Source of the DNA: a virus
DNA: 64,000 nt
Reading direction: 5' to 3' (one strand)
IMG/VR virus record: IMGVR_UViG_3300023199_000051
Coordinates: 32,001 to 96,000 of that record
Shown here: piece by piece, positions 1 to 64,000 of the stretch
How the letters are laid out: every line of letters starts with the position of its first letter
How positions within the stretch are numbered: the first letter of the stretch is position 1
Notes under the pieces: model-generated
The model's database searches: none
Told to the model about the DNA's origin: nothing
The model's input: only the letters and a program-made list of their open reading frames with translations
Program-made: the position numbers and the translations under genes

Positions 1-6
1 CCGCAG

Positions 7-582
7 ATGAATGCCCGTCCGCGTCCCATCCGCTCGATGTTCCCTGGCGGTCCTGGGTTCGACAACCTCTTGCTGCCCGACTTCCAGCGCGAATACGTGT
101 GGGAACCAAAGCAGGCAGCCGCCTACCTCAACAGCGTTCTGCGCGGTGTGCCTGGTGGCTCCTACCTCTTCTGGCGCCCCCAGCTACGCGGCGTCATCTA
201 CGTCGTGGACGGGCAGCAGCGCCTCACCACGCTGGGCGCTCCGATCAAGCGCAGCGACGGCGACATCAACAAGCCACACGATGAGGTCCGGTTCTCGCTG
301 GAGACGATGCGATTCGCGGTAGAACCACGCGGCAAGTCCGTGCACCTCCGACTCGTCACCTACGGCGGCCTGCACACACGGGCCGCGCTTGAAGCACTGC
401 CACGGCATCTCCAGAACGTCGTCATGGAGGTCCGACGTCGCATGCAGGACCACCGCACCCCGGTCATCACCATGACCGAGTGCAGCGCCGAGGACGTGGC
501 CGAAGCGTTCATCAACCTCAACGCAGGCGGAACCCCGTTCGATCGAGGCATGATCGAGAAGCTGCTGGGAGAGCTGGCGTGA
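7..582 (+). CDS. Stand-alone DUF262 (GmrSD/SspE N-terminal, ParB-like) protein
   Basis: Motifs LPDFQREYVW, LNSVLRGVPGGSYLFW, VVDGQQRLTTL and FINLNAGGTP match DUF262. No C-terminal HNH/DUF1524 domain. Confidence 0.85.
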   Translation: MNARPRPIRSMFPGGPGFDNLLLPDFQREYVWEPKQAAAYLNSVLRGVPGGSYLFWRPQLRGVIYVVDGQQRLTTLGAPIKRSDGDINKPHDEVRFSLETMRFAVEPRGKSVHLRLVTYGGLHTRAALEALPRHLQNVVMEVRRRMQDHRTPVITMTECSAEDVAEAFINLNAGGTPFDRGMIEKLLGELA

Positions 583-746
583 GCGTGTCGGAGCTTCCGC
601 GGTCGACACCCTGATTTGACAGGAGTGCACGAAAGCGCAGGGCACTACGCCACTACCAGCTGTCTGATGTCTGGTGTATCACAGCAGGCTACATTGTAGG
701 GGCTGGCGGGATGATCCTGTCAGCCAGACGCAACGGAGACCCCCTG

Positions 747-1025
747 ATGAGTGACAAACCTGCTGTTCTGACGCTGACCGAGCTGAAGCGCCGCGCTGAC
801 GAAGCTGGTACTGACATCGAGCTGTGGGACCGGGACTCTGGCTTCGTCCAGTTCGAGACCGAAGTCAATGGCGAGTGGCTGGGCAGCCAGTGGTACGACA
901 TCTCCACCCTTCCGCCCTGGGCGCGGGCGATCGTCAACGGCGACCTGGAGGCTCGTAGCCAGGTCCCCTCCGACCACAACGCTCGCATGGCCGAGCGTCG
1001 CCAGCTGGGCCTGGTGCGCTTCTAG
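747..1025 (+). CDS. Hypothetical protein
   Basis: GGAG at 735-738 before ATG 747 (track ORF starts at 711); typical high-GC codon use. Confidence 0.6.
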   Translation: MSDKPAVLTLTELKRRADEAGTDIELWDRDSGFVQFETEVNGEWLGSQWYDISTLPPWARAIVNGDLEARSQVPSDHNARMAERRQLGLVRF

Positions 1026-1067
1026 CCGACACCGACACCAACACCGACACCGACACCGACACCGACA
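1026..1067. repeat. Intergenic hexamer tandem repeat (CCGACA)x7, one copy CCAACA
   Basis: Read directly; lies between TAG 1023-1025 and GGAGG 1072-1076. Confidence 0.95.
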
Positions 1068-1081
1068 CCCTGGAGGCTTCC

Positions 1082-1570
1082 ATGCCCGACAAGGCCAAGC
1101 TCGACAAGACCCTTCTGCGCTTCCACCGGCGCCTCAACCAACCCGAATGCCTGCTTGTCATGGCGCTGCTGCGGCGTGCCGCTGCGGACTGCTTCGTGGT
1201 CGCCGGGCTCAACGACTGCAACGAGCCAGTGTACACCCGACGCGACCGGCCGGGTCTGCTGTGCAGCAAGGGCTTCAGCTTCCGGCTGCGGCACTTCGGA
1301 AACAATGCCGATCTGTCCAGCAACGCCCGCACCGAGTTCATCCTCAACCTCTCCCAGGGAGACACCACGGCAGCTTTCCACCGAGGCGCGGTCGGGTGGG
1401 CTCGCAAAGCACTGGAGCTGCTGACGGCCGAGGCGCGACAGCACTCGCCGAAGCCCCGACCCACCCTCTACGAAGGCGACATGCTGGGCCTGATTGGGCT
1501 GGCCGAGGGGGACTTGGAGCGCCTCGAAGCCGTCGATCGCACCGTCGGACCCTACATCACCAGGAGCTGA
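1082..1570 (+). CDS. Hypothetical protein
   Basis: GGAGG RBS at 1072-1076; part of the co-directional + strand run. Confidence 0.7.
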   Translation: MPDKAKLDKTLLRFHRRLNQPECLLVMALLRRAAADCFVVAGLNDCNEPVYTRRDRPGLLCSKGFSFRLRHFGNNADLSSNARTEFILNLSQGDTTAAFHRGAVGWARKALELLTAEARQHSPKPRPTLYEGDMLGLIGLAEGDLERLEAVDRTVGPYITRS

Positions 1571-1573
1571 GCC

Positions 1574-2149
1574 GTGAAGCTGTCCAATGCCATGCGCCGC
1601 GAGCTGCACCGCTACACGCTTCATCAGCGCGGCTGGAAGGGTGAGCGCCCCTCGTACTACCGAGCCTCCAACGCTGGGGAGCGTGCGCTCCTCTTCAAGA
1701 CCGCCCTCCTCAAGCAATCTGCCGAAGCGCTCGTCCGCCGCGGGCTGCTGGAGAGTACGGAGGTTCGAGAGGACTCCCCCTACGTACCTGAGCGAGAGCA
1801 GAATCGTATCAGGGTGTACCGCCTCACCGACAAGGGATGGAGCACTGTGGTCAAGGATCGCGGCTGGCTGGCCTTTGACAAGACGGGCTCTGGCGCTGAT
1901 ACCAACTACGTGCTCACGGGACCCGACGGCAGGCGCCTCGGCATCGCTACTGCTATCCCCTACATCAGCCCCTGCACATGCGGCTACGAGTGCCAGGAGG
2001 CTGGTGAGTGTGTCAACCCCGATGGGGTGTACCGGGGCACTAAGGGTTGGCGCCTCTTCCCCGGCGGCGACGTCGTGGTCGACAATCTCTCCATGGCCCG
2101 CGAGGCGCTGCTCGACTTGTGTCTTCCGCTGGAGCGTGGCAATGGGTGA
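1574..2149 (+). CDS. Hypothetical protein; frame stays open to TAG 2228-2230 past the TGA
   Basis: GTG start 3 nt after the previous stop; Cys cluster CTCGYEC...C. Confidence 0.65.
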   Translation: MKLSNAMRRELHRYTLHQRGWKGERPSYYRASNAGERALLFKTALLKQSAEALVRRGLLESTEVREDSPYVPEREQNRIRVYRLTDKGWSTVVKDRGWLAFDKTGSGADTNYVLTGPDGRRLGIATAIPYISPCTCGYECQEAGECVNPDGVYRGTKGWRLFPGGDVVVDNLSMAREALLDLCLPLERGNG

Positions 2150-2230
2150 ATCCGACATATCTTCGAGGGCTCTCCTGGGGCTCCCGGCACGCTGGAGCGG
2201 CTGGAGAAGCTGGCCCGAGTCATCGAGTAG

Positions 2231-2259
2231 TTGTCATATGTGCCACACTAGACTACACT
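2231..2259 (+). promoter_or_regulatory. Sigma70-like promoter TTGTCA-N17-TACACT
   Basis: -35 at 2231-2236 and -10 at 2254-2259, upstream of ATG 2284. Confidence 0.7.
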
Positions 2260-2283
2260 GCAACCATACCGAAGGACTGCGAC

Positions 2284-3021
2284 ATGCTCTGCACGCGAAA
2301 CCCGGTCAGCCTCCCGCAGCTGGCCAACATCGAGATCCCAGACGCGACGTCGACCTACCAGCCTGTCTCGCACATCGTGCTGGCTCGGCGCGTGAAGCAT
2401 GCGTTCACCAGGTCCACAGGGCTGCACCTCGAAGACGAGAGGTATGGCACCAGCAAAGCAGGCAAGCGCATGTTTGGTGCGCTCCGCTTCGCGCCTCTCG
2501 ACTATGAGGGCAACCCGGACCGTAGCTCGCCGGTAGCTCTCGCTGTGGGGCTACGCAACAGCTACGACAAGAGCGTGAGCGCTGGTGTGGCCGTCGGCGG
2601 CTCGGTGTTCGTGTGCGACAACCTCTGCTTCGCAGGTTCGGGCATCACCTACATGCGGCGGCACACCCGCCACGTCTGGCATGACCTCGACCGCATCATC
2701 ACCATTGCCGCGGATGGTGCGAAGCGCAAGTACCGCAACCTCCTGGACCAGCTGGAGAGGATGCAGCAAGCTCCCTGCTCCAACGATCGGGCCTACAGAC
2801 TCATCGGGCTCCTGCGCGGTCGCGGGGTGTTGATGCCGTCCATGATGTCCCCGGCCTACGACGCCTGGGACAATCCGCCTCACCCAGACTTCGATGAACC
2901 GACCTTCTGGCGGCTGTACAACGCCTGCAACCACGCGCTGAAGGTCTCGACGGCGGACAGCATGATCGACCGGCACGCCAAGCTCCACCACCTGCTGCTG
3001 AGGAACGCTGATGTCGGTTGA
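2284..3021 (+). CDS. DUF932 family phage/plasmid protein
   Basis: TYQPVSH, RMFGALRF, LRNSYDKSVSAGVAVGGSVFVCDNLCF. Start chosen downstream of the promoter. Confidence 0.8.
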   Translation: MLCTRNPVSLPQLANIEIPDATSTYQPVSHIVLARRVKHAFTRSTGLHLEDERYGTSKAGKRMFGALRFAPLDYEGNPDRSSPVALAVGLRNSYDKSVSAGVAVGGSVFVCDNLCFAGSGITYMRRHTRHVWHDLDRIITIAADGAKRKYRNLLDQLERMQQAPCSNDRAYRLIGLLRGRGVLMPSMMSPAYDAWDNPPHPDFDEPTFWRLYNACNHALKVSTADSMIDRHAKLHHLLLRNADVG

Positions 3022-3739
3022 TCGTGAGCTGCTCTGGAAGGCGTGGCCTGACGGCTACCTGGCCGCACGCGGTGTAAGCACCATCGGCGGCTGGAGGTGC
3101 CTTAGCGTGGTGCTGCCCCGAGACCCGGCAGAGGTCGCGAAAGACCTTGAAGACTTTGTCCGTGGCAATGCGATGGAGCAAGATGAAAGTGGCTTCATCT
3201 GGGACTCCAACGGCTACATACATTCCCCTGATGCCTTCTCTGAGGATGTAGCTGTCCCGACGAGCCGCTGGACTGATGACGTGCATGCCTGCACCGGATC
3301 GATGCAGCTGTCCCACGTCGTCGTGTCTGATCCTGATCACTGGGTTGCCCTCGACGATCTCATCTGTGAAGCCCTAGACCGCGGAGACCTCCTCCCCAAC
3401 GTCGACCCTGCAGACCGCGCGACATGGGCGTGCCTACTTGAAGACCTTGCCGAGGCTTTAGGTGATCGGTTCGAGCGCCCCGTTGCAGCAAATGATGCCA
3501 TCACAGCCTACGTGTGGAAGACCAACTGCTGCGATGGCCGGGAGGACAGCATCGAGATGCTGCAGTGGCGTCTGGAGGCACACACCTTCCAGGGCTTGGT
3601 GTGGGTCTTCCACTTTGATTACGACATCGACACTGACGATCCCGCCGAAGCTCTCGTCCGAGCCCGTATCCAAGTGCGGGAAGGACGGGGGGCCCCTGGA
3701 TCCCAGGGGACCAGTACCTCCCAGGGGCCACAACAGTGA
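3011..3739 (+). CDS. Hypothetical protein
   Basis: Overlaps the end of DUF932 (translational coupling); acidic, protein-like composition. Confidence 0.65.
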   Translation: MSVDRELLWKAWPDGYLAARGVSTIGGWRCLSVVLPRDPAEVAKDLEDFVRGNAMEQDESGFIWDSNGYIHSPDAFSEDVAVPTSRWTDDVHACTGSMQLSHVVVSDPDHWVALDDLICEALDRGDLLPNVDPADRATWACLLEDLAEALGDRFERPVAANDAITAYVWKTNCCDGREDSIEMLQWRLEAHTFQGLVWVFHFDYDIDTDDPAEALVRARIQVREGRGAPGSQGTSTSQGPQQ

Positions 3740-3966
3740 GCGGCGAGAAGTCTACAGCGCACAAGACGGTCACCTACAGGAGCGGCCCCGAAGGGGAGGG
3801 GTGCCTCATTGCTGTCGCCCTCTTCAGTGTGACATGCAGTGGGCTCATCCCCATTGGAGCCAGCCTCAACCGAATTGCCGCGGCCATCAACAACTACACT
3901 GAGCAATGCGGCTGCGAAGCGGCCGATCACGAACACCCCCTCAGAGGAGCCTCCGATGAGCACTGA
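3736..3966 (+). CDS. Small hypothetical protein
   Basis: GTGA overlap with the upstream stop; fills the gap between neighbours. Confidence 0.4.
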   Translation: MSGEKSTAHKTVTYRSGPEGEGCLIAVALFSVTCSGLIPIGASLNRIAAAINNYTEQCGCEAADHEHPLRGASDEH

Positions 3967-4654
3967 CTGTGGCGACTACGGCGACCCCGGTTCAGCCCCT
4001 ATCCGGGCTGGCGTCACCAACTACGAGATGGACGAAGGGGAACGCTGGCTCGGCTGGGTATCAGGGGTGCCGCTAAACAGGCAACAGGTAGCCCATGGCC
4101 GAAGTCGCTACTTCGACACGCAAGAGGAAGCAGCGGAGTGGGTAGCGCAGCAGCAGGCGGGTGATCCGGTGTTCCGCCTCGGTGACTTGCTGGCCTACCA
4201 GCGCCACCGAGATGGCGAGATCATCGCGGGGGTAGTGCGCACGATCATTCCGATTCCGCATGACTACTGCAAGCAGTGGCCCAAGATGCGCCACTGCCCC
4301 TACGCCTACCGCCTTGCTGTGCCTCCAGATGCAGGGGGGTACCGCACCGTCGATGAGTGCCGTCTGTCGTACTGGCGTGACGGCCCCGATGGCTGGCGGC
4401 AGCTGGCCGACGATCAGGAGGCGCTCCTACATCGCATCCACGAGCACAGAGACACCCCAACTTCGAGCTTCCGCCTCGACACCACAGGCGCACAGCGCGC
4501 CCGAGACATGCGAGCTGCTCGGGGCCTGGCCACGCACGGCTTCGTTCGCATCGAGCGGACCATGGCCACCATCAACAGAACGCGGGCTGATTGCACCCTC
4601 CTGGACCTCACCAGCGCTGGCACCGAGTACGCAGAGAAGCGCTTGTGTCCCTGA
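3956..4654 (+). CDS. Hypothetical protein
   Basis: GGAG RBS before ATG 3956 (MSTDCG), in frame with track ORF 3839..4654. Confidence 0.65.
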   Translation: MSTDCGDYGDPGSAPIRAGVTNYEMDEGERWLGWVSGVPLNRQQVAHGRSRYFDTQEEAAEWVAQQQAGDPVFRLGDLLAYQRHRDGEIIAGVVRTIIPIPHDYCKQWPKMRHCPYAYRLAVPPDAGGYRTVDECRLSYWRDGPDGWRQLADDQEALLHRIHEHRDTPTSSFRLDTTGAQRARDMRAARGLATHGFVRIERTMATINRTRADCTLLDLTSAGTEYAEKRLCP

Positions 4655-4977
4655 TGAGCTGTGGCGAGGCGTCCAACCTGATCCTGCACGTACTGTTGCG
4701 GCACCTGGGTAGCCTGGCCCTCTCAAGTGCATCGCCGCCCTGGTACCTGGAGAAAGCCTTCATCCACGTCCCAGGCCTTGCCGGTAAGCGCAGGGCGGCT
4801 GTTGCTACCGAGATGCACCCGGGTACGAGGTTCGTTCGGGTCCGGCCTCACGGCCAGATCTCCATCTTCGACGGTGAGCAGGAACATGTCGTGGACCTGA
4901 GCAGTGTCCGAAGCTCAGGCCAGGCGGCTGCCATCCTAGAAGTGCTGTCCGAGCACTTTCCACCCCTCGGCGAGTAG
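4654..4977 (+). CDS. Hypothetical protein
   Basis: TGATG stop/start overlap at 4652-4656. Confidence 0.6.
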   Translation: MSCGEASNLILHVLLRHLGSLALSSASPPWYLEKAFIHVPGLAGKRRAAVATEMHPGTRFVRVRPHGQISIFDGEQEHVVDLSSVRSSGQAAAILEVLSEHFPPLGE

Positions 4978-4982
4978 AGGGC

Positions 4983-5543
4983 ATGTTCGAGCTGTCCCCA
5001 TACCCCATTGCAGGTCCATGGGTCCGGTACAGGGTCGCAGATGGAGATGCGCGCTACCCGGAGCCCGAGATTCCATTGCCCGGCTCCTGGCTTGGCGTAG
5101 TCCCCGAGCACATCCTTAGGGCCATATCCCCCGCCAGCACGGCGGAGAGTGCTAGGGACCAGCTCGCTGACAGTCTGCAGTTCACGTCACACCGGGGCGG
5201 CTCGTTCGCAGCGGTGCACCTAGGCGTGCTGCTGCATCCCTGGACGGCCCTGTCCACCTCACCACGCCACACCCATGCAGCAGGGGCGCTGGTGGTCCGT
5301 GTGGGTGCCGTAGTGGCCGTGCAGCAGACATGGGAGCCCCCGCCCGAGAAGCTCCGCCTTCCCTTCCACGGTGTTGCGGAGGAGATGAAGGCTGTCCAGC
5401 AAGCACGGGACTGGGACAAGCTGTCACTGCTCTGCCCCGACCTCCCCCTGGGAGCCGCACGCCTGGTCATGCTTGGCCAGTGGACCCTTGGAGATCAGAG
5501 ACTTGTCGTCCCCAACCCCGCATTCAGGAAGAACATCGCATGA
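4983..5543 (+). CDS. Hypothetical protein
   Basis: GAGG before ATG; ATGA overlap with the next gene. Confidence 0.6.
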   Translation: MFELSPYPIAGPWVRYRVADGDARYPEPEIPLPGSWLGVVPEHILRAISPASTAESARDQLADSLQFTSHRGGSFAAVHLGVLLHPWTALSTSPRHTHAAGALVVRVGAVVAVQQTWEPPPEKLRLPFHGVAEEMKAVQQARDWDKLSLLCPDLPLGAARLVMLGQWTLGDQRLVVPNPAFRKNIA

Positions 5544-6091
5544 AGAAAGCCACCGCTGACATCACAGCTTTCCACCGGGCTGGAAATGCCCCTGTCCTCG
5601 ACCACCCGCAGATCCCACCCTCCGATCGGGTTGAGCTGCGCAAGCGTCTCATCCGAGAAGAGGTCGGGGAGACCTTGACCGCCATCGACGAAGAAGACCT
5701 TGTCGAGCTTGCAGACGGCATCGCAGACAGCATCGTCGTTCTCATCGGCACCGCCTTGGAGTACGGCATCCCTCTCGAAGAGGTGTGGGAGGAGGTCCAC
5801 CGGGCGAACATGGACAAGTTCCCACCGTGCAGCAACACGCACTGTCACAGCGGTCGCGTCTACATCTACGATGACAGCCCAAGCTCCACCGATCCGTGTC
5901 CTGACTGCAACGGCCGCGGCACTCAGCTGCTGCTTCGGGATGATGGCAAGATCCTCAAGCCGGAAGGGTGGGAGCCGCCTGACATCGCCAAGGTGCTCTC
6001 AGCGGTCGCCTCGGCCTCCGCCCCGGCCCCCTCCGACGAACCCGAGGGTGACGCGGCCCCTGGAGCCACGTCCTCGGGAGCGTCCTCCTGA
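5540..6091 (+). CDS. MazG-like / PRA-PH-type NTP pyrophosphohydrolase with an inserted Cys4 zinc-finger loop
   Basis: LIREEVGE, ELADGIADSIVV, EVHRANMDK and RDDGKILKPEGW motifs; insertion CSNTHC...CPDCNGRG at 5828-5920. Confidence 0.85.
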   Translation: MKKATADITAFHRAGNAPVLDHPQIPPSDRVELRKRLIREEVGETLTAIDEEDLVELADGIADSIVVLIGTALEYGIPLEEVWEEVHRANMDKFPPCSNTHCHSGRVYIYDDSPSSTDPCPDCNGRGTQLLLRDDGKILKPEGWEPPDIAKVLSAVASASAPAPSDEPEGDAAPGATSSGASS

Positions 6092-6985
6092 GGTGCGGTG
6101 CTGGCGCCGCCCCGCTGGACGCCCGGTAGGCGGTTGGGTGCCATGCGATGACTGGGTTTGATGCCTACCGGACGCCGTGAACGGAGAGTGGGGACGCTGG
6201 CGTGGGGGTCTGTACCCCTCCATCGGAGGAAGGGGGCGTTGATCGTACAGTACCTCTTCCCACGATGGCTCTGGCTCAGGGGGAGGGGGCGGAGGTGAAG
6301 CGGGCACAGGTAGAGCATGCTCTTGGGCATGGGCGTCACCCATCACGTGGATGTGGACCTCCACACCAGCCCCTGACATGAGGTCTGTGAAGATCCCCTC
6401 GATAGCGTCAGCGATCTCCCGGAAGCTGCTGTCTGGGGGTCGCTCACCGGGATGCACCGCGTGCATGTGGTGGAAGGCCCCCATGATGTCGTCCATGGCA
6501 GCCGACCGCCGATGTCGCCTTGACCGGCGGTGCCGTCCCGGCCCCCGTCCTGGCCCCCGTCCCGGCCCCTGTCCCGCCCCCCGTGCCTGCTGACTGCGCG
6601 CCTTGCGAGCCTTCGCCTCTGCTTCCCTGGCCTTCGCCTCCGCGCGCTGCTGTGCTTCTCGCGCCCTGGCTTGCTGCTCAGCCCATGCTGCAAAGCTGTC
6701 TGGGTCGAACCCGAAGCCGCTGCTGCTAGGAGGGGGAGGTGGTGGAGGGTTCTTTGGCTGCGCCTTGCGCCGCACAGCCTTGAGCCCCTTGAGATAGTCG
6801 TAGGCCGCTTGCTTCTGCTTGAACACACCCTCGTCACCGTCAGGCCGGTCGGGGTGCCATTGCTTGGCTGCCTCCTTCCACGCCTGGCGGAGCGGTCCAC
6901 TCTTCCACGCCTGGAGGTCTTGTTCGGCCGTCTTCCCCTTCAACTCCGGGGCTTCGAGACCGAGCCTCTTGAGGGCTTCGGCCAT
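5999..6985 (-). CDS. J-domain (DnaJ-like) protein with Pro/Gly-rich extension
   Basis: AWKEAAKQWHPDRPDGDEGVFKQKQAAYDYL (HPD motif) followed by SSGFGFDP. The 3' end overlaps the MazG-like gene in antisense by 93 nt, so the C-terminus is uncertain. Confidence 0.75.
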   Translation of the reverse strand: MAEALKRLGLEAPELKGKTAEQDLQAWKSGPLRQAWKEAAKQWHPDRPDGDEGVFKQKQAAYDYLKGLKAVRRKAQPKNPPPPPPPSSSGFGFDPDSFAAWAEQQARAREAQQRAEAKAREAEAKARKARSQQARGAGQGPGRGPGRGPGRHRRSRRHRRSAAMDDIMGAFHHMHAVHPGERPPDSSFREIADAIEGIFTDLMSGAGVEVHIHVMGDAHAQEHALPVPASPPPPPPEPEPSWEEVLYDQRPLPPMEGYRPPRQRPHSPFTASGRHQTQSSHGTQPPTGRPAGRRQHRTSGGRSRGRGSRGRVTLGFVGGGRGGGRGDR

Positions 6986-7047
6986 GGTGATCTTCAACGG
7001 CCCTCCTCGACTACACTGTAACGGACACACTGCACGGGAAGCTGCAT

Positions 7048-7833
7048 ATGCCTGCGATCATCCACCCGAAGTTCATCTACATCCACGTTCCGAAGTGCGG
7101 CGGCTACTACGTAGTCGAAGCGCTGAAGCGTGCTGGGATCATCGACCCAGAGCACCTGGTTGCCGCACCTACACACGTCAGCCTCTCGGATCTGTACCAG
7201 CTGTACGGCGCTGATCGCGGCCTGCCTGTGCTGGGAGGTGTCCGCAAGCCCCCGAGCTGGTATGCCTCATGGGTCCGGTACTTCTCGTGCCCTCCTGGTC
7301 ACAAGGGACCACCAGCATGGCCAGAGGCCCAGCGTGTGTGGGCTGCTGGCGGGCATGACCCAGTGCAGCTGATCAGCGCCATGTCCGACCCCACTCGCGC
7401 TGGCGTCCCCCACGAAGCCCAGCTGTACTCGGACTACACACTGCCCGTGATGTTCGGGGGCGGCTTCCGCGAACCGCTCGACGGGATGCGGCGCTGCAGC
7501 ATCGGCCTGTGCACCTGGTTCCATCTCTACGCCTTCTCCACAGTGCAGCACCCTCCTGCCGAGCTGGGCGCATGGCAAGACACCGTCCGCCTCGACCACG
7601 CGCTCCATACCGAGCAGCTGTCCTGGAACCTGAGCAAGGCCCTGGCCCGACTTGGCATCCGAACCGACCAGGTCACCCGCGCCATCAACACCACACCGAA
7701 GCAGAACACGACGGCCTCGCATGACACCGCGGAGGACAACCCGTGGCGCGTGCGCCCCGAAGACCTGCCACCTGGCCTGGTCGATCAGATCATGCAGCGT
7801 GACCGCTTCATTGTGGAGCGGTACTACCGCTAG
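7048..7833 (+). CDS. Sulfotransferase-family (Sulfotransfer_2-like) protein
   Basis: FIYIHVPKCGG (5'-PSB-like) and VRKPPSWYASW (3'-PB-like) motifs. Confidence 0.7.
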   Translation: MPAIIHPKFIYIHVPKCGGYYVVEALKRAGIIDPEHLVAAPTHVSLSDLYQLYGADRGLPVLGGVRKPPSWYASWVRYFSCPPGHKGPPAWPEAQRVWAAGGHDPVQLISAMSDPTRAGVPHEAQLYSDYTLPVMFGGGFREPLDGMRRCSIGLCTWFHLYAFSTVQHPPAELGAWQDTVRLDHALHTEQLSWNLSKALARLGIRTDQVTRAINTTPKQNTTASHDTAEDNPWRVRPEDLPPGLVDQIMQRDRFIVERYYR

Positions 7834-8267
7834 GGCTGTCCTGGCGGGCGTCCAGGAGTCTGCTCTGCTGGCTCGCCTTCAGGCGCTTCACCCTCGTCTG
7901 ACGCCTGCACGGGTGCTGTGCTCACCGAGCCGAGCCCGAAGGGCAGCTCGATGGTGCCGCGGCCCACACCGATCATCGCCAGCGCAGCGAGGGCGGCCAT
8001 CATGACGAGGGAGGCCAGGAGCATGAACACCATCTTGCGGAAGCGCTCGGCGTCTTCCCGCGCCTGCTTGTTCTGCTTCTCCAACAGCGAGATCACGCGG
8101 TCAGTGGTCTCGTCTTCTCGCTGGTTGCGCTCCTTCTCGGCCCGCTTCGACTCGATGAACTGGCGCTTGACGAAGCCAGTCCACCCCTTCTGCCTCGTCG
8201 GCTCAGGCTCCGGCGTCGCTACCTCGCCTGCGGTTTCCGGCTCGCTGCCTGCATCATCGGTACCCAC
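7830..8267 (-). CDS. Coiled-coil plus single-TM membrane protein
   Basis: AGGAG RBS; hydrophobic MVFMLLASLVMMAALAALAMIG after a charged helix. Confidence 0.65.
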   Translation of the reverse strand: MGTDDAGSEPETAGEVATPEPEPTRQKGWTGFVKRQFIESKRAEKERNQREDETTDRVISLLEKQNKQAREDAERFRKMVFMLLASLVMMAALAALAMIGVGRGTIELPFGLGSVSTAPVQASDEGEAPEGEPAEQTPGRPPGQP

Positions 8268-8321
8268 TGCGCACTCTCCTGCACCTCTATGTTAGCCCAG
8301 CGCAGCTCTACCTGGTAGCGG

Positions 8322-11300
8322 TCAGCCGTCTAGCCGGTAGATCACGCCCCCAGATACCCGGCCCTCTATGGGGAGCTTGAGCTTGACCTTCCGCTGGTAG
8401 GTTCCTCGTGAAGTGCGGCCCGTCTTCACGTCAGAGCGAACCGTGATGAAGGCCGCTCCACCCGGCTTGAGGCGGTCCCGAATCTCGCGCAGCAGTCCCG
8501 CTTGTGCCTTCTTCGGCACCGTGTTGAAGACGTAGGTGGCGAGGACCGTGTTGTACTTCGTGTCTGGCAGGTCGAAGGGACCATGGCAGGGGTCGTAGCC
8601 CTTCACCTGAAGACGCTGTCCTCGCAGCCACTCCACATCCGCACCGTGCCCCGAGCCGTAGTCGAGCACCGGTCCGCGAATCAGACCACGCTCATGCAGC
8701 CACCGCACAGGCGCCGAGGACCCGTTGCGGTGCAGAGCAGTCGGACACGACCGGTCGAGGTCCGCTTCAGTCTGCGCAGCAGGCAGCCGTTCGATGGGGC
8801 CAAGGCCCTGCGCGATTTGGTCCTCGGCCTGGCTATGCGCGTGCAGGTGCTTGGTCAGCTCACGAATCTGCAGCACCGGTCTCGCCCCACCTTCAGCCAG
8901 CGCCTCGACACTGCGTAGCATCCGAAGCAGGGGGTCATGCTGCGCCACAAGCGCATCAAAGGCGCCGGGCCGCCCCAGCTGCTGTTCCAGCATTGGGAAG
9001 ACATCATCTTCCTCGCCGACGAAGTGCTGCTCGCAATCGACCCGGAGCGCGCGCATGCACTTGGTGACCCGCTCCCAGTCGCCGGCCTCCGCGTACCGGA
9101 TCAGCGCAGCACACATGCCACGGATCTCATCATGGTCGTCGGTCAACCACTTCACCGGGTTGGAACCAGGAACATAGGGGCACTTCTCCACCCCAGAGTG
9201 TCCACTCTTGTAGGCCGCGGCGACCTGCTTCAGTGCTTGCTGTGCAGGAACACCGTCCTTGATCATCTTGCTCTGCTCGCGCGCCAGCTTCGTGACGGGC
9301 TCACCGATGATGTCCTCATACGACAGGCCGGCACGACGGGCCACGTCGTAGTTGTGCCGCCGTACCGGACTGAAGGTGTCGTCCAGCGTCTGATCTGTCA
9401 GGGGGCCCATCGGCTGCACGTCAACCCAGTGCGGGCCGCCGTACTCCTGGTGGTGCTCGGGGTGGTGCTGTTGCGCCTTCACCTGCTGCGCATACCCACG
9501 CTGCACCCTCTTCACGAAGGGGGACTCCTCGATCAGATCGACCCCCCAGCCCCACTCGCGCTCATGAGACTCGCCGAACTTCGGCCGGATGGTGATGACC
9601 ACTGGCACGGCCGGCAACCCGAGCTGCATGGCCGCCGCGGCGCGGTGCCTTCCCTCGTGACTCGTGATCTGCTTCTTGTCCCGGTCGTACTGCATCCACG
9701 GCACCGGGAAGCGGTCGCCAGACCGCATGGCCTGTGTGTACTGCGCCACCTTGTCAGGCCGAAGGATATCCACGAGATGCTTCAAGGGGGTTGAGGTCAG
9801 CTCCAGGAAGGCAGTCGGCTTCAGGAGGACGTGCACCGTGTTCCGGTCGTCGTACACGATGGGGATGTTGCGCCTTCGATCTTCATAGTCGAACTGCGGG
9901 GGCACCACCTCCGGCTTGTCCTTGAACCACAGCCGCGGCGCCATCTCGGAGATGAAGGTGTAGCGGAGCGGATCTTCAGAGGGCAACGCCTCAACCGACT
10001 CCTTCAGACGCCCAACGGCCGCTGGGATGGTGTCAAGTCCGTAGACCTGCGCGACGGCGCTCCGATGCCAACCATCCCAGATGCCGATCGCCTGGCCCCT
10101 TGGGTCCTCTATGACGACGATCTCCTCGATGTCACCGCGGCGGATTGCCTCTGCCATAGCCGCAGGGTCGTAGCCCCGCTGCTCGTACGCCCACTGCTCC
10201 TCCTCGAACCATTGCTGCCAGTCGTTGAGGTGGTCGAGCTTTGCAACGGGGTACCGCTCCACGCGCCAATCCATCTCTGCGGGATCGGCCTCTGGTGGGT
10301 TGTCGTAGCGGTACGCAGACGCCCACTCGATCTCCTGTGCGGTTGCAGCGCGTGACGCTCCAGCCGGCAGCTTCTCGATCGGCACTGACGCTTGCTGATG
10401 CACACGCCAGGCAGTCACCTGCGCAAATGGGTATTCCTGCGAGTCAGTAGGCACCCAGACATCGAGAACCCACTGATCAGCTCCAGCTGGAGCCCCATCC
10501 GGCTCTCCGGGCCGGATGACAGACGCCCTGATCTGAGCTTCGGCCATCGCTAGGGGCAGGTAGTCCGATTCGTCGGTTGTGGGGCAGAGCCAGCTTCCCC
10601 ACTCTCCTTCTTCCGCCTCCCACGGGGGCTCCTCAGCCCAGCCTCCCCACCCTCGCAGCAGACAGCGCTCACCCCAACCCTCAGTGGTGACCACCCACCC
10701 ATCTTGCAAGTGCTGCTGTGTCTGAGTGCCAAGGGGTATGGACGCGCCATCAACCCCCCTCACAGCACCTAAAACGGCGCCCCACACCGTATTCGGAACG
10801 CCTGAAGGGCGCCTCTTAGGTAGTCCAGCACTTCGGTGGAGAGGGGCATAGGATCTCTGACCACCACCAACCTCGCGCATCTCCTCGAAGTAAGGGGCTG
10901 CTTCGTCCACTGCCGCTTCTACAGTAGCAGCATCGAAGCTGCGCTCAGACGCCCCCTCGATCTCCTGTGCGGTCGCGGCGGCGGGCACAGCGGTAGCTGC
11001 AGCTGGAAGGCAGTCCCGCCCATCGAAGCAGATGCCAGAGTCGAGCACATCTTGAGCTGGAAGGGCCTCGACACCCGACTTGAACTGCTCCAACTGGATG
11101 ACGGGGATGTACCGCAGTCCCAACAGGCGAGCAGCGAAGGCCCGATGCCGTCCATCTACGAACTGGCCGTCGACGAAGATGATGGGCGGCATCTGCATCG
11201 AGGGGGCTTCACCCATGTTCACACCGGCAGCGCGCCAGGCTTCGCGGGCGAAGTAGGGAGAGTCGTACTCCAGCTTGACAGCTGGCTGTTCCCACTTCAA

Positions 11301-12938
11301 GGGGTAGGCGTCTTCCAGCCAGGTGTTCAGGATCTCGCCGGCGCTGCTATGCGGCCCGAGCCCGGCGGTCTGGAGTACCTGCACGATCTCCATGACGGCC
11401 GCGGGGCCCCGCTCGTCCCAGTGCTCCTCGGCGTCAATGTTGGTGGGCATACCCTGTGAGGTGTCTGCACCTGGAAAGTGCTTGCGGATCTCACGCCACA
11501 CCTCATCCATGGGCAGGGCATCCACTGTGACGCGCGTGTCCGAAGGTAGGAAGGCAACGCCGTAGTCCGGGTCTGGCGGGAGCCCGACGTCATCGGTGAG
11601 CGCCTGGAGGATGAACCCGTCCTCCTGGAAGTGCTGCGGCAGGTCGCCCCACCGGATCGTGCGAGATGTTGCAGTGGGCAGCGTCTCGATACCCAGCTCG
11701 CGGAGTAGGGCGTCGTCCTCTGCAGCCTGGGCCTCCACCTTCAAGGCGTGCGCCATACGCATCCAGTGCAGCTCTTCTCCAGACAGCCCCAGCGTTCGCA
11801 ACTCCCCGGCGCTCAGGTCGGTGCCCAGCTCGGGCACGTCGGACCCGGGGGCGTGGCTCACGCCCAGGTCCGTGATGCGCCACTCCCCAGCCGCGTTCCG
11901 CATCACGTTGCCGCCACGGATGTCGTCGGTCCACACCCCGCGCTCAGCGAGCTGTACCAGGGCGCTCCAGAGCAGCCTCACGTTGTCCTCGATGTTGGGG
12001 GCGAAGTAGGCACTCGCCTTGGCAGTGAAGACTTCCACACCCCTACGACTGTGGCGGCCCTCGACAGCTTCGCGTGCGTCGTGCGCCATGCGACGACCGT
12101 GGTTGTCGAGGTAGCGTTCCCCCGATGATGACAAGGGCTCCAAGTGCTCCTGTACGACACCATACAGACGTCTAGGACCCTGGTACACCGATGGAAGCTC
12201 GACCCCCGGCAGTGTGGAAGGGAAGGCGAACACCAGCGGTGCCCGAGCAACGCCCTTGATACCGAGACGTCCAACGAAGGCCCAGGCCGCAGCGTCGGTG
12301 GGATCTCCGGTGATCTTCAACACCCAACCAGGATAGTCAGGCAACGCATAGGCACAGCCGTAGTTGCCGCAGCCGAGCGCCATCGGGTTGTCGTAGCCGA
12401 CGTCGAGGTCGTAGGGCTTACGCTGGAGCATGATCAGGGCGGCGCGCTGCCACTTGTTGAAGTTGTCGCTGCCCCAGTCATGCTTTCCGAGCCCCCGCGA
12501 TTCGGCATAGGTGCGGGGATTGCCCTTTGGAGGGGCGCCACGAACGGGCAGCTCCTCCTGCCTCTTCGCATACCGCTTCAGCTTCGCTGGCTCTGGTGAG
12601 TAGGCCCATGCCGCCAGGGCCAGGTGCCGGCGGGTGGGGCGGCCGTCGTCCTCCCACAGCGGCTCACGGCCCTCCTGAACCTGTGCCATGTGGCGGGCGA
12701 TGAAGGCGTTGCGGCGACTGCGCCAGTGCTGACCGCTGTGACTGTCTTCGGTGAGCTTGTCGGGGTCACCATCAGCGCGGCGGTACGCGGCGATGAAGCC
12801 TCGCTTGCTCCGTGCAACCTTGCTCACTTTGCGATCCTGCATCTGCGGGACCAGGGCTTCGACCATGGTGAGTGGCAGCCATGCACGCTCGCCGGCCGGC
12901 AGCCCCTCGGTCGTCGTTGCGGTGGAGATCAGCTTCAT
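8322..12938 (-). CDS. Polyvalent protein: unknown N-terminal domain, protein-kinase-like, ParB/Srx x3, unknown domain, hemerythrin, SAM-dependent methyltransferase
   Basis: Kinase LGCGNYGC..LKITGD..DDIRGGNVM..ITDLG. ParB motifs FVDGRHRAFAARLLG, WDGWHRSAVAQVYG, HEGRHRAAAAMQLG. Hemerythrin DDHDEI..HFVGEE..QHD..HSQAED. MTase VLDYGSGHGAD..GYDP..ATYVFNTV. Confidence 0.85.
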   Translation of the reverse strand: MKLISTATTTEGLPAGERAWLPLTMVEALVPQMQDRKVSKVARSKRGFIAAYRRADGDPDKLTEDSHSGQHWRSRRNAFIARHMAQVQEGREPLWEDDGRPTRRHLALAAWAYSPEPAKLKRYAKRQEELPVRGAPPKGNPRTYAESRGLGKHDWGSDNFNKWQRAALIMLQRKPYDLDVGYDNPMALGCGNYGCAYALPDYPGWVLKITGDPTDAAAWAFVGRLGIKGVARAPLVFAFPSTLPGVELPSVYQGPRRLYGVVQEHLEPLSSSGERYLDNHGRRMAHDAREAVEGRHSRRGVEVFTAKASAYFAPNIEDNVRLLWSALVQLAERGVWTDDIRGGNVMRNAAGEWRITDLGVSHAPGSDVPELGTDLSAGELRTLGLSGEELHWMRMAHALKVEAQAAEDDALLRELGIETLPTATSRTIRWGDLPQHFQEDGFILQALTDDVGLPPDPDYGVAFLPSDTRVTVDALPMDEVWREIRKHFPGADTSQGMPTNIDAEEHWDERGPAAVMEIVQVLQTAGLGPHSSAGEILNTWLEDAYPLKWEQPAVKLEYDSPYFAREAWRAAGVNMGEAPSMQMPPIIFVDGQFVDGRHRAFAARLLGLRYIPVIQLEQFKSGVEALPAQDVLDSGICFDGRDCLPAAATAVPAAATAQEIEGASERSFDAATVEAAVDEAAPYFEEMREVGGGQRSYAPLHRSAGLPKRRPSGVPNTVWGAVLGAVRGVDGASIPLGTQTQQHLQDGWVVTTEGWGERCLLRGWGGWAEEPPWEAEEGEWGSWLCPTTDESDYLPLAMAEAQIRASVIRPGEPDGAPAGADQWVLDVWVPTDSQEYPFAQVTAWRVHQQASVPIEKLPAGASRAATAQEIEWASAYRYDNPPEADPAEMDWRVERYPVAKLDHLNDWQQWFEEEQWAYEQRGYDPAAMAEAIRRGDIEEIVVIEDPRGQAIGIWDGWHRSAVAQVYGLDTIPAAVGRLKESVEALPSEDPLRYTFISEMAPRLWFKDKPEVVPPQFDYEDRRRNIPIVYDDRNTVHVLLKPTAFLELTSTPLKHLVDILRPDKVAQYTQAMRSGDRFPVPWMQYDRDKKQITSHEGRHRAAAAMQLGLPAVPVVITIRPKFGESHEREWGWGVDLIEESPFVKRVQRGYAQQVKAQQHHPEHHQEYGGPHWVDVQPMGPLTDQTLDDTFSPVRRHNYDVARRAGLSYEDIIGEPVTKLAREQSKMIKDGVPAQQALKQVAAAYKSGHSGVEKCPYVPGSNPVKWLTDDHDEIRGMCAALIRYAEAGDWERVTKCMRALRVDCEQHFVGEEDDVFPMLEQQLGRPGAFDALVAQHDPLLRMLRSVEALAEGGARPVLQIRELTKHLHAHSQAEDQIAQGLGPIERLPAAQTEADLDRSCPTALHRNGSSAPVRWLHERGLIRGPVLDYGSGHGADVEWLRGQRLQVKGYDPCHGPFDLPDTKYNTVLATYVFNTVPKKAQAGLLREIRDRLKPGGAAFITVRSDVKTGRTSRGTYQRKVKLKLPIEGRVSGGVIYRLDG

Positions 12939-12987
12939 AGAGACCAATCTAGCACTGCGGTCCCCAGCGCGCTCGGAGCTACCAGGC

Positions 12988-12993
12988 TACACT
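12988..12993 (+). promoter_or_regulatory. Possible -10 box (TACACT) of a leaderless transcript
   Basis: TACACT ends 6 nt before ATG 13000; no RBS and no clear -35. Confidence 0.35.
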
Positions 12994-12999
12994 TCTGGC

Positions 13000-14754
13000 A
13001 TGGCTACATGGTCCCTCGGTCAGCTCTTCCACTTCATTGCCACCTCGCCAAAGGTTCCAGATGACCGGCGCGAGGCGACGCTGCAGATGATTCTGTCAGA
13101 GCCGGACAAGGCCCGAGCTGCGTTTAGCGGGAAGGGGGAGATCACGAGCGCGTTCTACCCGGAGGCGGAGCTGCGGGCAGGTGCGTGCCCTGTCGGCATG
13201 GAGCACGTTGGACCCGGCGGCGAGTGTCAAGAGAAGCCCGACCTCCCGCGGTTGGCCTACAGCGAGTACGACAAGATCCTGGTGGCCTTCAGTGGTGGCA
13301 AGGACTCCGTGGCCTGCGCGCTTGCGCTGTATGAGCGGCTGGTCGATGAGGGGGTGGACCCTCGCAAGAAGATGGAGCTGTGGCACCACAACGTCGATGG
13401 CTCCGAGGACCAGCCCGTCATCTGGGACTGGCCTTGCACCGAGAGCTACTGTCGGGCCTTCGCCGAGCACCTTGGGGTCCCCTTCCTCCTGCAGTACCGC
13501 AAGGGTGGCATCCACCGCGAGATGTGGCGCACTGACCAGTGTAGTGAGGCTGTGCACTTCCAGACCTGGGAGGACGGGCAGCTCGTGTGGCGTCGGCAGA
13601 AGCGGGATGAGGAGAGGTGCAGTCGCAACACGCGGCGCCGCTTCCCTCAGGTCACCGCGAACCTCGCCACGCGGTGGTGCACGGCCTACGTCAAGATCAT
13701 GGTGGCCGAGTCCGCCATCACCAACGACGAGCGCTTCGACTATGCCACCTACACCATGGTCAGCGGTGAGCGCCGGGAGGAGTCCAACAACCGGAGCAAG
13801 TACGCCGGCAACGAGGAGCACCGCACCAACACGGCCCACCGACCAACCTGGAACAAGGTCTACGAGGTGCGCTTCCTCGACTCCGAGGGGCGTCCCCTCA
13901 AGCCAGGCAAGGCGGGCCGCAAGAAGCGTGTCGACTTCGAGCGTCACAGCGCCATCGTGCATCGTGCCCTGGGCCTTGATCCTGAGATCGGCGTGTGGCT
14001 GTTTGCCAGAGAGGACTTCGCAAAGGCGGCCCGCAGCCAGCTCGTCGAGCGTGTCCTCACTGCCCATGATGAGTACGAGACGTCACGGGGCAAGAAGAAG
14101 AAGCGAATCGAGAAGGAGGCCAAGGCCAATGTAGCGTTCACCGAACGGTGGGAGCTGGTCGAGAACTGGACCTGGGGGAAGGTGAAGAGTGGAAAGGATC
14201 CGGCGAAGGTGCGACGCGGTACCCAGCGGACGCAGAGGTACGCCGATCAGTACCGGCCTGTCATCGACTGGCTAGAAGAGGACGTCTGGGAGATCATGCG
14301 GCGCTGGGGCATCGTCCCACACCCGTGCTACTGGCTCGGGTACTCGCGGGCCAGCTGCATGACGTGCATCTTCCTCCGCGACACTGACCTCACGAACCTG
14401 CGCCAGATCGACCCCGAGCGCTTCGAGCTGCACGTCAAGATGGAGAAGGAGACGGGCTACACCGTCGACCGGGAGATCTCGCTCACCGAGCGAGCCAACC
14501 AGGGCCAGTTCTTCGTCCCACAGCCGGGGCAGGAAACCTACAGTGTGCTCGACCACAACAAGCGCGTACGCCTCGGCCGCACCGCCTTTGAAGAGCTGAC
14601 GTATGAAGAGCGGCACGTCCAATGGCCCCGGTCCATCTACGACTACTGGGAGCCCGTTGCACTCTCTCGCGGTTACACTGGTCCCATCTACACGAAGCCT
14701 GACGAGTGGTACTACCCCGCGGGCGCGTTCCGGCACAGCGGAGGACCTGACTGA
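13000..14754 (+). CDS. PAPS-reductase-family (PP-loop) protein
   Basis: ILVAFSGGKDS, RWCTAYVKIMV, VSGERREES, RPVIDWLEEDVW..HPCYWLGYSRASCMTCIF. ~120-aa basic insertion. Start is uncertain. Confidence 0.85.
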   Translation: MATWSLGQLFHFIATSPKVPDDRREATLQMILSEPDKARAAFSGKGEITSAFYPEAELRAGACPVGMEHVGPGGECQEKPDLPRLAYSEYDKILVAFSGGKDSVACALALYERLVDEGVDPRKKMELWHHNVDGSEDQPVIWDWPCTESYCRAFAEHLGVPFLLQYRKGGIHREMWRTDQCSEAVHFQTWEDGQLVWRRQKRDEERCSRNTRRRFPQVTANLATRWCTAYVKIMVAESAITNDERFDYATYTMVSGERREESNNRSKYAGNEEHRTNTAHRPTWNKVYEVRFLDSEGRPLKPGKAGRKKRVDFERHSAIVHRALGLDPEIGVWLFAREDFAKAARSQLVERVLTAHDEYETSRGKKKKRIEKEAKANVAFTERWELVENWTWGKVKSGKDPAKVRRGTQRTQRYADQYRPVIDWLEEDVWEIMRRWGIVPHPCYWLGYSRASCMTCIFLRDTDLTNLRQIDPERFELHVKMEKETGYTVDREISLTERANQGQFFVPQPGQETYSVLDHNKRVRLGRTAFEELTYEERHVQWPRSIYDYWEPVALSRGYTGPIYTKPDEWYYPAGAFRHSGGPD

Positions 14755-15200
14755 TGGCTGACACCAGCACAATCTTGATTGGACTTGGGCTCCTGGGTGC
14801 AGCAGGGGCTGTTGCATACGCCGTCTCCACTGCCAAGGAGGAGGTCGATGAGACCCGCGCGGAGTGGAAGAAGAGCAAGGAGGAGTGGAAGGAGCTGTAC
14901 CGTGAGGGGTACGAGACGGCGACTGCCCCCATCACAGCTGCGCGCGAGACGAAGGAAGCCCTCAAGAAGAAGGGGCGCGTGGTGGTGAAGTCCGTCAGGG
15001 ACACAGCGCAAGACGCAGCCTCGACCCCCGGTAAGAGGGCAGCTGCCCGCGCAGATGCACAGCTGCAAGAGGCCGTCCGCAAAGGAGCTGCGCAGTCGGC
15101 CGCGGAAGCAGCCCGCAGTCCCGAGCCCAGCTCCAGCGGATTCGGTGCCCGCCCTGCTCACTACCGCTACATCGTTCGCCGCGCACGGATCCGTGCTTGA
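14754..15200 (+). CDS. N-terminally membrane-anchored coiled-coil protein
   Basis: ILIGLGLLGAAGAVAYAV; C-terminal SGFGARPAHYRYIVRR shared with the next gene. Confidence 0.75.
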   Translation: MADTSTILIGLGLLGAAGAVAYAVSTAKEEVDETRAEWKKSKEEWKELYREGYETATAPITAARETKEALKKKGRVVVKSVRDTAQDAASTPGKRAAARADAQLQEAVRKGAAQSAAEAARSPEPSSSGFGARPAHYRYIVRRARIRA

Positions 15201-15994
15201 TGACGACGGATGCTTCCATGCTGCTCTACGGCGCTGTCGGTGCTGCTCTGCTCGGCGGCACTCTTTGGTACCTCTCACGCGACGAGGACGAGGAGGGAGG
15301 GCCAGCCCCCGCGCCGGCTCCGCCGCCGACTCCGAAGACGATCGTCAAGAAGGTCGTTGACGAGCTGACTCCAGGTACGCAAGCTGCGAGGATCTACGCG
15401 GCTTACAAGGGACGCTCGGGCATGTCTCCTGCCCTAGCTAAGCGCATCGTGGATGTTGCCCACGCAGTCGGCGCACATCCCTTCGACCTGGCCAACCTCA
15501 TCAACTGGGAGTCGGGCCGCACGTTCCGCTCCGACATCCAGAACAAGGAGGGGGACCCTCCTAGCTTGGCGACGGGCCTCATCCAGTTCACACCGAGTAC
15601 AGCCAAGAAGCTAGGCACCACCGTCGATGCACTCGCGAAGCTCACCCCGGTGCAGCAGATGTCGTGGGTTCGGAAGTACCTGATGCGCGTGAAGGCCGGG
15701 CAGTGGGACGACAAGACGCCGGGCCCCCTCAACTCGCCGCAGCGCCTGGCAATGGCCGTGTTCTACCCCTGGGCGCGAGAGTGGGATCCCAACGCGAGCT
15801 TCGCCGCGAAGGGGCATGGTCGCGTGCTGGAGTGGAACCCCGGCATCACGAGCCCCGCGGCGTACCTCAACAAGATGGCCCGCGCCGCGAAGCTCTCGTT
15901 CGGTTCGACCATCCCCGAGATCGCAGAGCCCAAGCTGTCCGGGTTTGGCGCTCGCCCCGCCCATTACCGGTACCTGGTGCGCAGGACAGCGTAG
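15200..15994 (+). CDS. Membrane-anchored lytic transglycosylase / lysozyme-like protein
   Basis: N-terminal TM; LANLINWESG (catalytic Glu) and ATGLIQFTPSTAKKLGTT motifs of the SLT-like fold; TGATG coupling. Confidence 0.8.
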   Translation: MTTDASMLLYGAVGAALLGGTLWYLSRDEDEEGGPAPAPAPPPTPKTIVKKVVDELTPGTQAARIYAAYKGRSGMSPALAKRIVDVAHAVGAHPFDLANLINWESGRTFRSDIQNKEGDPPSLATGLIQFTPSTAKKLGTTVDALAKLTPVQQMSWVRKYLMRVKAGQWDDKTPGPLNSPQRLAMAVFYPWAREWDPNASFAAKGHGRVLEWNPGITSPAAYLNKMARAAKLSFGSTIPEIAEPKLSGFGARPAHYRYLVRRTA

Positions 15995-16078
15995 TCCGTG
16001 AGGGGGTTGCAGCCTACTAAGTAGTAGGAAGCCGCTTCTTCGGTTACCATGGCTGCACCACCAACCAGGAGCACCACT

Positions 16079-16273
16079 ATGCTGTCCGATCGCGCAATCG
16101 CTGGAATCCTCTTCGGCTCCATCGCCGGAGTCATCATCCAGGACAACAGCAAGACCATCCAGAAGAGCGTCACCAAGAACCCCGCAGCCGCCGCGGCCGG
16201 TGGCGCCGCTCTCCTGTCGGGCGGCGACTACGCCTACCGCAAGTTCTCCGAGAAGAAGAAGAAGAGCGCCTGA
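16079..16273 (+). CDS. Small membrane protein, paralog A
   Basis: MLSDRAIAGILFGSIAG...DYAYR; aligns with the next ORF. Confidence 0.7.
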   Translation: MLSDRAIAGILFGSIAGVIIQDNSKTIQKSVTKNPAAAAAGGAALLSGGDYAYRKFSEKKKKSA

Positions 16274-16476
16274 TGATCAGCGACCGCACCATCGCGCTGT
16301 CCATCTTCAGCGTCATCACTGGCGCTGTGCTCTCCGACAAGAGCAAGTTGTACCAGGAGTACGTGACGGACCGTCCAGAGGTGGCAGCACCTCTGTTCAC
16401 TGGAAGCGTGCTCGCGGCTGACTACGCCTACCGGACCCTCACCGAAGACGGATCACAGACACCCTCGGAGACCTAG
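16273..16476 (+). CDS. Small membrane protein, paralog B
   Basis: MISDRTIALSIFSVITG...DYAYR; TGATG coupling. Confidence 0.7.
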   Translation: MISDRTIALSIFSVITGAVLSDKSKLYQEYVTDRPEVAAPLFTGSVLAADYAYRTLTEDGSQTPSET

Positions 16477-18408
16477 ATGGCCAAGCTCCCCGTCCGGCAG
16501 ACGCAGACCGACGCGGAGCGCCACATCTTCGGGGCGCTTGTAGGAGGAGCAGCCGGCACAGCCCTCGGGCAGGTGATCGGCGTGCCCTTCATGCCCAGCG
16601 GGGTCGCGGGTGCTCTTGGTGGCATCGCGCTCGCACGCTGGGACATTGAGCAGGACAAGAAGGACACAGGGGTCTCGATCGGCCAGATCGAAGAAGACCC
16701 ACAGCTGTCCGACAACGAGCGGCTGAACATCCGAGAGCGCATCAAGCTCTTTCGTGCACGGCAGCAGCAGCGCAAGGATGCGCTGGCCCTCGCAGGGCAG
16801 CAGGCTAACCAGCTGGCCGATGACCTGGGCGCCACCGCCGAAGCTGTCGAAGCAGCGGCGGAGGAAGGGCACGACATTGGTGATGCGCCTACAGCCCTGT
16901 CGAGCAGGCTGCAGCGGGTGCGCAGCGCCTTCGGCCGCATCAAGCGGGCAGCGCAGGCCGCTGCCGATGAGGAAGAGGAACGAGCGCAAGAGCTGTACGA
17001 GGAGCTGGAGGCCACGCGCAAGCGCAACAAGACGCTTGGCTACATCGCACTTGGCGGCACACTCGGCGCGCTGGCTGGGTACATGGTCAACGACACCGAA
17101 GGGAGCGTAGCTGGCAGCTTCTTCGGTGCCGCGGCAGGCCTGATCACAGCGGGCATCATCACGTCCGAGCCCACCGCCGAGGACGATCTGGTGGTGTCTG
17201 GCCTCGACGACGAGGTGGGGTTCGGACCTGGTGGCGCCATTCCGTACCGGTCGTGGGCCGAGCTGCAAGGAGGCCCCGGCCCTTGGTCCATGGAGCGCTT
17301 GTTCCTGGCCAGTCAGTACAAGCCAGACCGCTTCGGCTGGGCTGCACTGCCCTCCACGCAGAGCGCGTACGGGCCAGCCTTCGCCAACACCCCGGCCGCC
17401 ATCCCCGGCCCTGGCGGCGTGCCACAGTTCGGTACGGGCTTCGGCCCTGCCTACCTGAACATGCCGCACGACACAGCACCTGGCCTTGTCACACCGCCAA
17501 GCTACGCCTACCAGCAGGACGTCTCTCCGCGAGCTGCAGAGGCAGCGCGAGTCTTCTCCGGCCACCTGCGGCGCCGCGGCATCGAGGTCAAGCACGCTTT
17601 CTTCCGATGGCCTGGCCCCGCCCGCGCGCACGGCACGACCTATGCGCCAAGCTGGGGTGAGCATGCTGCTGCACAGCGCATCGCCAAGCGCGTGGCGCAG
17701 CGTGCCAACCTGCACGCGGTCCTCTTCACCGGATCGGAGCCGGGCACCTACACCATCCACTTCACCGACAACCCCACCGTGCTGATGGCGCAAGCTCAAG
17801 GTAGAGGCGCACAGACGTCGCAGATCGCAGGTGTCGGGTTCCTCGGCGAGGAGAGCATCTCCAGCGCTACCTCATACGCCGCAGAAGGTCTCGATGGCTT
17901 TGGAGACTACATCCTTGGCGGCCTTGCTGGTGCAACCGCTGGGGCCTACCTCGCTGGAGAGAAGCAGCGCACCTCTGGCGGGGTCGCTGGGTTCTTGTCC
18001 GGCATTGCTTTGACGTGGCTCACGGATCCCGGCCCCCTCCCTCCCGTCGTCACCGAGCGCGGGGACATCGCCCGCGACGCCTTGGAGATGATCGAGGATG
18101 GCAACGTGGGCCGCGTGCTCACCATGGGCATCTGGGGACCTGCCGCCTACTGGGCTGCCACAGAGGCCGAGCATCCCATCCTGGCAGTCGGGTTGGCGGT
18201 TGGTGGTGTGGGCATGGTGGCGGGTGCTGCGCGGAGCTACGCGCGCACACAGCGGCTCCGCTCACGTCTCGAAGCTGCCACCAAGCGTGGTCCTCAAGCC
18301 AAGCTCATCACAGAGGAGGAGGCAGCAGCTGGGCGCATCATCGACGATCCCGAGATCCTGGAGAAGCTAGCGACTCCCAAGAAGCAACTGCGGAGGTTAT
18401 CGCTATGA
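16477..18408 (+). CDS. Multi-TM glycine-zipper protein with coiled coil
   Basis: Three GxxxG-rich hairpins (FGALVGGAAGTALG; LGGTLGALAG; LGGLAGATAG) and a C-terminal TM. Confidence 0.75.
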   Translation: MAKLPVRQTQTDAERHIFGALVGGAAGTALGQVIGVPFMPSGVAGALGGIALARWDIEQDKKDTGVSIGQIEEDPQLSDNERLNIRERIKLFRARQQQRKDALALAGQQANQLADDLGATAEAVEAAAEEGHDIGDAPTALSSRLQRVRSAFGRIKRAAQAAADEEEERAQELYEELEATRKRNKTLGYIALGGTLGALAGYMVNDTEGSVAGSFFGAAAGLITAGIITSEPTAEDDLVVSGLDDEVGFGPGGAIPYRSWAELQGGPGPWSMERLFLASQYKPDRFGWAALPSTQSAYGPAFANTPAAIPGPGGVPQFGTGFGPAYLNMPHDTAPGLVTPPSYAYQQDVSPRAAEAARVFSGHLRRRGIEVKHAFFRWPGPARAHGTTYAPSWGEHAAAQRIAKRVAQRANLHAVLFTGSEPGTYTIHFTDNPTVLMAQAQGRGAQTSQIAGVGFLGEESISSATSYAAEGLDGFGDYILGGLAGATAGAYLAGEKQRTSGGVAGFLSGIALTWLTDPGPLPPVVTERGDIARDALEMIEDGNVGRVLTMGIWGPAAYWAATEAEHPILAVGLAVGGVGMVAGAARSYARTQRLRSRLEAATKRGPQAKLITEEEAAAGRIIDDPEILEKLATPKKQLRRLSL

Positions 18409-18785
18409 GTGCCGCAGCAGCAGCCGTTGCAGCCAGCTCTGACGTCCGTATCGAGCCTTCCTCGGTTGCCGGCTTCGTCGCGGTCGCCGGTCCCCGTCGA
18501 GGGCGCCGTCGCGGCCGTCGAGGGCGCCGTCGCCGTGGCCGCTGGAGCCGACCTCTCCCTGGACCCGGCGGCGGAACCTTCCGGCGATGGGTAGGGCCTG
18601 GAGGCATCAGGCCACGCAGGCGTAGAAGGCGCCGCCGTCACTGGCGTCGTGGGTTCTCATACGGCCCGTACTACTACGGTGCGCCGTGGTGGTGGTACGG
18701 GTACGGGCCCTACATGCGCTGGCTGATGTGTCGGCGCCGCGGCTACCCCTGGTGCCCACCACCGCCTCCACGCTACTGGTACTAG
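18405..18785 (+). CDS. Arg-rich protamine-like protein with a Tyr/Trp/Pro-rich tail
   Basis: GGAGG RBS and ATGA overlap; RRGRRRGRRGRRRRG, RRRRRRRRHWRRG, YGPYYYGAPWWWYG. Confidence 0.65.
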   Translation: MSAAAAAVAASSDVRIEPSSVAGFVAVAGPRRGRRRGRRGRRRRGRWSRPLPGPGGGTFRRWVGPGGIRPRRRRRRRRHWRRGFSYGPYYYGAPWWWYGYGPYMRWLMCRRRGYPWCPPPPPRYWY

Positions 18786-18793
18786 GAGGCTGC

Positions 18794-19192
18794 ATGCTGT
18801 TCCCTGACAGCTACGAAGGCGCACTTGAAGACGCACCACCTTGGGTCCGCGAAGCGTGGAGCGCGTACCAGCAGCTGCCCGAGGACGAGCAACTTGCAGT
18901 CCCCTTTCTGTACTTCGTCCTGGGTCGGAAGGGGACACCCCCCTTCAAGGTGAGCAAGGACAACGCGCTGTACTTTGACCCAAGCCCCGTGAAGGGTGCA
19001 CAGTGCAGTGGGTGTCCCTTCGCCTACGAGAAGGTCACGAAGCGCGGTCGCTTCATCTGCTCGCAGATCCGCGGCACCATCGAGCCGGACGGGTGGTGCG
19101 TCATTCCACACCTACGAGGGGTCTGGAAGTCGTTGAAGGCATCGACGATCAACAAGCTGATCGACCGCGTTGAAGATCGGCGATCTGCGTAG
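18794..19192 (+). CDS. HiPIP-like (putative Fe-S) domain protein
   Basis: GGAGG RBS; KVSKDNALYFDPSP..CSGCPF..C..IRGTIEPDGWC resembles the four-Cys HiPIP pattern. Confidence 0.6.
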   Translation: MLFPDSYEGALEDAPPWVREAWSAYQQLPEDEQLAVPFLYFVLGRKGTPPFKVSKDNALYFDPSPVKGAQCSGCPFAYEKVTKRGRFICSQIRGTIEPDGWCVIPHLRGVWKSLKASTINKLIDRVEDRRSA

Positions 19193-19261
19193 AGGTGCGG
19201 GAGGCACCGTGCTAGGTTGAGGCTGCCGTCTCACCAACAGCACCACTCCAGGAACACCGCC

Positions 19262-21802
19262 ATGTCAGACAGGTTCATCCCCCCGCACAACCACTCCGTG
19301 GATGACCTCCCTGTAGGGAAGGGGCCAGGCAAGGTGGCCCTCTGGGTCGATGTCGCGTCCCTGATCAGTGCTCCCTCTCTGGATAATGCCTACCAGAACG
19401 GCAGTGTGATCACCACCACCCCAGGCAGTGGGGACGTGGTGATCGGAGGCGATCAAGACTTCATCCTCTCGACGTCCGGGGCTGTCAACCAGACCGGATC
19501 GGGCCAAGTCACGTTCAGCGGCAACGTTGACGCAGACGCGGGGCTCGACGTTGTTGGAGGCAGCTTCACCCATGCAGCTGGAGGTACAGGTGACGTAGAC
19601 GTGGCCTGGGACTTCTCGGGTGGCGTCACCATCAGCGGCGACAACCTGACCGTCAATGACGGTGTGCCTGTGGTCTTCGGCGACGACAGCAACTGGAGCG
19701 TGCAGTACGACGAGGCGGGTAGTGATGCCCTGGAGGTTGCCGGTGCGGCCCAGACGGCCGACAACACAGCCGGCTACGGTCTCTCCGTCACCGGTAGCCA
19801 GGGTGGATCCACACCAGACGGGACAGCTGCTGGTGATGGCGGTCCGCTGTCCTTCACCTCTGGCGCTGGTGGTGCAGGCAGCGCCACGGGAGCTGGTGGT
19901 GACTCTGGAGACGTGCTCCTCGACGTTGGTGCAGCTGGCGCTGATGGTGGTGGAGGGGCAGGTAGCACGGGCACCGTCAAGATCGGCGGCACGACGGTCA
20001 ACCCGATCGAAGCCACGACGGCTGCCGACGAGCTGACCGCCATCGCCCTGCTCACCAACACCACCGAGTCTGCGGGCTTCTTCGTGGGGTCCAGCGACCC
20101 CAGTGGCACGGTCACTGGGGCCGCCGCCTCGCTGTTCCTACGCGACACCGGAGCTGGCGGCGAGGTCTACGTCAACACCTCAGCCGGCAGCGGTACGACG
20201 TGGACACAGCTCGGGTCTGGAGGCGGCGGCATCGGAGGCAGCGTCGGCACGATAGACAACGCCATCCCCCGCGCGGATGGTGCGGGTGGTTCCACGCTTC
20301 AAGGTGGCGCTTCCAACGACAATGTGATCCTGGAGGACAACGGCCACCTGCGTCCAGAGGTGGACAGCGGCGGCCGGCTCGGTACGGCGACCTTCGGCTG
20401 GCAGGAGCTGCATCTCTCATCCGGCGGTGACATCATCTTCAACAACGACATCACCATCCGAGATGCCTTCGGTCCGCTGTTCTTCGAGGACGCGACGGCC
20501 TACCGGTTCGATTCTGATGTGACTCCCCGGACGGACGGTGGAGGCAGTCTCGGATCGGCCGGTGTCCCGTGGGGCAGTGTCTACATCAACGAGGGTGATG
20601 ACATCAACTGGATTGTCAGCTCGGCGACCGACGTAGCGATCAACCACATCGAAGACAAGCTGACCTTCACCGGCGCGACCATTGGCTACGTCTTCGAAGA
20701 CGGCCCTGTCGGCATCGATCGTCTCGCAGCCAAGCCCGCAGCCATCAACGGCTCCATCCAGCTGTGGGGCGGGCAGATGTCAGGGGGTGTGCTGCAGCTC
20801 GGGATGATCGATGGCATCAACGACTTCGAGCGTGCCGTTGTCGGGGTCTGGGACTTCGGCATCCTACACTCCGCACAGCTCCGTGACTCGGGCTTCTCGA
20901 ACAACCTCTCGATCCGCCAGGCCACTGGATGGTGGTTCCAGGGTGTCGCCGCTCCGACGTCCGGGGACACCTTCACTGTCACCGACGGGTCGACCTCGCG
21001 TGTCTACGGGTTCGACGCTGGCGGTGACGTCGTAGTTGCCCTGGGCGCTGACAACACCGAGACCATGCGCAACTTCGTCGCAGCTGTGAATGGGGACGGG
21101 TCGAGCCTATGGGGAGCACGCTTCATCTCCCACCTGCGAAACGCGGCCGACGGTGCAGTGGTGATGTACCGCCTCGACCAGTCGAGCAACAGCTTCGACG
21201 ACCGGATCTTCGCTTCGCTGTCGACGGGTACCATCCAATACTTCAACCTGGAGAACGACGTCGACTACCGGGCCTTCGGCGTGAGTGGGTCGACCAGCAT
21301 CCCCAGCTCCGATCCGGGCGTCAAGACGTTCGGGCCCGGCCGCCGCTTCAACGAGACGACGGGCGGCCTGGTCTTCTTCAGCTTCCTCGAAGGCCGCATG
21401 TTCTACGCGGACTACACGAGAGCTGAGGGTGCCTGGGAGGAGATCGACCCGATGGTGCGCCGGTTCGTCCGTGTTGCCACGGACAGCAACATCGCCGATC
21501 TGTCAGCAGGTGCCCCTGACACCACCGACATGATAGCCCTTGCCGCTGGGGACCTTGTGCTGGTCCGATCACAGACGGCCACCGCGGAGAACGGCGTGTA
21601 CTTCGTCGAGTCGGTGGGCACGGGCTCGGACGGCACCTGGGAGCGCGTGAGCTGGTTCAACGCTACCTCGGAGGATGGGCTGTCTGCCGGGCTGGAGATC
21701 TACGTCCAAGAGGGCGCTGTCCGCGAGAAGACCACCTACACGCTCACCACGACGGGCGCGGTTACCATCGACACCACAGGCCTCACCTTCGAGGCACTGT
21801 AG
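19262..21802 (+). CDS. Fibre/spike-like virion structural protein
   Basis: Gly/Thr/Asp-rich beta repeats; C-terminal VRVAT..GDLVLVRSQT..ENGVY..W.R..VQEG..LTT fibre/decoration-type domain. Confidence 0.7.
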   Translation: MSDRFIPPHNHSVDDLPVGKGPGKVALWVDVASLISAPSLDNAYQNGSVITTTPGSGDVVIGGDQDFILSTSGAVNQTGSGQVTFSGNVDADAGLDVVGGSFTHAAGGTGDVDVAWDFSGGVTISGDNLTVNDGVPVVFGDDSNWSVQYDEAGSDALEVAGAAQTADNTAGYGLSVTGSQGGSTPDGTAAGDGGPLSFTSGAGGAGSATGAGGDSGDVLLDVGAAGADGGGGAGSTGTVKIGGTTVNPIEATTAADELTAIALLTNTTESAGFFVGSSDPSGTVTGAAASLFLRDTGAGGEVYVNTSAGSGTTWTQLGSGGGGIGGSVGTIDNAIPRADGAGGSTLQGGASNDNVILEDNGHLRPEVDSGGRLGTATFGWQELHLSSGGDIIFNNDITIRDAFGPLFFEDATAYRFDSDVTPRTDGGGSLGSAGVPWGSVYINEGDDINWIVSSATDVAINHIEDKLTFTGATIGYVFEDGPVGIDRLAAKPAAINGSIQLWGGQMSGGVLQLGMIDGINDFERAVVGVWDFGILHSAQLRDSGFSNNLSIRQATGWWFQGVAAPTSGDTFTVTDGSTSRVYGFDAGGDVVVALGADNTETMRNFVAAVNGDGSSLWGARFISHLRNAADGAVVMYRLDQSSNSFDDRIFASLSTGTIQYFNLENDVDYRAFGVSGSTSIPSSDPGVKTFGPGRRFNETTGGLVFFSFLEGRMFYADYTRAEGAWEEIDPMVRRFVRVATDSNIADLSAGAPDTTDMIALAAGDLVLVRSQTATAENGVYFVESVGTGSDGTWERVSWFNATSEDGLSAGLEIYVQEGAVREKTTYTLTTTGAVTIDTTGLTFEAL

Positions 21803-21827
21803 TCACCCCCTGACCTCGGAGGCCTCC

Positions 21828-22136
21828 ATGGCCCTGCAGCTGTCCTACGACGACAAATACGGCTCCACGCACAAGGCCGCCTACCACATGGTCGGCAGCT
21901 TGAGGATCAGCCGACCCCGACAAGTCGGGATCTTCGTGATCTGGACGTACGTCGACCAGGCCGCACGGGCCAAAGGCGCGAAGCCGCTCCGCAGGCTGGA
22001 GTACATCCTCACAGGCGACGACTACGAGGCAGTCTTCGGCGAGAAGGCCACGAGCCCTGCAGGCGCCAACGTAGTAGCGAACATCTACGGGCACCTCAAG
22101 AAGCTCGAAGAGTGGTCGGACGCCCTAGACGTGTAG
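21828..22136 (+). CDS. Small fibre-associated (assembly/chaperone-like) protein
   Basis: GGAGG RBS; directly after the fibre gene; ends IYGHLKKLEEWSDALDV. Confidence 0.55.
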   Translation: MALQLSYDDKYGSTHKAAYHMVGSLRISRPRQVGIFVIWTYVDQAARAKGAKPLRRLEYILTGDDYEAVFGEKATSPAGANVVANIYGHLKKLEEWSDALDV

Positions 22137-22161
22137 GACTGCCGCAGGGGCGCTGTACGTC

Positions 22162-22761
22162 CTACTGCTTGCCGGTTGCCGCGACTTCCTGCCGGAGCTT
22201 GACTGACCTGGGATCGAAGCGCAGCTCGACCCGCTGCCCTTCACGGCTGATGGGTAGGTCGATACCAGCGTGAATCACCCAGGCCTTGACGAACTCCAGC
22301 AGCTCACCGGCTGGAGCGTGCAGACCAGGACCGCAGTGGTCTTCGCTGTCCTCTGCGCTGTGAGGGGGGATTGGGAGATGGAAGGCGCCCCTGGCCCCCT
22401 CGAAGCGCCAGTTGACGTTCCACCTACGGAGGGCCTCCTCCGCGGTCCACGCCCACGCCATGTCGAGGTACACGACGGTGGGGAAGATGATCGCGTCGAC
22501 TGCGTCCGAGACATCCCGCACGCAGGTCCATACGCGCGCGTTCCGGCCATCGGACACGCTGATGGGTTGCCACCCGTGAGCGAGCACGTCCTCCAAGCTC
22601 CGGTAAGCTGGACCCCCCCAGCTCGTGCCGGCCGGTGTGATGAAGCTCGCCTTGAGCGGTGGTGGGGAGTTTGGCGTCGCGAGGGGGCGTCTGTGCGGCA
22701 CCTCAAACTCGGCCACGGCGAAGTAGCAACCACGCAGGGGTGGCTTGTGCTGCTGTCTCAC
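22162..22761 (-). CDS. Hypothetical protein
   Basis: GTGA overlap with the upstream macro-domain gene. Confidence 0.55.
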   Translation of the reverse strand: MRQQHKPPLRGCYFAVAEFEVPHRRPLATPNSPPPLKASFITPAGTSWGGPAYRSLEDVLAHGWQPISVSDGRNARVWTCVRDVSDAVDAIIFPTVVYLDMAWAWTAEEALRRWNVNWRFEGARGAFHLPIPPHSAEDSEDHCGPGLHAPAGELLEFVKAWVIHAGIDLPISREGQRVELRFDPRSVKLRQEVAATGKQ

Positions 22762-23423
22762 TGACGTACTCCGATTCCTAGTGGGTCATCTTCTCTGAAC
22801 GGAGGCTTGCCCGTGCTGAGTACACCTGATCCGCTGCACACAGTGCATGGCACGATTGTGTAAGCAGGGGGGCTGATCGTGTCGTCGTGCGCCTCCCCCA
22901 TCCCTGCACACTCTGGGCAGGTGACACCCTCGACGTCGGCATGCCTCACCACGAGTGTGATCCGGGCCTCTCGATCCCCGAGTGCCCAGAGGTGGGGCAG
23001 GATGTCTTCGGGGGCCAGGCCGCCATTGCCGCACCCCACGAGCGGCATCAACACGCGCCCGCGCCGCAGCTGTGGGATCAGAGTCAGCAGCTCTTCGCAG
23101 GACTGCTCGATGCGCTCCAACGTGCTTGGCCCTCTCCATGACATCCAGGGCTGCTTGGCGTTCATCGGCTTGGTCGGGAAGAGGATGAACCGCCAGTCGG
23201 GATGGGCCAGTGTCGGGATCTCGGCTCCATGCTCAGCGCAGAGGCGTCCGTACCAGGCGGGCAGTGGCGCGCACAGTCGGTGGGCTTGCTTTGCGAGGCC
23301 GCGCCCCATGACCGCTGTGCGGTCCTGCTTCCACCCGATGTTGGTCGGGATGACGACCCAGTCCCGCGTGCGGCGGTGATCCCAGATGTCCCCGAACAGG
23401 ACACGCTTTCGAGTTCTTGGCAT
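22758..23423 (-). CDS. Macro-domain (ADP-ribose binding/hydrolase-like) protein with a C-terminal CxxCxGxG zinc finger
   Basis: VVIPTN..VMGRGLAKQ..ILFPTK..MPLVGCGNGGL; then CPECAGMG..CTVCSGSG. Confidence 0.8.
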   Translation of the reverse strand: MPRTRKRVLFGDIWDHRRTRDWVVIPTNIGWKQDRTAVMGRGLAKQAHRLCAPLPAWYGRLCAEHGAEIPTLAHPDWRFILFPTKPMNAKQPWMSWRGPSTLERIEQSCEELLTLIPQLRRGRVLMPLVGCGNGGLAPEDILPHLWALGDREARITLVVRHADVEGVTCPECAGMGEAHDDTISPPAYTIVPCTVCSGSGVLSTGKPPFREDDPLGIGVRQ

Positions 23424-23504
23424 TGGGCTTCCGGTGGTGCGAAGTGCTGTGGACATCGGGTCCATAACACCTGTTGCACATCATGCACAGGTCACGCACT
23501 CATG

Positions 23505-25127
23505 TCAAGGGGCATCCACTGTGCTGAAGCTGAGAGCCCCCAGCGAGAAGAATGTCGTGTCCCCGAGGCGAGGATTGACCCGTCCATTGGCTTCGATGCG
23601 AACGCTTCCAACCGTGGTGGGTGCCCCGCCTGTGATCACAGGCATGTCGACGTTCTTGGAGGGGCGGCACCCTGCCGGCAGGGTGAAGGCTGAAGATCCC
23701 AGCGCACCCCCCTTGATGGTGCCTCTCAGGTAGACAAAGCCCTGAGCGTCCTTGGCGTACTCTGCCTCGTACACGGCCACTCCCCCGTGGTCCTGCCAGC
23801 CATTCTCGAAGCCGAGCGTGTCCCCGACATCCAGCCACAGCAGACCAATTGAGGGAGAGCCGTTTCGGACCTGTGTGAGGTCTGCAGCCTGAGCTACGTT
23901 GTTCGCTCCGCCGTCAGCGCTCACGGCGTTGTTGGTGCCGAAGGCAGTCACCAGGTCCGAGTCTGGGCCCAGGCCCCCCTGCCAGCCATCCTCGGCCTCG
24001 ATCGCGTAGGTCGTGCCCACCTCGCCGTAGAGGTTCGGCAGTGCACCACCGCCATTGCTCCCTTCTCCGCGTGTGTTCATCTTGAACCCGGCACTCAAGG
24101 TGGAGTCGGGATCGAAGAGGAGCGAGTCGTATGCCCCGAGTGCCGCTGCGGCAGCCCAGCTCACGCCATCGAAGAGCTGGTCGTCTGTCATCTCGGTGAG
24201 CACGCACTGGCCTCGGTAGGTCCAGAAGCCGCCAGCCTCACCGCTGATGAATGCCCGCCCGGCTGTCGCGAAGCTGCCATCGAACACGGTGCCGCTGGCT
24301 ATGCGTAGGTTGCCCTTGCGTGTAACCACCGCCATTCCATCACTGGCGCTTCCTGAACACCGGACGTAGCACGTGGTGAGGAACATGGAGCCACCGAAGC
24401 CCCCCCGTACAAGGCTTGTGCGGACGGAGCAGCTCTCCAGGTCGATCTTGTCGCTGGCATTGATCGAGAACACCCGCTTTGCCGCCGGGTTGTCGATGAT
24501 CAGGTCCTTGAAGTTGAGCTGCACGCTGGTCTGGATGATGGTGCTGCCGTCGCTTGAGAGCGACAACGTGGCTCCCAAGGAGAGCAGGTCGATGGTGTCG
24601 GCGGGCGCTGGTGCGAGCAGGGACGTGGACCCGAGCGTGCACCAGATGCGCGTGGTGCCCCCGCCCGTGGCCGTGTTCTTGTAGATCCATCCCCGGACAC
24701 CACTCGGTGCGCCAGATGTGTACTCGATGAGGGTGTCTTTGAGTCCATCCTCGGCCACGGAAAGCCCCGTGACGTCGAGGATGATGCCCCCTTCAGTGGT
24801 CGCAGCCACAACGGCATCGACCGTAGCTGTGTCGGTCACTGTCGGGGTCGGACCCTGCACGGTGATGTTGTTGAACTCACCGAGGACTCGGGGGATCGTG
24901 GCTTCCCCTTCTTGGATGTTGATGGTGACCGTGCTGCTGTTGGCCGTGCCGATGTCCAGCGCGGCTCGCATGATCGTCTCGTAGGGGTTGCTGGCTGAGC
25001 CATCTCCAGAGTCATCACTGCCCGTGTTCGGGTTGACGAACAGGTCAGTGCCAAGACTGGGATCGTTCTCCAGCGGCCGTGAGGTGCCGTCCACAGAGAC
25101 CTCTTGGTTGGGCCGAATCCACGCCAT
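23505..25127 (-). CDS. Receptor-binding spike/fibre protein
   Basis: LFVNPNTGSDDSGDGSASNPYETI (DUF1565/beta-helix entry motif); C-terminal GFVYLRGTIKGG..FTLPAGCRP fibre-tip domain. Confidence 0.75.
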   Translation of the reverse strand: MAWIRPNQEVSVDGTSRPLENDPSLGTDLFVNPNTGSDDSGDGSASNPYETIMRAALDIGTANSSTVTINIQEGEATIPRVLGEFNNITVQGPTPTVTDTATVDAVVAATTEGGIILDVTGLSVAEDGLKDTLIEYTSGAPSGVRGWIYKNTATGGGTTRIWCTLGSTSLLAPAPADTIDLLSLGATLSLSSDGSTIIQTSVQLNFKDLIIDNPAAKRVFSINASDKIDLESCSVRTSLVRGGFGGSMFLTTCYVRCSGSASDGMAVVTRKGNLRIASGTVFDGSFATAGRAFISGEAGGFWTYRGQCVLTEMTDDQLFDGVSWAAAAALGAYDSLLFDPDSTLSAGFKMNTRGEGSNGGGALPNLYGEVGTTYAIEAEDGWQGGLGPDSDLVTAFGTNNAVSADGGANNVAQAADLTQVRNGSPSIGLLWLDVGDTLGFENGWQDHGGVAVYEAEYAKDAQGFVYLRGTIKGGALGSSAFTLPAGCRPSKNVDMPVITGGAPTTVGSVRIEANGRVNPRLGDTTFFSLGALSFSTVDAP

Positions 25128-25130
25128 CGA

Positions 25131-25529
25131 TCACCACCCCGCTTTGATGTGGTACTGCGTGCTCACCACGTTGTCGGCTCCGGCGTTGGGCCTCGACTGG
25201 TGAAACAGCGACGTCGACGGCTGCCCGACTGCCGCAGCATCCTGGTCGAAGTAGGTGGCAGCTCCTGCGTTGTCGACGGTCTCCGCAGCCGTCTCGTTCT
25301 CCACAGCCACCGCTTCTGGGTTGTTGGCCGGGTCTGACTTCCAGCCCAAGATGGGATTGACCACGGCCGCTGTGCCGCTGTCAAGGATGCACACCTGGCG
25401 CCGGACCGTTCCTCGGATGGGCATGTTCGGAATCTCGACTTCCGTTGCAGCTCCGACGTTGTCTTCCTCGATGCTGACGAAGAACTCGCCAGGCCCGATC
25501 TGCCTTGCAGTGATCTGGGTGACCGCCAT
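25131..25529 (-). CDS. Small beta-rich putative structural protein
   Basis: GAGGAG RBS; beta-strand-like composition; lies within the structural run. Confidence 0.6.
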   Translation of the reverse strand: MAVTQITARQIGPGEFFVSIEEDNVGAATEVEIPNMPIRGTVRRQVCILDSGTAAVVNPILGWKSDPANNPEAVAVENETAAETVDNAGAATYFDQDAAAVGQPSTSLFHQSRPNAGADNVVSTQYHIKAGW

Positions 25530-25567
25530 GGCCCCTCCTCAGGATCTTGTGAGTCGGGAGCGCGCGG

Positions 25568-25936
25568 CTATCCGACCAGCACGCTCACTTTGAAGCCGCC
25601 CTCGTTGACCGGCACGTTGGAGAGGTCAACGGACACGTTGACGCTGTCTGCCGAGAAGATCGGGGCGTCTGCGGGCATCTGGTTGCCCAGGCTGTTCGAC
25701 CCTCCGTCGGTGCCTGCGACGATGGAGCCGTGTACGATGCTCGGCGTGCGGCCGAGGCCGTGTGCTCCGAGGATTGCTTCGCCGGATCCGCCGTTGCCGA
25801 CCGTACCCTCGACCACAGCGAAGCCTGTGCCTGCGAGGGCGGGGATGTCCGACGTCGCCGGGATCTTGCCGGTGCCTTCCCCCACAGGGAGGTCTTCGAT
25901 GGAATGCGAATGAGGTGGAATGGTGTTGTTGGGCAT
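25568..25936 (-). CDS. Small structural protein sharing its N-terminal motif with the 19262 fibre
   Basis: IPPHSHSIEDLPVGEGTGKI versus IPPHNHSVDDLPVGKGPGKV. Confidence 0.7.
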   Translation of the reverse strand: MPNNTIPPHSHSIEDLPVGEGTGKIPATSDIPALAGTGFAVVEGTVGNGGSGEAILGAHGLGRTPSIVHGSIVAGTDGGSNSLGNQMPADAPIFSADSVNVSVDLSNVPVNEGGFKVSVLVG

Positions 25937-25945
25937 GGAAGCCTC

Positions 25946-26305
25946 CTACGCGGCGATGACACGAGAGTCGGACCGGACATCGAGCTTGACGCTGCCGTCG
26001 AAGCCGCCACCAGGGGTCAGCTGGAAGCGCACGAACTTCGGGATGGCACGCTGCAGCTCGATGTAGGCGATGCCGTTCGCGTTGATGGTGGTGGCGAACT
26101 CGGCGGGGAGATCGAACCAGGTGTTGTTGTCGATGGACCCTTGAGCCTGCACGATGACGGTGCCGGCTGTGCGTCCGGTGGTCGTGAGGACGCCGATGAG
26201 GCCACCTGCGGTGGTGTCCACCAAGGTGCCCACGGAGATGTCATCAATGACGTCAACGGTGGCGGAGTCACGCAAGGTGCGCCGAGAAGAGAGATTGACG
26301 AACAT
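25946..26305 (-). CDS. Beta-sandwich putative structural protein
   Basis: AGGAG RBS; VQAQGSIDNNTWFDL..KFVRFQL pattern. Confidence 0.65.
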   Translation of the reverse strand: MFVNLSSRRTLRDSATVDVIDDISVGTLVDTTAGGLIGVLTTTGRTAGTVIVQAQGSIDNNTWFDLPAEFATTINANGIAYIELQRAIPKFVRFQLTPGGGFDGSVKLDVRSDSRVIAA

Positions 26306-26323
26306 GGTGAAGTGCTCCTGGAG

Positions 26324-26953
26324 CTAGATGAGGTCGAAGCTGCGGTCGAAGGTCCAGTGCGTACGGAGCTGACAAGTCAGCGTGCCTCCACCCGCATCTA
26401 GGCGGAGTCGCACCTTGTCGAGGACGGGGTCGGTGATCTGCAGGTTGAAGACGCCCGCTGCGCTGATGTTGTTCTGGCGCGTGTTGGTGTCGAGCCAGTC
26501 GGCCGAGCCGTCGTTGAAGCTCGTCACGTCTGCGGTGGCGCCGCTCGTACCGCCGGTGATGGTGTTGCCGACACCGAAGACGAGGCCCGGCGAGACGGTC
26601 GTGATGAACATGGTGCCCGCGCTGTCCGGGGGCCCGGAGACGATGGCTGTGGCACCCGTGGTGCCGTCGGTGATGGTCTCGCCGTCGACGAAGGTGCCAG
26701 AGACGTTGTTGAGGACGAGCAGGGGACCTGCACCCTCCACCGCTGTCTGCACGATGGCATCGAACTGATCACCGAAGCCGTCGACGGGGTGGTCTTCCAC
26801 TTCGAGGACGAAGCCGCCCGCACCGAACCCGCCGAATCCGCGCCCGGTGGCGAACAGCTTCGCGCCAGGCGTGACCTGCGCAGATAGGGCGTCTGCAGCA
26901 GGGATGACGGTGTCTGCTTCTGTCAGCCCTTGGGGCAAGCGATCGAAGGCCAT
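26324..26953 (-). CDS. Beta-sandwich putative structural protein with internal F..GETIT..T.GATA repeat
   Basis: FVDGETITDGTTGATA and FGVGNTITGGTSGATA; AGGAG RBS. Confidence 0.65.
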   Translation of the reverse strand: MAFDRLPQGLTEADTVIPAADALSAQVTPGAKLFATGRGFGGFGAGGFVLEVEDHPVDGFGDQFDAIVQTAVEGAGPLLVLNNVSGTFVDGETITDGTTGATAIVSGPPDSAGTMFITTVSPGLVFGVGNTITGGTSGATADVTSFNDGSADWLDTNTRQNNISAAGVFNLQITDPVLDKVRLRLDAGGGTLTCQLRTHWTFDRSFDLI

Positions 26954-26979
26954 GTGGAACGCTCCTGTTCTTGGCCCCC

Positions 26980-27008
26980 ATGATAGCTCGACACGGCAAG
27001 CACTGCAA
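26980..27008 (-). promoter_or_regulatory. Sigma70-like promoter TTGCAG-N17-TATCAT
   Basis: -35 at 27008-27003 and -10 at 26985-26980, heading the minus-strand structural run. Confidence 0.6.
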
Positions 27009-27067
27009 GCCGATTAGTACGGGTCTAAGTGGCTTATACAGGACTGTAGACTTCTAGTAGCCTCGGC

Positions 27068-28660
27068 TCATAGCGCAGGCACTGCGATGACGAACTGCAC
27101 ACCGAACGGCGCCCCGTCCCGCTCTGGCGTGATGGTGCGGAAGGTACCCGGCTCGGCATCTTCTGGCGCAAACTGCCGGAACCGAAGCTGGTTGACGGTC
27201 TTGTCCACCTTCCCATACCGGAAGTCGTGATCACTGAGCCAGTCCTTCGCCTTTTGGACGGACCACTCCCCGCGGTCGAAGCGGACAGACTGCACCTTGG
27301 TCGAGCCGTAGAAGCGGCCCGTCTCGGGATCCTGGACGCCCCGCTCGACGAGGTCTTCTTCCACCTCGTACGTGGCCAGGTTGTCCGCTGACAGGGTCTC
27401 CACTGATGCGTGCCGACGTCGGCCGCGACGTGCTCCGCGACGGGGTCGAGCGGCTTCATAGAGGTGCGCTGCGACGGCAGCACCCTCGGGGCTGTGGTGC
27501 AGTCTCCCCTTGTACTCGGAGGACCGCCTGCTGCAGACCCCTTGGCGGTCGATGTACTTGGGATCCGGGTTTCCTCGGCTGTGCTCCACCTGGAGGTAGG
27601 TCCCCGTCCGTGTCTTGCTGATGGTGTACCGCCGCCCGTCGGCATCGTACTTCCACTGCTTGAGCAAGCCTCCCTTCCGGGCGCCATAGGAAGGAGCCAC
27701 AGGCTCCCAGCTGCCGAGGCTTCCTACAGACCCGAGGTCGTGGGAGTTGACGACAGCTTCGTGCAGACGCGCTGCGTCCTGATCGCCCTGTTCGAGCGCC
27801 TTCCAGTACACCTCGACCAGCGGCACGTTGCGAGAGCCGCGCTCCCTCTTCGCTGCGTAGGCGAAGGACTTGGCCTCCTGCTCTACGCGCTCGGGTGAGG
27901 AGGCCCCGATGGCCAGCACCCAGGACTGCGCATCCTGCAGGGCCTCCACGAGATTCCCTGATCCCCAGGTCACCGCCTCCTCTCCGTGAGCATTCAGCTT
28001 CTTCGCGAGCTGCTTGGCTGCTCGGTACCCGAGTGCCTCGGATACGATCTGCCCAGTGGGGGAGACGACGATGTACAGGTTGCCATCCTCCTCGACTTGG
28101 TATGGGCCGCCCACACCCCGGACTTCCAGCTTCTCGACGCCAGGCGCGTACTCTGCGTCCTGTGTCGCGATGGCGCCGGCCTCCAGGTAGTCGAAGTCCG
28201 AGTCATCGGGCTCGAAGGCTTGCCAGTCGACCAGCTTCTCTGTGATGTGCGGCTCCTCACCCCGAAGCTCTTGACTTGCCACCGTGAACACATCCGCGAT
28301 CTGCTGCAGCGTCGACGCTGTCCCTTCACGTGCATCCTCTCGCCACCGGTCGACGCGCTGTCCGACGCGCTGCCGGAGAGTAGAATCCTTGGTCCGCAGG
28401 AACTCTGCGTGCCCCGTGCGGCCATAGGCTGCTGCAAGCACTGGACGCATCCGTGCTAGCGTCTCGTACGCTCCTGGCTGCCCCCCGAAGTTGTCTTCGA
28501 GCCATGTGAGAATGCCCTCACATCGATCAGCACCGTACTGCTTGATGCACTGGCGGAGCAGGGACGCTTGCCGATCGGCAGGCATGCGCAGGAAGCGCTT
28601 GCTGTGGATGGTCCTCCAGATGTTGGAGGGTTGGCGCGGGGTGAGGGTGCGCATGCTCAT
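27068..28660 (-). CDS. Multi-module hypothetical protein
   Basis: 530-aa ORF; C-terminal module KVQSVRFD..W..KAKDWL..H..KVDKT..LRFRQF preceded by VETLS. Confidence 0.7.
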   Translation of the reverse strand: MSMRTLTPRQPSNIWRTIHSKRFLRMPADRQASLLRQCIKQYGADRCEGILTWLEDNFGGQPGAYETLARMRPVLAAAYGRTGHAEFLRTKDSTLRQRVGQRVDRWREDAREGTASTLQQIADVFTVASQELRGEEPHITEKLVDWQAFEPDDSDFDYLEAGAIATQDAEYAPGVEKLEVRGVGGPYQVEEDGNLYIVVSPTGQIVSEALGYRAAKQLAKKLNAHGEEAVTWGSGNLVEALQDAQSWVLAIGASSPERVEQEAKSFAYAAKRERGSRNVPLVEVYWKALEQGDQDAARLHEAVVNSHDLGSVGSLGSWEPVAPSYGARKGGLLKQWKYDADGRRYTISKTRTGTYLQVEHSRGNPDPKYIDRQGVCSRRSSEYKGRLHHSPEGAAVAAHLYEAARPRRGARRGRRRHASVETLSADNLATYEVEEDLVERGVQDPETGRFYGSTKVQSVRFDRGEWSVQKAKDWLSDHDFRYGKVDKTVNQLRFRQFAPEDAEPGTFRTITPERDGAPFGVQFVIAVPAL

Positions 28661-28696
28661 GGTGGTGCTCGCAGAGAGGTGGTGGTTGTCTACATC

Positions 28697-29773
28697 CTAA
28701 CCGGCATGCAGCACAGGTACGCGCGTGCTTGGTCCCGATGAGAATCCGAGATCGACGTAGACCAGCTCGCGGACGCCCGAGCTGCTCACACGGGCCATGA
28801 CGTTGTCGCTATGACCATCGGTGTACTCGATGCCCAGGTCGTACATGCAGTCGAGGGCCACCACCAGCGATGACACCTCAGTCCCCCCACGCCACGGAAT
28901 CAGGTAGTCGAGGATGCTACTCGGTGCGTCGTCCATGGCCTCCTCAACCAGCTCCTCGTACTCGTCTTGGGTCATGTCTCCACCTTCCACGTCGGCACGG
29001 CTGTCGTCCAGCGCCCACTCATCGACCCAGTCCTTCTCCCGCTTCGTCAGGGGTTCTAGCGGCTCCATGAGGATGGCATACAGCCCGGAGTCACTGAGGC
29101 CGTACACCGCGTAGATATGCACCACTCCCAGGCACTGTCCGGCCTGCATCACGGTGTGCGCATTGGCGGCTTCGGTCGGATCCCCTGTGATCTTGATTAC
29201 GTAGGGACGCCCCGCGAAGACGCACCCAAACATGCCGCACCCCTGCTGCCTCGGATCGAAACGGAAGCCCAGCTCCTGCAGCTCGAACAGGCCTCGCGCC
29301 GCCTTCTTCCTCCACGCCTTCGTCTCGCGCCGCACGGAGCCGGGCGGCTTCCTCTCACGGCCCTGGGGCGGCCTCGACCGGACGGTGCGTGTCTTGAGCT
29401 TCAGGCTCTCCACCTTTCGGCTCTCCATCCAGGCCCGTGCCTTGTCCTTGTGCTCACCCCTGGTGACAGTGGCCGTCACCTTCATAGCGGCCGCCACAGC
29501 TGCGGCGTCGTCGATCTGCCCGACCCCCGCCAGCCAGTCGGGGATGAGGTCGAGGGGCAGCACGACAGCGCCAAGGCCGGTCGCGATGGTTGCACGGGCC
29601 CACAGCGGTGTCTTGGGGTCCATCATCACGTAGTACAGCGCGACCATGTCGACGCCGAAGGGGACCTTGAGTCCTTGCCGCTTGATCCAGGGCCAGAACC
29701 GCTTCTTCACCTTGCGGATCAGCTTGCGGACCTTGCTCCTCTCCTGCGGTGTCATGTCGCGGTCAATGGCCAT
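28697..29773 (-). CDS. DUF1232 (YkvA)-protein kinase fusion
   Basis: YVMMDPKTPLWARA..LPLDLIPDWLAGVGQIDDAA; then QGCGMFGC..IKITGDPTEAA..TDGHSDNVM..YVDLG. Confidence 0.8.
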   Translation of the reverse strand: MAIDRDMTPQERSKVRKLIRKVKKRFWPWIKRQGLKVPFGVDMVALYYVMMDPKTPLWARATIATGLGAVVLPLDLIPDWLAGVGQIDDAAAVAAAMKVTATVTRGEHKDKARAWMESRKVESLKLKTRTVRSRPPQGRERKPPGSVRRETKAWRKKAARGLFELQELGFRFDPRQQGCGMFGCVFAGRPYVIKITGDPTEAANAHTVMQAGQCLGVVHIYAVYGLSDSGLYAILMEPLEPLTKREKDWVDEWALDDSRADVEGGDMTQDEYEELVEEAMDDAPSSILDYLIPWRGGTEVSSLVVALDCMYDLGIEYTDGHSDNVMARVSSSGVRELVYVDLGFSSGPSTRVPVLHAG

Positions 29774-29775
29774 GC

Positions 29776-29994
29776 TCACCCTGCCTGCATCAGCGCGCCC
29801 ATGACGTCCCCCATCTCTGGGAGCCGCCCCTCGCTGTGTACGACCGTGAACAGCTGATCCATCACCGTGTAGGAGGGATCCCCCTCCGTGATGCGGTGCT
29901 CGGTGACCCCTTCTGAAGACTGCAGGAACAGGGCGAGGCAGCCCTGTTCTCTTCGGATCCGTACTGTGACCTCTTGTACCTCTTCCACTCTCAT
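29776..29994 (-). CDS. Small hypothetical protein
   Basis: AAGGGG before ATG 29994; ends 2 nt before the next start. Confidence 0.45.
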   Translation of the reverse strand: MRVEEVQEVTVRIRREQGCLALFLQSSEGVTEHRITEGDPSYTVMDQLFTVVHSEGRLPEMGDVMGALMQAG

Positions 29995-30038
29995 CCCCCT
30001 TGATCCGCCTGCCCGAACCGGGCAGATCTCCGCCCCAT

Positions 30039-33000
30039 TCACAGCCCTTCGAGCTTGCCGACCCGCTTGCACTGGTAGCAACCTGATGCACGCTTGCACC
30101 GCACTCGGTTCCCCGCGTTCACTTGGACCTCGTTCAGCTTCTCACGGTGTCCCTGCTCGCAGGTCGTCCATACGCGAAGGGGCAGCGCTTCGAGTCGCCC
30201 GACATCGGCGCCGGCACTCTTGGACACGCCAAGGTCGATGATCTTCCAGTTGCCCTCGGCGTCCTGCATCACGTTGCCGCCGTGCAGATCGCCCCACTGC
30301 ACACCGACTTCGTTGTGTAGCGCCTCGATGGTCGAGATCACGCGCTTGTACTGCTGGAGCTGATCGCTGTCGAGCATGGCTCGGGCCCAGCCATCCAGGT
30401 TCTCCAGGGCCTCATCCAGCTCGGGATCTTGCCTGTCCCATCCACGGGTGAGGAGGATAGCAGCCAGGGACCCGGCTGCGGATGAGCCCAGGAAGTCCTC
30501 GGCTCTCCAGTCCAGCGGCTTCAGCTTCTGCTGTACGATGGCCCACAGCGGCTCGCCGTCAGGCATGGGAGTCAGCGCGTAGACGCAGTCGATGCGGGCC
30601 AGTGCGGGTAGCTCGGTCCAGTCTTCGTGATCGAGGACCACTTGTGCAGCAGCTGCCTCACTCCAGTCCGTTGTGAGCTTCACGACCTTGTCGGGATCAT
30701 TCGTCAGGTCGTAGACGCAGCCGTAGGTTCCACACCCGAGGTGCTTGTCTCCAAGCGGGTAGCCGTGCTTGGCGAGGATGCTCTTGGCCGCGCGCTCCAG
30801 CCGGGGCCACTGCGCGCGTCGCAGGTAGGCGCTGGTCGACACGACGTCATCCCCATCACCAGAGACGCGGATGCGATCGCCCCCTGCAACGCAGGCTACG
30901 GCACCAGCGGGCAGCCGCTCGATGGCACGCTGTACACCACGCTGCTGCCCCACGCGGTCTTCTGCCTCGCTGAACTTGCGGAAGGTCACCTCAACGGGGC
31001 CTTCGAGCGACCAGTCCCATTCCCAGTCCCGGGTGCCGCTTCCGAAGGCGAAGCCCGTGTCGAAGGTGACGCCGAGCCGGCGCAGCAGCTGCTCGACCTC
31101 GAAGAGGGTGCCCAGCTGCTCGCGGGTGAGGTTGGGCCCGAAGCTGATACCGACATCGACCGGACGTCCACGGTCATCATGTGCGTGACCACGCCCCGAC
31201 TGCTCGGCATCCAGCAGCATCTCGGCGAGCCTGCCCTTGAGCCGCTTCTGTGCACCCCGACGCGCCTTGTGCTCAGTCCTGCCTCGGGCGACCATGTTGC
31301 CGTGCTGGTCATACACCACCGTGTACTTGCGCGTAGCGCCTACGCGGTAGCCTGGCGGTAGTTGCGGCTTCAGAGCGCTCTCGATGGAAGACTGCGGCAC
31401 GCGGAGCGCAGCAACCTGGTCTGTCACGAGCGTCGAAGCGTCGATGACGATCTCACCAGGCCGCGGGTCGACGGGCGGCACCATGCTGGCAAATGGGTAC
31501 GGGCTGCCTTGCGGTGGGAGCACGAACACGAGCTGCTGTTCAGTCTGTGGGTTCATCAGGGCCACGAAACCGCGGGAGTGCGGCGGCGGCTCCACGCGCA
31601 CGTTGAGGAGCTTGAAGCCCACCAGCGGCGGCTTTCGACCCTGCACGCGCTCGATCAAGTCTGACAGGTAGCCCTGCTGTGTCTTCGTGAGCAGATCGAC
31701 AGAGCCAGTCCCTACAGCCGCTCTCATGCGGGGGGTTGGGCTTGTCCCCGATGTCCCTCCGTACTCAGCTTCCAGGTAGTCGAGCCAGCGGTCCGGGAAG
31801 ATGGCCGTTGGGGAGGGGACACTCTTCCTGGGAGCCTTGGGCCGCTGCCGTGCCTTGCTTGTCGCGCCGCCTGGTAGCCCCTCCGCGTAGGCTGCGTACC
31901 TCAGTCGCTTCTTCACAGGCCGTACGACGACACCGACTGCGATGGGAGACGATCGGTGTCGCCAGATCGCATTGAGCGTGCTGGCACGCTTTCGCCACTG
32001 CACTTCGTCCAGCTCCATCCCACCAAAGCCGTGCTCGGCAAGGTGCCGGCTCCACTGGCTGTTGGTGGCGAAGTCGGTGATGAGCTGTGTGACCCACTTC
32101 GTCGCTCCTGGCGGTGCGAGTGCGTCTGCATGAATCCGCTGGAAGCGTGCGGACGTGAGCGATGGCTTGTACTCGCCGGCATCCTCCCCCGGAGCCACTA
32201 CTGCGGCGGGCACGTGATCCAAGACAGGAAGCTGGTAGCCGGAGAGCTGCTTGCGGGCGTCCTGCACGGGGATGAACCCGGCCCAGTCCACCTCGTGCGG
32301 GGAGCGTAGGTTGTCCTCGGAGACCTCATCGGGCAGGTCGAGGCGCGAGGCATCCACCACCCAGTAGGTCACCTTCTTGGAGCCGTCTGCCTTGTAGACT
32401 TCGTAGGGGCCCTTGAACCCTTCCGCTTCCATGTCGAGACCCGCCTCCTCGAAGGTCTCCCGGATGGCGGCCTGCATCGCAGACTCGCTTTCCTCGACGT
32501 GGCCCTTGGGGATGGAGAAGCCCTTGCGCCAGGATCCGCCCGTAGGGTGCACCACCAGGATCTCACCGGGCCGCACGATGGCCAGCCCCGCCGAGTGGAT
32601 GACAGGAGCCGTGCGAGGTAGCTCCCCTCCTTCCTCGAACCGGTGCTTCGCTTCGGTGGCGAGCTTGTACAGAGGCGTGTCGGGGCTGTCGCCGTGCACG
32701 TCCTCCAGGTGGTCCATCCACCGCCCAGCGGCCCTCAGTGCATCCTCCTCGTCTCCGAAGCCAGCTGCGACTTCCTGGGGGATGAAGCTCGGTCCGATGG
32801 CGTAGGCCACCTCGAAGGTGTGGTCGGCGACCTCATACACCACACCCACACGAACGCGGGTGTCGTCCTCGAACACCCAGGCATGCACGACGCTGTCGTC
32901 GTAGGCAGCCGGTTCGAGCTTGCCGCGCCCCTTGTACTGGAAGCTCGGAGACAGCTGGTGGGCAGCGCTCTGGTTGTCCGCTGTCGAGCGATACCCGACG

Positions 33001-36000
33001 CGGTCCTCCTTGATGATCTCCAGCAGGATGCGGAACCAGCGGCTGTCCGAGGCAGGGCGCCCCTCGGCTTCGAGCTGTGCAATGTCGGCTGCGATCTGCG
33101 AGTAGGGCTCACCCTCACCCGCCTTGCCACGCACCCATGTGATCACGTCGCGTGCAATGTCTCCCGAGCTGCGCACCGGCAGGGACTCGGTGAACGAGGC
33201 AGCAGCAGCACGCGCAGCTGGAAGTGGCCGAGCAGTGTGCAGGTTCTCGGTGGCCGGCAGCGCTGGAAGGTTGATGGCCCTTAGTGCCTTGATCAGCTTC
33301 TTTGTGTCACGCTTCTCATCACCCTGCTCGTACTCAACGCGGTCCGACAAGACATCGAGTGTATTGTTGATAGGACCGCTGCTGGAGTAGAGGTAGCGTA
33401 GTGCCTCAGGCGTAAGAGGGATGATCCATCTGCGGTTCCTCTCTTCCGCATCCTCCATCGCTGCGACAAAGGCCTGCTTACCTTTGCTGCTGTGCTCGTG
33501 GAGAGTGTCGACCTCCAGCATAGTCCACTCGTCATAGACGTTGTCTGGCACCTTCAGGGACAGCGGCACCTGGGCTTCGTCGCCGTGCAGCCAGGAATGA
33601 ATCTCTCTGCGGACATCCGCAGAGACCTCCTTGGCACTCCTGTCGTTGTAGGGCACCGACGATGGCTTTCGGCCACGGCCTCCACGCATGACCACCCCGC
33701 CAAACGTGACGCCGCTGCTTTCCAGCCAGATGTCCATGACCGCGCCGTTCTTGAACCGCAGGTAGAGCTGTCGACGGTGCTTGTTCCGCCCGGTGCCCTT
33801 GTAGTTCTGCCGGATGCTCTTGATGCCCAGCCGCTTCTTGTACTTCTTGATCGCCTTCGAGAGCTGTCCCGTGTACTCCGCAGAGCCCACCTTGGTACTG
33901 ACTTTCCCCTGGCTCGGCACCTGCTCAAGTGGCACAATACCGAAGGTCCCCACCCAGTAGCTGCTCGGTGACACATCATAGGCAGCGTTGTCAGGGAGGT
34001 AGGCATTAATGCCGACCCGATGCGCATGGCCCTTCAGCTCAACAGGGGACACCACGATGGCGACCGCCCTGTGTAGCTGTCCGCCATGCCGCAGACCAGG
34101 CTTCACGTTCGCGATGCGCCTGATACCAATTCGGTCAGGCGAACGTGGGACTGCTATGCGGAGCCCCTGGTGGGGCTGGTCGGTGATGGTGTAGGTCCGC
34201 TTTGTCGAGCCGGGGCCTCCTCTGTCTTTCATCTTGAAGGACACCCCTCGAACCAGCTTCTCGTTGGCCTTCTCGAAGGCTGGCGCTGCAGTCGTTGCGG
34301 TTCCGGTGCCCTTGAAGCTGTCGAAGCCATGTGGTAGTGAACCCTGCTCCTCTGAAGCACGGTCAGTGAGCCACTGGACGTAGTCGAGCATGGTCTTGGT
34401 GGTGACGTTGTCATCGTCGTAGAAGGAACCATCCGGCCCCTCCAGCACACGCTGGCCACGCCGTTCCTTCACGCGCCAGCCCTCTGCAACGAGGTCACGG
34501 GCGTGCTGCTTGCGCGTCTTGAAGACGCCGGAGAGCCCGATCTGCTTGTTCAGGATCTTGATGATGCGCCCGCGCTTCATCGGGCTGAACTGGTCTGCAA
34601 ACCCGTCGGTGTCTTCTTCAGCAGCTATCTCGGCGGCTTCCGCTGCCTTTCTTGCTTGCTCTGCTGCCTCTCTGCCCTCTGCCCGCTTGGTGATCGCGTC
34701 GGCTCCCTGCAGCTGGTCCCACAGCTCGGTCAGCGTCCAGACCACCAAGCGCTGCTGCCCCGCATCGACGCCATACACACCTTCTGGCCTGCGGAGGTGA
34801 GGCGGGAAGTCTTTGGCCTCGGCATTGGCCTGCGGGTACCACTGGCTCACACTGTACTCGACGTCCCCACGCTGCCAGCTTGTTCCGACAGGGATCGCAG
34901 GCGGCTCGGGCATGGGGAGCTGCTTCTTGGTCGCTGCAAAGTCTCCTGCAGCTGCCTTGGCGGCATCCTTCGTCGTGAAGTGCACCGAGGAGTCCCCCGT
35001 CGGCCACGCACCCACAGACGGCAGTGTCTTGAGGCCTCCGTCCCGAGTCAGGTAGTGCCGGTTGTCGGGCCCCTCTGGCACCGCCTCGGATGCGAACAGC
35101 ACTCGGACCATGTACACGTTCGAGTTGGCTGCCTTGGCCCAGGCCCGCGCAACCTGAAAGCCGAGTCCGCCTTCTGGCGTGAAGATGACAGCGGTGTCCC
35201 CTCCATGCCAATCAAGCGTCAAGCTTGCCGGTTCGCGCTCCTCGATGAGGTCGAGCACGTTGTACCGTCGAGCCGCTTCGCGCCAGTCCTGCTCGTGCAT
35301 CAGGTACAGAGGCTCCCGCACCTTGTCCTCGACCCAGGTGCCATCATCGCGCTGAAAATCCACTACCCACTTGCGCTTGGGGAAGTCCCCCTCACGCTGG
35401 GTGTCGGGACCGAGACCGCGGAGCCGGTGGGGGAGCTTCTTGGTGCTGTACTCGGTGGGCCCGTACTTCTTCTTCATCTTGAAGGTAGGTGTGACGAGCT
35501 GCTCGGGCGTCAGGTGGGGATCTTCAGCCTCTTCCCCTCCTCCCGGCTCGGGCGGGGGCGGTCCCGCCTCCCAACCGAACAGCGGCCCCCACCCGTGGTC
35601 GATGACCTCCTGCTTCAGTCGGTCTGGCGGGGTCTGCTTCCGCGCCCAGCGCTTGCCGTTCCACCCGTAGCGCATCTTCTTGCCGCTGACGGTGGCGTGG
35701 ATGTTGTGCCAGGTGGCGCGGCGCCCCTTCGCACCTTCGACGACGCGCACCTTGCCGTAGACGGGCGACTCCCAGCTGCTCTCCCGATCACTGGAGCCGC
35801 TTGGTTCGGTGCGAGGCTTCGGCGGTGATGGCTGTCCGTACACGATGGCCTTGACTGTGGTCACTGGGTCAAGGGCATCACGCCAGCGACGCTCCAGGTT
35901 CCCGCCAGGGATGTACAGGGTCAGCGAGGCCGGCATGCGGGTCTCGTCGTAGGTCGGCTCCTCGGTCTGGTGGAGGCCCATGCCCCCCTTACCCATGCCG

Positions 36001-39000
36001 ATGCGGGCCTTGGTCACCTTGAAGCGGTGCACGGTCTCGGCCTTGTACCGCCACAGCAGGGGCACTTCGTCGATCATGACCCGCACTTCCTTCTGGCCGC
36101 GCAGCTTGTCGGGGTACTTCGTGTAGTAGGCGTGTACGGCATCAGCCCACCGCGTGAAGGCGGCCTCGGTTGGCGCCTCCGACTTGAGCACGAGCTGCCC
36201 ACGCCCCAGCTTGCGCTTGCCTGGAGGCACAGCGTGGATGTAGCTGCCTCGGCTCGTGATGGTGATGATCTGCCACCCAGCCTGCACCAAGCCTTGTTCG
36301 AGCAGCACTTCATTGGACAGCTTGTAGCCGTACTCGCCCCGCGGAACCTTCTTCGACGTACTCTTGCCGTAGCTCGACAGCTGTACGGTGACGGGCACGA
36401 GCTTCGGCAGCGGTGGGCGCTCTTCGGTGGAGGGTTCTGCAGCCGGAGGCTCAGGCGGTGGAGGCGGCTCGGGATCAGCAGTCTTCGGCTCCGGAGGCGG
36501 CTCGGGCGTCTCTCCGATCAGCACTCCGCGGTTGTCCTCGAACCACTTGACGACGTGCTGAAGTACCTGCTCCAGGCCCTCCAGCCCCGTCCTGCGCGAG
36601 GTGTACTTCCGGAAGTCCGGCGCGTCCCAGGTGTCGTGGACGACAGCCTGTGCGGTCAGCTTGCCCACTGGATCCGCATCCTTCTTCCACTCCGAGCCCC
36701 GCTTGTCGGACGCCGAGATGTAGATGCGGTAGTTGGGCGCGTTCTCCTTGATCCCTCCGGGGGCCTTCTCACCCCCCCGCAGCCGGAAGAACTGGACGTT
36801 GACGCTCTGTCCACCGAGGATGGAGCGCTTGTAGACCTCCAAGTAGTAGTCCTCGAACAGCGGCTGCAGCTTCGACCGCAAGAACGTCGCTGCTCGATCG
36901 GCTGCGGTCTGCCCGGGCTCCGGGACCAGTGCAGGTCCGTCATCCGGCTCGGCGGCCGGCGACATCAGCTTGCGGAGTGCCATGGCATCGTCGGAGATGC
37001 CAAGCTGGCGCAGCAGGTACTCCTTCCACAGGCGCCCCCAGAGTACGGAGTGCTTCATCGCATGTGTCAGGGCTCCCTTGCGGGTGCTCTCCTGGACCTT
37101 CACCCAGGTCTCGGGATCTGTCCCTTCACGGGTGATACGCGCAATCCAGTAGTTGTAGCGCTTGTCCACACTGGCCTGGAAGGGAGAGGCGTGCGGCGGG
37201 AGCATGTCGTGCGTATTCTTGCGCAGCCACTTGTCCGCCTTCTTCGGCGACCACCGCTTGTCGGGGACCTCGGGGATAGGCAGGGAAGGCACACGGGGCA
37301 ACCCCTCCTTGTCCTTGGTGAGGGGGCCCGTCATGGCCCATTTGTTCGCGAGGAACAGCGCCTGCTTGGCCGTCATGCCCCGCTCGGCCAGCCACCCGGC
37401 GATGAGCATCTTGGGGAAGGTGGACAGGGCCGCATCTACGTCCTGCGCGCGGGGCAGCATGCTGCTCAGGATGGCGCGAACGCCCCTGTATGCTAGTGGG
37501 ATGGCCTGCTTCAGGGTCGCCTCGTCGGGCACGATGCCGTACTGCGACAGCAGGATGGGGGTGGCGGGCCTCGGAGGCTGTGCGGGCTCTGGAGGTGGTA
37601 CGGGCTCCCCCGGCTCCAGCGGCACATCGGGCACACCGAACATGCCCATCTGCCCGGGACCTGGCGGCGGGGGCGGCAGCGCCTCGCAGCCCACACGACC
37701 GCAGATCATGCGGTACTGGGTCCCGACGGCCTCCCAGACACGGCGGCGTGCCTCGGCGATGGCCTCCGGGTCAGGGCCCGCATCAAGCCACTGCCACTCT
37801 GCGGGGCTGCCCCCCTTACCCGAGGTGATGCTTCCCTTGTGCAGCTGATCCATGGCGTCGTCAAGGATCTCCGCGGCCTGTTCTTCGCCCCCTCTCCGTT
37901 CGGCCTCCTCGGCCCGCTCCAGCTCGTCCCACGCCCAAGAGGTCAGGTCCTTGACCAGCTCATCGAGGGTGTCCTTGCGCAGCGACGTGGCCAGATCCTC
38001 TGCGCGCTCGTACGACCTGTCGATGTCAGCTGCGCGGCCCGGTGCGGCGCGTTTGAGATCGTCCGCCAGCTTCTTGTACAGGTACAGCAGATCGGCATAC
38101 GTGACCGGCTCTTCACCAGTCCTCTCCGTGTACTCTGTGTACTCCTTGGCACCATCGAACAGCGCTCCGAGCTGGGCGATGTCAAGCCGATCAACCCCGT
38201 CCGGGTCGTACCCGATGTCCTCCATCAACCCTTCGAGGAACCGGGAGACCTTACCGTCGGCAGCGGGGGCGGACTGCGCTTCGTCGTACAGCGCCTTCGC
38301 GATGGCCCGGCGCCGGTCTTCATGGCCCGCCTCAAAGTAGGACTCTGCTGCGGCGTGCAGGTGCTGTGGACCCTCTGACACCACGTCTATCACGGCATTG
38401 TCAACCTCATCGTCCGCAACCACCAGGAAGCTGTCGAAGGGGTTGACCTGTGCAGCCTGTACGATCTTGCTGTCCAGGAGCAGCTTGGACAGGACGTAGC
38501 GTGCAAGAGGAGTCGTGGCTTCACCAGAGAGTGGCGCCTCTCCTGGGCTGATGTCTCCCACTGCGTACAGCGCATCGACGAAGGACGTGTCGCCCGGAAG
38601 CGTGTCCCAGAAGTCGTAGACGTAGCGGTACTCACCTGGCTGCAGCACACGCTCAACATTGTCGGACCACGGGCCGTGTTCTGTGGCCTCACGGGCTTGC
38701 TCCACGATCTCGCGAGCGCGCGCGGCATCGACCTCGACAGGCTCTGCGGCCCTTGCACCCTGCTGCCACAGCTCCAGCTCGGCGAAGCCTTTGCCTGTGA
38801 AGGGCCCCTCGGGGATGAGGGTGAAGTAATCGCTGTCCAGCGCAATGCGCGTCGAAGCGCCCGTCTTGGTCTGCTGAACAATGAGATGGTCTCCGACCTG
38901 GCGCTTGATCTCGACCTGGTTGCCTTTGTACTGACCGAGGCGTCCGACAAGATCATCGGTCCCCTCTAGGAGAACTTCGGCCAGCGCCTGCTGCCCCTGC

Positions 39001-39116
39001 TCGGTGTGTAGCCACGTCCAGGCCTTCTTCGCGTCAGGCAGCGTGGACTGCACGGAGGCCAGCCAGCTTACGAAGGAAGCGCGGTCTTGCTCGATCGATT
39101 CGGTTAGCTGAGCCAC
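30039..39116 (-). CDS. ~3025-aa polyvalent protein with a NUDIX hydrolase, a C-terminal protein kinase and a terminal Cys motif
   Basis: TAGTG overlap supports a GTG start at 39116. NUDIX box GHVEESESAMQAAIRETFEEAG (domain ~32220-32600). Kinase LGCGTYGC..VKLTTD..GDLHGGNVM..IIDLG. Most N-terminal modules are unrecognised. Confidence 0.85.
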   Translation of the reverse strand: MAQLTESIEQDRASFVSWLASVQSTLPDAKKAWTWLHTEQGQQALAEVLLEGTDDLVGRLGQYKGNQVEIKRQVGDHLIVQQTKTGASTRIALDSDYFTLIPEGPFTGKGFAELELWQQGARAAEPVEVDAARAREIVEQAREATEHGPWSDNVERVLQPGEYRYVYDFWDTLPGDTSFVDALYAVGDISPGEAPLSGEATTPLARYVLSKLLLDSKIVQAAQVNPFDSFLVVADDEVDNAVIDVVSEGPQHLHAAAESYFEAGHEDRRRAIAKALYDEAQSAPAADGKVSRFLEGLMEDIGYDPDGVDRLDIAQLGALFDGAKEYTEYTERTGEEPVTYADLLYLYKKLADDLKRAAPGRAADIDRSYERAEDLATSLRKDTLDELVKDLTSWAWDELERAEEAERRGGEEQAAEILDDAMDQLHKGSITSGKGGSPAEWQWLDAGPDPEAIAEARRRVWEAVGTQYRMICGRVGCEALPPPPPGPGQMGMFGVPDVPLEPGEPVPPPEPAQPPRPATPILLSQYGIVPDEATLKQAIPLAYRGVRAILSSMLPRAQDVDAALSTFPKMLIAGWLAERGMTAKQALFLANKWAMTGPLTKDKEGLPRVPSLPIPEVPDKRWSPKKADKWLRKNTHDMLPPHASPFQASVDKRYNYWIARITREGTDPETWVKVQESTRKGALTHAMKHSVLWGRLWKEYLLRQLGISDDAMALRKLMSPAAEPDDGPALVPEPGQTAADRAATFLRSKLQPLFEDYYLEVYKRSILGGQSVNVQFFRLRGGEKAPGGIKENAPNYRIYISASDKRGSEWKKDADPVGKLTAQAVVHDTWDAPDFRKYTSRRTGLEGLEQVLQHVVKWFEDNRGVLIGETPEPPPEPKTADPEPPPPPEPPAAEPSTEERPPLPKLVPVTVQLSSYGKSTSKKVPRGEYGYKLSNEVLLEQGLVQAGWQIITITSRGSYIHAVPPGKRKLGRGQLVLKSEAPTEAAFTRWADAVHAYYTKYPDKLRGQKEVRVMIDEVPLLWRYKAETVHRFKVTKARIGMGKGGMGLHQTEEPTYDETRMPASLTLYIPGGNLERRWRDALDPVTTVKAIVYGQPSPPKPRTEPSGSSDRESSWESPVYGKVRVVEGAKGRRATWHNIHATVSGKKMRYGWNGKRWARKQTPPDRLKQEVIDHGWGPLFGWEAGPPPPEPGGGEEAEDPHLTPEQLVTPTFKMKKKYGPTEYSTKKLPHRLRGLGPDTQREGDFPKRKWVVDFQRDDGTWVEDKVREPLYLMHEQDWREAARRYNVLDLIEEREPASLTLDWHGGDTAVIFTPEGGLGFQVARAWAKAANSNVYMVRVLFASEAVPEGPDNRHYLTRDGGLKTLPSVGAWPTGDSSVHFTTKDAAKAAAGDFAATKKQLPMPEPPAIPVGTSWQRGDVEYSVSQWYPQANAEAKDFPPHLRRPEGVYGVDAGQQRLVVWTLTELWDQLQGADAITKRAEGREAAEQARKAAEAAEIAAEEDTDGFADQFSPMKRGRIIKILNKQIGLSGVFKTRKQHARDLVAEGWRVKERRGQRVLEGPDGSFYDDDNVTTKTMLDYVQWLTDRASEEQGSLPHGFDSFKGTGTATTAAPAFEKANEKLVRGVSFKMKDRGGPGSTKRTYTITDQPHQGLRIAVPRSPDRIGIRRIANVKPGLRHGGQLHRAVAIVVSPVELKGHAHRVGINAYLPDNAAYDVSPSSYWVGTFGIVPLEQVPSQGKVSTKVGSAEYTGQLSKAIKKYKKRLGIKSIRQNYKGTGRNKHRRQLYLRFKNGAVMDIWLESSGVTFGGVVMRGGRGRKPSSVPYNDRSAKEVSADVRREIHSWLHGDEAQVPLSLKVPDNVYDEWTMLEVDTLHEHSSKGKQAFVAAMEDAEERNRRWIIPLTPEALRYLYSSSGPINNTLDVLSDRVEYEQGDEKRDTKKLIKALRAINLPALPATENLHTARPLPAARAAAASFTESLPVRSSGDIARDVITWVRGKAGEGEPYSQIAADIAQLEAEGRPASDSRWFRILLEIIKEDRVGYRSTADNQSAAHQLSPSFQYKGRGKLEPAAYDDSVVHAWVFEDDTRVRVGVVYEVADHTFEVAYAIGPSFIPQEVAAGFGDEEDALRAAGRWMDHLEDVHGDSPDTPLYKLATEAKHRFEEGGELPRTAPVIHSAGLAIVRPGEILVVHPTGGSWRKGFSIPKGHVEESESAMQAAIRETFEEAGLDMEAEGFKGPYEVYKADGSKKVTYWVVDASRLDLPDEVSEDNLRSPHEVDWAGFIPVQDARKQLSGYQLPVLDHVPAAVVAPGEDAGEYKPSLTSARFQRIHADALAPPGATKWVTQLITDFATNSQWSRHLAEHGFGGMELDEVQWRKRASTLNAIWRHRSSPIAVGVVVRPVKKRLRYAAYAEGLPGGATSKARQRPKAPRKSVPSPTAIFPDRWLDYLEAEYGGTSGTSPTPRMRAAVGTGSVDLLTKTQQGYLSDLIERVQGRKPPLVGFKLLNVRVEPPPHSRGFVALMNPQTEQQLVFVLPPQGSPYPFASMVPPVDPRPGEIVIDASTLVTDQVAALRVPQSSIESALKPQLPPGYRVGATRKYTVVYDQHGNMVARGRTEHKARRGAQKRLKGRLAEMLLDAEQSGRGHAHDDRGRPVDVGISFGPNLTREQLGTLFEVEQLLRRLGVTFDTGFAFGSGTRDWEWDWSLEGPVEVTFRKFSEAEDRVGQQRGVQRAIERLPAGAVACVAGGDRIRVSGDGDDVVSTSAYLRRAQWPRLERAAKSILAKHGYPLGDKHLGCGTYGCVYDLTNDPDKVVKLTTDWSEAAAAQVVLDHEDWTELPALARIDCVYALTPMPDGEPLWAIVQQKLKPLDWRAEDFLGSSAAGSLAAILLTRGWDRQDPELDEALENLDGWARAMLDSDQLQQYKRVISTIEALHNEVGVQWGDLHGGNVMQDAEGNWKIIDLGVSKSAGADVGRLEALPLRVWTTCEQGHREKLNEVQVNAGNRVRCKRASGCYQCKRVGKLEGL

Positions 39117-39649
39117 TACTTCCCCCCGAAGAATGCTGCGTATCCCAGCATCCCCACAACGGCACCTCCGACCAGGAGGGCCCCCATCTTCGCGGTGTCC
39201 CCCTCCCACCATGACGGCTCGTACCCTTCCTCCTCCGCCTGCGGATGCCTCCGCCCGAACAAGGGCCGCTTGTTGCCAAAGAGCTTCAGCTTGGTCTTGC
39301 TCTTCGCCACAGGTGCGAAGTCGTCATTCTCATCGAGCTGCCCGATCAGTACACGCTTGCGTGCTGCGCGGAACCGACGACGCACCTTCGACACCCGAAT
39401 GCCGCGGCGCTCGGCGTCCTCTTCCATGAGCGCATCCAGCTCCCGCGAGCACTGGCCCTCCAGGTCGGGACCTGGGTTCTTGAGCACGTTGGCCATGTCT
39501 TCGAGGTCGTACTCGCCAGGCCGGTTGAGCCCCACGTACTCGACGTACCGATTGCACGCCGAGGGCCGGTGGCTCACCGGTGTGATCTCAGGAGCAAGGG
39601 CGCCGGAGGTAGCGGCGGGATAGTAGGATGGATGGGCAAATGGTTGCAC
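39116..39649 (-). CDS. Hypothetical protein with a C-terminal TM
   Basis: C-terminal MGALLVGGAVVGMLGYAAFF. Start is uncertain (no RBS at 39649). Confidence 0.55.
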   Translation of the reverse strand: MQPFAHPSYYPAATSGALAPEITPVSHRPSACNRYVEYVGLNRPGEYDLEDMANVLKNPGPDLEGQCSRELDALMEEDAERRGIRVSKVRRRFRAARKRVLIGQLDENDDFAPVAKSKTKLKLFGNKRPLFGRRHPQAEEEGYEPSWWEGDTAKMGALLVGGAVVGMLGYAAFFGGK

Positions 39650-39662
39650 AGGAGGCTCGCTT

Positions 39663-42600
39663 ATGGCTGCACAGGATCATAGCCGGTTGAGGCGTCGAGC
39701 ACCGATCGACATGGATGATGCTCCCGGTGACCTGCCGGAGCGCGGCGTCGTCGAGCCTCTGTCGCTGGCCGATGCTGCTCGGACTTACCGGGCGCTGGGC
39801 ACCCTTGGCCGGAAGATCCTGCCCTACCTCGAACAAGCCCGAGACGTCGTGTGCACACCGGTCGGGCGCCGCACTGTGATCAAGTCGCTGGACTACGTGT
39901 GCGCCACGCAAGCCAAGTCCCGTGTCAGCCGCAAGGCCCTCAGGGTCGAGCCCAAACTCGTCGAGAGACTGGCTACCACCATCGAGCGGTCACCCTGTGG
40001 CTGCGGCGTGTCGCCTGCGCAGCAGAAGCGTGCCGTGGAGTACCTGCACGCGCTGTCGCAGACCATCGAGCCGGTCCCTATCGGTGGCGGTGAGACGATC
40101 TACTCCGGCGAGATGGGCGTCGATGCAGCCGCCATGTGGCAGATGATGACCCAGGACCTGTACGGCGACAACGACCTCGTTGCGCTAGCGGTCCGCGAGG
40201 CCCTGCAGAACAGCTCCGACGCCGTCAACACGGCACAGCGTTCGCGCGGGGAGCACGGCATCACGCCGGGTGAAGGGTACTTCGCTGTCACCTGGGAGGA
40301 AGACGAGGGTGGTGAGACAGGCACGCTGACCTTCGAGGACAACGGCGTCGGGATGAACCAGGACATTCTCATCAACAAGTTCCTGGTGCTTGGCGCCACC
40401 GGCAAGGGCGAGGACGTGGAGAGTGTGGGCGGCTTCGGGGTCGCCAAGGCCGTCATCCTCGGCGTGACCCCGACAGGGCGGTGGGAGGTTCACACCCGCG
40501 ATCTGGGCGCCAAGCCCATTCCGGGTTCGATGTCCTACGACGTCTACCGCATGCCCTACCGACAAGGCACCAAGATCGTCTGCTACGACGTCCCCACCAA
40601 GGACATGTACAGCCGCGTGTTCAGCGCCTGGTACGCGGTCGAGCAGCGCATCAAGGCCATCCTCGCCTTCAGTGACACTGGCCGCATCGACCTGCTGTAC
40701 AACGGGCTGCCCGTGACCACGAGCTTTCCACGTCGCCGCGGCTTCCACCTGAAGTACGCCGACCTCGACTGGGGTGATGGCAATGAGGTCACCGTCAAGC
40801 GCTACCGCCGCACGGCAGGGACAGGTTCTGGCAACTTCTACGTCCGGCTGGTCACAGGCAGCGGCGTGGGCGAGTCGAGCCTCATCCAGTTCACAGAGGG
40901 TCCAGGCGGTGACACGATCATGAAGTCGGACATCGTCATCGACATCCGCACGACCAACCGGCCCCGCGACACCGAGTACCCCCTCAATGCCAGCCGCGAC
41001 CGCTTCAAGAGTGCGTCGAGTGCTAGCTGGGCCTTCCGTCAGCTCAAGGAGACGTTCATCCGCGAGTCGGCCAGCGCCGATGAAGATCGGGAGTATGACA
41101 CGCTGCTTCCAGACTCATCCGACCCCAAGGAGCGGAAGGGAGCGGAGCAGTTCGGTGCGGCTATGCGGAAGGTGATGGAGGACGATGACTTCAAGGCGAT
41201 GTACGACGAGGTCATGGGCGTCGCCTCCGAGTTCTACGAAGAGCAGCAAGAGGTGAAACAGGAGCCAGACGTCTCCAAGGGAGAGCGTCAGGTACCCGTA
41301 CCTGGGGAGAAGAAGCCGGATCCCTATGCAGGCTGGCGGCAAGTGCAGCGTGCCATTCCGAAGACGGCCGAAGAGGCCGACACGACTGAAGGGCGCAGGA
41401 AGCTCGGTGAGGCCATCGAGGTGGTCCTCACTGACATCGAAGGTGGGAAGCCGGGGCAGCTCGTGTGGGGTGACACCAAGGATGCCCTCACGAGCTTGCA
41501 GGCTGGAGGCAGCATCAACGACTGGCAAGCCAAGGCGCTGCTCGATGCCTTCGACAAGGCCCCTGACATCCAGGCCAAGGACAAGGACCAGGTCGGTACG
41601 AGCAACGTAGCGACCAGCATGACGCTGTCCGAGCTGGGCAAGCGGGTCAGCGATCTTGTACAGCGCAATCCAGCTGTGCCCGCCTACGTCAAGGAGGAGG
41701 TGAAGAAGAAGGCAAGCAAGGTCAACCCGTTCGGCACGGCAGGTGCGGTCAAGATCAGCCGTCAGAACTACGACAAGCGCAAGGCCCGGCGCTTCCTGAA
41801 GAAGGCTGCGAAGTACATCCCCATGCTCGTGCTGTGGGACATCACGCTACGCATGATCGCGCAGGAGGGTGGCGTTCAGATCCCCTTCCGCCCCGGCTTT
41901 GTCCTCGACGACACCGTGCGGGGTGTGTGCGCCTCGGAAGGCGAAGCGGGCAGCTACGAGTTTCGCAACTACGTGATGGTTCATCCTGACCGCCTCAAGG
42001 AGACCGTCAAGGCCCACAAGAACCACCCGAACGCCATCGCCACCTACCTACACACGGTCGCGTGCCACGAGATCGCACACCTCCCCCGCATCGGGCAGGG
42101 CCACAACGAGAGCTTCGTCGTTGCTCGCGAAGACCTGGCCTTTGGCACGGCACACCTGCTGCCCGCCATCGAGAAGGCAGTCGTCAAGACGCTCAAGCTC
42201 GACCCCAAGCCAAGCAAGGCGCTGCGGAAGAAGCTCAATGCTGCCCGCCGTGAAGGCCGCAAGCAGGGTCGTGACCAGTATCGCGACAAGGTCAAGAAGC
42301 TGCGGAAGCAGCTCCGAGAGCTAGAGGCCGATGCTGCCAAGGACGACAGGGACGTGGACAAGCTGCTCGACGAGTACGAGGACATTCGCCAGGACCGGGA
42401 TCGCCTCAAGCGCATCGTCGAGAGTCGACAGGAGGCTACTGGCGCGCTGGTGGCACGCCTCAACGCCCTGGTCGACTACCACGACTTCCGCGCGTGGCTC
42501 AAGCAGAGCGGCACTCCGTTCCTACCAGAAGGGACCAGCGCTCTCGACTTCCTGGACTGGCTCGATCAGCACCCTCGTATGGCAGCTGATGCCTTCTTGG

Positions 42601-42734
42601 AGACGTCCGGCGTCGAACAGCTCCGCGTTCAGATGCGCACTGATCCTCGCATGCCCGAGGAGTACCAGAAGATCATCGAGGAGGGCGGGCAGAAGTCCAC
42701 GCTGACACACAAGTTCATCCCCGACCTCCAGTGA
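39663..42734 (+). CDS. GHKL (Hsp90/MORC-like) ATPase fused to an HExxH zincin-like domain and coiled coil
   Basis: VREALQNSSDA, EDNGVGM, LGATGK..GGFGVAK, GTKI; CHEIAH..HNESF; GGAGG RBS. Confidence 0.8.
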   Translation: MAAQDHSRLRRRAPIDMDDAPGDLPERGVVEPLSLADAARTYRALGTLGRKILPYLEQARDVVCTPVGRRTVIKSLDYVCATQAKSRVSRKALRVEPKLVERLATTIERSPCGCGVSPAQQKRAVEYLHALSQTIEPVPIGGGETIYSGEMGVDAAAMWQMMTQDLYGDNDLVALAVREALQNSSDAVNTAQRSRGEHGITPGEGYFAVTWEEDEGGETGTLTFEDNGVGMNQDILINKFLVLGATGKGEDVESVGGFGVAKAVILGVTPTGRWEVHTRDLGAKPIPGSMSYDVYRMPYRQGTKIVCYDVPTKDMYSRVFSAWYAVEQRIKAILAFSDTGRIDLLYNGLPVTTSFPRRRGFHLKYADLDWGDGNEVTVKRYRRTAGTGSGNFYVRLVTGSGVGESSLIQFTEGPGGDTIMKSDIVIDIRTTNRPRDTEYPLNASRDRFKSASSASWAFRQLKETFIRESASADEDREYDTLLPDSSDPKERKGAEQFGAAMRKVMEDDDFKAMYDEVMGVASEFYEEQQEVKQEPDVSKGERQVPVPGEKKPDPYAGWRQVQRAIPKTAEEADTTEGRRKLGEAIEVVLTDIEGGKPGQLVWGDTKDALTSLQAGGSINDWQAKALLDAFDKAPDIQAKDKDQVGTSNVATSMTLSELGKRVSDLVQRNPAVPAYVKEEVKKKASKVNPFGTAGAVKISRQNYDKRKARRFLKKAAKYIPMLVLWDITLRMIAQEGGVQIPFRPGFVLDDTVRGVCASEGEAGSYEFRNYVMVHPDRLKETVKAHKNHPNAIATYLHTVACHEIAHLPRIGQGHNESFVVAREDLAFGTAHLLPAIEKAVVKTLKLDPKPSKALRKKLNAARREGRKQGRDQYRDKVKKLRKQLRELEADAAKDDRDVDKLLDEYEDIRQDRDRLKRIVESRQEATGALVARLNALVDYHDFRAWLKQSGTPFLPEGTSALDFLDWLDQHPRMAADAFLETSGVEQLRVQMRTDPRMPEEYQKIIEEGGQKSTLTHKFIPDLQ

Positions 42735-42752
42735 TCCCAGGAGTCTACTCCT

Positions 42753-43259
42753 ATGCTGCCCTTCTACAGGGTGATCGTCGCCCCTCGTTTCCTGGGACTG
42801 CTCTCCGAGCTGGCCCCGATCAGCATCGGCAACATCACCATCTGGCCTTTCGTCATCGTCCGCGACTCCATGGGAGAAGTTGAGGAGCGGCATGAAGCCA
42901 TCCACGTCCTCCAGCAGGGAGAGTGTGCCGTGCTGGTTGTCCTGGCTTTGCTCGCCGCAGCTGCCCTGACCACCCCCCTGCTCCTGTTCCTGCTCCCCTT
43001 CCTGCTGCCTGCCGGATGGCCGCTGTACGCGCCGCTGTACTACAGCTCCTACGCCATTGCATGGCTGTGGTACTCGAAGTCATGGAAGACGCGAGCTGCA
43101 GACCTCCAGAACCGCTGGGGCCTACGGCGCAAGCCCAACACCCGCGGCAAGGTGGCCTACCTGTCCATCCCCTTCGAGCAAGAGGCGTATGCCAACGAGG
43201 ACAGCAAGTCCTACCTCGACAAACGCCCCCTGCTTGCCTGGGTGCGATTCTCTGTCTAG
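42753..43259 (+). CDS. Membrane-associated HExxH protein (uncharacterised family)
   Basis: RHEAIHVLQQ, TM stretch, AYLSIPFEQEAYANE..YL..R..AW. Confidence 0.7.
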   Translation: MLPFYRVIVAPRFLGLLSELAPISIGNITIWPFVIVRDSMGEVEERHEAIHVLQQGECAVLVVLALLAAAALTTPLLLFLLPFLLPAGWPLYAPLYYSSYAIAWLWYSKSWKTRAADLQNRWGLRRKPNTRGKVAYLSIPFEQEAYANEDSKSYLDKRPLLAWVRFSV

Positions 43260-43263
43260 CAGC

Positions 43264-43644
43264 TCATCCTGCATCCTCAGTCTGTCGGGCCTTCCGGTGG
43301 GCACTGAGCACTCGCCGCATTTCTGGCTTGCTACGCGACACCGTGCGGATTTGATGGCTCCGATCGAGTAGCACATTGCTGCCCTGCTTCGCGCAGTGAT
43401 CGGTCTCGCCATTGTCCCACCACACCCGATCTCCGGCTGCGAGAGGGCACATGCCGTCAGACGTCCACTTCTTCCAACGCACGACGACGCCGCGGTAGTC
43501 GTGCCCGCCACCTGCATCACCCAGCTCTACAACACGCATGGTGCGGTAGTTGGTCTGGCCTGCCTTCCAGCAAAGGTCATCTGGCACCGCACGCCTCCTG
43601 GCTCTCAGAGCACTACACCATGAGACTGTAGCGTGTCGTGCCAC
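43264..43644 (-). CDS. Hypothetical protein
   Basis: Fills the gap between 43259 and the HNH gene; no recognisable motif; start is uncertain. Confidence 0.35.
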   Translation of the reverse strand: MARHATVSWCSALRARRRAVPDDLCWKAGQTNYRTMRVVELGDAGGGHDYRGVVVRWKKWTSDGMCPLAAGDRVWWDNGETDHCAKQGSNVLLDRSHQIRTVSRSKPEMRRVLSAHRKARQTEDAG

Positions 43645-43650
43645 AAGATG

Positions 43651-44244
43651 CTAGGCAGCGCCTACGAACTGCTGCCAGTCTTCGGGGAGCCCTTGCTTCT
43701 GCAGGATGATGCGCAAGCTCTCGCGCGCATTTGGCTGTGACGGTCGCTGGGGCAGGAAGCCGGCCTCTTCAGGTGTCTTGTCTCCCTTGGCGTGGTTGCA
43801 CGGCTTGCAGGCCGTCACCACGTTGTCCCAGCCCGTGACCGGTACCTTGTGCCCACTCCACGGCAGCTTGACCAGCACGCGACGCTCAGTGCCGCGACGG
43901 ACCTCGAAGCTCCGCGAGCGCGGCACGACGTGGTCGAGGGTGAGCTTGTGGGTTGCTGGAGAGCCGTCACGCCGCAGGGGCCGGATCCCGCAGTACACGC
44001 AGGCGTACCGGTCGCGGGCGAAGACGTTGGCACGCTTGTAGCGCACCCGGCCACCATCGCTGACATACTCCTTGACGGCCACGACGCTGGGCCACGCCAT
44101 CTCGAAGTTTGCCGAGCGAATGACCTTGCCAGCTGCTTCGCAGATCACGTTGACCTTCTCGGCGAGGATCAGGCACACAGCCCGCTCCCACGACACGACG
44201 TGGAGCGGTGCGAAGTCGGCGTTGAGTACGAGTACGGAGTCCAT
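43651..44244 (-). CDS. HNH endonuclease (McrA-like)
   Basis: VLVLNADFAPL..NVFARDRYACVYCG..TLDHVVPRSR..NVVTACKPCNHAKG. The true start is ATG 44244; the longer track ORF runs through tRNA genes. Confidence 0.9.
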   Translation of the reverse strand: MDSVLVLNADFAPLHVVSWERAVCLILAEKVNVICEAAGKVIRSANFEMAWPSVVAVKEYVSDGGRVRYKRANVFARDRYACVYCGIRPLRRDGSPATHKLTLDHVVPRSRSFEVRRGTERRVLVKLPWSGHKVPVTGWDNVVTACKPCNHAKGDKTPEEAGFLPQRPSQPNARESLRIILQKQGLPEDWQQFVGAA

Positions 44245-44298
44245 GACGATCGTCCCTGCCGGAGAATCTACATCGCGTGTGCATGGTCTGCAACAAAG

Positions 44299-44374
44299 TG
44301 GCGCCCTCGGCAGGGCTCGAACCTGCACCCGTCGGCTTAGGAGGCCGCCGCTCCTCCAGTTGAGCTTCGAGGGC
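44299..44374 (-). tRNA. trnR: tRNA-Arg(CCT)
   Basis: Acceptor GCCCTCG/CGAGGGC, loop CT-CCT-AA, TTCGA T-loop, encoded CCA. Confidence 0.85.
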
Positions 44375-44378
44375 ATTG

Positions 44379-44455
44379 TGGAGCGCCCAGGGGGACTCGA
44401 ACCCGCCAACGCACGGCTTAGAACACCGGTGCTCATCCAGTTGAGCTTCAGGCGC
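44379..44455 (-). tRNA. trnR: tRNA-Arg(TCT)
   Basis: Acceptor GCGCCTG, loop GT-TCT-AA, CCA. Confidence 0.75.
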
Positions 44456-44460
44456 ATGTA

Positions 44461-44537
44461 TGGAGCTGCCGGCGGGAGTCGAACCCGCACCTCCAGGGAT
44501 GAAAACCCCGGCGACCTTCCAGTGGTTCCACGGCAGC
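44461..44537 (-). tRNA. trnE: tRNA-Glu(TTC)
   Basis: Acceptor GCTGCCG/CGGCAGC, loop TT-TTC-AT, CCA. Confidence 0.8.
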
Positions 44538-44543
44538 GTGAAG

Positions 44544-44618
44544 TGGTGCGCAGACAGGGACTCGAACCCTGGACAGCCCCCATGTAAAGGGGGATCCTCA
44601 CCGTTCGGACTTCTGCGC
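44544..44618 (-). tRNA. trnV: tRNA-Val(TAC)
   Basis: Stem CCCCC/GGGGG, loop TT-TAC-AT, A73, CCA. Confidence 0.85.
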
Positions 44619-44621
44619 AGA

Positions 44622-44697
44622 TGGTGGAGCCAGTGAGAATCGAACTCACCACAGCTTGCTTGCAAGGCAGGCTCGCCCCCTTGGAACATGTGACCCC
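44622..44697 (-). tRNA. trnA: tRNA-Ala(TGC)
   Basis: G3:U70 pair, loop CT-TGC-AA, CCA. Confidence 0.9.
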
Positions 44698-44704
44698 ATC
44701 GCAG

Positions 44705-44780
44705 TGGAGTGGGTGACGGGAGTCGAACCCGCCTGGGCCGGCTTGGAAGGCCGGTACCTCACCATCGAGGAGACACCCAC
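44705..44780 (-). tRNA. trnG: tRNA-Gly(TCC)
   Basis: Stem CCGGC/GCCGG, loop CT-TCC-AA, U73, CCA. Confidence 0.9.
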
Positions 44781-44841
44781 ATTGGAAGGTTCGAAGACAG
44801 CCTCTTCGACGGACACTCTGGCTACCCTTCCTCTCGCCATC

Positions 44842-44909
44842 TGGAGCCCCGCCGGACATCGAAGTCCGCATGGCGGGATACAACGCCGCACTAGGCGCCT
44901 GCACGGGGC
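44842..44909 (-). tRNA. Degenerate 68-nt tRNA-like element (possible Tyr-GTA remnant)
   Basis: Acceptor GCCCCGT/GCGGGGC, CCA, 6-nt T-loop TTCGAT, TT-GTA-TC in an imperfect anticodon arm, reduced D-arm. Confidence 0.5.
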
Positions 44910-44910
44910 A

Positions 44911-44988
44911 TGGTGTGAGGAGGTGGGACTTGAACCCACAGCGCACCTCTTCAGCGAGGCTGCCCCTCCCTGCTGGCACCCTCCTCAC
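44911..44988 (-). tRNA. Atypical tRNA with a non-canonical anticodon loop
   Basis: Perfect acceptor GTGAGGA/TCCTCAC, T-arm GTGGG-TTCAAGT-CCCAC and CCA, but anticodon arm GCCTC-GCTGAA-GAGGT (6-nt loop). Confidence 0.6.
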
Positions 44989-44997
44989 ATTGATAGG

Positions 44998-45073
44998 TGG
45001 CTGGGGCGGCGGGAATCGAACCCGCGGTGACCGGGACCAAAATCCGGTGCCTTACCGACTTGGCTACACCCCA
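44998..45073 (-). tRNA. trnQ: tRNA-Gln(TTG)
   Basis: TGGGG 5' end, loop TT-TTG-GT, G73, CCA. Confidence 0.9.
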
Positions 45074-45077
45074 GCAA

Positions 45078-45148
45078 TGGAGGCGGCGCCCGGAGTCGAA
45101 CCGGGACGGCTGAGGTTGCAACCCAGCCTCCGGCCGCCGGTCACCGCC
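45078..45148 (-). tRNA. trnC: tRNA-Cys(GCA)
   Basis: GGC start, loop TT-GCA-AC, U73, CCA; short D-arm. Confidence 0.8.
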
Positions 45149-45155
45149 CATCAAG

Positions 45156-45230
45156 TGGCTGCCCCTTCAGGGATCGAACCTGAGTCTCTCGGTTCAGAGC
45201 CGAGTATCCATGCCAGCTGGACCAAGGGGC
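45156..45230 (-). tRNA. trnQ: tRNA-Gln(CTG)
   Basis: Stem CTCGG/CCGAG, loop CT-CTG-AA, CCA. Confidence 0.85.
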
Positions 45231-45233
45231 AAT

Positions 45234-45310
45234 GTGGTTGAGGCCCTGGGAGTTGAACCCAGCACGCTGCACTTATCAGGCGCGGCAGAGCTACCGGCAT
45301 CTCGACCTCA
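45234..45310 (-). tRNA. trnI: tRNA-Ile(GAT)
   Basis: Loop CT-GAT-AA, A73, CCA. Confidence 0.8.
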
Positions 45311-45311
45311 A

Positions 45312-45388
45312 TGGCGCCTCGTCTGGGACTCGAACCCAGCACCTCTCGATTAACAGTCGAGCGCTTCGAACCAGTTGAGCTTCCGAGG
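45312..45388 (-). tRNA. trnN: tRNA-Asn(GTT)
   Basis: Stem CTCGA/TCGAG, loop CT-GTT-AA, G73, CCA. Confidence 0.85.
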
Positions 45389-45392
45389 CAAG

Positions 45393-45468
45393 ATGGTACT
45401 GCCGGCGGGATTCGAACCCGCACCTCCCCGGCTGAGAACCGAGTGACCTTCCTGTAGTCGACGGCAGC
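45393..45468 (-). tRNA. trnE: tRNA-Glu(CTC)
   Basis: Loop TT-CTC-AG, CCA. Confidence 0.8.
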
Positions 45469-45545
45469 GTGTGGACGAGGCAGTTTTTGCAGCCGGCTAC
45501 TGCCCCCGACGACACGTCCCGTGCCGGGTCTTCTGCAGACCAAGA

Positions 45546-45620
45546 TGGTAGCGCGGGTTGGAGTTGAACCAACGAACTGAGGGGTATGAACCCTCCGTGC
45601 GACCGTCGCACCGCCGCGCA
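45546..45620 (-). tRNA. trnM: Initiator-type tRNA-fMet(CAT)
   Basis: 1:72 mismatch, GAGGG/CCCTC anticodon stem (three G-C pairs), loop TT-CAT-AC, CCA. Confidence 0.8.
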
Positions 45621-45626
45621 TCAAAG

Positions 45627-45702
45627 TGGTCGGGGTAGCAGGAGTCGAACCTACCGCTTCTTGCTCCCAAAGCAAGCGTCGCACCAACGCGACTCTACCC
45701 CG
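45627..45702 (-). tRNA. trnP: tRNA-Pro(TGG)
   Basis: C1:G72, loop TT-TGG-GA, CCA. Confidence 0.9.
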
Positions 45703-45709
45703 AGTGAGG

Positions 45710-45787
45710 TGGCGGGAATGACGGGGCTCGAACCCGCTGACTCCGACGTGACAGGCCGGTGCATCGTCCAACTTCTGCTCCATCCCC
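45710..45787 (-). tRNA. trnD: tRNA-Asp(GTC)
   Basis: Loop CT-GTC-AC, G73, CCA. Confidence 0.9.
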
Positions 45788-45788
45788 A

Positions 45789-45866
45789 TGGGGTGAATGA
45801 CGGGTCTCGAACCCGCTACCTCGCGGCCCACAACCGCACGCTTCGACCACTTCAGCCTCATCCACC
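45789..45866 (-). tRNA. trnH: tRNA-His(GTG)
   Basis: Encoded G-1:C73 pair, loop TT-GTG-GG, CCA. Confidence 0.9.
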
Positions 45867-45867
45867 A

Positions 45868-45943
45868 TGGCACCCTCAGCGGGGATCGAACCCGCAACCT
45901 CTGCCTTCGGAGGGCAGCGCTCATCCTGTTGAGCTTCGAGGGT
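45868..45943 (-). tRNA. trnR: tRNA-Arg(CCG)
   Basis: Stem CTGCC/GGCAG, loop CT-CCG-AA, CCA. Confidence 0.9.
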
Positions 45944-46003
45944 GCAGAGAGGGCTGGTAGGCCCTCTCGCAGACCATACGTATGCACGATGTCAAAGAAG
46001 AAA

Positions 46004-46079
46004 TGGCTGGGGTGGTGGGACTCGAACCCACAGCCGCTCGATTCGTAGTCGAGTGCTCATCCAGTTGAGCTTCACCCCA
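46004..46079 (-). tRNA. trnR: tRNA-Arg(ACG)
   Basis: Loop CT-ACG-AA, CCA. Confidence 0.9.
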
Positions 46080-46104
46080 TCAGGTGGACCGTAGCCCACA
46101 AACG

Positions 46105-46142
46105 ACGAAGCCCCCGAGGCCGTGAGGCGCCGGGGGCTTCGT
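46105..46142. terminator. GC-rich hairpin, 12-bp inverted repeat ACGAAGCCCCCG/CGGGGGCTTCGT
   Basis: Perfect arms at 46105-46116 and 46131-46142; followed by CGTTTG on the minus strand. Confidence 0.55.
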
Positions 46143-46173
46143 TGAGGCTGTGTCTGTTCGACGGCTACCTCAT

Positions 46174-46281
46174 GCCACCCCCGGCTGCGGGCTCGTTCGG
46201 GATCTGATGATCCGCGACTCGCCGCACCACGCATGTACCCGTACCTTCGGGCCTGGCGGCTCGCTGGGATCTGGGGGTGGT
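46174..46281 (+). ncRNA. Candidate structured RNA inside the tRNA array
   Basis: Closing stem GCCACCCCCGG/CTGGGGGTGGT (G-U pairs on + strand); internal GGATC-TGAT-GATCC, TGCGG/CCGCA and C-UUCG-G elements. Confidence 0.4.
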
Positions 46282-46363
46282 TGGGAAGGTGAGCATGGAA
46301 GGTGTACCTCTGTCTGCCTCAGGTCTACTGGACCTGGCCGCTGCCGTCAAGAAAAAGGTGAAA

Positions 46364-46452
46364 TGGAGGAGAGTAGAGGAGTCGAACCCCCACGCGCGGA
46401 GCGCACCCCCAGCTTTCGAGGCTGGTCGCCGGCCTTCCCAGCGGTACTCTCC
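46364..46452 (-). tRNA. trnS: tRNA-Ser(CGA)
   Basis: Long variable arm, loop CT-CGA-AA, CCA. Confidence 0.9.
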
Positions 46453-46455
46453 AGG

Positions 46456-46544
46456 TGGAGGAGAGAGGCGGAATCGAACCGCACGGCTTGTCACCGCGCA
46501 CCGGGTAGCAACCGGCCCCCCGCACCAGCTAGGGGTCTCTCTCC
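46456..46544 (-). tRNA. trnS: tRNA-Ser(GCT)
   Basis: Long variable arm, loop TT-GCT-AC, CCA. Confidence 0.9.
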
Positions 46545-46550
46545 ATGAAG

Positions 46551-46626
46551 TGGCAGGCGCGGTGGGACTCGAACCCACAGCCGGCGGGTTTGGAATCCGC
46601 TGCTCGGCCAGTTGAGCTTCACGCCT
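46551..46626 (-). tRNA. trnW: tRNA-Trp(CCA)
   Basis: Loop TT-CCA-AA, G73, CCA. Confidence 0.9.
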
Positions 46627-46631
46627 TCAAG

Positions 46632-46718
46632 TGGTGCTCGGGGCGGGGGTCGAACCCGCACGGGATTGCTCCCACCAGGGCCTAAACCTGGCGCGTCTTC
46701 CGCTTCCGCCACCCGAGC
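46632..46718 (-). tRNA. trnL: tRNA-Leu(TAG)
   Basis: Long variable arm, loop TT-TAG-GC, A73, CCA. Confidence 0.9.
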
Positions 46719-46723
46719 AAGGG

Positions 46724-46799
46724 TGGTGGGCTGTCTGGGGATCGAACCCAGCGCCTCCAGATTAAGAGTCTGGTGCATCGCCAATGATGCTTACAGCCC
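46724..46799 (-). tRNA. trnK: tRNA-Lys(CTT)
   Basis: Loop CT-CTT-AA, CCA. Confidence 0.9.
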
Positions 46800-46804
46800 G
46801 CAAG

Positions 46805-46880
46805 TGGTGGCACCGGTAGGAATCGAACCCACGTCTCCTGGTCTTCAGCCAGGCGCTTGAACCGTCTCAGCTACGGTGCC
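46805..46880 (-). tRNA. trnF: tRNA-Phe(GAA)
   Basis: Loop CT-GAA-GA, A73, CCA. Confidence 0.9.
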
Positions 46881-46881
46881 A

Positions 46882-46970
46882 TGGTGGTCCTGGTGGGAGT
46901 CGAACCCACACGAGGGTTGCCCCTCACCGGAGCTTGAAACCGGCGCGTACTCCTGTTTCGCCACAGGACC
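46882..46970 (-). tRNA. trnL: tRNA-Leu(CAA)
   Basis: Long variable arm, A73, loop TT-CAA-GC with a T.T pair closing the stem, CCA. Confidence 0.8.
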
Positions 46971-47013
46971 TTGAACAACAGCGATGTCAATGAGCACGGG
47001 GCACCCTGCAACA

Positions 47014-47053
47014 ACGAAGCCCCCTCCGGCCGGGTGGCGGGAGGGGGCTTCGT
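47014..47053. terminator. GC-rich hairpin, 14-bp inverted repeat ACGAAGCCCCCTCC/GGAGGGGGCTTCGT
   Basis: Perfect arms at 47014-47027 and 47040-47053; followed by TGTTG on the minus strand. Confidence 0.6.
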
Positions 47054-47164
47054 AGACGACAGTGTGCGACGCTACCGAGACCCCTCCGAGCCAGGCTTCA
47101 GCCAAGACAGCGTAAAGCTGCTGGTGAGTGAGCTGGGAAGGGTGAGCAAGTGTGTCATGGTGGT

Positions 47165-47193
47165 GATGTAGCAGATGCAGGGTGTGGTGTCAA
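47165..47193 (-). promoter_or_regulatory. Possible sigma70-like promoter of the tRNA array, TTGACA-N17-TACATC
   Basis: Consensus -35 at 47193-47188, an extended TG and a weak -10. Confidence 0.4.
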
Positions 47194-47364
47194 CACTGAG
47201 GCGTGACGCCCCCCGAGGACTACTCGTGAGTGCTCGGGGGGCGCTGGGTATCGCCGAGCATCAGGTGTGTCTCCCCACCTGATGCTCGATTCTCTCTGCG
47301 CAGCTTTCATGCGCGCCCAGGGCATAGCGTCCCTCTCAGGTGCGTGCAAGGCCCGATCCCCAGA

Positions 47365-48123
47365 CTACGGCGTCAGCTCGGTCTCCGTGCTTCCGGGAGC
47401 TTGCCGACCGCTGGCTTCGAGCACTCTCGTGTGGCCCAGGTCCAGCTTCTCGGCGTCGAACTCCAGGTAGACCCGGTTGATCTCTGCTAGGTCTTCGTCG
47501 ATGGTGCGTAGGTATTGCTGCGGCCCTCGGGGGTCGGATGAGACCCCCTGGAGCATGAAAGACCTGATGCTCCGAGACAGGTTGTCGTGCGCGATGTACA
47601 GCGCGTGGTTCTCTTCGATGTTGTCGCTGATCTTGAGGACGGCGGGGAGGCTGCCGAAGAAGCCGCTGCACACAAGGAGGCCCATGAAGGTCGACTTGGC
47701 CGGTGCCGGGAGCCCCTGCCAGCCGGACATGCCCGTGAGGACCAAGAAGGGGGCCGTCAGCGTCCCAGTCAGAAAGGCAGTTGCGATGAATCCGAAGTAC
47801 CGGATCTGGAAGTAGCGCATGAGCCAGAAGTGGTATTCAGCGCGGGATGCAGCGACTGTCAGCTGCTCGGTGAGGCGCTGGCAGATCAGCGCCGCTCGCG
47901 GAGAACATCCTGCCTGCGTGCTGCATGCATTCGGGCCGACTTCAGGACAGCTCAGCGTCGTCAGGCATGGTGTGAGGTGGTCGAGCCCGGCGAGGTCGAG
48001 AGGACTACGCTCCGACCACCACGCGACGGTGTAGTAGTCCGCGTACATCGAAGTGGCGTGGAAGAGCCCGTGGGCTGTGAGACAGACCAGCAGGAAGGGG
48101 ATGATGGTCGGTGCATGCTCCAT
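47365..48123 (-). CDS. Multi-TM membrane protein
   Basis: N-terminal hydrophobic segment plus two TMs (YFGFIATAFLTG; FMGLLVCSGFFG) followed by a helical tail. Confidence 0.6.
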   Translation of the reverse strand: MEHAPTIIPFLLVCLTAHGLFHATSMYADYYTVAWWSERSPLDLAGLDHLTPCLTTLSCPEVGPNACSTQAGCSPRAALICQRLTEQLTVAASRAEYHFWLMRYFQIRYFGFIATAFLTGTLTAPFLVLTGMSGWQGLPAPAKSTFMGLLVCSGFFGSLPAVLKISDNIEENHALYIAHDNLSRSIRSFMLQGVSSDPRGPQQYLRTIDEDLAEINRVYLEFDAEKLDLGHTRVLEASGRQAPGSTETELTP

Positions 48124-48205
48124 GCACCATGTACCTAGCTGCGCGGTCTCCTGGGCAAGTCTCCTGCGCAGGCCAAGCCCGCCTCGCTCATCCCTGTGCA
48201 CACCT

Positions 48206-48628
48206 TCACTCCTCTCCCCGTGCGGCCTTTCTGGCACCACTGTCGCCGCTCACGACCAGCTCGGGCAGGTACTTCTTGAGCACGTAGTTGTAGATGCGAG
48301 GCGACATGAAACCGGCAACCGCACCGAGCCCCACACCGATGACCACCGGGAAGTCGGGGAAGATGTCAGCGTGAGCGCCAGCAAGCCCGCCCAGCACAGG
48401 CTGGGAGAACTCCATGGATGCCTTGGCCCACGCGCTGTCGAAGAAGCTGACCCCTCTCTTCGTGAGCACCTTGACAGCGTTCTTGATGCTGGTGATCACA
48501 GCGATATTCGCGAACGCGATGAGCACGAAGGTCAGGATGACCACGGGGGTGATGAAGTCCGACCAGGTCGGGTCTGACATGAGCTGCTGCACAGCTGCCT
48601 CTCCTGTGGTCGTGGTCTCGGGGTCCAT
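48206..48628 (-). CDS. Holin-like small membrane protein
   Basis: AGGAG RBS; 2-3 hydrophobic segments and a charged C-terminus. Confidence 0.55.
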   Translation of the reverse strand: MDPETTTTGEAAVQQLMSDPTWSDFITPVVILTFVLIAFANIAVITSIKNAVKVLTKRGVSFFDSAWAKASMEFSQPVLGGLAGAHADIFPDFPVVIGVGLGAVAGFMSPRIYNYVLKKYLPELVVSGDSGARKAARGEE

Positions 48629-48660
48629 GTTGTACTCCTGGTGGTGGGTAGCCGCCCCTG

Positions 48661-49128
48661 TCACGGCGCGGTGTGGGGTTCCTGCTCGTCTGCCCCTTCT
48701 CCGTGATCAGGCGTCGTCTTCCTGTCATGCACATCTTCCCGTTGTCCACGGGGAGCGGTCAGGATCCGCTGCACGTCTCGGCATGCTTCCTTGTCCCCCG
48801 TCAGGCATCGCTGGTGCCGAACCTCTACGGTCGTTCTCGGGTAGATGTCTCCGAGATGCATGAGGAGCTGCGTCGACTTGTCATTGAGGCTGTCAGCACG
48901 CAGCGCGGTGTCGGCTCCCGCCGAGTCGGCTACGCCGGAACTCGTCACATCAGAGCGCGCCTCCGATTCGATGCGTGGCTGCATGACGAGGTCTGCCCGC
49001 ACACTGCCAGCTGACCCCACGAAGATGAGGCTACACAGCAGCACTGCGAATGAGACGGAGAGGACAGCCCAGGTGAGGAGGCTGCTGTTCTGTGGCTCTG
49101 GGCGGAGAGTCGAGGTCTCGGTCGTCAT
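48661..49128 (-). CDS. Single-TM membrane protein
   Basis: LLTWAVLSVSFAVLLCSLIFVG; ATGA-type overlap. Confidence 0.6.
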   Translation of the reverse strand: MTTETSTLRPEPQNSSLLTWAVLSVSFAVLLCSLIFVGSAGSVRADLVMQPRIESEARSDVTSSGVADSAGADTALRADSLNDKSTQLLMHLGDIYPRTTVEVRHQRCLTGDKEACRDVQRILTAPRGQREDVHDRKTTPDHGEGADEQEPHTAP

Positions 49129-49433
49129 GGTCCTTGCTCCGTACGTGCACGTCTCATGATCTCGATAGCGTCATCCACCTTCGCTTCCACCCGATCGACA
49201 TCCCGTTGTACGGTCTGCAGCTCCAGCCGAAGCACTGCAATGTCCGTGCGCGTGGAGTCGTAGAAGCGCCACGCACCGAAGATAGCGGCGAGCGCTACCG
49301 CGGTCACGACGCCGCTGATGATCTGCCGCCAGTCGAAGGGACCCGGAGGGGATGACACAGGAGGCATGTACCCATGATCGGTAGGGCCTTCCAAGGCTGG
49401 TGTAGGCGGCTCTGTTGGTGGTAGCTGAGACAC
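49125..49433 (-). CDS. Single TM plus coiled-coil protein (holin/XhlA-like architecture)
   Basis: IISGVVTAVALAAIFGAW followed by LRLELQTVQRDVDRVEAKVD. Confidence 0.6.
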   Translation of the reverse strand: MSQLPPTEPPTPALEGPTDHGYMPPVSSPPGPFDWRQIISGVVTAVALAAIFGAWRFYDSTRTDIAVLRLELQTVQRDVDRVEAKVDDAIEIMRRARTEQGP

Positions 49434-49435
49434 AA

Positions 49436-52400
49436 CTACACCCCCGACGCTGGCGCTTCGCGCACTTCTTGCTTGAGCTTGCTGCGCCGCTTCATCTCCG
49501 TGAAGGCCGAGCCAAGCGCAAGATCCCGCCTGCTGTATGAAAACCAGCGACGTGCGAGGCTGGTGAGCCTGTTGCTGTCTTGAGTCTGAGACAGAGGCCG
49601 CAGGGTAAGATCTCGACTATCGACGCCGAAGGTGTCGATGGCGCGTGCCCGATCACGTCGGAGGGCTTCGGTGATGCTCCCCCAGCGGTCGGCCGGCACG
49701 ACCAGCTCGAAGTCCTGTTCGAGGAGATCCTTGAGCTGCAACAAGCCCCTCTCGCCTGCGGCACGTTGCGTGTCCCTCACGATGCGTCTCAGCTGGGACC
49801 CGCTCAACAGCACGAGCAGGTCATCCGCTCTGCGCCGCAGAGGGAGGAAACCGATGTAGCTGCTGACGAGCGCACCGACGATTCGCGTGGTGACACCGAA
49901 GCCTTTGATGTTTCTGAAGGCGTTGCGCAGGATGGCCGGCCACAGATCAGGGCCGAGCCGGTCCACCACGACCTTGCTCATGGCTGGTACCTGTGGCCCG
50001 CGCATGATCTCGCCGTTGCCAAGGATGGCCTGTCTCTCCTCGGCATCGTCCCATCCGCCGCATACTTCAAGAGGTACCTTCTCGACGTGGCCCTCCATCC
50101 CCGTCTTCGTGGAGCCGATCAGAGCTGACGGGTGCTTGGCGTGCTCGACCATGGCCGAACCGTACTTTCGGTACGAGAAGAAGGTCCCCTTCGGGTCCAC
50201 CTTCAGCACCTCTACGCGCTTCGGGTTGCTGTGGAGTGCGCCATCCACAGAGCTGGTGCTGCGCAAGCACACCCGGTCGCCAGCACGGAGGATCATGCCC
50301 GTCTTGAAGTTGAAGTAGATGGCGGTCTTCTTGACCTCTTCGAGGACCGTTGCCATCCGGGGCCAGATGTCCTCACCGTACGTCTTCTCGATGGTGGCTG
50401 CGTCGCGATCTGCGGACTCCAGCCGCGCTTCGTAGAGAGCGGTGTCATCGGCCCGCTTGGCAGCGCGGGCCTCGTGGTACTTCTCAGCGAGCCGAACGAA
50501 GGCGCGGCGTGCCCGCTTACGGCGCTTGATCTTGAGGCGTTCGGCCTTCGTCTCCCTGTACTCCTCGACCTTGATGCGTGCTTCGCTCTCATCGGAGGCG
50601 AAGATCCAAATCAGCAGCTCCATGCGGTCGACCCGCATGCCCGCTGCCGGGTTGTTCATCTCGGTCACCGAGTCATCCCACAGAGACTCCATCCAGCCCT
50701 GCTTGCCCATGACCATGTTGAGCTTGAAGCCATCGAAGCTCTTGGAGGTGATGTAGTACCAGACGTTGACGAGCTGGTAGCTGTTGCCCTGGCGCACCCC
50801 GCGTCCGTTGCGCTGCTGGATGGTGGCTGCCTCCCAGGGGAGCGTCATGTGGTGAATGGCGCAGGTCCGTGCCTGCAGGTTCAGCCCCTCGGCCATCGCA
50901 CCGCTGGTGCCGATCACGACGTCGTACTTGGGCTCCAGCGCTTCTTGGATGACTGCGCCAGTCTGCTCGTCGATGATGGCTGATCGGCCGTTGAAGCCGT
51001 CTGCGATGACCAAGCGCTCCCCCTTCGACTGCTCCCCTGTGATGAAGGCGATGCGATCTCGGGGGATGCGCGTGTTGGCGACAATGGCGTCGACCATCCA
51101 CTCGTGCGTGTCCGTGTAGTCACTGAAGATGATGTGGCCGCAGGCCGGGTTGACCAGGATCTTCTCGACCAGTGCCATGTACTTTGGAGGGTACGTCCCC
51201 TTGGCGGCGTACTTGGCAGCAATGCGCCCAATGCCCACCTCGGTGAGGATGTCGAGCTTGGTCTGCAGGCTCGCCATCTTCTCACTCGACAGCCCCTTCT
51301 TGGACGGTCGCCTCTTCCGCTTCCCTTCCTGGTAGTCATCCCACTGCTGGTTGATCTTGCGGGCTTTGGCCAGGACCTCCTGCGTCTTGTAGATGTCCTC
51401 CCGCAACAGGCGCACGTCGAAGGCAGACTTCGATAGCATGTCCATCTGCCTGAGGATGATGCCGCCGACCTGAGCCGATTCACCCGCTCCCTGTGCTCGT
51501 TCCTTCTCCTCTGCGAGGAGGTCCTTGATGACTTCTTTGACTGTGTCCACGACGTGGCGCTGCTCGTCGTCCATGTCCACCACAACCTGCACGTTGCCTG
51601 TGTTGCCCACACGGGGGACCTTCTGGGCGAAGACCTCCATGCCGGGGTCGTTGGTGAGCTTGCGGTCGGTGTGAGCGAGGATGATGTCGCGAAGCTCATC
51701 GAGGTGCAGGAACTCGGTGACAGCCAGCTGATCGACAACCTCGTTGGTGGCCGGGTCACCAGATGGCTCGACCTCAAGTCCGCAGTACCGATCGATGAAC
51801 TCTTCGGCGTTGCGCACGCGGCGCTGGCTCCAGACGTTCCTGGAGACCAGTGACATCAGGTTGTAGACCTCCAGTGGGCTGTTCTTCAGCGGCGTTGCGG
51901 TCAGCAGGCACACACCGGAGTCATCGTGGTTGCCGAGCAGGTACTGGCACTTGAGGAACATGTCCCAGGCGCGGATGGTGATGCCCGAGCCAGAGCCCAT
52001 GAACTCGATCTTGTCCTCACCGACGCGCCGCTCGGCGAACCACAGGTTCTTGAAGTTGTGTGCTTCGTCGACCACCAAGAAATCGCACCGCAGCTCTTCC
52101 CAGGTGATCATCGGAGGTACAGGCACAGGCCCGTCGTAGTCCGGCGGTGGGAAGCGCTCTTCCAGGACCGCGACGATCTCCTTCTTCTTCATCTTGCGCG
52201 GCTTGCCGGTCGACGTCGTCTCGGTCGGGTGATGCTCCAGGTCGAGTCCCTTCCGCTTGGCAAAGGCGATCAGCTCGGCCTTGCGCTGGCTCTTCGACCA
52301 CTCCCGAGGCGGCTTGCGTCGTGGCCGGAAGGGCTTGGTCTCCCTGACGTTCTCCAAGTCCTGACGCACCTGCTCGATGATGTTGTCCGACGGCGCCTTC

Positions 52401-55400
52401 AGATCCTCACTCCACCCCTTGATCTGGCGTTCAAGATCCTTGATCTTCTTGTCTAGCTTCTTGATGTCTGGGTGATCCTCGTCGAGGTAGCGGATGTCCT
52501 CTTGCCTCTCCTCTCGACGCTCGGCAAGCTCCTCCTGAGCGTTGTCGATGCGCCGTTGTGTCAGCCTGCGGTCTGCCGCTTCGAGTCCGAGCTTGTACTG
52601 GAACCAGAAGACCTGGCTTAGGATGTCGTGGATGGAGCTGTCCTCCATGGCCACGTCGTCGAGGAAGTTGCTGTAGGGGACCATCAAGAGGTCGTAGTCC
52701 CCCTGTGCAAAGCGGTTCCACTTCACGCGCCGCTCATCAGCTGTGTCGTCTCGTGGCGCTCCAGACGTGGAGGGTGTGATGCCGATGACGCCGATACGGT
52801 AGTCTGGCAGCAGCTTGCGCGCTTCGCTGTACCAGGTAGGCAGCACGCTGTTCGGAGACACGATGATGGGCCGCTGCACCTTGCCGTCCTGCCGGAGCTT
52901 CGCAGCTGCGGCCAGAGCCGTAAACGTGTTGTGCAGGATGAGGCCGCCCGCACCTCCGACATAGTTCTTGTCGTCGTAGGCGCCTGCATCAACTTCGATG
53001 TCGTAGACAAAGCCTCCCACCTGCCCCTGCTCTACGGACGCAACACGCTCGAAGCAGAACCCGGAGTCGACTAGCGCTTCAAGGCGGTTTGCGGCATCAA
53101 GCAGACGATCCCCGCAGAGCACCAGCGACTCATGTGTCTGCTGGTTGCGCCAGTTGCTCGATGCTGCGTACCGCGCAATCCCAAGCTCGGAGGCTTCCGC
53201 CCGCCACTGCTGCACGAGACCCTGCGCGCGTTCCACCGAGATCGTCTCGACTCCGGCCTTGGGTACATTGCCGTGACCGTAGAGCCAGGCACGCCGGAAT
53301 CCGGCCTCCAGCAGCTCGTCCACCAGATCGCGGATGGGGATCCCCACGTTCGGGTTTCGGGTCTTTGACACCAGCTTGCCGAGGGCAGCCTGCTTGTAGT
53401 CGACGCCGAAGCCGACGTGCTTGTGGAAAGCTACGGCGTCCTCACCACTGAACGTGATCCGCCAGTAGTCGTTGTGTTCGTAGCCCTTGACCCGCTTGTA
53501 CTTCAGCGACGATCGGACGCCGAAGCGCAGCAGCATGTACTGTACCTGCTCCAGCAGCAAGCGTGATGCAGACAGCACCTCAACGACATCACCCGTGCAG
53601 GACCCCTCAGCGTCGAAGAAGGCACGAGTCAGCGTTGCGAGCAGATCGTCAGGGAGCAGAGGCAGCCAGGGAGGCAGCTCACGGCCCGCGGAGAGCACTC
53701 CCCACTTGAAGCCCAGGGCTTCCGCCTCCTGCCGGTATGCCTTGGAGCTGATCTCCAGGTAGGGCACGTACTTTCCGTCAGCGGGCGTGCGGATGTGACC
53801 CGAGGTGGAGTCGGGGTAGCACCGCCGGAAGCGAGCTTGCAGGTCTTCCAGGAGTCCGGGCAAGAGCTTCTGCGTGATGGTCGTTGTGTGGCTCGTCTGG
53901 ACGCTCGGGCTTGCTTCGCGGTCGTGCCCCTCCGCAACCTGCCAGACCATCAGGAGGGCCAGATCTTCAAGCCGCTGCGGGTCGAGGTGCGCTACCTGGG
54001 CCGGAAGAGCGGGAGGGGGTGTCAGCCGCTTGGGCACCGCCAACCAGTCTCCCGCTTCGATCTCCCCGGTCGGCACCCACGTGACACAGCCATCACGTAC
54101 GACAGGCAGCGGGTGGGCGCTGGTGGGCTCTACGCGGCATCCGCGGGTGGTCTCCAGGACACGCAGAGCCTCGTGATCCGAGATGCGCTGTCGGTATAGA
54201 CGACGCACGGGGCGCCAGGAGGCGGCACCGTCTTGCCCGTGCGCAAGCACCTTCAAATCAGCAGGAGGTAGGAGCACCAGCTCATCCTCTGGCCCTTCCA
54301 GGTGGTCTCCGAATAGGGAGCCGATGGTGACCAGGCCCGTGTTGCAGGCGAGGAGTGTGTCCTTCTCGACGCACTTGCCCAGACCGACATCGAATGCAAG
54401 GATTCCACCCCGCTTATCTGCGACCATACGAGCTCCAGAGTTCTGGTGGGGGTGCAGTATGTAGGTAGGTGCCATCCGCGCGATGTCAATTGGGCTGTCA
54501 TCGTACTCGGGGGGCACGAAACCCCGGTAGAGCCGGTTGTAGCGATCTTCGACCAACTGCCGCCACTCCAGCTGCCCCGCGAGCCAGGAGGCGAACGCCG
54601 TCTCCAGCTCCTGATCAGCCTGCATCCTTGCTTCCATGTCGGCCGTCTCGTAGCGCCTCGTCTTCTTCGGGGCTGTCTCGTCCGGGTCCGTCATCTCCAG
54701 CTGGCGGTTGTAGTAGCCCAGGAAGAAGAGCAGCCACTTGTGCTGCAGCGCCTCCCCTCTGCGGCCTCGGTCGAGGGAGTCGTTCGTCCTTGCACGCAGC
54801 ACGCCGCTCTCTTCGAACAGCTCGATGTTGGGGTGGCCACCCAACTCCTCCTGGAGCGTGTCATTGACGAAGTCTTGGAGTAGCTGGTACGGCTTAGCCG
54901 CATCGTCAAAGACGAGGTAGCCGGCCCGGATGTTCGGGTCGATATCCGACAGCGTCTTCGGATCGATCGTGGTGAGCAGCGCCTTCTTCTGCGCTTCCAG
55001 CTTCTGCCGCACATCGAAGGCCACCTCGCCGGCCAGCAGCGCGTTGACGGCATCGAGGCGCTTGTAGAGGGCGCCTGTGAGGTACTGCTCCAATCGGTAG
55101 TAGCTGTATGAGCCATCGGACTGCAGCTCGATCGCCACATCCGACCTTGCCACTAGCACCTCGAACGCCCCTACCGCCGAGTGGTGGCGCTCCAGATCCT
55201 TCTCGGTGCACACGCCGTTGTGCTTGCTGTACCAGGTAACGATCTCGGTGACGGGAGATCCCGCATGGGGAGCGTTAGACTCTCGCACGGCCAGCTTCTG
55301 CGTGAGCATGGGTACAAGCTGCCCCGCCTTGCTGACGGCTGCGAGCAGCGGAGCGACCATGTCCCGGTACCCGATCAGCTCCTCGATGTCATGCGGGTTG

Positions 55401-56989
55401 CCGTGTTGCCCGAGGAACTGTTCGATGTCGGCCCGCAGCTCTTGCCGCCCCGCTTCAGCCTTGTCGGGGTTGGAGACCGCTACAGCCCGGAAGCGCCCCA
55501 GTCGCACGGCCAGCGCAGCTGCCTGCTGCACGACACCCGCGCCAGCGCTTCCGATCTGGACAAGCGCACGCTGTGCAGCACGCTGCACGTCTTGTGGTGT
55601 GATGGACGGGTCCGGCTCGTCGGGGAGGTCGACGGGTGCGGGGACCGGGGTGAGGGTTGTGTCTTCTGCCTCTTCTTCTGGTGTACTCTCTCGCCACTCC
55701 CGGATGGCATGGAACATGCCCTCGGTCAGCGGCCTGTCCACCATGTTCGCAACACGTTGCGGATCGAACAGCCCCTTGAGGATCGGACCATAGCGCCCCT
55801 TACCCCAGTGGCCCATGATGTTCTTCTGCCCGTCTTCCATCTCCAGGTAGTCACCTGCAATGATGCGCCGATCCTCCACGGTCAGCGACCGCTTGTAGGT
55901 GTCGGGGAGTCTCACCCAGGCATGGATGACGAAGTTGACCGTGGAGACGTTCGGGAAGACCGACTGCGGCACCAGCACACCGCCGGCAAAGTGGCACTTG
56001 TCGAAGAGGTGCTTGCGCATCTTGACGTGCTCGCGGTCCTCGCCTGTGACCTGGCCCATGGGCGTGATGGTGACCATGACGCCGCCGGGGGACAGCATGT
56101 CGGCACATCGCGCAGTGAAGTAGTTGTCGGGCTTGCGCCACTGCTTCCCGCCTGGGTCCTGCTTGCGGTGCTGCGCTGGACGTTCTTTGCCGTAGGGTGG
56201 GTTGGTGAGGATGAGATCGAAGCTGCGGCCCTCCTTCGAGGCCCGCGATGCGAATGCCTCGAACTCGGAGGGAAACACCTGTGCATTGCTGTACATGGCT
56301 TGCAGGAACTGGACGAGGAGCTTGTCATTCTCAACGGCTGTCCAGGCCACCCCCTCATCAACAGGGGTCGTGCGCATGAAGCGTCCGATGCCGGCCGCAG
56401 GTTCCAGCGCTGTCTGCAGCTTCACTGGAGCGATCTTCCGTGCAAGCGCCCACATGGCCCGGCACACATTCAGGCCCGTGAAATACTGGTTGGCAAGCCC
56501 GTAGAAGAGGTTGGTGGTGGGGACCTCCCACCCCTCCTCGCCAGGGGCGAGCTGCCGAGCGCGTCGGAACTGCGCAATCCCTTCTACGTACTCGGGGGAG
56601 AAGAGCACAGGGTCCTCGGGGAGCAGGCTGACCTTGATCCCGCCCCACCCGCTGAACGCCATGATGGACGCTCGCTCTTCTGGCGTGGGGACACTGCGTT
56701 GGGCCCCTTGCATCTGACGCAGTGCTCGTAGGGCACTGAGGTTGGCCTTGCGGCGCTTCGGCTCGGACCAGGCTTCGTAGTCTTCTCCTGGTGGTGGCGG
56801 CTCCAAGGGCCCCGTGTCAACAGGCAGCAGTCCCGCCACTTCCTGGAAGAGAGCCAGGCCGGTGTCGTAGTCCTTCCGCAGGTAGGCCGCGTATTCGTTG
56901 GCAGTCAACCCAGGTGCGACGTACTGATCCAGCTGCCCCAGCCAGGCAATGAAGTCATCGAATTGCTGGCGTGCGTCGACATCGGCCAC
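49436..56989 (-). CDS. DarB-like DNA methyltransferase + SNF2/SF2 helicase, intein-containing
   Basis: MTase LEPAAGIGRF..LTNPPYG. Helicase FDVGLGK/T, VVDEAH, LTATPLKN, AEGLNLQ, QRNGRGVRQGN. Confidence 0.9.
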   Translation of the reverse strand: MADVDARQQFDDFIAWLGQLDQYVAPGLTANEYAAYLRKDYDTGLALFQEVAGLLPVDTGPLEPPPPGEDYEAWSEPKRRKANLSALRALRQMQGAQRSVPTPEERASIMAFSGWGGIKVSLLPEDPVLFSPEYVEGIAQFRRARQLAPGEEGWEVPTTNLFYGLANQYFTGLNVCRAMWALARKIAPVKLQTALEPAAGIGRFMRTTPVDEGVAWTAVENDKLLVQFLQAMYSNAQVFPSEFEAFASRASKEGRSFDLILTNPPYGKERPAQHRKQDPGGKQWRKPDNYFTARCADMLSPGGVMVTITPMGQVTGEDREHVKMRKHLFDKCHFAGGVLVPQSVFPNVSTVNFVIHAWVRLPDTYKRSLTVEDRRIIAGDYLEMEDGQKNIMGHWGKGRYGPILKGLFDPQRVANMVDRPLTEGMFHAIREWRESTPEEEAEDTTLTPVPAPVDLPDEPDPSITPQDVQRAAQRALVQIGSAGAGVVQQAAALAVRLGRFRAVAVSNPDKAEAGRQELRADIEQFLGQHGNPHDIEELIGYRDMVAPLLAAVSKAGQLVPMLTQKLAVRESNAPHAGSPVTEIVTWYSKHNGVCTEKDLERHHSAVGAFEVLVARSDVAIELQSDGSYSYYRLEQYLTGALYKRLDAVNALLAGEVAFDVRQKLEAQKKALLTTIDPKTLSDIDPNIRAGYLVFDDAAKPYQLLQDFVNDTLQEELGGHPNIELFEESGVLRARTNDSLDRGRRGEALQHKWLLFFLGYYNRQLEMTDPDETAPKKTRRYETADMEARMQADQELETAFASWLAGQLEWRQLVEDRYNRLYRGFVPPEYDDSPIDIARMAPTYILHPHQNSGARMVADKRGGILAFDVGLGKCVEKDTLLACNTGLVTIGSLFGDHLEGPEDELVLLPPADLKVLAHGQDGAASWRPVRRLYRQRISDHEALRVLETTRGCRVEPTSAHPLPVVRDGCVTWVPTGEIEAGDWLAVPKRLTPPPALPAQVAHLDPQRLEDLALLMVWQVAEGHDREASPSVQTSHTTTITQKLLPGLLEDLQARFRRCYPDSTSGHIRTPADGKYVPYLEISSKAYRQEAEALGFKWGVLSAGRELPPWLPLLPDDLLATLTRAFFDAEGSCTGDVVEVLSASRLLLEQVQYMLLRFGVRSSLKYKRVKGYEHNDYWRITFSGEDAVAFHKHVGFGVDYKQAALGKLVSKTRNPNVGIPIRDLVDELLEAGFRRAWLYGHGNVPKAGVETISVERAQGLVQQWRAEASELGIARYAASSNWRNQQTHESLVLCGDRLLDAANRLEALVDSGFCFERVASVEQGQVGGFVYDIEVDAGAYDDKNYVGGAGGLILHNTFTALAAAAKLRQDGKVQRPIIVSPNSVLPTWYSEARKLLPDYRIGVIGITPSTSGAPRDDTADERRVKWNRFAQGDYDLLMVPYSNFLDDVAMEDSSIHDILSQVFWFQYKLGLEAADRRLTQRRIDNAQEELAERREERQEDIRYLDEDHPDIKKLDKKIKDLERQIKGWSEDLKAPSDNIIEQVRQDLENVRETKPFRPRRKPPREWSKSQRKAELIAFAKRKGLDLEHHPTETTSTGKPRKMKKKEIVAVLEERFPPPDYDGPVPVPPMITWEELRCDFLVVDEAHNFKNLWFAERRVGEDKIEFMGSGSGITIRAWDMFLKCQYLLGNHDDSGVCLLTATPLKNSPLEVYNLMSLVSRNVWSQRRVRNAEEFIDRYCGLEVEPSGDPATNEVVDQLAVTEFLHLDELRDIILAHTDRKLTNDPGMEVFAQKVPRVGNTGNVQVVVDMDDEQRHVVDTVKEVIKDLLAEEKERAQGAGESAQVGGIILRQMDMLSKSAFDVRLLREDIYKTQEVLAKARKINQQWDDYQEGKRKRRPSKKGLSSEKMASLQTKLDILTEVGIGRIAAKYAAKGTYPPKYMALVEKILVNPACGHIIFSDYTDTHEWMVDAIVANTRIPRDRIAFITGEQSKGERLVIADGFNGRSAIIDEQTGAVIQEALEPKYDVVIGTSGAMAEGLNLQARTCAIHHMTLPWEAATIQQRNGRGVRQGNSYQLVNVWYYITSKSFDGFKLNMVMGKQGWMESLWDDSVTEMNNPAAGMRVDRMELLIWIFASDESEARIKVEEYRETKAERLKIKRRKRARRAFVRLAEKYHEARAAKRADDTALYEARLESADRDAATIEKTYGEDIWPRMATVLEEVKKTAIYFNFKTGMILRAGDRVCLRSTSSVDGALHSNPKRVEVLKVDPKGTFFSYRKYGSAMVEHAKHPSALIGSTKTGMEGHVEKVPLEVCGGWDDAEERQAILGNGEIMRGPQVPAMSKVVVDRLGPDLWPAILRNAFRNIKGFGVTTRIVGALVSSYIGFLPLRRRADDLLVLLSGSQLRRIVRDTQRAAGERGLLQLKDLLEQDFELVVPADRWGSITEALRRDRARAIDTFGVDSRDLTLRPLSQTQDSNRLTSLARRWFSYSRRDLALGSAFTEMKRRSKLKQEVREAPASGV
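52928..54373 (-). mobile_element. Intein (482 aa) with LAGLIDADG homing endonuclease in the helicase Walker A motif
   Basis: GLGK|CVEKDTLL...GGLILHN|TFT; internal WQVAEG, AFFDAEGS and LLRFGVRS motifs. Confidence 0.92.
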
Positions 56990-57006
56990 GTCTCACCCTC
57001 CTGGCC

Positions 57007-57330
57007 TCACACCGCCTGGCGCCACTGGGTGATGAGCTTCCGCATGAGCGCGCGCCCTTCTTCATAGGAGATGGGGACGCTGATCTCGGTGATGAACCCA
57101 TCCTTGGGTACCCAGCCGTCCTTGGTGAGCTTGCGGTAGACCTTGTCCACCATGGGAGCACCGAGCGCTTCTACGAGCTGGTTGGCCGACACCATCCCCA
57201 TGCCCTCCACGTTGATGACAGGTGTGTCTGCGTCTGCAGCACCTGCCTTCTTGGTGAGGGTGGCGACGAACTTCGGAGCGTAGCGCTGCGTCCACAGCGC
57301 CTTGGCTTCTTCTCGGTACGGATCTGCCAT
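57007..57330 (-). CDS. Hypothetical protein
   Basis: GGAGG RBS before ATG 57330. Confidence 0.65.
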   Translation of the reverse strand: MADPYREEAKALWTQRYAPKFVATLTKKAGAADADTPVINVEGMGMVSANQLVEALGAPMVDKVYRKLTKDGWVPKDGFITEISVPISYEEGRALMRKLITQWRQAV

Positions 57331-57362
57331 CAAGCCCTCCTACAGGGAGACATCGTATCCCA

Positions 57363-58793
57363 CTACTCGATGGTGATCATGCTGGCGATGTCAGCCAGCG
57401 ACAGCGCGCCTCCAGCTGGCTGCGCAGCCCCTGCCGGTGCGGGAGGTGGCTTGGGCTTGCGCGACTTGCGCTTCGACTTCGGCCGCCGCGACCTTCGCGT
57501 CGACTTGCGCTTCGACTTCCTGCGCGTTGGCTTCGGAGGTGGTTCTTCTTCGGCCACTTCGACCGCCTTCATGGCTCGGTTGAACACGCCCCTGACCTTG
57601 CTGGTCAGCCTGGCCTTCGACATGGACCGCTTGAGAGCGCCGCGACCGCGACCGCTCTTGCTGCCCAGGTAGGCGGCAGCCTTCGTCTCGTTCTTGCCGC
57701 CATCGGTGGCATCGAGGTAGGCCTGCACGGCCGGCGTGTGCTTCTTCGTCTTGCGCGTCTTCGTCTTGCGCTTCTTCGTCTTGCGCTTCTTCGTCTTGCG
57801 CTTCTTCTTCGGCGGCTCTGGTGCGGCCTCGGCCTTCTTGAAGAGCGCCTTGAGCTTGTTGTGCTCCGTGCGCTTGAGCCGCGCTGCAGCCGATCGCTTG
57901 AGCGCTGTGATGCGAGCACCGGAGAGCTTGGCCACGTAGGCCTCTGCTGTGCCTCGGATGACGGCGTTGAGGTACTTCCCCAGCGCTGTCTTCTTCCCTG
58001 GCTCCTTGCCCTTCTTCGTGAACGGCGTGTACTTGTTGGCCTTCTTCGCCTTGGACTTCTTGGCCTGGCGCTTCGTCTTGCGCTTCTTCGCCTTCTTGCC
58101 CGCAGCCTTCTTCACACGGGCCAGCACTTGCGCTTCGGTGCGCTGCTTGCGCGCGACACCCTTGGGCTTCTCGTAGACGGGCGGAAAGCTGCCCAGCCGC
58201 TTGGCACCACGGCCGTTGCCGACAATGAGGCCTGCGACGACCTCGAAGTCCTTGGACGTAGCGACGTACTTCTTTCCGACACGGACGCCGATCTTCGTCA
58301 GCTCCAGGGCGCCGTTACGGGCCTTGAGTCCGACCCTGTTGTTCTTGATGGCGGTCAGCAGGTCCGCCCAGCTGTTGCGGGCCGTGAGAGCCCGGAGACG
58401 CTTCTTGGCGCTCTTGCCTCCAGCAGCTGCCTTGCCTCGGACGATGGTGCCGTTGGCCTTCTTGATGTAGCCGCGCGGCAGCTCACGACACCGCGGGCCC
58501 AGCAGGCCAGACTTCGGTTCGATGTCGATCGAATCCATCGATCCGTCGAGGGCGTAGACGGCTCGGTCGCCACCACCTGTCTGATCGGTGAAGGTAGCAT
58601 CGACGATGAAGCCGGCCTCGTGGGCAGTCTGGATGTCCTCCTTGAGGACCTTCTGCGCCTCGCCCTTCTTGAGGAAGGTGACCTCGTTGGTCTCCTTCCC
58701 CAGCTCCGAGGTGAGCCGCCACTTCCAGCGCTTCTTGCCCTTGTACTGCCCCCGGTAAGGGGAGAGGGTGAGGATGATCTTGCGAGCAGCCAT
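57363..58793 (-). CDS. Lys/Arg-rich histone-H1-like protein, paralog 1
   Basis: KKRKT repeats, strongly basic composition, small globular N-domain. Confidence 0.75.
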   Translation of the reverse strand: MAARKIILTLSPYRGQYKGKKRWKWRLTSELGKETNEVTFLKKGEAQKVLKEDIQTAHEAGFIVDATFTDQTGGGDRAVYALDGSMDSIDIEPKSGLLGPRCRELPRGYIKKANGTIVRGKAAAGGKSAKKRLRALTARNSWADLLTAIKNNRVGLKARNGALELTKIGVRVGKKYVATSKDFEVVAGLIVGNGRGAKRLGSFPPVYEKPKGVARKQRTEAQVLARVKKAAGKKAKKRKTKRQAKKSKAKKANKYTPFTKKGKEPGKKTALGKYLNAVIRGTAEAYVAKLSGARITALKRSAAARLKRTEHNKLKALFKKAEAAPEPPKKKRKTKKRKTKKRKTKTRKTKKHTPAVQAYLDATDGGKNETKAAAYLGSKSGRGRGALKRSMSKARLTSKVRGVFNRAMKAVEVAEEEPPPKPTRRKSKRKSTRRSRRPKSKRKSRKPKPPPAPAGAAQPAGGALSLADIASMITIE

Positions 58794-58872
58794 GTGGTGT
58801 CTCCGGTTGAGAGGTGGCCAAGGGGCGTAGAGGAGAGGGGACTCGGTACGAACGCCGAGTCCCTACGCCTCC

Positions 58873-59886
58873 CTACCGAGGCATCGGCAGCTTCTTCGCT
58901 CCGGTCTTGGTCCTGGCCTTCTTCTTCTGCGCGTCGGAGAACTTGCCCCACTTCTTCTTCGCCTTCGTCATGGCGACCTTGTGGGACACGCCCTTCTTCG
59001 CCTTGACAGCCGCCACGTAGTTGTTCCACTGCTTGAGGGCAGGTGGCAGCTTGCGCTTGCCGCTCTTCTTCTTCTTGCGGCTCTTGCTCTTGCTCTTGCC
59101 AGTCAGGCTCGGCAGCGATGTCTTGGACGAGCGGCGCTTCGTTGTCTTGCGCTTGCGGGTCGACTTGCGCTTCGAGGAGCCCTTGACCATGCTTCCGGCT
59201 GCCTTGGCAGCCTTGATGGTCGTGATCTTGCCTCCCTTCTTCGCCCGCTTCCAGGTCGCGCTGACTTGCTTCCGGGTGGCTCCCTTGGCGTACGCTGCCT
59301 TGGAGAAGGCGGCGTAGCGCTTCTGGCCTGCGCTGCGCCCGCTGCGCTTGCTGCTCGACTTGCGCTTCGAGGTCTTCTTCTTGCTGCTCGACTTGCGCTT
59401 CGAGGTCTTCTTCTTCGGCAGGAGGCTCGACGCGGCGCCCTTGCCGCTCTTGTACTTCGCGTACTTCTTGCCGGCCTGCTTCTGGGTGTAGCCGCGCTTG
59501 GCCGCCATGGACCAGAACTTCGGCCACGACATCTTGCGCCCGCTGCCGCTGGTCTTCTTCTTGGACTTGCGCTTGCTGGACTTGCGCTTGCTGGACTTGC
59601 GCTTGCTCTTCGGGATCGACAGCGCCTCCGTCGTTGGCGCGCATCCCTTGACGGGTGTGTACTTGGTCTTGCTGACCACGTTGCCCTTCGCGTCCTTGAT
59701 GACAGCGGTGACGATGTAGTTCTCCGCCAGGAAGAGCTTGATGGACTTGGTCAGCTCGCGCTGGCACGACTTCTGGGACTTGCAGATCTGGGCTTCGTAT
59801 CCCGACCGAATCTCGTAGCCGGTCCGGCTGCCCTTGCTGTTGAATCGTGGGCCAGCGTAGATGGTGGCGGACTTGCGACGGGCCAT
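58873..59886 (-). CDS. Lys/Ser-rich histone-H1-like protein, paralog 2
   Basis: SKRKS and KKKTSKRKSSS repeats; N-domain similar to paralog 1. Confidence 0.75.
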   Translation of the reverse strand: MARRKSATIYAGPRFNSKGSRTGYEIRSGYEAQICKSQKSCQRELTKSIKLFLAENYIVTAVIKDAKGNVVSKTKYTPVKGCAPTTEALSIPKSKRKSSKRKSSKRKSKKKTSGSGRKMSWPKFWSMAAKRGYTQKQAGKKYAKYKSGKGAASSLLPKKKTSKRKSSSKKKTSKRKSSSKRSGRSAGQKRYAAFSKAAYAKGATRKQVSATWKRAKKGGKITTIKAAKAAGSMVKGSSKRKSTRKRKTTKRRSSKTSLPSLTGKSKSKSRKKKKSGKRKLPPALKQWNNYVAAVKAKKGVSHKVAMTKAKKKWGKFSDAQKKKARTKTGAKKLPMPR

Positions 59887-59927
59887 GTGGTGCCTCCGGC
59901 ATCAGAAACAGAGTAGTAGGTGCCGGA

Positions 59928-59956
59928 AGCATAGCGTGGGCACTGAGCCAAAGCAA
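59928..59956 (-). promoter_or_regulatory. Sigma70-like promoter TTGCTT-N17-TATGCT
   Basis: -35 at 59956-59951 and -10 at 59933-59928, upstream of ATG 59886. Confidence 0.55.
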
Positions 59957-59964
59957 GCGATAAG

Positions 59965-60001
59965 CCGCGTAGTATGCGCCTTTTGGGCTCATACTACGCG
60001 G
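59965..60001. repeat. 12-bp perfect inverted repeat CCGCGTAGTATG/CATACTACGCGG
   Basis: Arms at 59965-59976 and 59990-60001 with a 13-nt spacer; intergenic. Confidence 0.9.
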
Positions 60002-60020
60002 TGCACAATGCACCTTGCCT

Positions 60021-60896
60021 CTACCTCTGGGTGAGGTCCTGGAACACCTTGTGCGCCTCGCGGATGACGTGCGCGACGGCTGCTCCAAGCTGCTCAGGCG
60101 GCGCCTCTACCTGGGAGAGGATGTCCGGCTCGGGGTCCTCTTCGTCTCCAGCCAGGATCACTGCGACGCGGTAGCCGCCGTTGGTCTCCAAGGTGATGCC
60201 GATGTCCACGCCGGGCACAGCTTCTTGCGCAGCGGCGTGCAGATCGAGCCCCAGCTCGTCGAGAGCGCTGCCGAGATCACCCCCTTGCTGCGGAGCGCCG
60301 CCCGGCTGCGGTTGGCCCATGCGCTGAGGCTGAGCGCCCAGCTGAGGCGGACGCCCGGCAGCACCTTGCGGAGCTGCAGGCGTTCCCCCCTTACGCATCA
60401 TGGCACCCAGCATCCCCATCGGGTTGCCACTGCCGCCCATGCCACCCATCATACTCATCATGTTGGCACCTGGACCGCCCCCCGGACTGCCGCCTGGAGC
60501 GGGACCGGGCATACCACCTGGGGCACGACCGGGCATGCCGCTCATCTGCGGCGACGGCGCAGCAGAGGGGGTCCCTACTGGGATCGGCCGGCCTGCACCC
60601 GCGTCGAGGGGAGGCCCCACGAAGGGGAGGCCCGAGCTACCTGCAGCTGGGGGTGCCTGCGGTGGGGCCTGATGCCCATGCTGCTGGGGCGCAGTTACTT
60701 GCGGATGGACGTGAGGTGGCAACTTCGGTGCACCTTGCTGCGGTGCACCTGTGACTGCCTCACCGAGGATCGCGCCCACCTGTGCGAAGTCCACATCCTC
60801 GCCGCGGGCCATCTTGCCCAGCTGGTCGAGCAATGCTCCGCTGTTGGCGCCGATTCTCTCGGCGTTCGATTGACTGAGTTCTGGAAGGTCGGACAT
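60021..60896 (-). CDS. Pro/Gly/Met/Gln-rich low-complexity protein with an acidic C-terminal domain
   Basis: GMPGRAPGGMPGPAPGG and MMSMMGGMGG tracts. Confidence 0.65.
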   Translation of the reverse strand: MSDLPELSQSNAERIGANSGALLDQLGKMARGEDVDFAQVGAILGEAVTGAPQQGAPKLPPHVHPQVTAPQQHGHQAPPQAPPAAGSSGLPFVGPPLDAGAGRPIPVGTPSAAPSPQMSGMPGRAPGGMPGPAPGGSPGGGPGANMMSMMGGMGGSGNPMGMLGAMMRKGGTPAAPQGAAGRPPQLGAQPQRMGQPQPGGAPQQGGDLGSALDELGLDLHAAAQEAVPGVDIGITLETNGGYRVAVILAGDEEDPEPDILSQVEAPPEQLGAAVAHVIREAHKVFQDLTQR

Positions 60897-60931
60897 CGGA
60901 TACCTCTCAATGAGGGTTCAAGACAGGCCCG

Positions 60932-61183
60932 CTACTCGGGCTCGATGATGGAGAACACGTTGACTGGCGGGGTTCCACGCTGAGGGCGCTCTTCGCTCTC
61001 CAGCAACCCCTCGTCGACCAGCGTCCGGCAGATTCGCCGGACGTAGCTTTCCTCCATTCCCAGCTCGGCAGCCATCGCGCCAGCGCTGGGAATGAGTAGC
61101 TTCTCGGATCGGAGCAGGTTTGCGATGCGTACGCCGGTGACGACGCCAGATCGCCTGGTTCGTTTCTTTCGGCCTTGGGCCAT
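60932..61183 (-). CDS. Winged helix-turn-helix DNA-binding protein
   Basis: SAGAMAAELGMEESYVRRICRTLVDEGLLE; GAGGG RBS. Confidence 0.65.
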   Translation of the reverse strand: MAQGRKKRTRRSGVVTGVRIANLLRSEKLLIPSAGAMAAELGMEESYVRRICRTLVDEGLLESEERPQRGTPPVNVFSIIEPE

Positions 61184-61199
61184 GAACACCCTCTTCGCT

Positions 61200-61919
61200 T
61201 CAACGGTTCGTGAAGATGTCCCCTACTTCCTGCATGATCTTGGCGGCGCGTCCCACGGCGTCTCTGGCGTCGGTGATGACGTCAGACCATGGAAGCTCTG
61301 GAGTGTTCGTGTTGGTGTCTGGCTCGGTGATGTTTTGCACCACGTCGCGAGTGTACTCTACCCGATTCCGGGTGTTTTGCACCCGTTGTCCTAGAGGTTG
61401 AAGGACCTCCAAGGCCGCATCCGCAACTTCTAGCAGGTCGTCAGCTTTGGCTGGGACGCAGTTACTAGCAGCTTCATCGCTGAGCAGAAGGACAGCAGCA
61501 GCCTCATCAAGCTCTCGCTCCGTGTCAGGATCTTCACGATCCTCATTGCGGCGATCTAGCATCAGGAGTGACAGCGAGCGGGCAAACCGGAGCGAGCTGA
61601 CACGCTGTAGGTACTGGTGCCCAGTGAACGAGGAGCGTGGGAGCAGCTCGGGGCGCCTCCCGAGACGACGCAGCAGGTACCGCCACTGCCGTACCAGGCC
61701 AGCTTGTGGCCCCCCGGCCTGCGATGCGATGGTCGTGTCCAGTGCGAGCAGAGCTGCGGTGTAGTCGTCCTTGAGATCAGGACCACCTGCCTCATCCCAC
61801 AGCTCCTGCGCGACTCGGATTCGATCCGACCAGTCAACGAACCCCGCTTCTTCAGCTTTCCGAGCGGTGAGCGTGAAGGCATACCGGATCTTCATGTTGA
61901 GGCCGGGCTCGTAGCTCAC
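61200..61919 (-). CDS. Alpha-helical hypothetical protein
   Basis: AGGAG RBS before GTG 61919. Confidence 0.65.
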   Translation of the reverse strand: MSYEPGLNMKIRYAFTLTARKAEEAGFVDWSDRIRVAQELWDEAGGPDLKDDYTAALLALDTTIASQAGGPQAGLVRQWRYLLRRLGRRPELLPRSSFTGHQYLQRVSSLRFARSLSLLMLDRRNEDREDPDTERELDEAAAVLLLSDEAASNCVPAKADDLLEVADAALEVLQPLGQRVQNTRNRVEYTRDVVQNITEPDTNTNTPELPWSDVITDARDAVGRAAKIMQEVGDIFTNR

Positions 61920-61931
61920 TGGTGCTCCTAT

Positions 61932-63347
61932 CTACAGGTGCACCTGGTAGCCATCACTGTCGATGAACACTGCTCCTGCTTCGTCGGTAGGATCATCGTA
62001 GTCCATCGCGTACTCGGCATCCTCCTCGATGACCATGTTGTCGTTGCCGTCGAAGCCCTGGACGATGATCGACTCGCCCGGCTTGATGGCAGTCTTGAAG
62101 GGGCCTTCCTTGAGGCGCTTGCGGAGCTTGATCATCTTGGCGACACCAGAGCCAGCCTTGACGGCTAGTGGAATGAGGGCGCCTGATGCATCCTCCTCGA
62201 CCGGGTCGAGCTTCCAGGCAGGCTCCTCAGCGGTCCCCACGTTGGTCACCTTGACCGGGTACCCTCGCTTGACACGCAGCTCGACAGCTGGCGCAAGCTC
62301 CTGCGTGACCCAGGGCTTGCGGAACAGCTTGACGAGCCCTTCCCCGACGCCCCCCGAGTCCTTGATCTTCTCCCCGAGCTTCTGGAACATCTTGCCCTTG
62401 AACAGGCCCTTGCGCTCACTCGTGTTCTTGCTCTGCCGCTTGGACTTCTTCCGAAAGAGGCGCTTGAGGAAGCCGACTGCCTCTTCGTCTTCAGCATCTG
62501 CTGCGATGTAGCCCTCATCGTCAACGTCCAGTCCTCCGATGACGCCGTCCACATAGGTCTCCGGCAGCGTGCCATCCTCTAGGCCCTCGGTGACCAGGTA
62601 CTCCAGCTCTTCGGGTGTGATGGCACCTGCGCGGAACAGAGGCTTGCGATGTTCCTTCTTCCAACCGCGCCACTGCCGACGCAGGCCCTTCCTCTTCTGC
62701 CTGCTCTTGCGCCTCTTCCGTGCCTTGCGGCGCTTCTTACGGAGCCTCTTCCCGCGCCGCTGGAGACGCTTGATCTTCTTGGGCTTGCCGGGCTTGCGTG
62801 CTGGTCTCTGCATGGCACCGCCGCCGCGCGTGGGCCTCTGCATGGCAGCGTCACCACCGCGTGTAGGCCGCTGCATGGCACCATCCATGGAGCGCCGCTG
62901 CTTGAGCTTCTTCGGTTGGTTGGCGCTACGGGACGGCCTCTGCATGGCACCGTCCAGGGATCGCCTCTGGTCGAGCTTCCTCGGGCCCCTCCTACCACGC
63001 GGGGAGTGCGGGCCATCGAGGTGCCTCCCACCGAGGCGCTTGCCGCCAAACCGCCGTCGCTGAGGCCGCTGCATCGCACCACCGTCACGAGGGTCCCTCG
63101 GCACCTCGTAGGTCTCCCAGGCATACTGCTGCTCGCCTGGGATCACCTCTTCGATGATCTCCTCCTCGACGTACTGCGGCTGCCGTGGCTGCGAAGGGTA
63201 GAAGAAGGAAGATCTAGCAGCTGGCTTCGGCTTCGGAGCACATCCATGGAGCTTGCCCGTCTTCAGGAGGCAGTCTCGCTCGGCTTGCGTCTTGGCACGA
63301 GCCAGCATGGCAGGGTTGACTTGGCCGATGGTGATGCGGTCGCTCAT
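61932..63347 (-). CDS. Bipartite basic/acidic protein with five (G/A)AMQRP repeats
   Basis: Repeats at 62802-63080; Arg/Lys tracts alternate with acidic tracts. Confidence 0.7.
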   Translation of the reverse strand: MSDRITIGQVNPAMLARAKTQAERDCLLKTGKLHGCAPKPKPAARSSFFYPSQPRQPQYVEEEIIEEVIPGEQQYAWETYEVPRDPRDGGAMQRPQRRRFGGKRLGGRHLDGPHSPRGRRGPRKLDQRRSLDGAMQRPSRSANQPKKLKQRRSMDGAMQRPTRGGDAAMQRPTRGGGAMQRPARKPGKPKKIKRLQRRGKRLRKKRRKARKRRKSRQKRKGLRRQWRGWKKEHRKPLFRAGAITPEELEYLVTEGLEDGTLPETYVDGVIGGLDVDDEGYIAADAEDEEAVGFLKRLFRKKSKRQSKNTSERKGLFKGKMFQKLGEKIKDSGGVGEGLVKLFRKPWVTQELAPAVELRVKRGYPVKVTNVGTAEEPAWKLDPVEEDASGALIPLAVKAGSGVAKMIKLRKRLKEGPFKTAIKPGESIIVQGFDGNDNMVIEEDAEYAMDYDDPTDEAGAVFIDSDGYQVHL

Positions 63348-63402
63348 GGTGTGGTGCTCTCGGATCGTGGTGTGCGGGCAGGGGTGAGCTGCCATCTACA
63401 AC

Positions 63403-63780
63403 CTAGCATCCACAACCGTTCGTGCCGAATCCATCAGCGAAGCCGCCCCGGTTGGCGTAGCGCCAGCCGTGGCGCCAGGTCCGGTAGAGCGGACCACCTG
63501 GTAGGTAAGGTCGGCGGGTGTGGTGAGGTTGCTCATATGCGACGTAGTGGTTGGAGGGGACATTGACAGGCAGCTTCATCCCCAGGATCTGCGCTGGGTT
63601 CGATCGCTTCACGTACACAGGCACGCTGAGGTGCCTGGTGAGCATGATCCCCTCACCCGGCTCGGGGTCGGTGAGGTACACCACCAACCGCTGCCTTCCG
63701 ATGCCCACAGCTGTGAGGCGCGGGTCATCGGCATAGGCCTCGATGAGCAGGTCACGGGCGTCGGCAAGTGTGCGGCTCAT
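63403..63780 (-). CDS. Hypothetical protein
   Basis: ATGA overlap with the upstream ORF; ends GGFADGFGTNGCGC. Confidence 0.55.
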   Translation of the reverse strand: MSRTLADARDLLIEAYADDPRLTAVGIGRQRLVVYLTDPEPGEGIMLTRHLSVPVYVKRSNPAQILGMKLPVNVPSNHYVAYEQPHHTRRPYLPGGPLYRTWRHGWRYANRGGFADGFGTNGCGC

Positions 63781-63989
63781 CCCGAGAAGTCTCCGAAGGC
63801 ACCACGAAAAGCGAAAGTGTTGCGGGGTGCCCCGAAGGGTGTTCGTGGGGGCAGGTAGTCCGGCGGGAAGTCAGTGTAGGCGTGACGCTGGCCGCTGCGC
63901 CATGGGACAGCTCGTGTCTGAGGCTCATGGAGCTTCTTGTTGAGGAAGCCGCTGATACGAGGCTTTCTGTTGATGCCGAAGTAGGGCAT
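63777..63989 (-). CDS. Small hypothetical protein at the window edge
   Basis: 70-aa ORF; TAATG-type start context; may depend on sequence beyond the window. Confidence 0.45.
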   Translation of the reverse strand: MPYFGINRKPRISGFLNKKLHEPQTRAVPWRSGQRHAYTDFPPDYLPPRTPFGAPRNTFAFRGAFGDFSG

Positions 63990-64000
63990 TAGCGCAGGCC

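Follow-up and report, generated by a model that had tools for sequence, protein, structure and literature searches.

P0001, encoded by an uncultured 178-kb virus, is a polyvalent (multi-effector) protein whose module borders carry a recurrent peptide, E-x-L-P. On the sequences compared, this peptide is a trait of the lineage, a junction code maintained by selection on the protein. In its fuller form, [V/I]-E-x-L-P-[A/V/T/S], it behaves as a short linear signal in exposed linkers, and the most likely explanation, to which we give about even chances, is that a site-specific protease cuts the chain there into separate enzymes. The gene was analysed within a stretch of 64,000 nucleotides (the window; positions 32,001 to 96,000 of IMG/VR record IMGVR_UViG_3300023199_000051), part of an uncultured virus record of 178,164 bp with direct terminal repeats and a completeness rating of 100%.

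Polyvalent proteins serve as weapons in a wide range of phages and plasmids. Their cutting has been proposed since 2017, and we know of no cut sites. A strict, lineage-specific junction peptide would offer a concrete and cheap test of such cutting and help to track down the protease. In metagenomic proteins it could also serve to delimit unknown effector modules automatically; several modules here, such as residues 631-857 of P0001, lack a known family. The motif also bears on the annotation of giant phage proteins and the engineering of multi-enzyme cargo.

Module architecture of P0001 and placement of the motif

Eight modules were recognized in P0001, comprising one DUF6321-like domain, a mini protein kinase, three ParB/sulfiredoxin-like domains, one unknown domain, a hemerythrin, and a methyltransferase (Table 1). 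Such a string of effector modules had been proposed by the sequence-only reading, and Pfam, homologue coverage, AlphaFold, and Foldseek together bore out a polyvalent-type protein. Proteins of this type combine at least two unrelated conflict-type domains, catalytic or nucleic-acid-binding, per chain and originate from phages, prophages, or conjugative elements; P0001 bears a kinase fold, three DG.HR ParB/Srx-like modules, a hemerythrin, and a methyltransferase, and it comes from a virus record with a DarB-like methylase-helicase containing an intein in the same window.

Table 1. Features of the window: the P0001 gene with its modules and motif sites, and two further genes
Feature	Residues	Position	Strand	Remarks
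P0001 gene, 1541-aa polyvalent protein		8322..12947	(-)	TTG start at 12947; ATG at 12938 is the likelier start
Site 1, TEGLP	13-17	12897-12911	(-)	7 residues before first module, ~10 from N-terminus; pLDDT about 50
Module A, DUF6321-like helical domain	21-132	12552..12887	(-)	Pfam DUF6321, E 6e-4
Site 2, QEELP	130-134	12546-12560	(-)	End of last helix of module A, then low-confidence linker
Mini Ser/Thr protein-kinase module	about 186-385	11793..12392	(-)	G-loop GCGNYGCAY, VLKITGD, DIRGGN, DLG
Site 3, IETLP	420-424	11676-11690	(-)	Coil, 7 residues before ParB#1
ParB/sulfiredoxin-like module 1 (ParB#1)	428-623	11079..11666	(-)	DGRHR box; 8 free-standing homologues aligned end to end
Site 4, VEALP	626-630	11058-11072	(-)	Starts where free-standing ParB#1 homologues end
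Unknown-fold module, Trp-rich	631-857	10377..11057	(-)	No homologue found
Site 5, IEKLP	857-861	10365-10379	(-)	6 residues before ParB#2
ParB-like module 2 (ParB#2)	864-982	10002..10358	(-)	DGWHR; homologue P0134 matches 864-982; weak Pfam ParB_N match
Site 6, VEALP	985-989	9981-9995	(-)	4 residues after ParB#2
ParB-like module 3	about 1040-1160	9468..9830	(-)	EGRHR; homologue coverage; PHROG DNA-binding protein match 1091-1125
Variant site, VEKCP	1253-1257	9177-9191	(-)	10 residues before hemerythrin
Hemerythrin HHE module	1264-1378	8814..9158	(-)	Pfam PF01814, E 3.9e-16
Site 7, IERLP	1385-1389	8781-8795	(-)	8 residues after hemerythrin
SAM-dependent methyltransferase module	1424-1504 by Pfam	8436..8678	(-)	Methyltransf_23, E 1.8e-11; no E-x-L-P site after it
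Second polyvalent protein, 3057 aa		30039..39212	(-)	6 E.LP sites vs 1.35 expected
GHKL-ATPase/zincin fusion, 1023 aa		39663..42734	(+)	Candidate only; T-I-E-P-V-P 15 residues before GHKL core

The modules differ in how closely they could be delimited. Module A attracted 125 homologue matches, which start at residues 18-22 and end at 125-130, and it was folded with an AlphaFold pLDDT of 93-98. The kinase module reached a pLDDT of 85-96 and a Foldseek probability of 1.00 against PknB, p38, and JNK, while ParB#1 was modelled at about 90, its best Foldseek matches being weak, yet all of the ParB/Srx fold. Residues 631-857 received zero coverage from the 150 best P0001 homologue matches and returned nothing from the ESM Atlas. 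No full-length relative of P0001 was found among INPHARED phages, IMG/VR, or GTDB genomes or by a word-indexed protein search, and the small syntenic proteins led to no relatives in IMG/VR or JGI metagenomes. Folding relied on domain-trimmed alignments, since the domains beyond the N-terminal one were misaligned when residues 1-1000 and 62 homologues were aligned globally in MAFFT.

Seven strict copies of E-x-L-P and the variant VEKCP had been reported for this protein, with about one copy estimated to arise by chance; all eight coordinates are correct and fall within one minus-strand ORF, and 0.68-0.70 copies are expected against the seven found. Shuffled versions of P0001 reached seven E.LP sites in 0 of 3000 trials. 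Enrichment of E.LP taken alone is borderline, the Poisson value of 6.8e-6 multiplied by about 8000 a.bc patterns giving about 0.05, and the unrelated tripeptide NTV is equally enriched in P0001. An independent signal comes from the flanks: V or I precedes Glu in five of the seven sites and A, S, T, or V follows Pro in all seven, each extended pattern occurring in 0/3000 shuffles.

Placement was compared with module borders set without the motif, that is, from coverage by 150 homologues, Pfam matches, and AlphaFold confidence. The Glu of every one of the seven sites lies within 8 residues of a module-core border, a zone that makes up 15.4% of P0001 (0.154^7 = 2e-6), and none lies inside a core, where a site would speak against a junction role. 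In two alignment-based AlphaFold models (pLDDT 78 and 76), sites 1-4 are coil or modelled with low confidence, next to domains that fold with high confidence, and sites 3 and 4 coincide with the start and end of the free-standing ParB#1 homologues. Homologue coverage and AlphaFold thus put the P0001 sites where a generic proteolytic site is expected, in exposed unstructured segments between folded units. At half of the junctions the site adjoins the preceding module rather than the following one. A further match, VDALP at residue 475, was rejected as a junction site, being buried in a ParB#1 strand. A common origin by duplication is possible for the two VEALP sites, which follow ParB#1 and ParB#2, and the string ATAQEIE[GW]AS recurs behind two of the sites.

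The motif in the rest of the genome and in related proteins

A genome-wide scan showed P0001 to be enriched in the motif and the other proteins to be at chance, with the exception of the 3057-aa polyvalent protein. Elsewhere in the predicted proteome of the 178-kb genome, 18 E.LP sites were counted in 41.3 thousand residues. The C-terminal 1067 aa of the 3057-aa protein contain four sites against 0.4 expected (TESLPV 2009, AEGLPG 2444, IERLPA 2765, and LEALPL 3008), which bracket one NUDIX and one kinase module. For its first 2000 residues the ESM Atlas returned nothing, and a similarity between its N-terminal part and that of a P0003-like protein was dismissed as weak, helical, and devoid of a catalytic signature. 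Single copies also occur near the start of small proteins: a 122-aa protein at 25568-25936 has IEDLPVG at residue 14, and a 209-aa protein at 26324-26953 starts with MAFDRLP, its L002 orthologue starting with MASDTLP, both encoded downstream of polyvalent genes.

The same junction motif was found in homologues, with contigs of the relatives coming from samples ERR15232722, ERZ27247924, and Ga0315281. Related metagenomic polyvalent proteins carry V-E-R-L-P-[AVTS] four to nine times each, with fewer than one expected, flanking kinase and GGACT modules, and relatives with NUDIX, ART, GNAT, and 2H phosphoesterase modules were also seen. The strongest case is P0003/L008, in which 0.97 E.LP sites are expected and 9 are present, all but one of them (8) reading ERLP; no 4-mers recur in it more often than ERLP and VERL, the sites bracket its kinase (1327/1592) and GGACT (1592/1699) modules, and seven copies are exactly V-E-R-L-P amid diverged surroundings. 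Comparable excesses were obtained for L088 (1400 aa; 6 sites vs 0.43 expected), L007 (1040 aa; 4 vs 0.36), and P0007 (5 vs 0.34), with 2-3 sites apiece in P0021, P0026, and P0030. Particular junctions recur as well. The junction of site 2 reads EERLP in P0005 and VEKLP/FERLP in P0007; the Cys variant before hemerythrin is common to three proteins (VEKCP in P0001 and P0021, IERCP in P0005, which begins MHHIERCP); and E-x-LP-V-x-x-G-A-P-P accompanies the kinase module in four.

The proposal of one copy per linker holds in P0001 but not in every relative: the first 526 aa of P0003 are free of sites, as is the stretch between its ART-like and NUDIX parts, and a second polyvalent protein on the contig of a P0003-like gene has a single site. 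More than 90% of the distant homologues of the same domains are without the motif, and the P0002 lineage shows E-A-L-R-V ahead of three modules. A position profile of 58 sites places the conservation at -1 (V/I), +1 (R), +2 (L), +3 (P), and +4 (A/V/T/S) relative to Glu; 5-6 residues are kept while the flanks differ. The earlier observation that codons differ between copies was extended to 21 sites, where GAG/GAA stand at 17:4 and CTG/CTC/TTG/CTT at 9:8:2:2 and all four Pro codons are in use. Because this follows background codon usage, selection acts on the peptide and not on the DNA, and because the relatives use V-E-R-L-P in multi-enzyme proteins of their own, the motif appears to be a selected recognition signal.

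Competing readings of the motif

Under the cleavage reading, a site-specific protease of the lineage itself would recognize E-x-L-P and cut the chain into separate enzymes, removing a leader of roughly 10 residues from the N-terminus. The cut might fall before Leu, an invariant residue that a zinc metallopeptidase could well accommodate in its P1' pocket. Several copies per chain and a copy ahead of the first module fit module-by-module release better than a single address tag, and a motif that varies with the lineage, missing from more than 90% of distant homologues and replaced by E-A-L-R-V around P0002, is what co-evolution with a lineage-specific reader would lead one to expect. Eukaryotic RNA viruses possess Glu- or Gln-directed 3C-like, sobemovirus, and arterivirus proteases, and their polyproteins likewise repeat a strictly conserved 5-6-residue peptide at the module borders of a multi-enzyme chain; the likeness is one of analogy only, as the domains are unrelated, the hosts belong to another kingdom, and the protease lies inside the polyprotein. 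Against cleavage, not all proteases accept Pro two residues past a cut after Glu or, if the cut is before Leu, at P2'; some junctions in the relatives have no site; and a cut 3-4 residues after the start Met, as in P0005, the 209-aa protein, and its L002 orthologue, would remove almost nothing. Cleavage is a plausible reading of sequences and models, and its place in the motif, its timing, and its enzyme are inferred.

Those start-proximal copies fit better a tag attached to each module, the main rival, which we nonetheless regard as unlikely. The motif would then stay uncut on the N-terminal side of modules and bind the capsid interior, portal, scaffold, a chaperone, or the accompanying kinase to load or position cargo. 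Besides the N-terminal copies in stand-alone proteins (MHHIERCP, MAFDRLP, MASDTLP, and IEDLPVG) and the one ahead of the first P0001 module, this account is favoured by the pairing of particular variants with module types, VEKCP/IERCP with hemerythrin and the extended Pro-rich form with the kinase. However, one tag per protein would suffice for loading, yet up to nine are present; the N-terminal occurrences are sporadic (about 6 vs about 2 expected, a rough estimate), and most free-standing proteins on related contigs have none. The adjoining of the preceding module at half of the P0001 junctions also goes against an N-terminal tag.

A passive boundary element, in which a Leu-Pro kink after an acidic cap insulates module folding and has spread with shuffled linkers, read by nothing, is a still more doubtful account. 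The ParB tails ahead of the two VEALP sites are homologous, the string shared behind two sites suggests that a linker was duplicated together with a module start, and local-alignment ends between these proteins are about 2.5-3 times denser near sites than at random. Yet seven exact copies in the diverged P0003 indicate that purifying selection acts on a specific sequence rather than a physical property, an invariant Glu would be needless in a generic linker, and most homologous multidomain proteins do without the motif.

The sequence-only reading had pointed to a Glu-directed prohead protease of the T4/phiKZ type, an enzyme of herpesvirus-assemblin fold acting within the capsid, and this was not borne out; we consider it very improbable. 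The head proteases of T4, phiKZ, and SPN3US do cut after Glu (PMC5694885), and G or S stands two residues before Glu in four of the eight P0001 sites. Their virion cargo (T4 IPI-III and Alt with the gp21-cut capsid-targeting sequence, phiKZ gp175, SPN3US gp245) begins with a short leader whose last residue is Glu and which a viral protease removes (PMC5694885, PMC10052503, PMC9026906); the ~10-residue leader ahead of the first P0001 site resembles it. In those sites, however, it is the residues ahead of the cut that define the motif, L/I-x-E in T4 and [S/A/G]-x-E in phiKZ/SPN3US (PMC5694885, PMC10052503, PMC9026906); the sites are found in capsid and scaffold as well as in many head proteins, and an S77-type protease cuts them. 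In the P0001 lineage the conserved residues come after Glu (x-L-P-small), the sites do not follow [L/I] or [S/A/G] at P3 with Glu at P1 (0.25 bit over 58 sites at the position two before Glu), and the motif is restricted to polyvalent proteins. Since its frequency elsewhere in the genome is that of chance, it is neither a general virion maturation signal nor a mark of maturation sites in capsid, scaffold, or other head proteins. Searches of the complete genome with PF03420, PF04586, and PF05065 (Peptidase_S77, Peptidase_S78, and HK97 capsid) gave no match at E <= 1, while control genomes responded. Sequence-family scans revealed no recognizable tailed-phage head module, and no protease, capsid, portal, or terminase came up when ~30 proteins, neighbours and putative members of the virion module, were scanned with Pfam and PHROG.

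A DNA-level or translational signal, either microhomology for module exchange or an internal ribosome-binding site with a start, is hardly tenable and appears largely refuted: some copies do contain GGAG-like strings (CAG GAG GAG; GTG GAG CGG) and modules are clearly shuffled among proteins, but synonymous positions follow background usage and no consistent start codon stands behind the motif, the next residue being A, V, T, or S.

Candidates for the reading enzyme

Polyvalent proteins of phages and conjugative elements were described by Iyer, Burroughs, Anand, de Souza, and Aravind in 2017, who proposed processing by zincin-like peptidases and named embedded zincin, assemblin-like, and other peptidase domains, with no cleavage or linker motif described (PMC5512222). 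P0001 resembles those proteins as a virus-encoded chain of unrelated conflict-type domains, with ParB/Srx-like, methyltransferase, and kinase modules. A zincin-like MPTase is present in about 36% of them (PMC5512222), whereas P0001 has no recognizable embedded peptidase and its genome no match to PF18818, the Pfam polyvalent-protein zincin (MPTase-PolyVal). Nine proteins bearing the motif were inspected for an embedded peptidase signature, HExxH or another, and none had one. What is new with respect to that work is the conserved peptide E-x-L-P at the junctions; the literature was searched for this motif and for linker codes of polyvalent proteins, and nothing was found.

For the cleavage reading, the only candidate enzyme seen is the divergent GHKL-ATPase/zincin fusion encoded in the window beside the gene of the 3057-aa polyvalent protein, a tentative assignment made on circumstantial grounds of gene neighbourhood. 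The genome also encodes a paralogue of the fusion (genome 152363-153988) and a Cys-His-Asp-type protein (genome 97121-98071), further putative peptidases. Its gene adjoins giant multidomain genes in five contexts, and the HExxH...GH[DN]E signature is conserved in 34/34 homologues. Among the nearest homologues, six E.[LV]P matches occur in ~1.2 thousand residues of N-terminal extension, compared with none in the other 7.3 thousand. Against this candidate, the family is also conserved beside giant genes without the motif (L090, L091, and L092). A wider scenario, equally tentative, is that uncultured large high-GC viruses without recognizable tailed-phage head genes might run polyprotein processing of their own on injected or early effectors, with a V-E-R-L-P-small code and a dedicated protease, possibly an ATP-gated GHKL-ATPase/zincin self-activating at its own code site.

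A metzincin-like protein (genome 4476-5096, HELGHALGFGH), whose homologue abuts a polyvalent gene in L002, was rejected as the processing enzyme because it has an N-terminal membrane anchor and a VanY-like cell-wall peptidase as neighbour, and because the homologue does not preserve its TESLP. Given the VanY-like neighbour, it is likely, as far as gene context can indicate, to be a lysis or entry enzyme.

Module borders and the junction motif of P0001

The 178,164-bp source record carries direct terminal repeats and is rated complete, the window being its bases 32001-96000. The coordinates of the polyvalent (multi-module) protein P0001 and of other features are collected in the table. Besides the tabulated Pfam matches, P0001 gave a weak match to ParB_N. 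With residues 1-1200 as query, a full phmmer search of 1.8 billion representative proteins returned 812 matches, and realignment of the best 150 of these defined sharp coverage blocks at 18-130, ~135/185-378, 422-626, 864-982 and ~1040-1160, with minima in between. AlphaFold models of parts of the protein, built from domain-trimmed alignments, gave confident folds for residues 21-132 (pLDDT 93-98), 190-370 (pLDDT 85-96) and 428-623 (ParB#1, the first of three ParB/sulfiredoxin-like modules). Residues 190-370 resembled Ser/Thr kinases (PknB, p38, JNK; Foldseek probability 1.00), and the top Foldseek matches of ParB#1 were weak, all having the ParB/sulfiredoxin fold. The domain list of the sequence-only reading was essentially right; its first "unknown domain" is now assigned as DUF6321-like, and residues 631-857 stay without a family or fold after homologue-coverage and Atlas searches.

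Coordinates of features in the window, in the whole record (genome) and in related contigs
Feature	Coordinates	Strand	Remarks
P0001 ORF	window 8322-12947	-	1541 aa
DUF6321	P0001 residues 53-114		weak Pfam match
Hemerythrin	P0001 residues 1264-1378		Pfam
Methyltransferase	P0001 residues 1424-1504		Pfam
Region upstream of P0001	window 12947-15197		2.2 kb; GC3-based caller places no gene; long ORFs 12751-14754 (+), 13096-14067 (-)
Three paralogous "mini" protein kinases	window 28697-30091, 30183-30815, 11793-12392	-	short C-lobe, GCGxYGCAY loop, DLG; one fused to DUF1232 membrane region
Four small beta-rich proteins	window 25131-26953	-	132, 122, 119 and 209 aa (the last at 26324-26953); downstream of polyvalent genes
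GHKL-ATPase/HExxH (zincin) fusion	window 39663-42734	+	candidate reader of motif
DarB-like protein	window 49436-56989	-	2517 aa; Eco57I/N6 DNA methylase, SNF2-type helicase
VanY-like D-Ala-D-Ala carboxypeptidase and membrane-anchored metzincin-like protein	genome 3254-5096		outside window; HELGHALGFGH in the metzincin-like protein
ThyX-type thymidylate synthase	genome 6468-7562		Pfam Thy1, E 1e-44; near left genome end
IS605 OrfB/TnpB (Cas12f-like) gene	L007 6643-7941	-	inserted among polyvalent genes of related viral contig

The same reading had placed an E-x-L-P motif at the domain junctions with site coordinates that were all correct. Seven sites stood against 0.7 expected (0 of 3000 shuffles reached seven), a count that alone is borderline once ~8000 patterns of the same shape are allowed for, NTV being as over-represented in P0001. 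The case is carried by three independent lines: flank bias, border position and genome-wide contrast. Val or Ile stood ahead of the Glu in 5/7 sites, and A/S/T/V followed the Pro in 7/7. All seven lay at most 8 residues from a module border that had been set independently of the motif; 15.4% of P0001 is this close to a border (P ~2e-6). Across the genome, the excess was found in P0001 and in a second polyvalent protein (3057 aa), whose four sites in the C-terminal 1067 residues (0.4 expected) bracket NUDIX and kinase modules; in all other proteins the frequency was that expected by chance, with 18 sites over 41.3 thousand residues.

The models covered four of the P0001 sites. TEGLP had a pLDDT of ~50; QEELP closed the last helix of module A, the DUF6321-like N-terminal module, ahead of a stretch with pLDDT <50; IETLP fell in coil, with a linker helix before it and the opening strand of ParB#1 after it; and VEALP (626) lay where model confidence collapses past ParB#1. 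Eight free-standing ParB#1 homologues began approximately at IETLP and ended 0-8 residues ahead of VEALP. VDALP at residue 475 was ruled out as a junction site, as it lies in a strand of the ParB#1 core.

The motif in related viruses

The best 150 homologues held 55 E.LP sites versus 28 expected, with most of the excess in a few proteins. The metagenomic homologue P0003 (2310 aa) had nine (0.97 expected), eight of them [V/I]-E-R-L-P-[V/A/T]; ERLP and VERL were its commonest repeated 4-mers, its sites bracketed kinase (1327/1592) and GGACT (1592/1699) modules, and a near-identical gene occurred on JGI contig L008. A 1400-aa GNAT protein of locus L088 had six (0.43 expected; five ERLP), a 1040-aa NUDIX protein (L007), on a contig shared with it, four (0.36 expected), P0007 (693 aa) five (0.34 expected), and P0021, P0026, P0030 and P0005 (727-1727 aa) two to three each (0.27-0.62 expected). 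Motif-bearing contigs have further genes, and the local order of genes, in common with our genome and therefore represent related viruses. Over 58 sites the consensus was V-E-R-L-P-[A/V/T/S]-[A/G], the position two before the Glu being nearly uninformative.

The junction motif is thus confirmed and strengthened by relatives, and it is restricted to a narrow lineage: in other multidomain proteins it stood at 2/53 upstream and 4/71 downstream borders of DUF6321-like domains, and the same kinase module had it at 3/80 metagenomic loci. In one other lineage, the metagenomic homologues P0002 and P0039 carried another junction peptide, E-A-L-R-V(-S-G-D), ahead of a 2H phosphoesterase and of two kinases, which suggests lineage-specific versions of the junction code. 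In some relatives, the mini kinases occurred in up to four tandem copies per protein (P0065, P0148).

Cleavage site or tag

At 21 sites, synonymous codons matched background usage and no consistent start codon followed the motif, so that readings as recombination microhomology or internal initiation fall. The constant part spans five or six residues and the flanks diverge. The motif is under purifying selection as a specific peptide, which would mean that something reads it; a putative site-specific protease would be the most economical reader. Cleavage is favoured because there are several copies per chain, one ahead of each module including the first, in exposed linkers and with lineage variation. 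For polyvalent proteins as a class, processing is a long-standing proposal (PMC5512222), and putative cleavage at the junction motif is plausible. No account of an E-x-L-P junction peptide was found in the literature searched.

The sequence-only reading had proposed a Glu-directed protease, with T4 and phiKZ/SPN3US prohead proteases as precedents. The junction code proved real and cleavage plausible, and this protease class found no support: Peptidase_S77, Peptidase_S78 and the HK97 capsid family were absent from the complete genome, the conserved residues differ from those at T4, phiKZ and SPN3US cleavage sites (PMC5694885), and other proteins of the virus are not marked by the motif. A tag travelling with its module, rather than a cut site, would fit motif variants found 3-4 residues past the start Met, as in P0005 (MHHIERCP), the 209-aa beta-rich protein (MAFDRLP) and its orthologue (MASDTLP); such N-terminal cases are sporadic.

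AATAQEIE[G/W]AS recurred soon after two junction sites (window 10900-11000 and 10290-10350; P0001 655-680 and 866-885), and IERLPAAQTEAD resembled MAFDRLPQGLTEAD, which is N-terminal in the 209-aa protein. A second, looser element may thus lie downstream of the motif.

Candidate enzymes and neighbouring genes

The GHKL-ATPase/zincin fusion is a candidate for the enzyme reading the motif, albeit an unlikely one. In its GHKL part it is similar to N-domains of HtpG/Hsp90 and to the PHROG RIIA family; HE[LIM][AT]H...G...GH[DNS]E...RE[DE]L was present in all 34 homologues, and no Pfam peptidase model matched. Five independent contexts place the gene next to giant multidomain genes: our genome, where it and the gene of the 3057-aa protein are divergently oriented, L019 (same divergent synteny, 48% identity), L088 (3.4 kb from the two ERLP-rich proteins), L090 and L091/L092. 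The nearest homologues carried the motif in an N-terminal extension, 10-15 residues ahead of the GHKL core (TIEPVPIG in our genome, AERLPAD in L019, LERLPAL and IEPVPTG in P0154), with six E.[LV]P in ~1.2 thousand extension residues versus none in the remaining 7.3 thousand, which would fit an enzyme with a putative self-processing site. The link is circumstantial because in L090, L091 and L092 the motif is missing from the adjoining giant proteins. DarB-like homologues of 2587 aa (L091) and 2038 aa (L090) adjoin the fusion gene; the DarB-like protein of the window contained no E-x-L-P, and its helicase is interrupted by a LAGLIDADG intein.

A metzincin-like protein adjoining a polyvalent gene in one relative was set aside as the processing enzyme, since its membrane anchor and its pairing with a cell-wall peptidase mean that it probably serves lysis or entry. 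Homologues of the VanY-like and metzincin-like genes lie directly upstream of polyvalent genes in L001 and L002. A Cys-His-Asp-type protein, also set aside, had no family match, nor did the four small beta-rich proteins. In L002, L003 and L014, orthologues of three of these small proteins follow polyvalent genes with their order kept, and two of the small proteins show a D-x-L-P start or IEDLPVG at residue 14.

Follow-up and report, generated by a model that had tools for sequence, protein, structure and literature searches.

E-x-L-P at module boundaries of giant viral proteins: a candidate cutting signal

Two giant proteins of an uncultured virus, of 3025 aa and 1541 aa and encoded 17 kb apart, carry a short motif, E-x-L-P, which is enriched within them, is under selection at the amino acid level, recurs in relatives and is located at boundaries. 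The whole lineage uses a six-residue junction signal, [V/I]-E-[R/G/A]-L-P-[A/V/T], of which E-x-L-P is the version seen in this virus. The motif at module boundaries is probably a cutting signal. The larger protein is a polyvalent effector whose junction signal may be read by a putative virus-encoded protease, with the cleavage and the scissile bond likewise presumptive; we hold this reading with as much doubt as belief.

Modules and motif sites of the giant protein

The window analysed here, a stretch of 64,000 nucleotides, belongs to the complete 178-kb genome of an uncultured virus (G+C content 64%), a virus record with terminal repeats. The length of about 3025 aa proposed in the initial annotation of the giant protein agrees with the public gene call from the GTG at 39116, and the gene start shares one base with the stop codon of the gene for a 177-aa tail-anchored protein (39116..39649). 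Residue numbers below follow the longer 3057-aa frame; those of the 3025-aa form are obtained by subtracting 32. The six E-x-L-P sites, the terminal LEGL-stop and the looser VESLK and VETLS of the neighbours are all located as first reported, and the features are as follows.

30039..39116, minus strand: gene of the polyvalent protein, public gene call, GTG start at 39116, 3025 aa
30039..39212, minus strand: longest ORF of this gene, first ATG at 39212, 3057 aa
33189..39116, minus strand: N-terminal part of about 1975 aa with no recognisable family; holds CEALP, KEGLP and the proline-rich linkers 509-559, 897-941 and 1217-1237
37674..37688, minus strand: CEALP (E510), first residues of the proline-rich linker 509-559
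37296..37310, minus strand: KEGLP (E636), a loop missing from the homologous module of P0003
33177..33191, minus strand: TESLP (E2009), low-confidence coil immediately ahead of the helical unit 2016-2068
32178..32630, minus strand: NUDIX hydrolase domain (residues 2195-2345), Nudix box intact
31872..31886, minus strand: AEGLP (E2444), unstructured low-pLDDT sequence following the post-NUDIX helices; motif absent here in P0006
30945..31205, minus strand: small conserved domain (residues 2670-2756); stand-alone forms of 99-260 aa exist
30909..30923, minus strand: IERLP (E2765), N-terminal edge of the kinase module
30192..30917, minus strand: protein kinase module (residues 2766-3007), polyvalent-protein clade without the C-terminal subdomain
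30180..30194, minus strand: LEALP (E3008), C-terminal edge of the kinase; L and E close the last beta-strand of the fold
30042..30179, minus strand: Cys-rich 46-aa tail without a confident model, terminating in LEGL-stop (30042-30053)
28697..30091, minus strand: neighbour gene, 464 aa, in the order DUF1232, VESLK (29399-29413), kinase paralogue (28709-29341)
27068..28660, minus strand: neighbour gene, 530 aa, with VETLS (27389-27403) ahead of its last module
8322..12947, minus strand: first polyvalent protein, 1541 aa, with kinase, hemerythrin, methyltransferase and other domains; seven E-x-L-P

The termini of homologues and the predicted structure both place the edges of the kinase exactly at IERLP and LEALP, as the initial annotation had it. 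The first residue of stand-alone kinase homologues lies a few residues at most from IERLP and their last just short of LEALP, and ERLP is aligned ahead of the kinase in P0018, P0041, P0079 and P0141. In the AlphaFold model pLDDT exceeds 90 for residues 2805-3005 and stays at about 50-60 for ERLP, and the last strand ends at E3008. The Gly-rich loop, the catalytic Lys, the HxD/N loop, the DFG-like Asp and the kinase fold were all found, with the columns G72, G74, K91, D221, N226, D239 and G241 invariant or nearly so. A Foldseek search with the model returned PknB and other kinases (E about 1e-5), and the Pfam Pkinase match lay below the cut-off (19.6 vs 31.7). The fold stops about 20 aa past the DLG motif; a polyvalent-specific kinase clade without the C-terminal subdomain is described in the literature on these proteins (PMC5512222). 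Alignments of the 1058-aa and 658-aa fragments by MAFFT, in which the kinase N-lobes were out of place, were excluded from folding.

The NUDIX domain (Pfam 43.6 bits vs a cut-off of 21.1) has NUDIX matches in the PDB, about 60 stand-alone homologues and pLDDT above 90, and its box, G-x5-E-x7-R-E-U-x-E-E-x-G-U, is legible around residues 2237-2259. TESLP and AEGLP do flank the NUDIX region, which comprises 435 aa in several blocks with the hydrolase in the middle, and both motifs lie in coil with pLDDT below 50. The initial annotation asked whether segments of the protein occur as stand-alone genes elsewhere; such homologues exist only of the kinase, the NUDIX domain and the domain at 2670-2756, and of nothing in the N-terminal 2000 aa. 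These roughly 2000 residues matched no family in Pfam, PHROGs, NCBIfam or PDB sequences, residues 1-2010 had no homologue among shorter proteins, and the view that these modules are unrecognised therefore stands. The sole module matches of this region, which are weak, are to P0003 (2565 aa), the only giant homologue found apart from the protein itself; P0003 has four shuffled modules in common with it and no E.LP. Self-BLAST detected no internal repeats, and Cys residues are very few outside the kinase and the tail.

A polyvalent protein is a single phage- or plasmid-encoded chain that combines at least two catalytic or effector domains of unrelated kind, and here there are the NUDIX domain, the kinase and at least one more conserved domain, that at 2670-2756. 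We take the gene product to be a polyvalent effector protein. Its modules are ordered as about 2000 aa of unassigned modules, a helical unit, the NUDIX hydrolase, two blocks, the truncated kinase and the Cys-rich tail.

Motif enrichment, limits and recurrence in relatives

The giant protein contains 6 E.LP vs 1.3 expected (shuffle P=0.003; P=0.0007-0.002 when shuffles were confined to 20-100-aa windows). Chance or composition might produce such a result, as Leu-Pro is frequent where proline-rich linkers start at a G+C content of 64%, and the pattern was picked post hoc. Indeed, for this protein alone, with P about 0.002 uncorrected, some other triplets outscore E.LP and the enrichment is non-significant once corrected over all 3-residue patterns. 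CEALP and KEGLP also do open proline-rich stretches. However, three other linkers of this kind (897-941, 1217-1237 and 2564-2586) are motif-free and three of the six sites lie outside proline-rich sequence, so linker composition does not explain the motif. The 1541-aa protein contains 7 E.LP vs 0.68 expected, and E.LP in the giant protein is significant as a replication of the motif from that protein.

Pooled over 4598 aa, the two giants contain 13 sites, whereas the other proteins of the genome have 20 in 41.5-49.5 kaa (p=1e-6 to 8e-6, Fisher), a density 5.9-fold that of the remaining proteome for the giants. About 2 sites were expected, and none of 5000 local-composition shuffles attained 13. 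Among 48,000 patterns E.LP ranks first (Bonferroni-corrected p about 0.06). Other large proteins of the genome contain two sites at most: the DarB-like protein (2517 aa), the DNA polymerase and a 1023-aa protein have 0 sites, a 1066-aa protein 1 and a 1662-aa helicase 2. The claim that both giants share one motif is thereby upheld; the initial annotation had named background frequency in this genome as the outcome that would speak against it, and enrichment was found instead. Two further patterns were considered and discarded: C-terminal E-x-L as a general gene-end signal (2 genes vs 0.8 expected, not significant) and V..LT, enriched in the giant protein in heterogeneous contexts, probably by chance.

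The idea that the motifs punctuate domains holds for the exact kinase edges but not throughout. Residues 636-2008 (1373 aa) have no motif, although proline-rich linkers occur there, strongly so at 897-941 and 1217-1237, along with several shorter stretches of this kind, and E-x-L-P is not universal punctuation. KEGLP lies within a module conserved in P0003. It and AEGLP lie in variable loops between blocks which are still adjacent, and motif-free, in P0003 and P0006, respectively.

Metagenome loci were retrieved by kinase homology alone and hence blind to the motif. High-GC loci of this set contained 13 E.LP vs 4.1 expected (p=3.6e-4), whereas 0 of 9 permuted controls of the same three residues were significant (the top other control, D.LP, reached a nominal p=0.015). 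Distant low-GC loci showed no enrichment (2 vs 4.0 expected). The extended motif derived from relatives is [VI]-E-[RGA]-L-P-[AVT], with V-E-R-L/M-x variants. At the 42 sites the flanks, which were not used in the search, are constrained: V/I at -1 in 19, R at +1 in 18 and A/V/T at +4 in 28. With the local-composition shuffles, the motif-blind replication and its permuted controls, the constrained flanks, few or no sites in the other giants and three motif-free proline-rich linkers, the chance reading is largely refuted and we regard it as very improbable.

The motif occurs at junctions of related polyvalent proteins in four independent sample sets. In locus L009 a 1727-aa protein has about nine V-E-R-L/M sites and the adjoining 1426-aa protein four, L010 encodes a 1040-aa NUDIX protein with four, and L017 has three large proteins in a row with 2-3 apiece; in small genes next to motif-rich relatives the motif is nearly absent. 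EDLP of P0079 begins two residues past the end of DUF5661. VESLK and VETLS, initially taken as looser copies, fit the V-E-x-L-x form of the relatives. The last module of the 530-aa neighbour, which follows VETLS, resembles the modules after VERLS in P0012 and ERLM in P0010, a likeness of short stretches seen by eye and carrying no alignment statistic. Part of the motif signal is due to shared ancestry. ERLP ahead of the kinase and, at its C-terminus, L-E-x-hydrophobic are family features; the latter is also present in low-GC multi-kinase proteins that are only distantly related.

Codon use differs from site to site, which puts selection at the level of the peptide and not of DNA, and a junction site at the DNA level was rejected. 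Some gene termini coincide with the motif: P0141 starts MHHIERCP, P0072 starts IERLH, P0041 ends TIERH and the giant protein ends LEGL. Stand-alone kinases have N-terminal leaders of 20-45 aa with V-E-x-L at their end, and by analogy these leaders resemble cleavable targeting leaders.

Co-translational separation, in which the ribosome would free the modules with no protease, is hardly credible. The 2A peptides of eukaryotic viruses read D-[V/I]-E-x-N-P-G-P, and [V/I]-E-x-L-P resembles them superficially in V-E-x-(N/L)-P. The Gly-Pro needed by 2A is missing, however, and relatives sometimes have S, R, T, A or K in place of the motif Pro; nor is 2A known to function on bacterial ribosomes. A protease, which this reading does without, was not found in the searches described below.

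Candidate processing and the search for a protease

In the mechanism that we favour, the motif, placed in flexible sequence at module edges, would be recognised by a site-specific protease that the virus encodes and that acts in trans. The enzyme would divide the giant protein, its 1541-aa counterpart and, probably, both neighbour proteins into individual enzymes, either during virion loading or following host entry. One processing system may thus serve several genes, as initially suggested. Release would be expected, at a minimum, for the NUDIX block (residues 2009-2443) and the kinase (residues 2765-3007), and the scissile bond might fall after Glu, before Leu/Met, or after Leu/Met. A Pro immediately following Leu would be unfavourable at P1' for most proteases.

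In six-frame searches the complete genome showed no Peptidase_S78, Peptidase_S77, ClpP or MPTase-PolyVal, and Pfam scans covering about 210 ORFs, with genes called by GC3, found no peptidase except a VanY-like lysin. The giant protein itself has no HExxH and no match to a peptidase family. Unlinked candidates are a 316-aa transglutaminase-like Cys-peptidase lead and four HExxH proteins; an atlas search with the part of the 1023-aa neighbour that contains HExxH yielded nothing informative. The candidate genes lie at 65121..66071 (-), 39663..42734 (+), 42753..43259 (+) and 122895..123404 (+) in window numbering and at 4476-5096 (+) in genome numbering. A 206-aa metzincin-like protein (HELGHALGFGH) was rejected since it is membrane-anchored and encoded beside the VanY-like lysin, like a lysis-cassette gene. 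The 206-aa metzincin-like gene lies directly upstream of a motif-rich polyvalent gene in L001, and its own TESLP is not conserved. The cleavage reading is weakened by the lack of a detected protease family, the motif-free linkers, the KEGLP and AEGLP blocks, the share of common descent in the signal, the corrected non-significance of the giant protein taken alone and the Pro at P1'.

Virion packaging of the giant protein is hypothetical: the six-frame searches detected no HK97 capsid, Terminase_6N, TerL_ATPase, Phage_portal or FtsK, and in the ORF scans capsid, portal and terminase families were all absent. The gene is present in four DNA runs of one study, and no RNA run is among the listed holders. 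No near relatives were found in phage and plasmid collections by DNA and protein searches, bar one weak methyltransferase match to a Vibrio phage, and viral contigs scanned with a conserved 119-aa neighbour protein as marker gave no match.

The motif may instead be an uncleaved junction element under selection, with the giant acting as one chain; it could cap linkers or be where a partner in packaging, scaffolding or chaperoning docks; this is possible, if rather doubtful. Modules are reshuffled between relatives and the motif would travel along with them, genes starting or ending on it are expected of a boundary marker without cutting, and no protease was found in the genome. A specific, flexible, surface-exposed six-residue signal with up to nine copies per protein is, on the other hand, what protease sites typically look like, and passive linkers seldom do. 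Moreover, the motif has unconserved codons and is too short for guiding recombination, and the motif-ended leaders of single-domain kinases suggest removal.

That a host protease, not a viral one, cuts the sites after delivery into the cell is unlikely. The undetectable viral protease families favour it, and the motif, confined to one high-GC lineage, could share one host group. Dependence on a host enzyme, however, exposes the virus to simple host escape, every presumptive step of the virus-encoded mechanism is needed here too, and a kinase scan of 185,579 species genomes found no relative, which leaves no clue to the host.

Returning to the virus-encoded enzyme, we more tentatively envisage a lineage of large uncultured viruses, devoid of detectable capsid, portal, terminase and maturation-protease families, with a six-residue code of its own, [V/I]-E-R-L-P-[A/V/T], read by an undescribed protease, which would split strings of anti-host enzymes and trim the leaders of single-domain cargo.

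Comparison with known systems and significance

Polyvalent proteins of phages and conjugative elements were described by Iyer, Burroughs, Anand, de Souza and Aravind in 2017, and the authors propose proteolytic release of their domains (PMC5512222). The embedded peptidases named there are MPTase, assemblin-like and LonC, with MPTase in about 36% of polyvalent proteins and hence typical, not obligatory (PMC5512222). The present protein is alike in its many unrelated enzymatic domains within one giant virus-encoded chain, in the same kinase clade and in relatives carrying ART-PolyVal and hemerythrin, domains with which the kinase homologues occur. It differs in having no detectable embedded peptidase or MPTase-PolyVal and in its defined six-residue junction signal; the passages searched name no junction motif for polyvalent proteins (PMC5512222).

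Processing by prohead proteases is similar in that a short motif with an invariant Glu is repeated across several cargo proteins within a single large phage and N-terminal leaders finish at the motif. Examples of such enzymes are T4 gp21 (L/I-x-E) and phiKZ gp175. In SPN3US, head cargo is processed at a short motif, gp245 cutting after A-X-E (PMC10052503). Prohead-protease cuts mostly trim N-terminal propeptides, however, and do not separate enzyme strings; the enzymes are of recognisable S77/S78-type and encoded beside HK97-type capsid genes, neither of which is detectable here, and the constraint in our motif reaches past Glu (R-L-P-A/V).

A string of effector enzymes split at short Leu-containing linkers is also known from MARTX multi-effector toxins, whose internal cysteine protease domain cuts after Leu between effector modules; the principle would be the same if the cut in our proteins followed Leu. 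MARTX are nevertheless toxins that bacteria secrete rather than virus cargo, they are cut at Leu followed by a small residue with no conserved V-E-R, and no C80-like domain was recognised in the giant protein. The Dar system of phage P1 (DarB, DdrB, DarA) places giant anti-defence proteins inside the capsid, and a DarB-like methylase-helicase of 2517 aa is encoded 10 kb from the giant protein, inside the window. DdrB and DarA undergo proteolytic processing (PMC5512222). The DarB-like protein here has no E-x-L-P, and no P1-type head genes were found.

Cutting of polyvalent proteins into domains after delivery has been proposed since 2017, but few cleavage sites have been defined. With a conserved junction signal that is short and spans a lineage, this idea becomes directly testable. 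It also provides a means, based on sequence only, to divide the roughly 2000 unassigned residues, and those of the relatives, into candidate effector units. As the genome shows no sign of the usual structural and protease families, the enzyme reading the signal may be new as well. If the signal is indeed read by an undescribed protease, polyvalent proteins would be true polyproteins with a readable cleavage map.

The giant gene and its recurrent motif

The IMG/VR virus record (178,164 bp) is bounded by direct terminal repeats and scored as 100% complete by CheckV; the window is its bases 32001-96000. Among its genes are those for a virus-encoded DNA polymerase, helicases, ThyX and an integrase, together with a CRISPR-Cas module. 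Six-frame Pfam searches of the whole genome gave no match to HK97 capsids, portal proteins, either of two terminase families, FtsK-type ATPases, ClpP or prohead proteases. The giant ORF (30039..39212, minus strand) encodes 3057 aa counted from the first ATG, the frame used for residue numbers here, and the public gene call places a GTG start at 39116, which gives 3025 aa. The gene start shares one base with the stop of a gene for a 177-aa tail-anchored protein. The giant protein belongs to the polyvalent-protein class but carries no embedded peptidase of the kind common in that class. By eye, its N-terminus (38930-39116) resembles that of a DarB-like protein (56800-56989; both minus strand), with the pattern F..F/I..WL...

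All coordinates in the initial annotation were confirmed for the putative junction motif E-x-L-P (CEALP at E510, KEGLP at E636, TESLP at E2009, AEGLP at E2444, IERLP at E2765 and LEALP at E3008), for the C-terminal LEGL, and for the looser copies VESLK and VETLS. The latter are indeed present in two downstream genes (464 and 530 aa, respectively) and fit the V-E-x-L-x form dominant in relatives.

The six sites compare with 1.3 expected from composition (P=0.003), and shuffling within 20-100-aa windows, which preserves proline-rich patches, gave P=0.0007-0.002. For the giant protein alone, correction over all 48,000 three-residue patterns removes significance, and other triplets score better in it. 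The motif was, however, first seen in a 1541-aa polyvalent protein encoded 17 kb away (seven sites versus 0.68 expected), and its recurrence in the giant protein is therefore a single planned test. The initial annotation had named a motif frequency equal to the genome background as a refuting outcome; in the GC3-filtered gene set the two giants hold 13 of the 33 genome sites within 8.5% of residues, a density 5.9-fold higher than in the remaining proteins (Fisher p=8e-6). For the two together, E.LP ranks top among all 48,000 patterns. Other large proteins contain few sites: none in the DarB-like protein (2517 aa), the DNA polymerase (1653 aa) or the 1023-aa protein, one in a 1066-aa protein and two in a 1662-aa helicase. 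The codons at the sites differ (CTG/CTT/TTG/CTA; CCG/CCC/CCA/CCT), so the constraint acts on the peptide.

Three further features of these large proteins were observed. The helicase (111284-116272, plus strand) ends in a proline-rich linker followed by SSEGLPVTGVP-stop, which places a junction motif nine residues short of the protein end. The DarB-like methyltransferase-SNF2 helicase (49436-56989, minus strand) contains an intein with a LAGLIDADG endonuclease at about residues 928-1354. The DNA polymerase gene (L006:6490-11448, plus strand, on a further stretch of the genome; window 102490-107451) matches a LAGLIDADG homing endonuclease and intein-bearing proteins, which suggests one or two predicted inteins.

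Placement of the sites relative to folded modules

The proposal that IERLP and LEALP flank the kinase is borne out by the termini of stand-alone homologues and by an AlphaFold model. Stand-alone counterparts of motif-defined segments were found for the kinase: in the profile search of relatives, such proteins align end to end with residues 2765-3007, the 241-aa P0022 through its residues 3-232. P0072 begins at IERLH, and kinase family members end at the E of LEALP or immediately ahead of it. The model of residues 2755-3057, built from a 28-sequence alignment, has a mean pLDDT of 82.5, exceeding 90 for 2805-3005, with the last strand at 3002-3008; ERLP lies at pLDDT ~50-60 and everything beyond 3015 below 50. 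Its fold matches PknB and other kinases and stops ~20 aa past the DLG motif; the polyvalent-protein kinase clade is described as likewise ending shortly after DLG (PMC5512222). All three kinases of the genome have E-x-L-[P/K] ~30 aa upstream.

The corresponding proposal for TESLP, AEGLP and the NUDIX region held in part. The two sites, both in coil with pLDDT <50, enclose 435 aa with the NUDIX inside, but this region consists of several blocks (a helical unit at 2016-2068, an unmodelled stretch, the NUDIX at 2195-2345 with pLDDT >90, and post-NUDIX helices), and the blocks either side of AEGLP stay adjacent in the relative P0006 without any motif. The homologous P0003 module lacks the loop that contains KEGLP, and CEALP opens a proline-rich linker (509-559). 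Motif-defined segments thus coincide with a folding unit for the kinase and partly for the NUDIX region, but the motif is not universal punctuation: residues 636-2008 contain none, even though two linkers there (897-941 and 1217-1237) are strongly rich in proline and several shorter ones are also present, and the proline-rich linker 2564-2586 likewise has none. These motif-free linkers argue against universal punctuation, and they also show that an abundance of proline in linkers does not by itself give rise to the motif.

The motif in related viruses

When residues 2000-3057 were used for an exhaustive profile search, 909 relatives were retrieved. Several multi-domain members carry the motif (five copies in P0018, four in P0079, three in P0041; also present in P0145, P0141, P0010 and P0014), and contigs of motif-bearing relatives, from four separate sample sets, encode large proteins in clusters, with V-E-R-L/M-x recurring as punctuation along them. 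At locus L009 a 1727-aa protein has about nine sites and the adjoining 1426-aa protein four; a 1040-aa NUDIX protein (L010) has four E.LP, and three consecutive large proteins (L017) have two to three sites apiece. Small neighbouring genes have almost none. Since these loci were chosen partly by motif, a motif-blind test was run on metagenome loci fetched by kinase homology only. The high-G+C group contained 13 E.LP versus 4.1 expected (p=3.6e-4). There, the nine motifs obtained by rearranging these three residues all fell short of significance, and the most enriched residue-substituted control was D.LP (nominal p=0.015). Low-G+C distant loci had 2 versus 4.0 expected.

Flanking positions that had not been searched for are also constrained across 42 sites (V/I at -1 in 19, R at +1 in 18, A/V/T at +4 in 28), some of which are mutually homologous, so that the counts overstate independent events. 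The signal therefore spans about six residues, [VI]-E-[RGA]-L-P-[AVT]. P0012 has the order kinase, VVEGLS, APVERLS and a C-terminal module, which by eye resembles, over short stretches, the module after VETLS in the 530-aa neighbour. The stand-alone kinases P0027, P0030, P0040 and P0033 carry 20-45-aa leaders ending V-E-[T/R/A]-L ahead of the kinase.

The kinship between the relatives and this virus is genuine: window 25131-26953 has matches among the genes downstream of the relatives' polyvalent genes, and L018 has the polymerase-helicase block in common. Of four small beta-rich genes in 25131-26953 (minus strand), three (209, 119 and 132 aa) occur in the same order downstream of polyvalent genes in L001 and L011, with no match there to the 122-aa gene; they may encode virion proteins. 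On another viral IMG/VR contig (L027; 186 kb, 52% G+C), a 15-kb stretch contains seven individual genes, each for a 230-300-aa kinase of the same clade; the module is therefore kept there as single genes, not as a polyprotein.

Proposed processing and candidate proteases

We favour putative cleavage by a site-specific processing protease, a reading to which we give roughly an even chance, because the signal is six residues long, lies in flexible sequence, at module edges and leader ends, and occurs in polyvalent proteins of one viral lineage only. Such an enzyme would leave a specific six-residue signal at module edges. Domain release by proteolysis has been proposed for polyvalent proteins (PMC5512222), and short-motif processing is established for the head cargo of SPN3US, cut after A-X-E (PMC10052503). 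A cut after Glu would resemble T4- and phiKZ-type enzymes; one before Leu/Met would be in keeping with a zinc metalloprotease whose S1' pocket is hydrophobic; one after Leu/Met would fit the relatives' V-E-R-L plus variable next residue and the natural LEGL end, and would meet Pro at P1' in this genome.

Of the single processing system envisaged for genes about 17 kb apart, the shared motif in the giant and 1541-aa proteins stands, but no protease linked to it was found in the genome. The giant protein contains few Cys and lacks an HExxH motif, and six-frame searches of the genome found no S78, S77, ClpP or MPTase-PolyVal. Peptidase-like genes are as follows.

Peptidase-like genes (L coordinates refer to further stretches of the same genome)
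L004:3124-4071 (window 65121-66071), minus strand: 316-aa protein, transglutaminase-like Cys-peptidase lead
39663-42734, plus strand: GHKL ATPase head with C-terminal HExxH, first of a paralogous pair
L007:7363-8985, plus strand: second of the pair
L002:3254-4078, plus strand: VanY/M15-like lysin with peptidoglycan-binding tail
L002:4476-5093, plus strand: membrane-anchored 206-aa protein with metzincin signature HELGHALGFGH, following the lysin

Over its C-terminal half, the 316-aa candidate is similar to cysteine peptidases of the transglutaminase-like type from viruses (language-model score 0.92-0.94, structural TM 0.4-0.8); its gene sits in an operon of unassigned, possibly structural, genes. 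Four HExxH proteins in the genome are candidate proteases, and two directly adjoin the giant gene: the 1023-aa GHKL-HExxH protein and a 168-aa membrane protein. No family assignment was reached for the HExxH part of the GHKL-HExxH pair, of which 39663-42734 is divergent from the giant gene and L007:7363-8985 lies beside the CRISPR-Cas module. In L009 and L001, homologues of the lysin and the metzincin-like protein are encoded immediately upstream of polyvalent genes rich in the motif. Despite this position in L001, the metzincin-like protein was rejected as the motif protease; its membrane anchor and the adjacent VanY-like lysin make a role in lysis more likely.

The novelty lies in a defined junction code common to several genes and to relatives; no description of such a code was found in the searched passages of the 2017 polyvalent-protein survey (PMC5512222). 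This code renders polyprotein-style processing testable.
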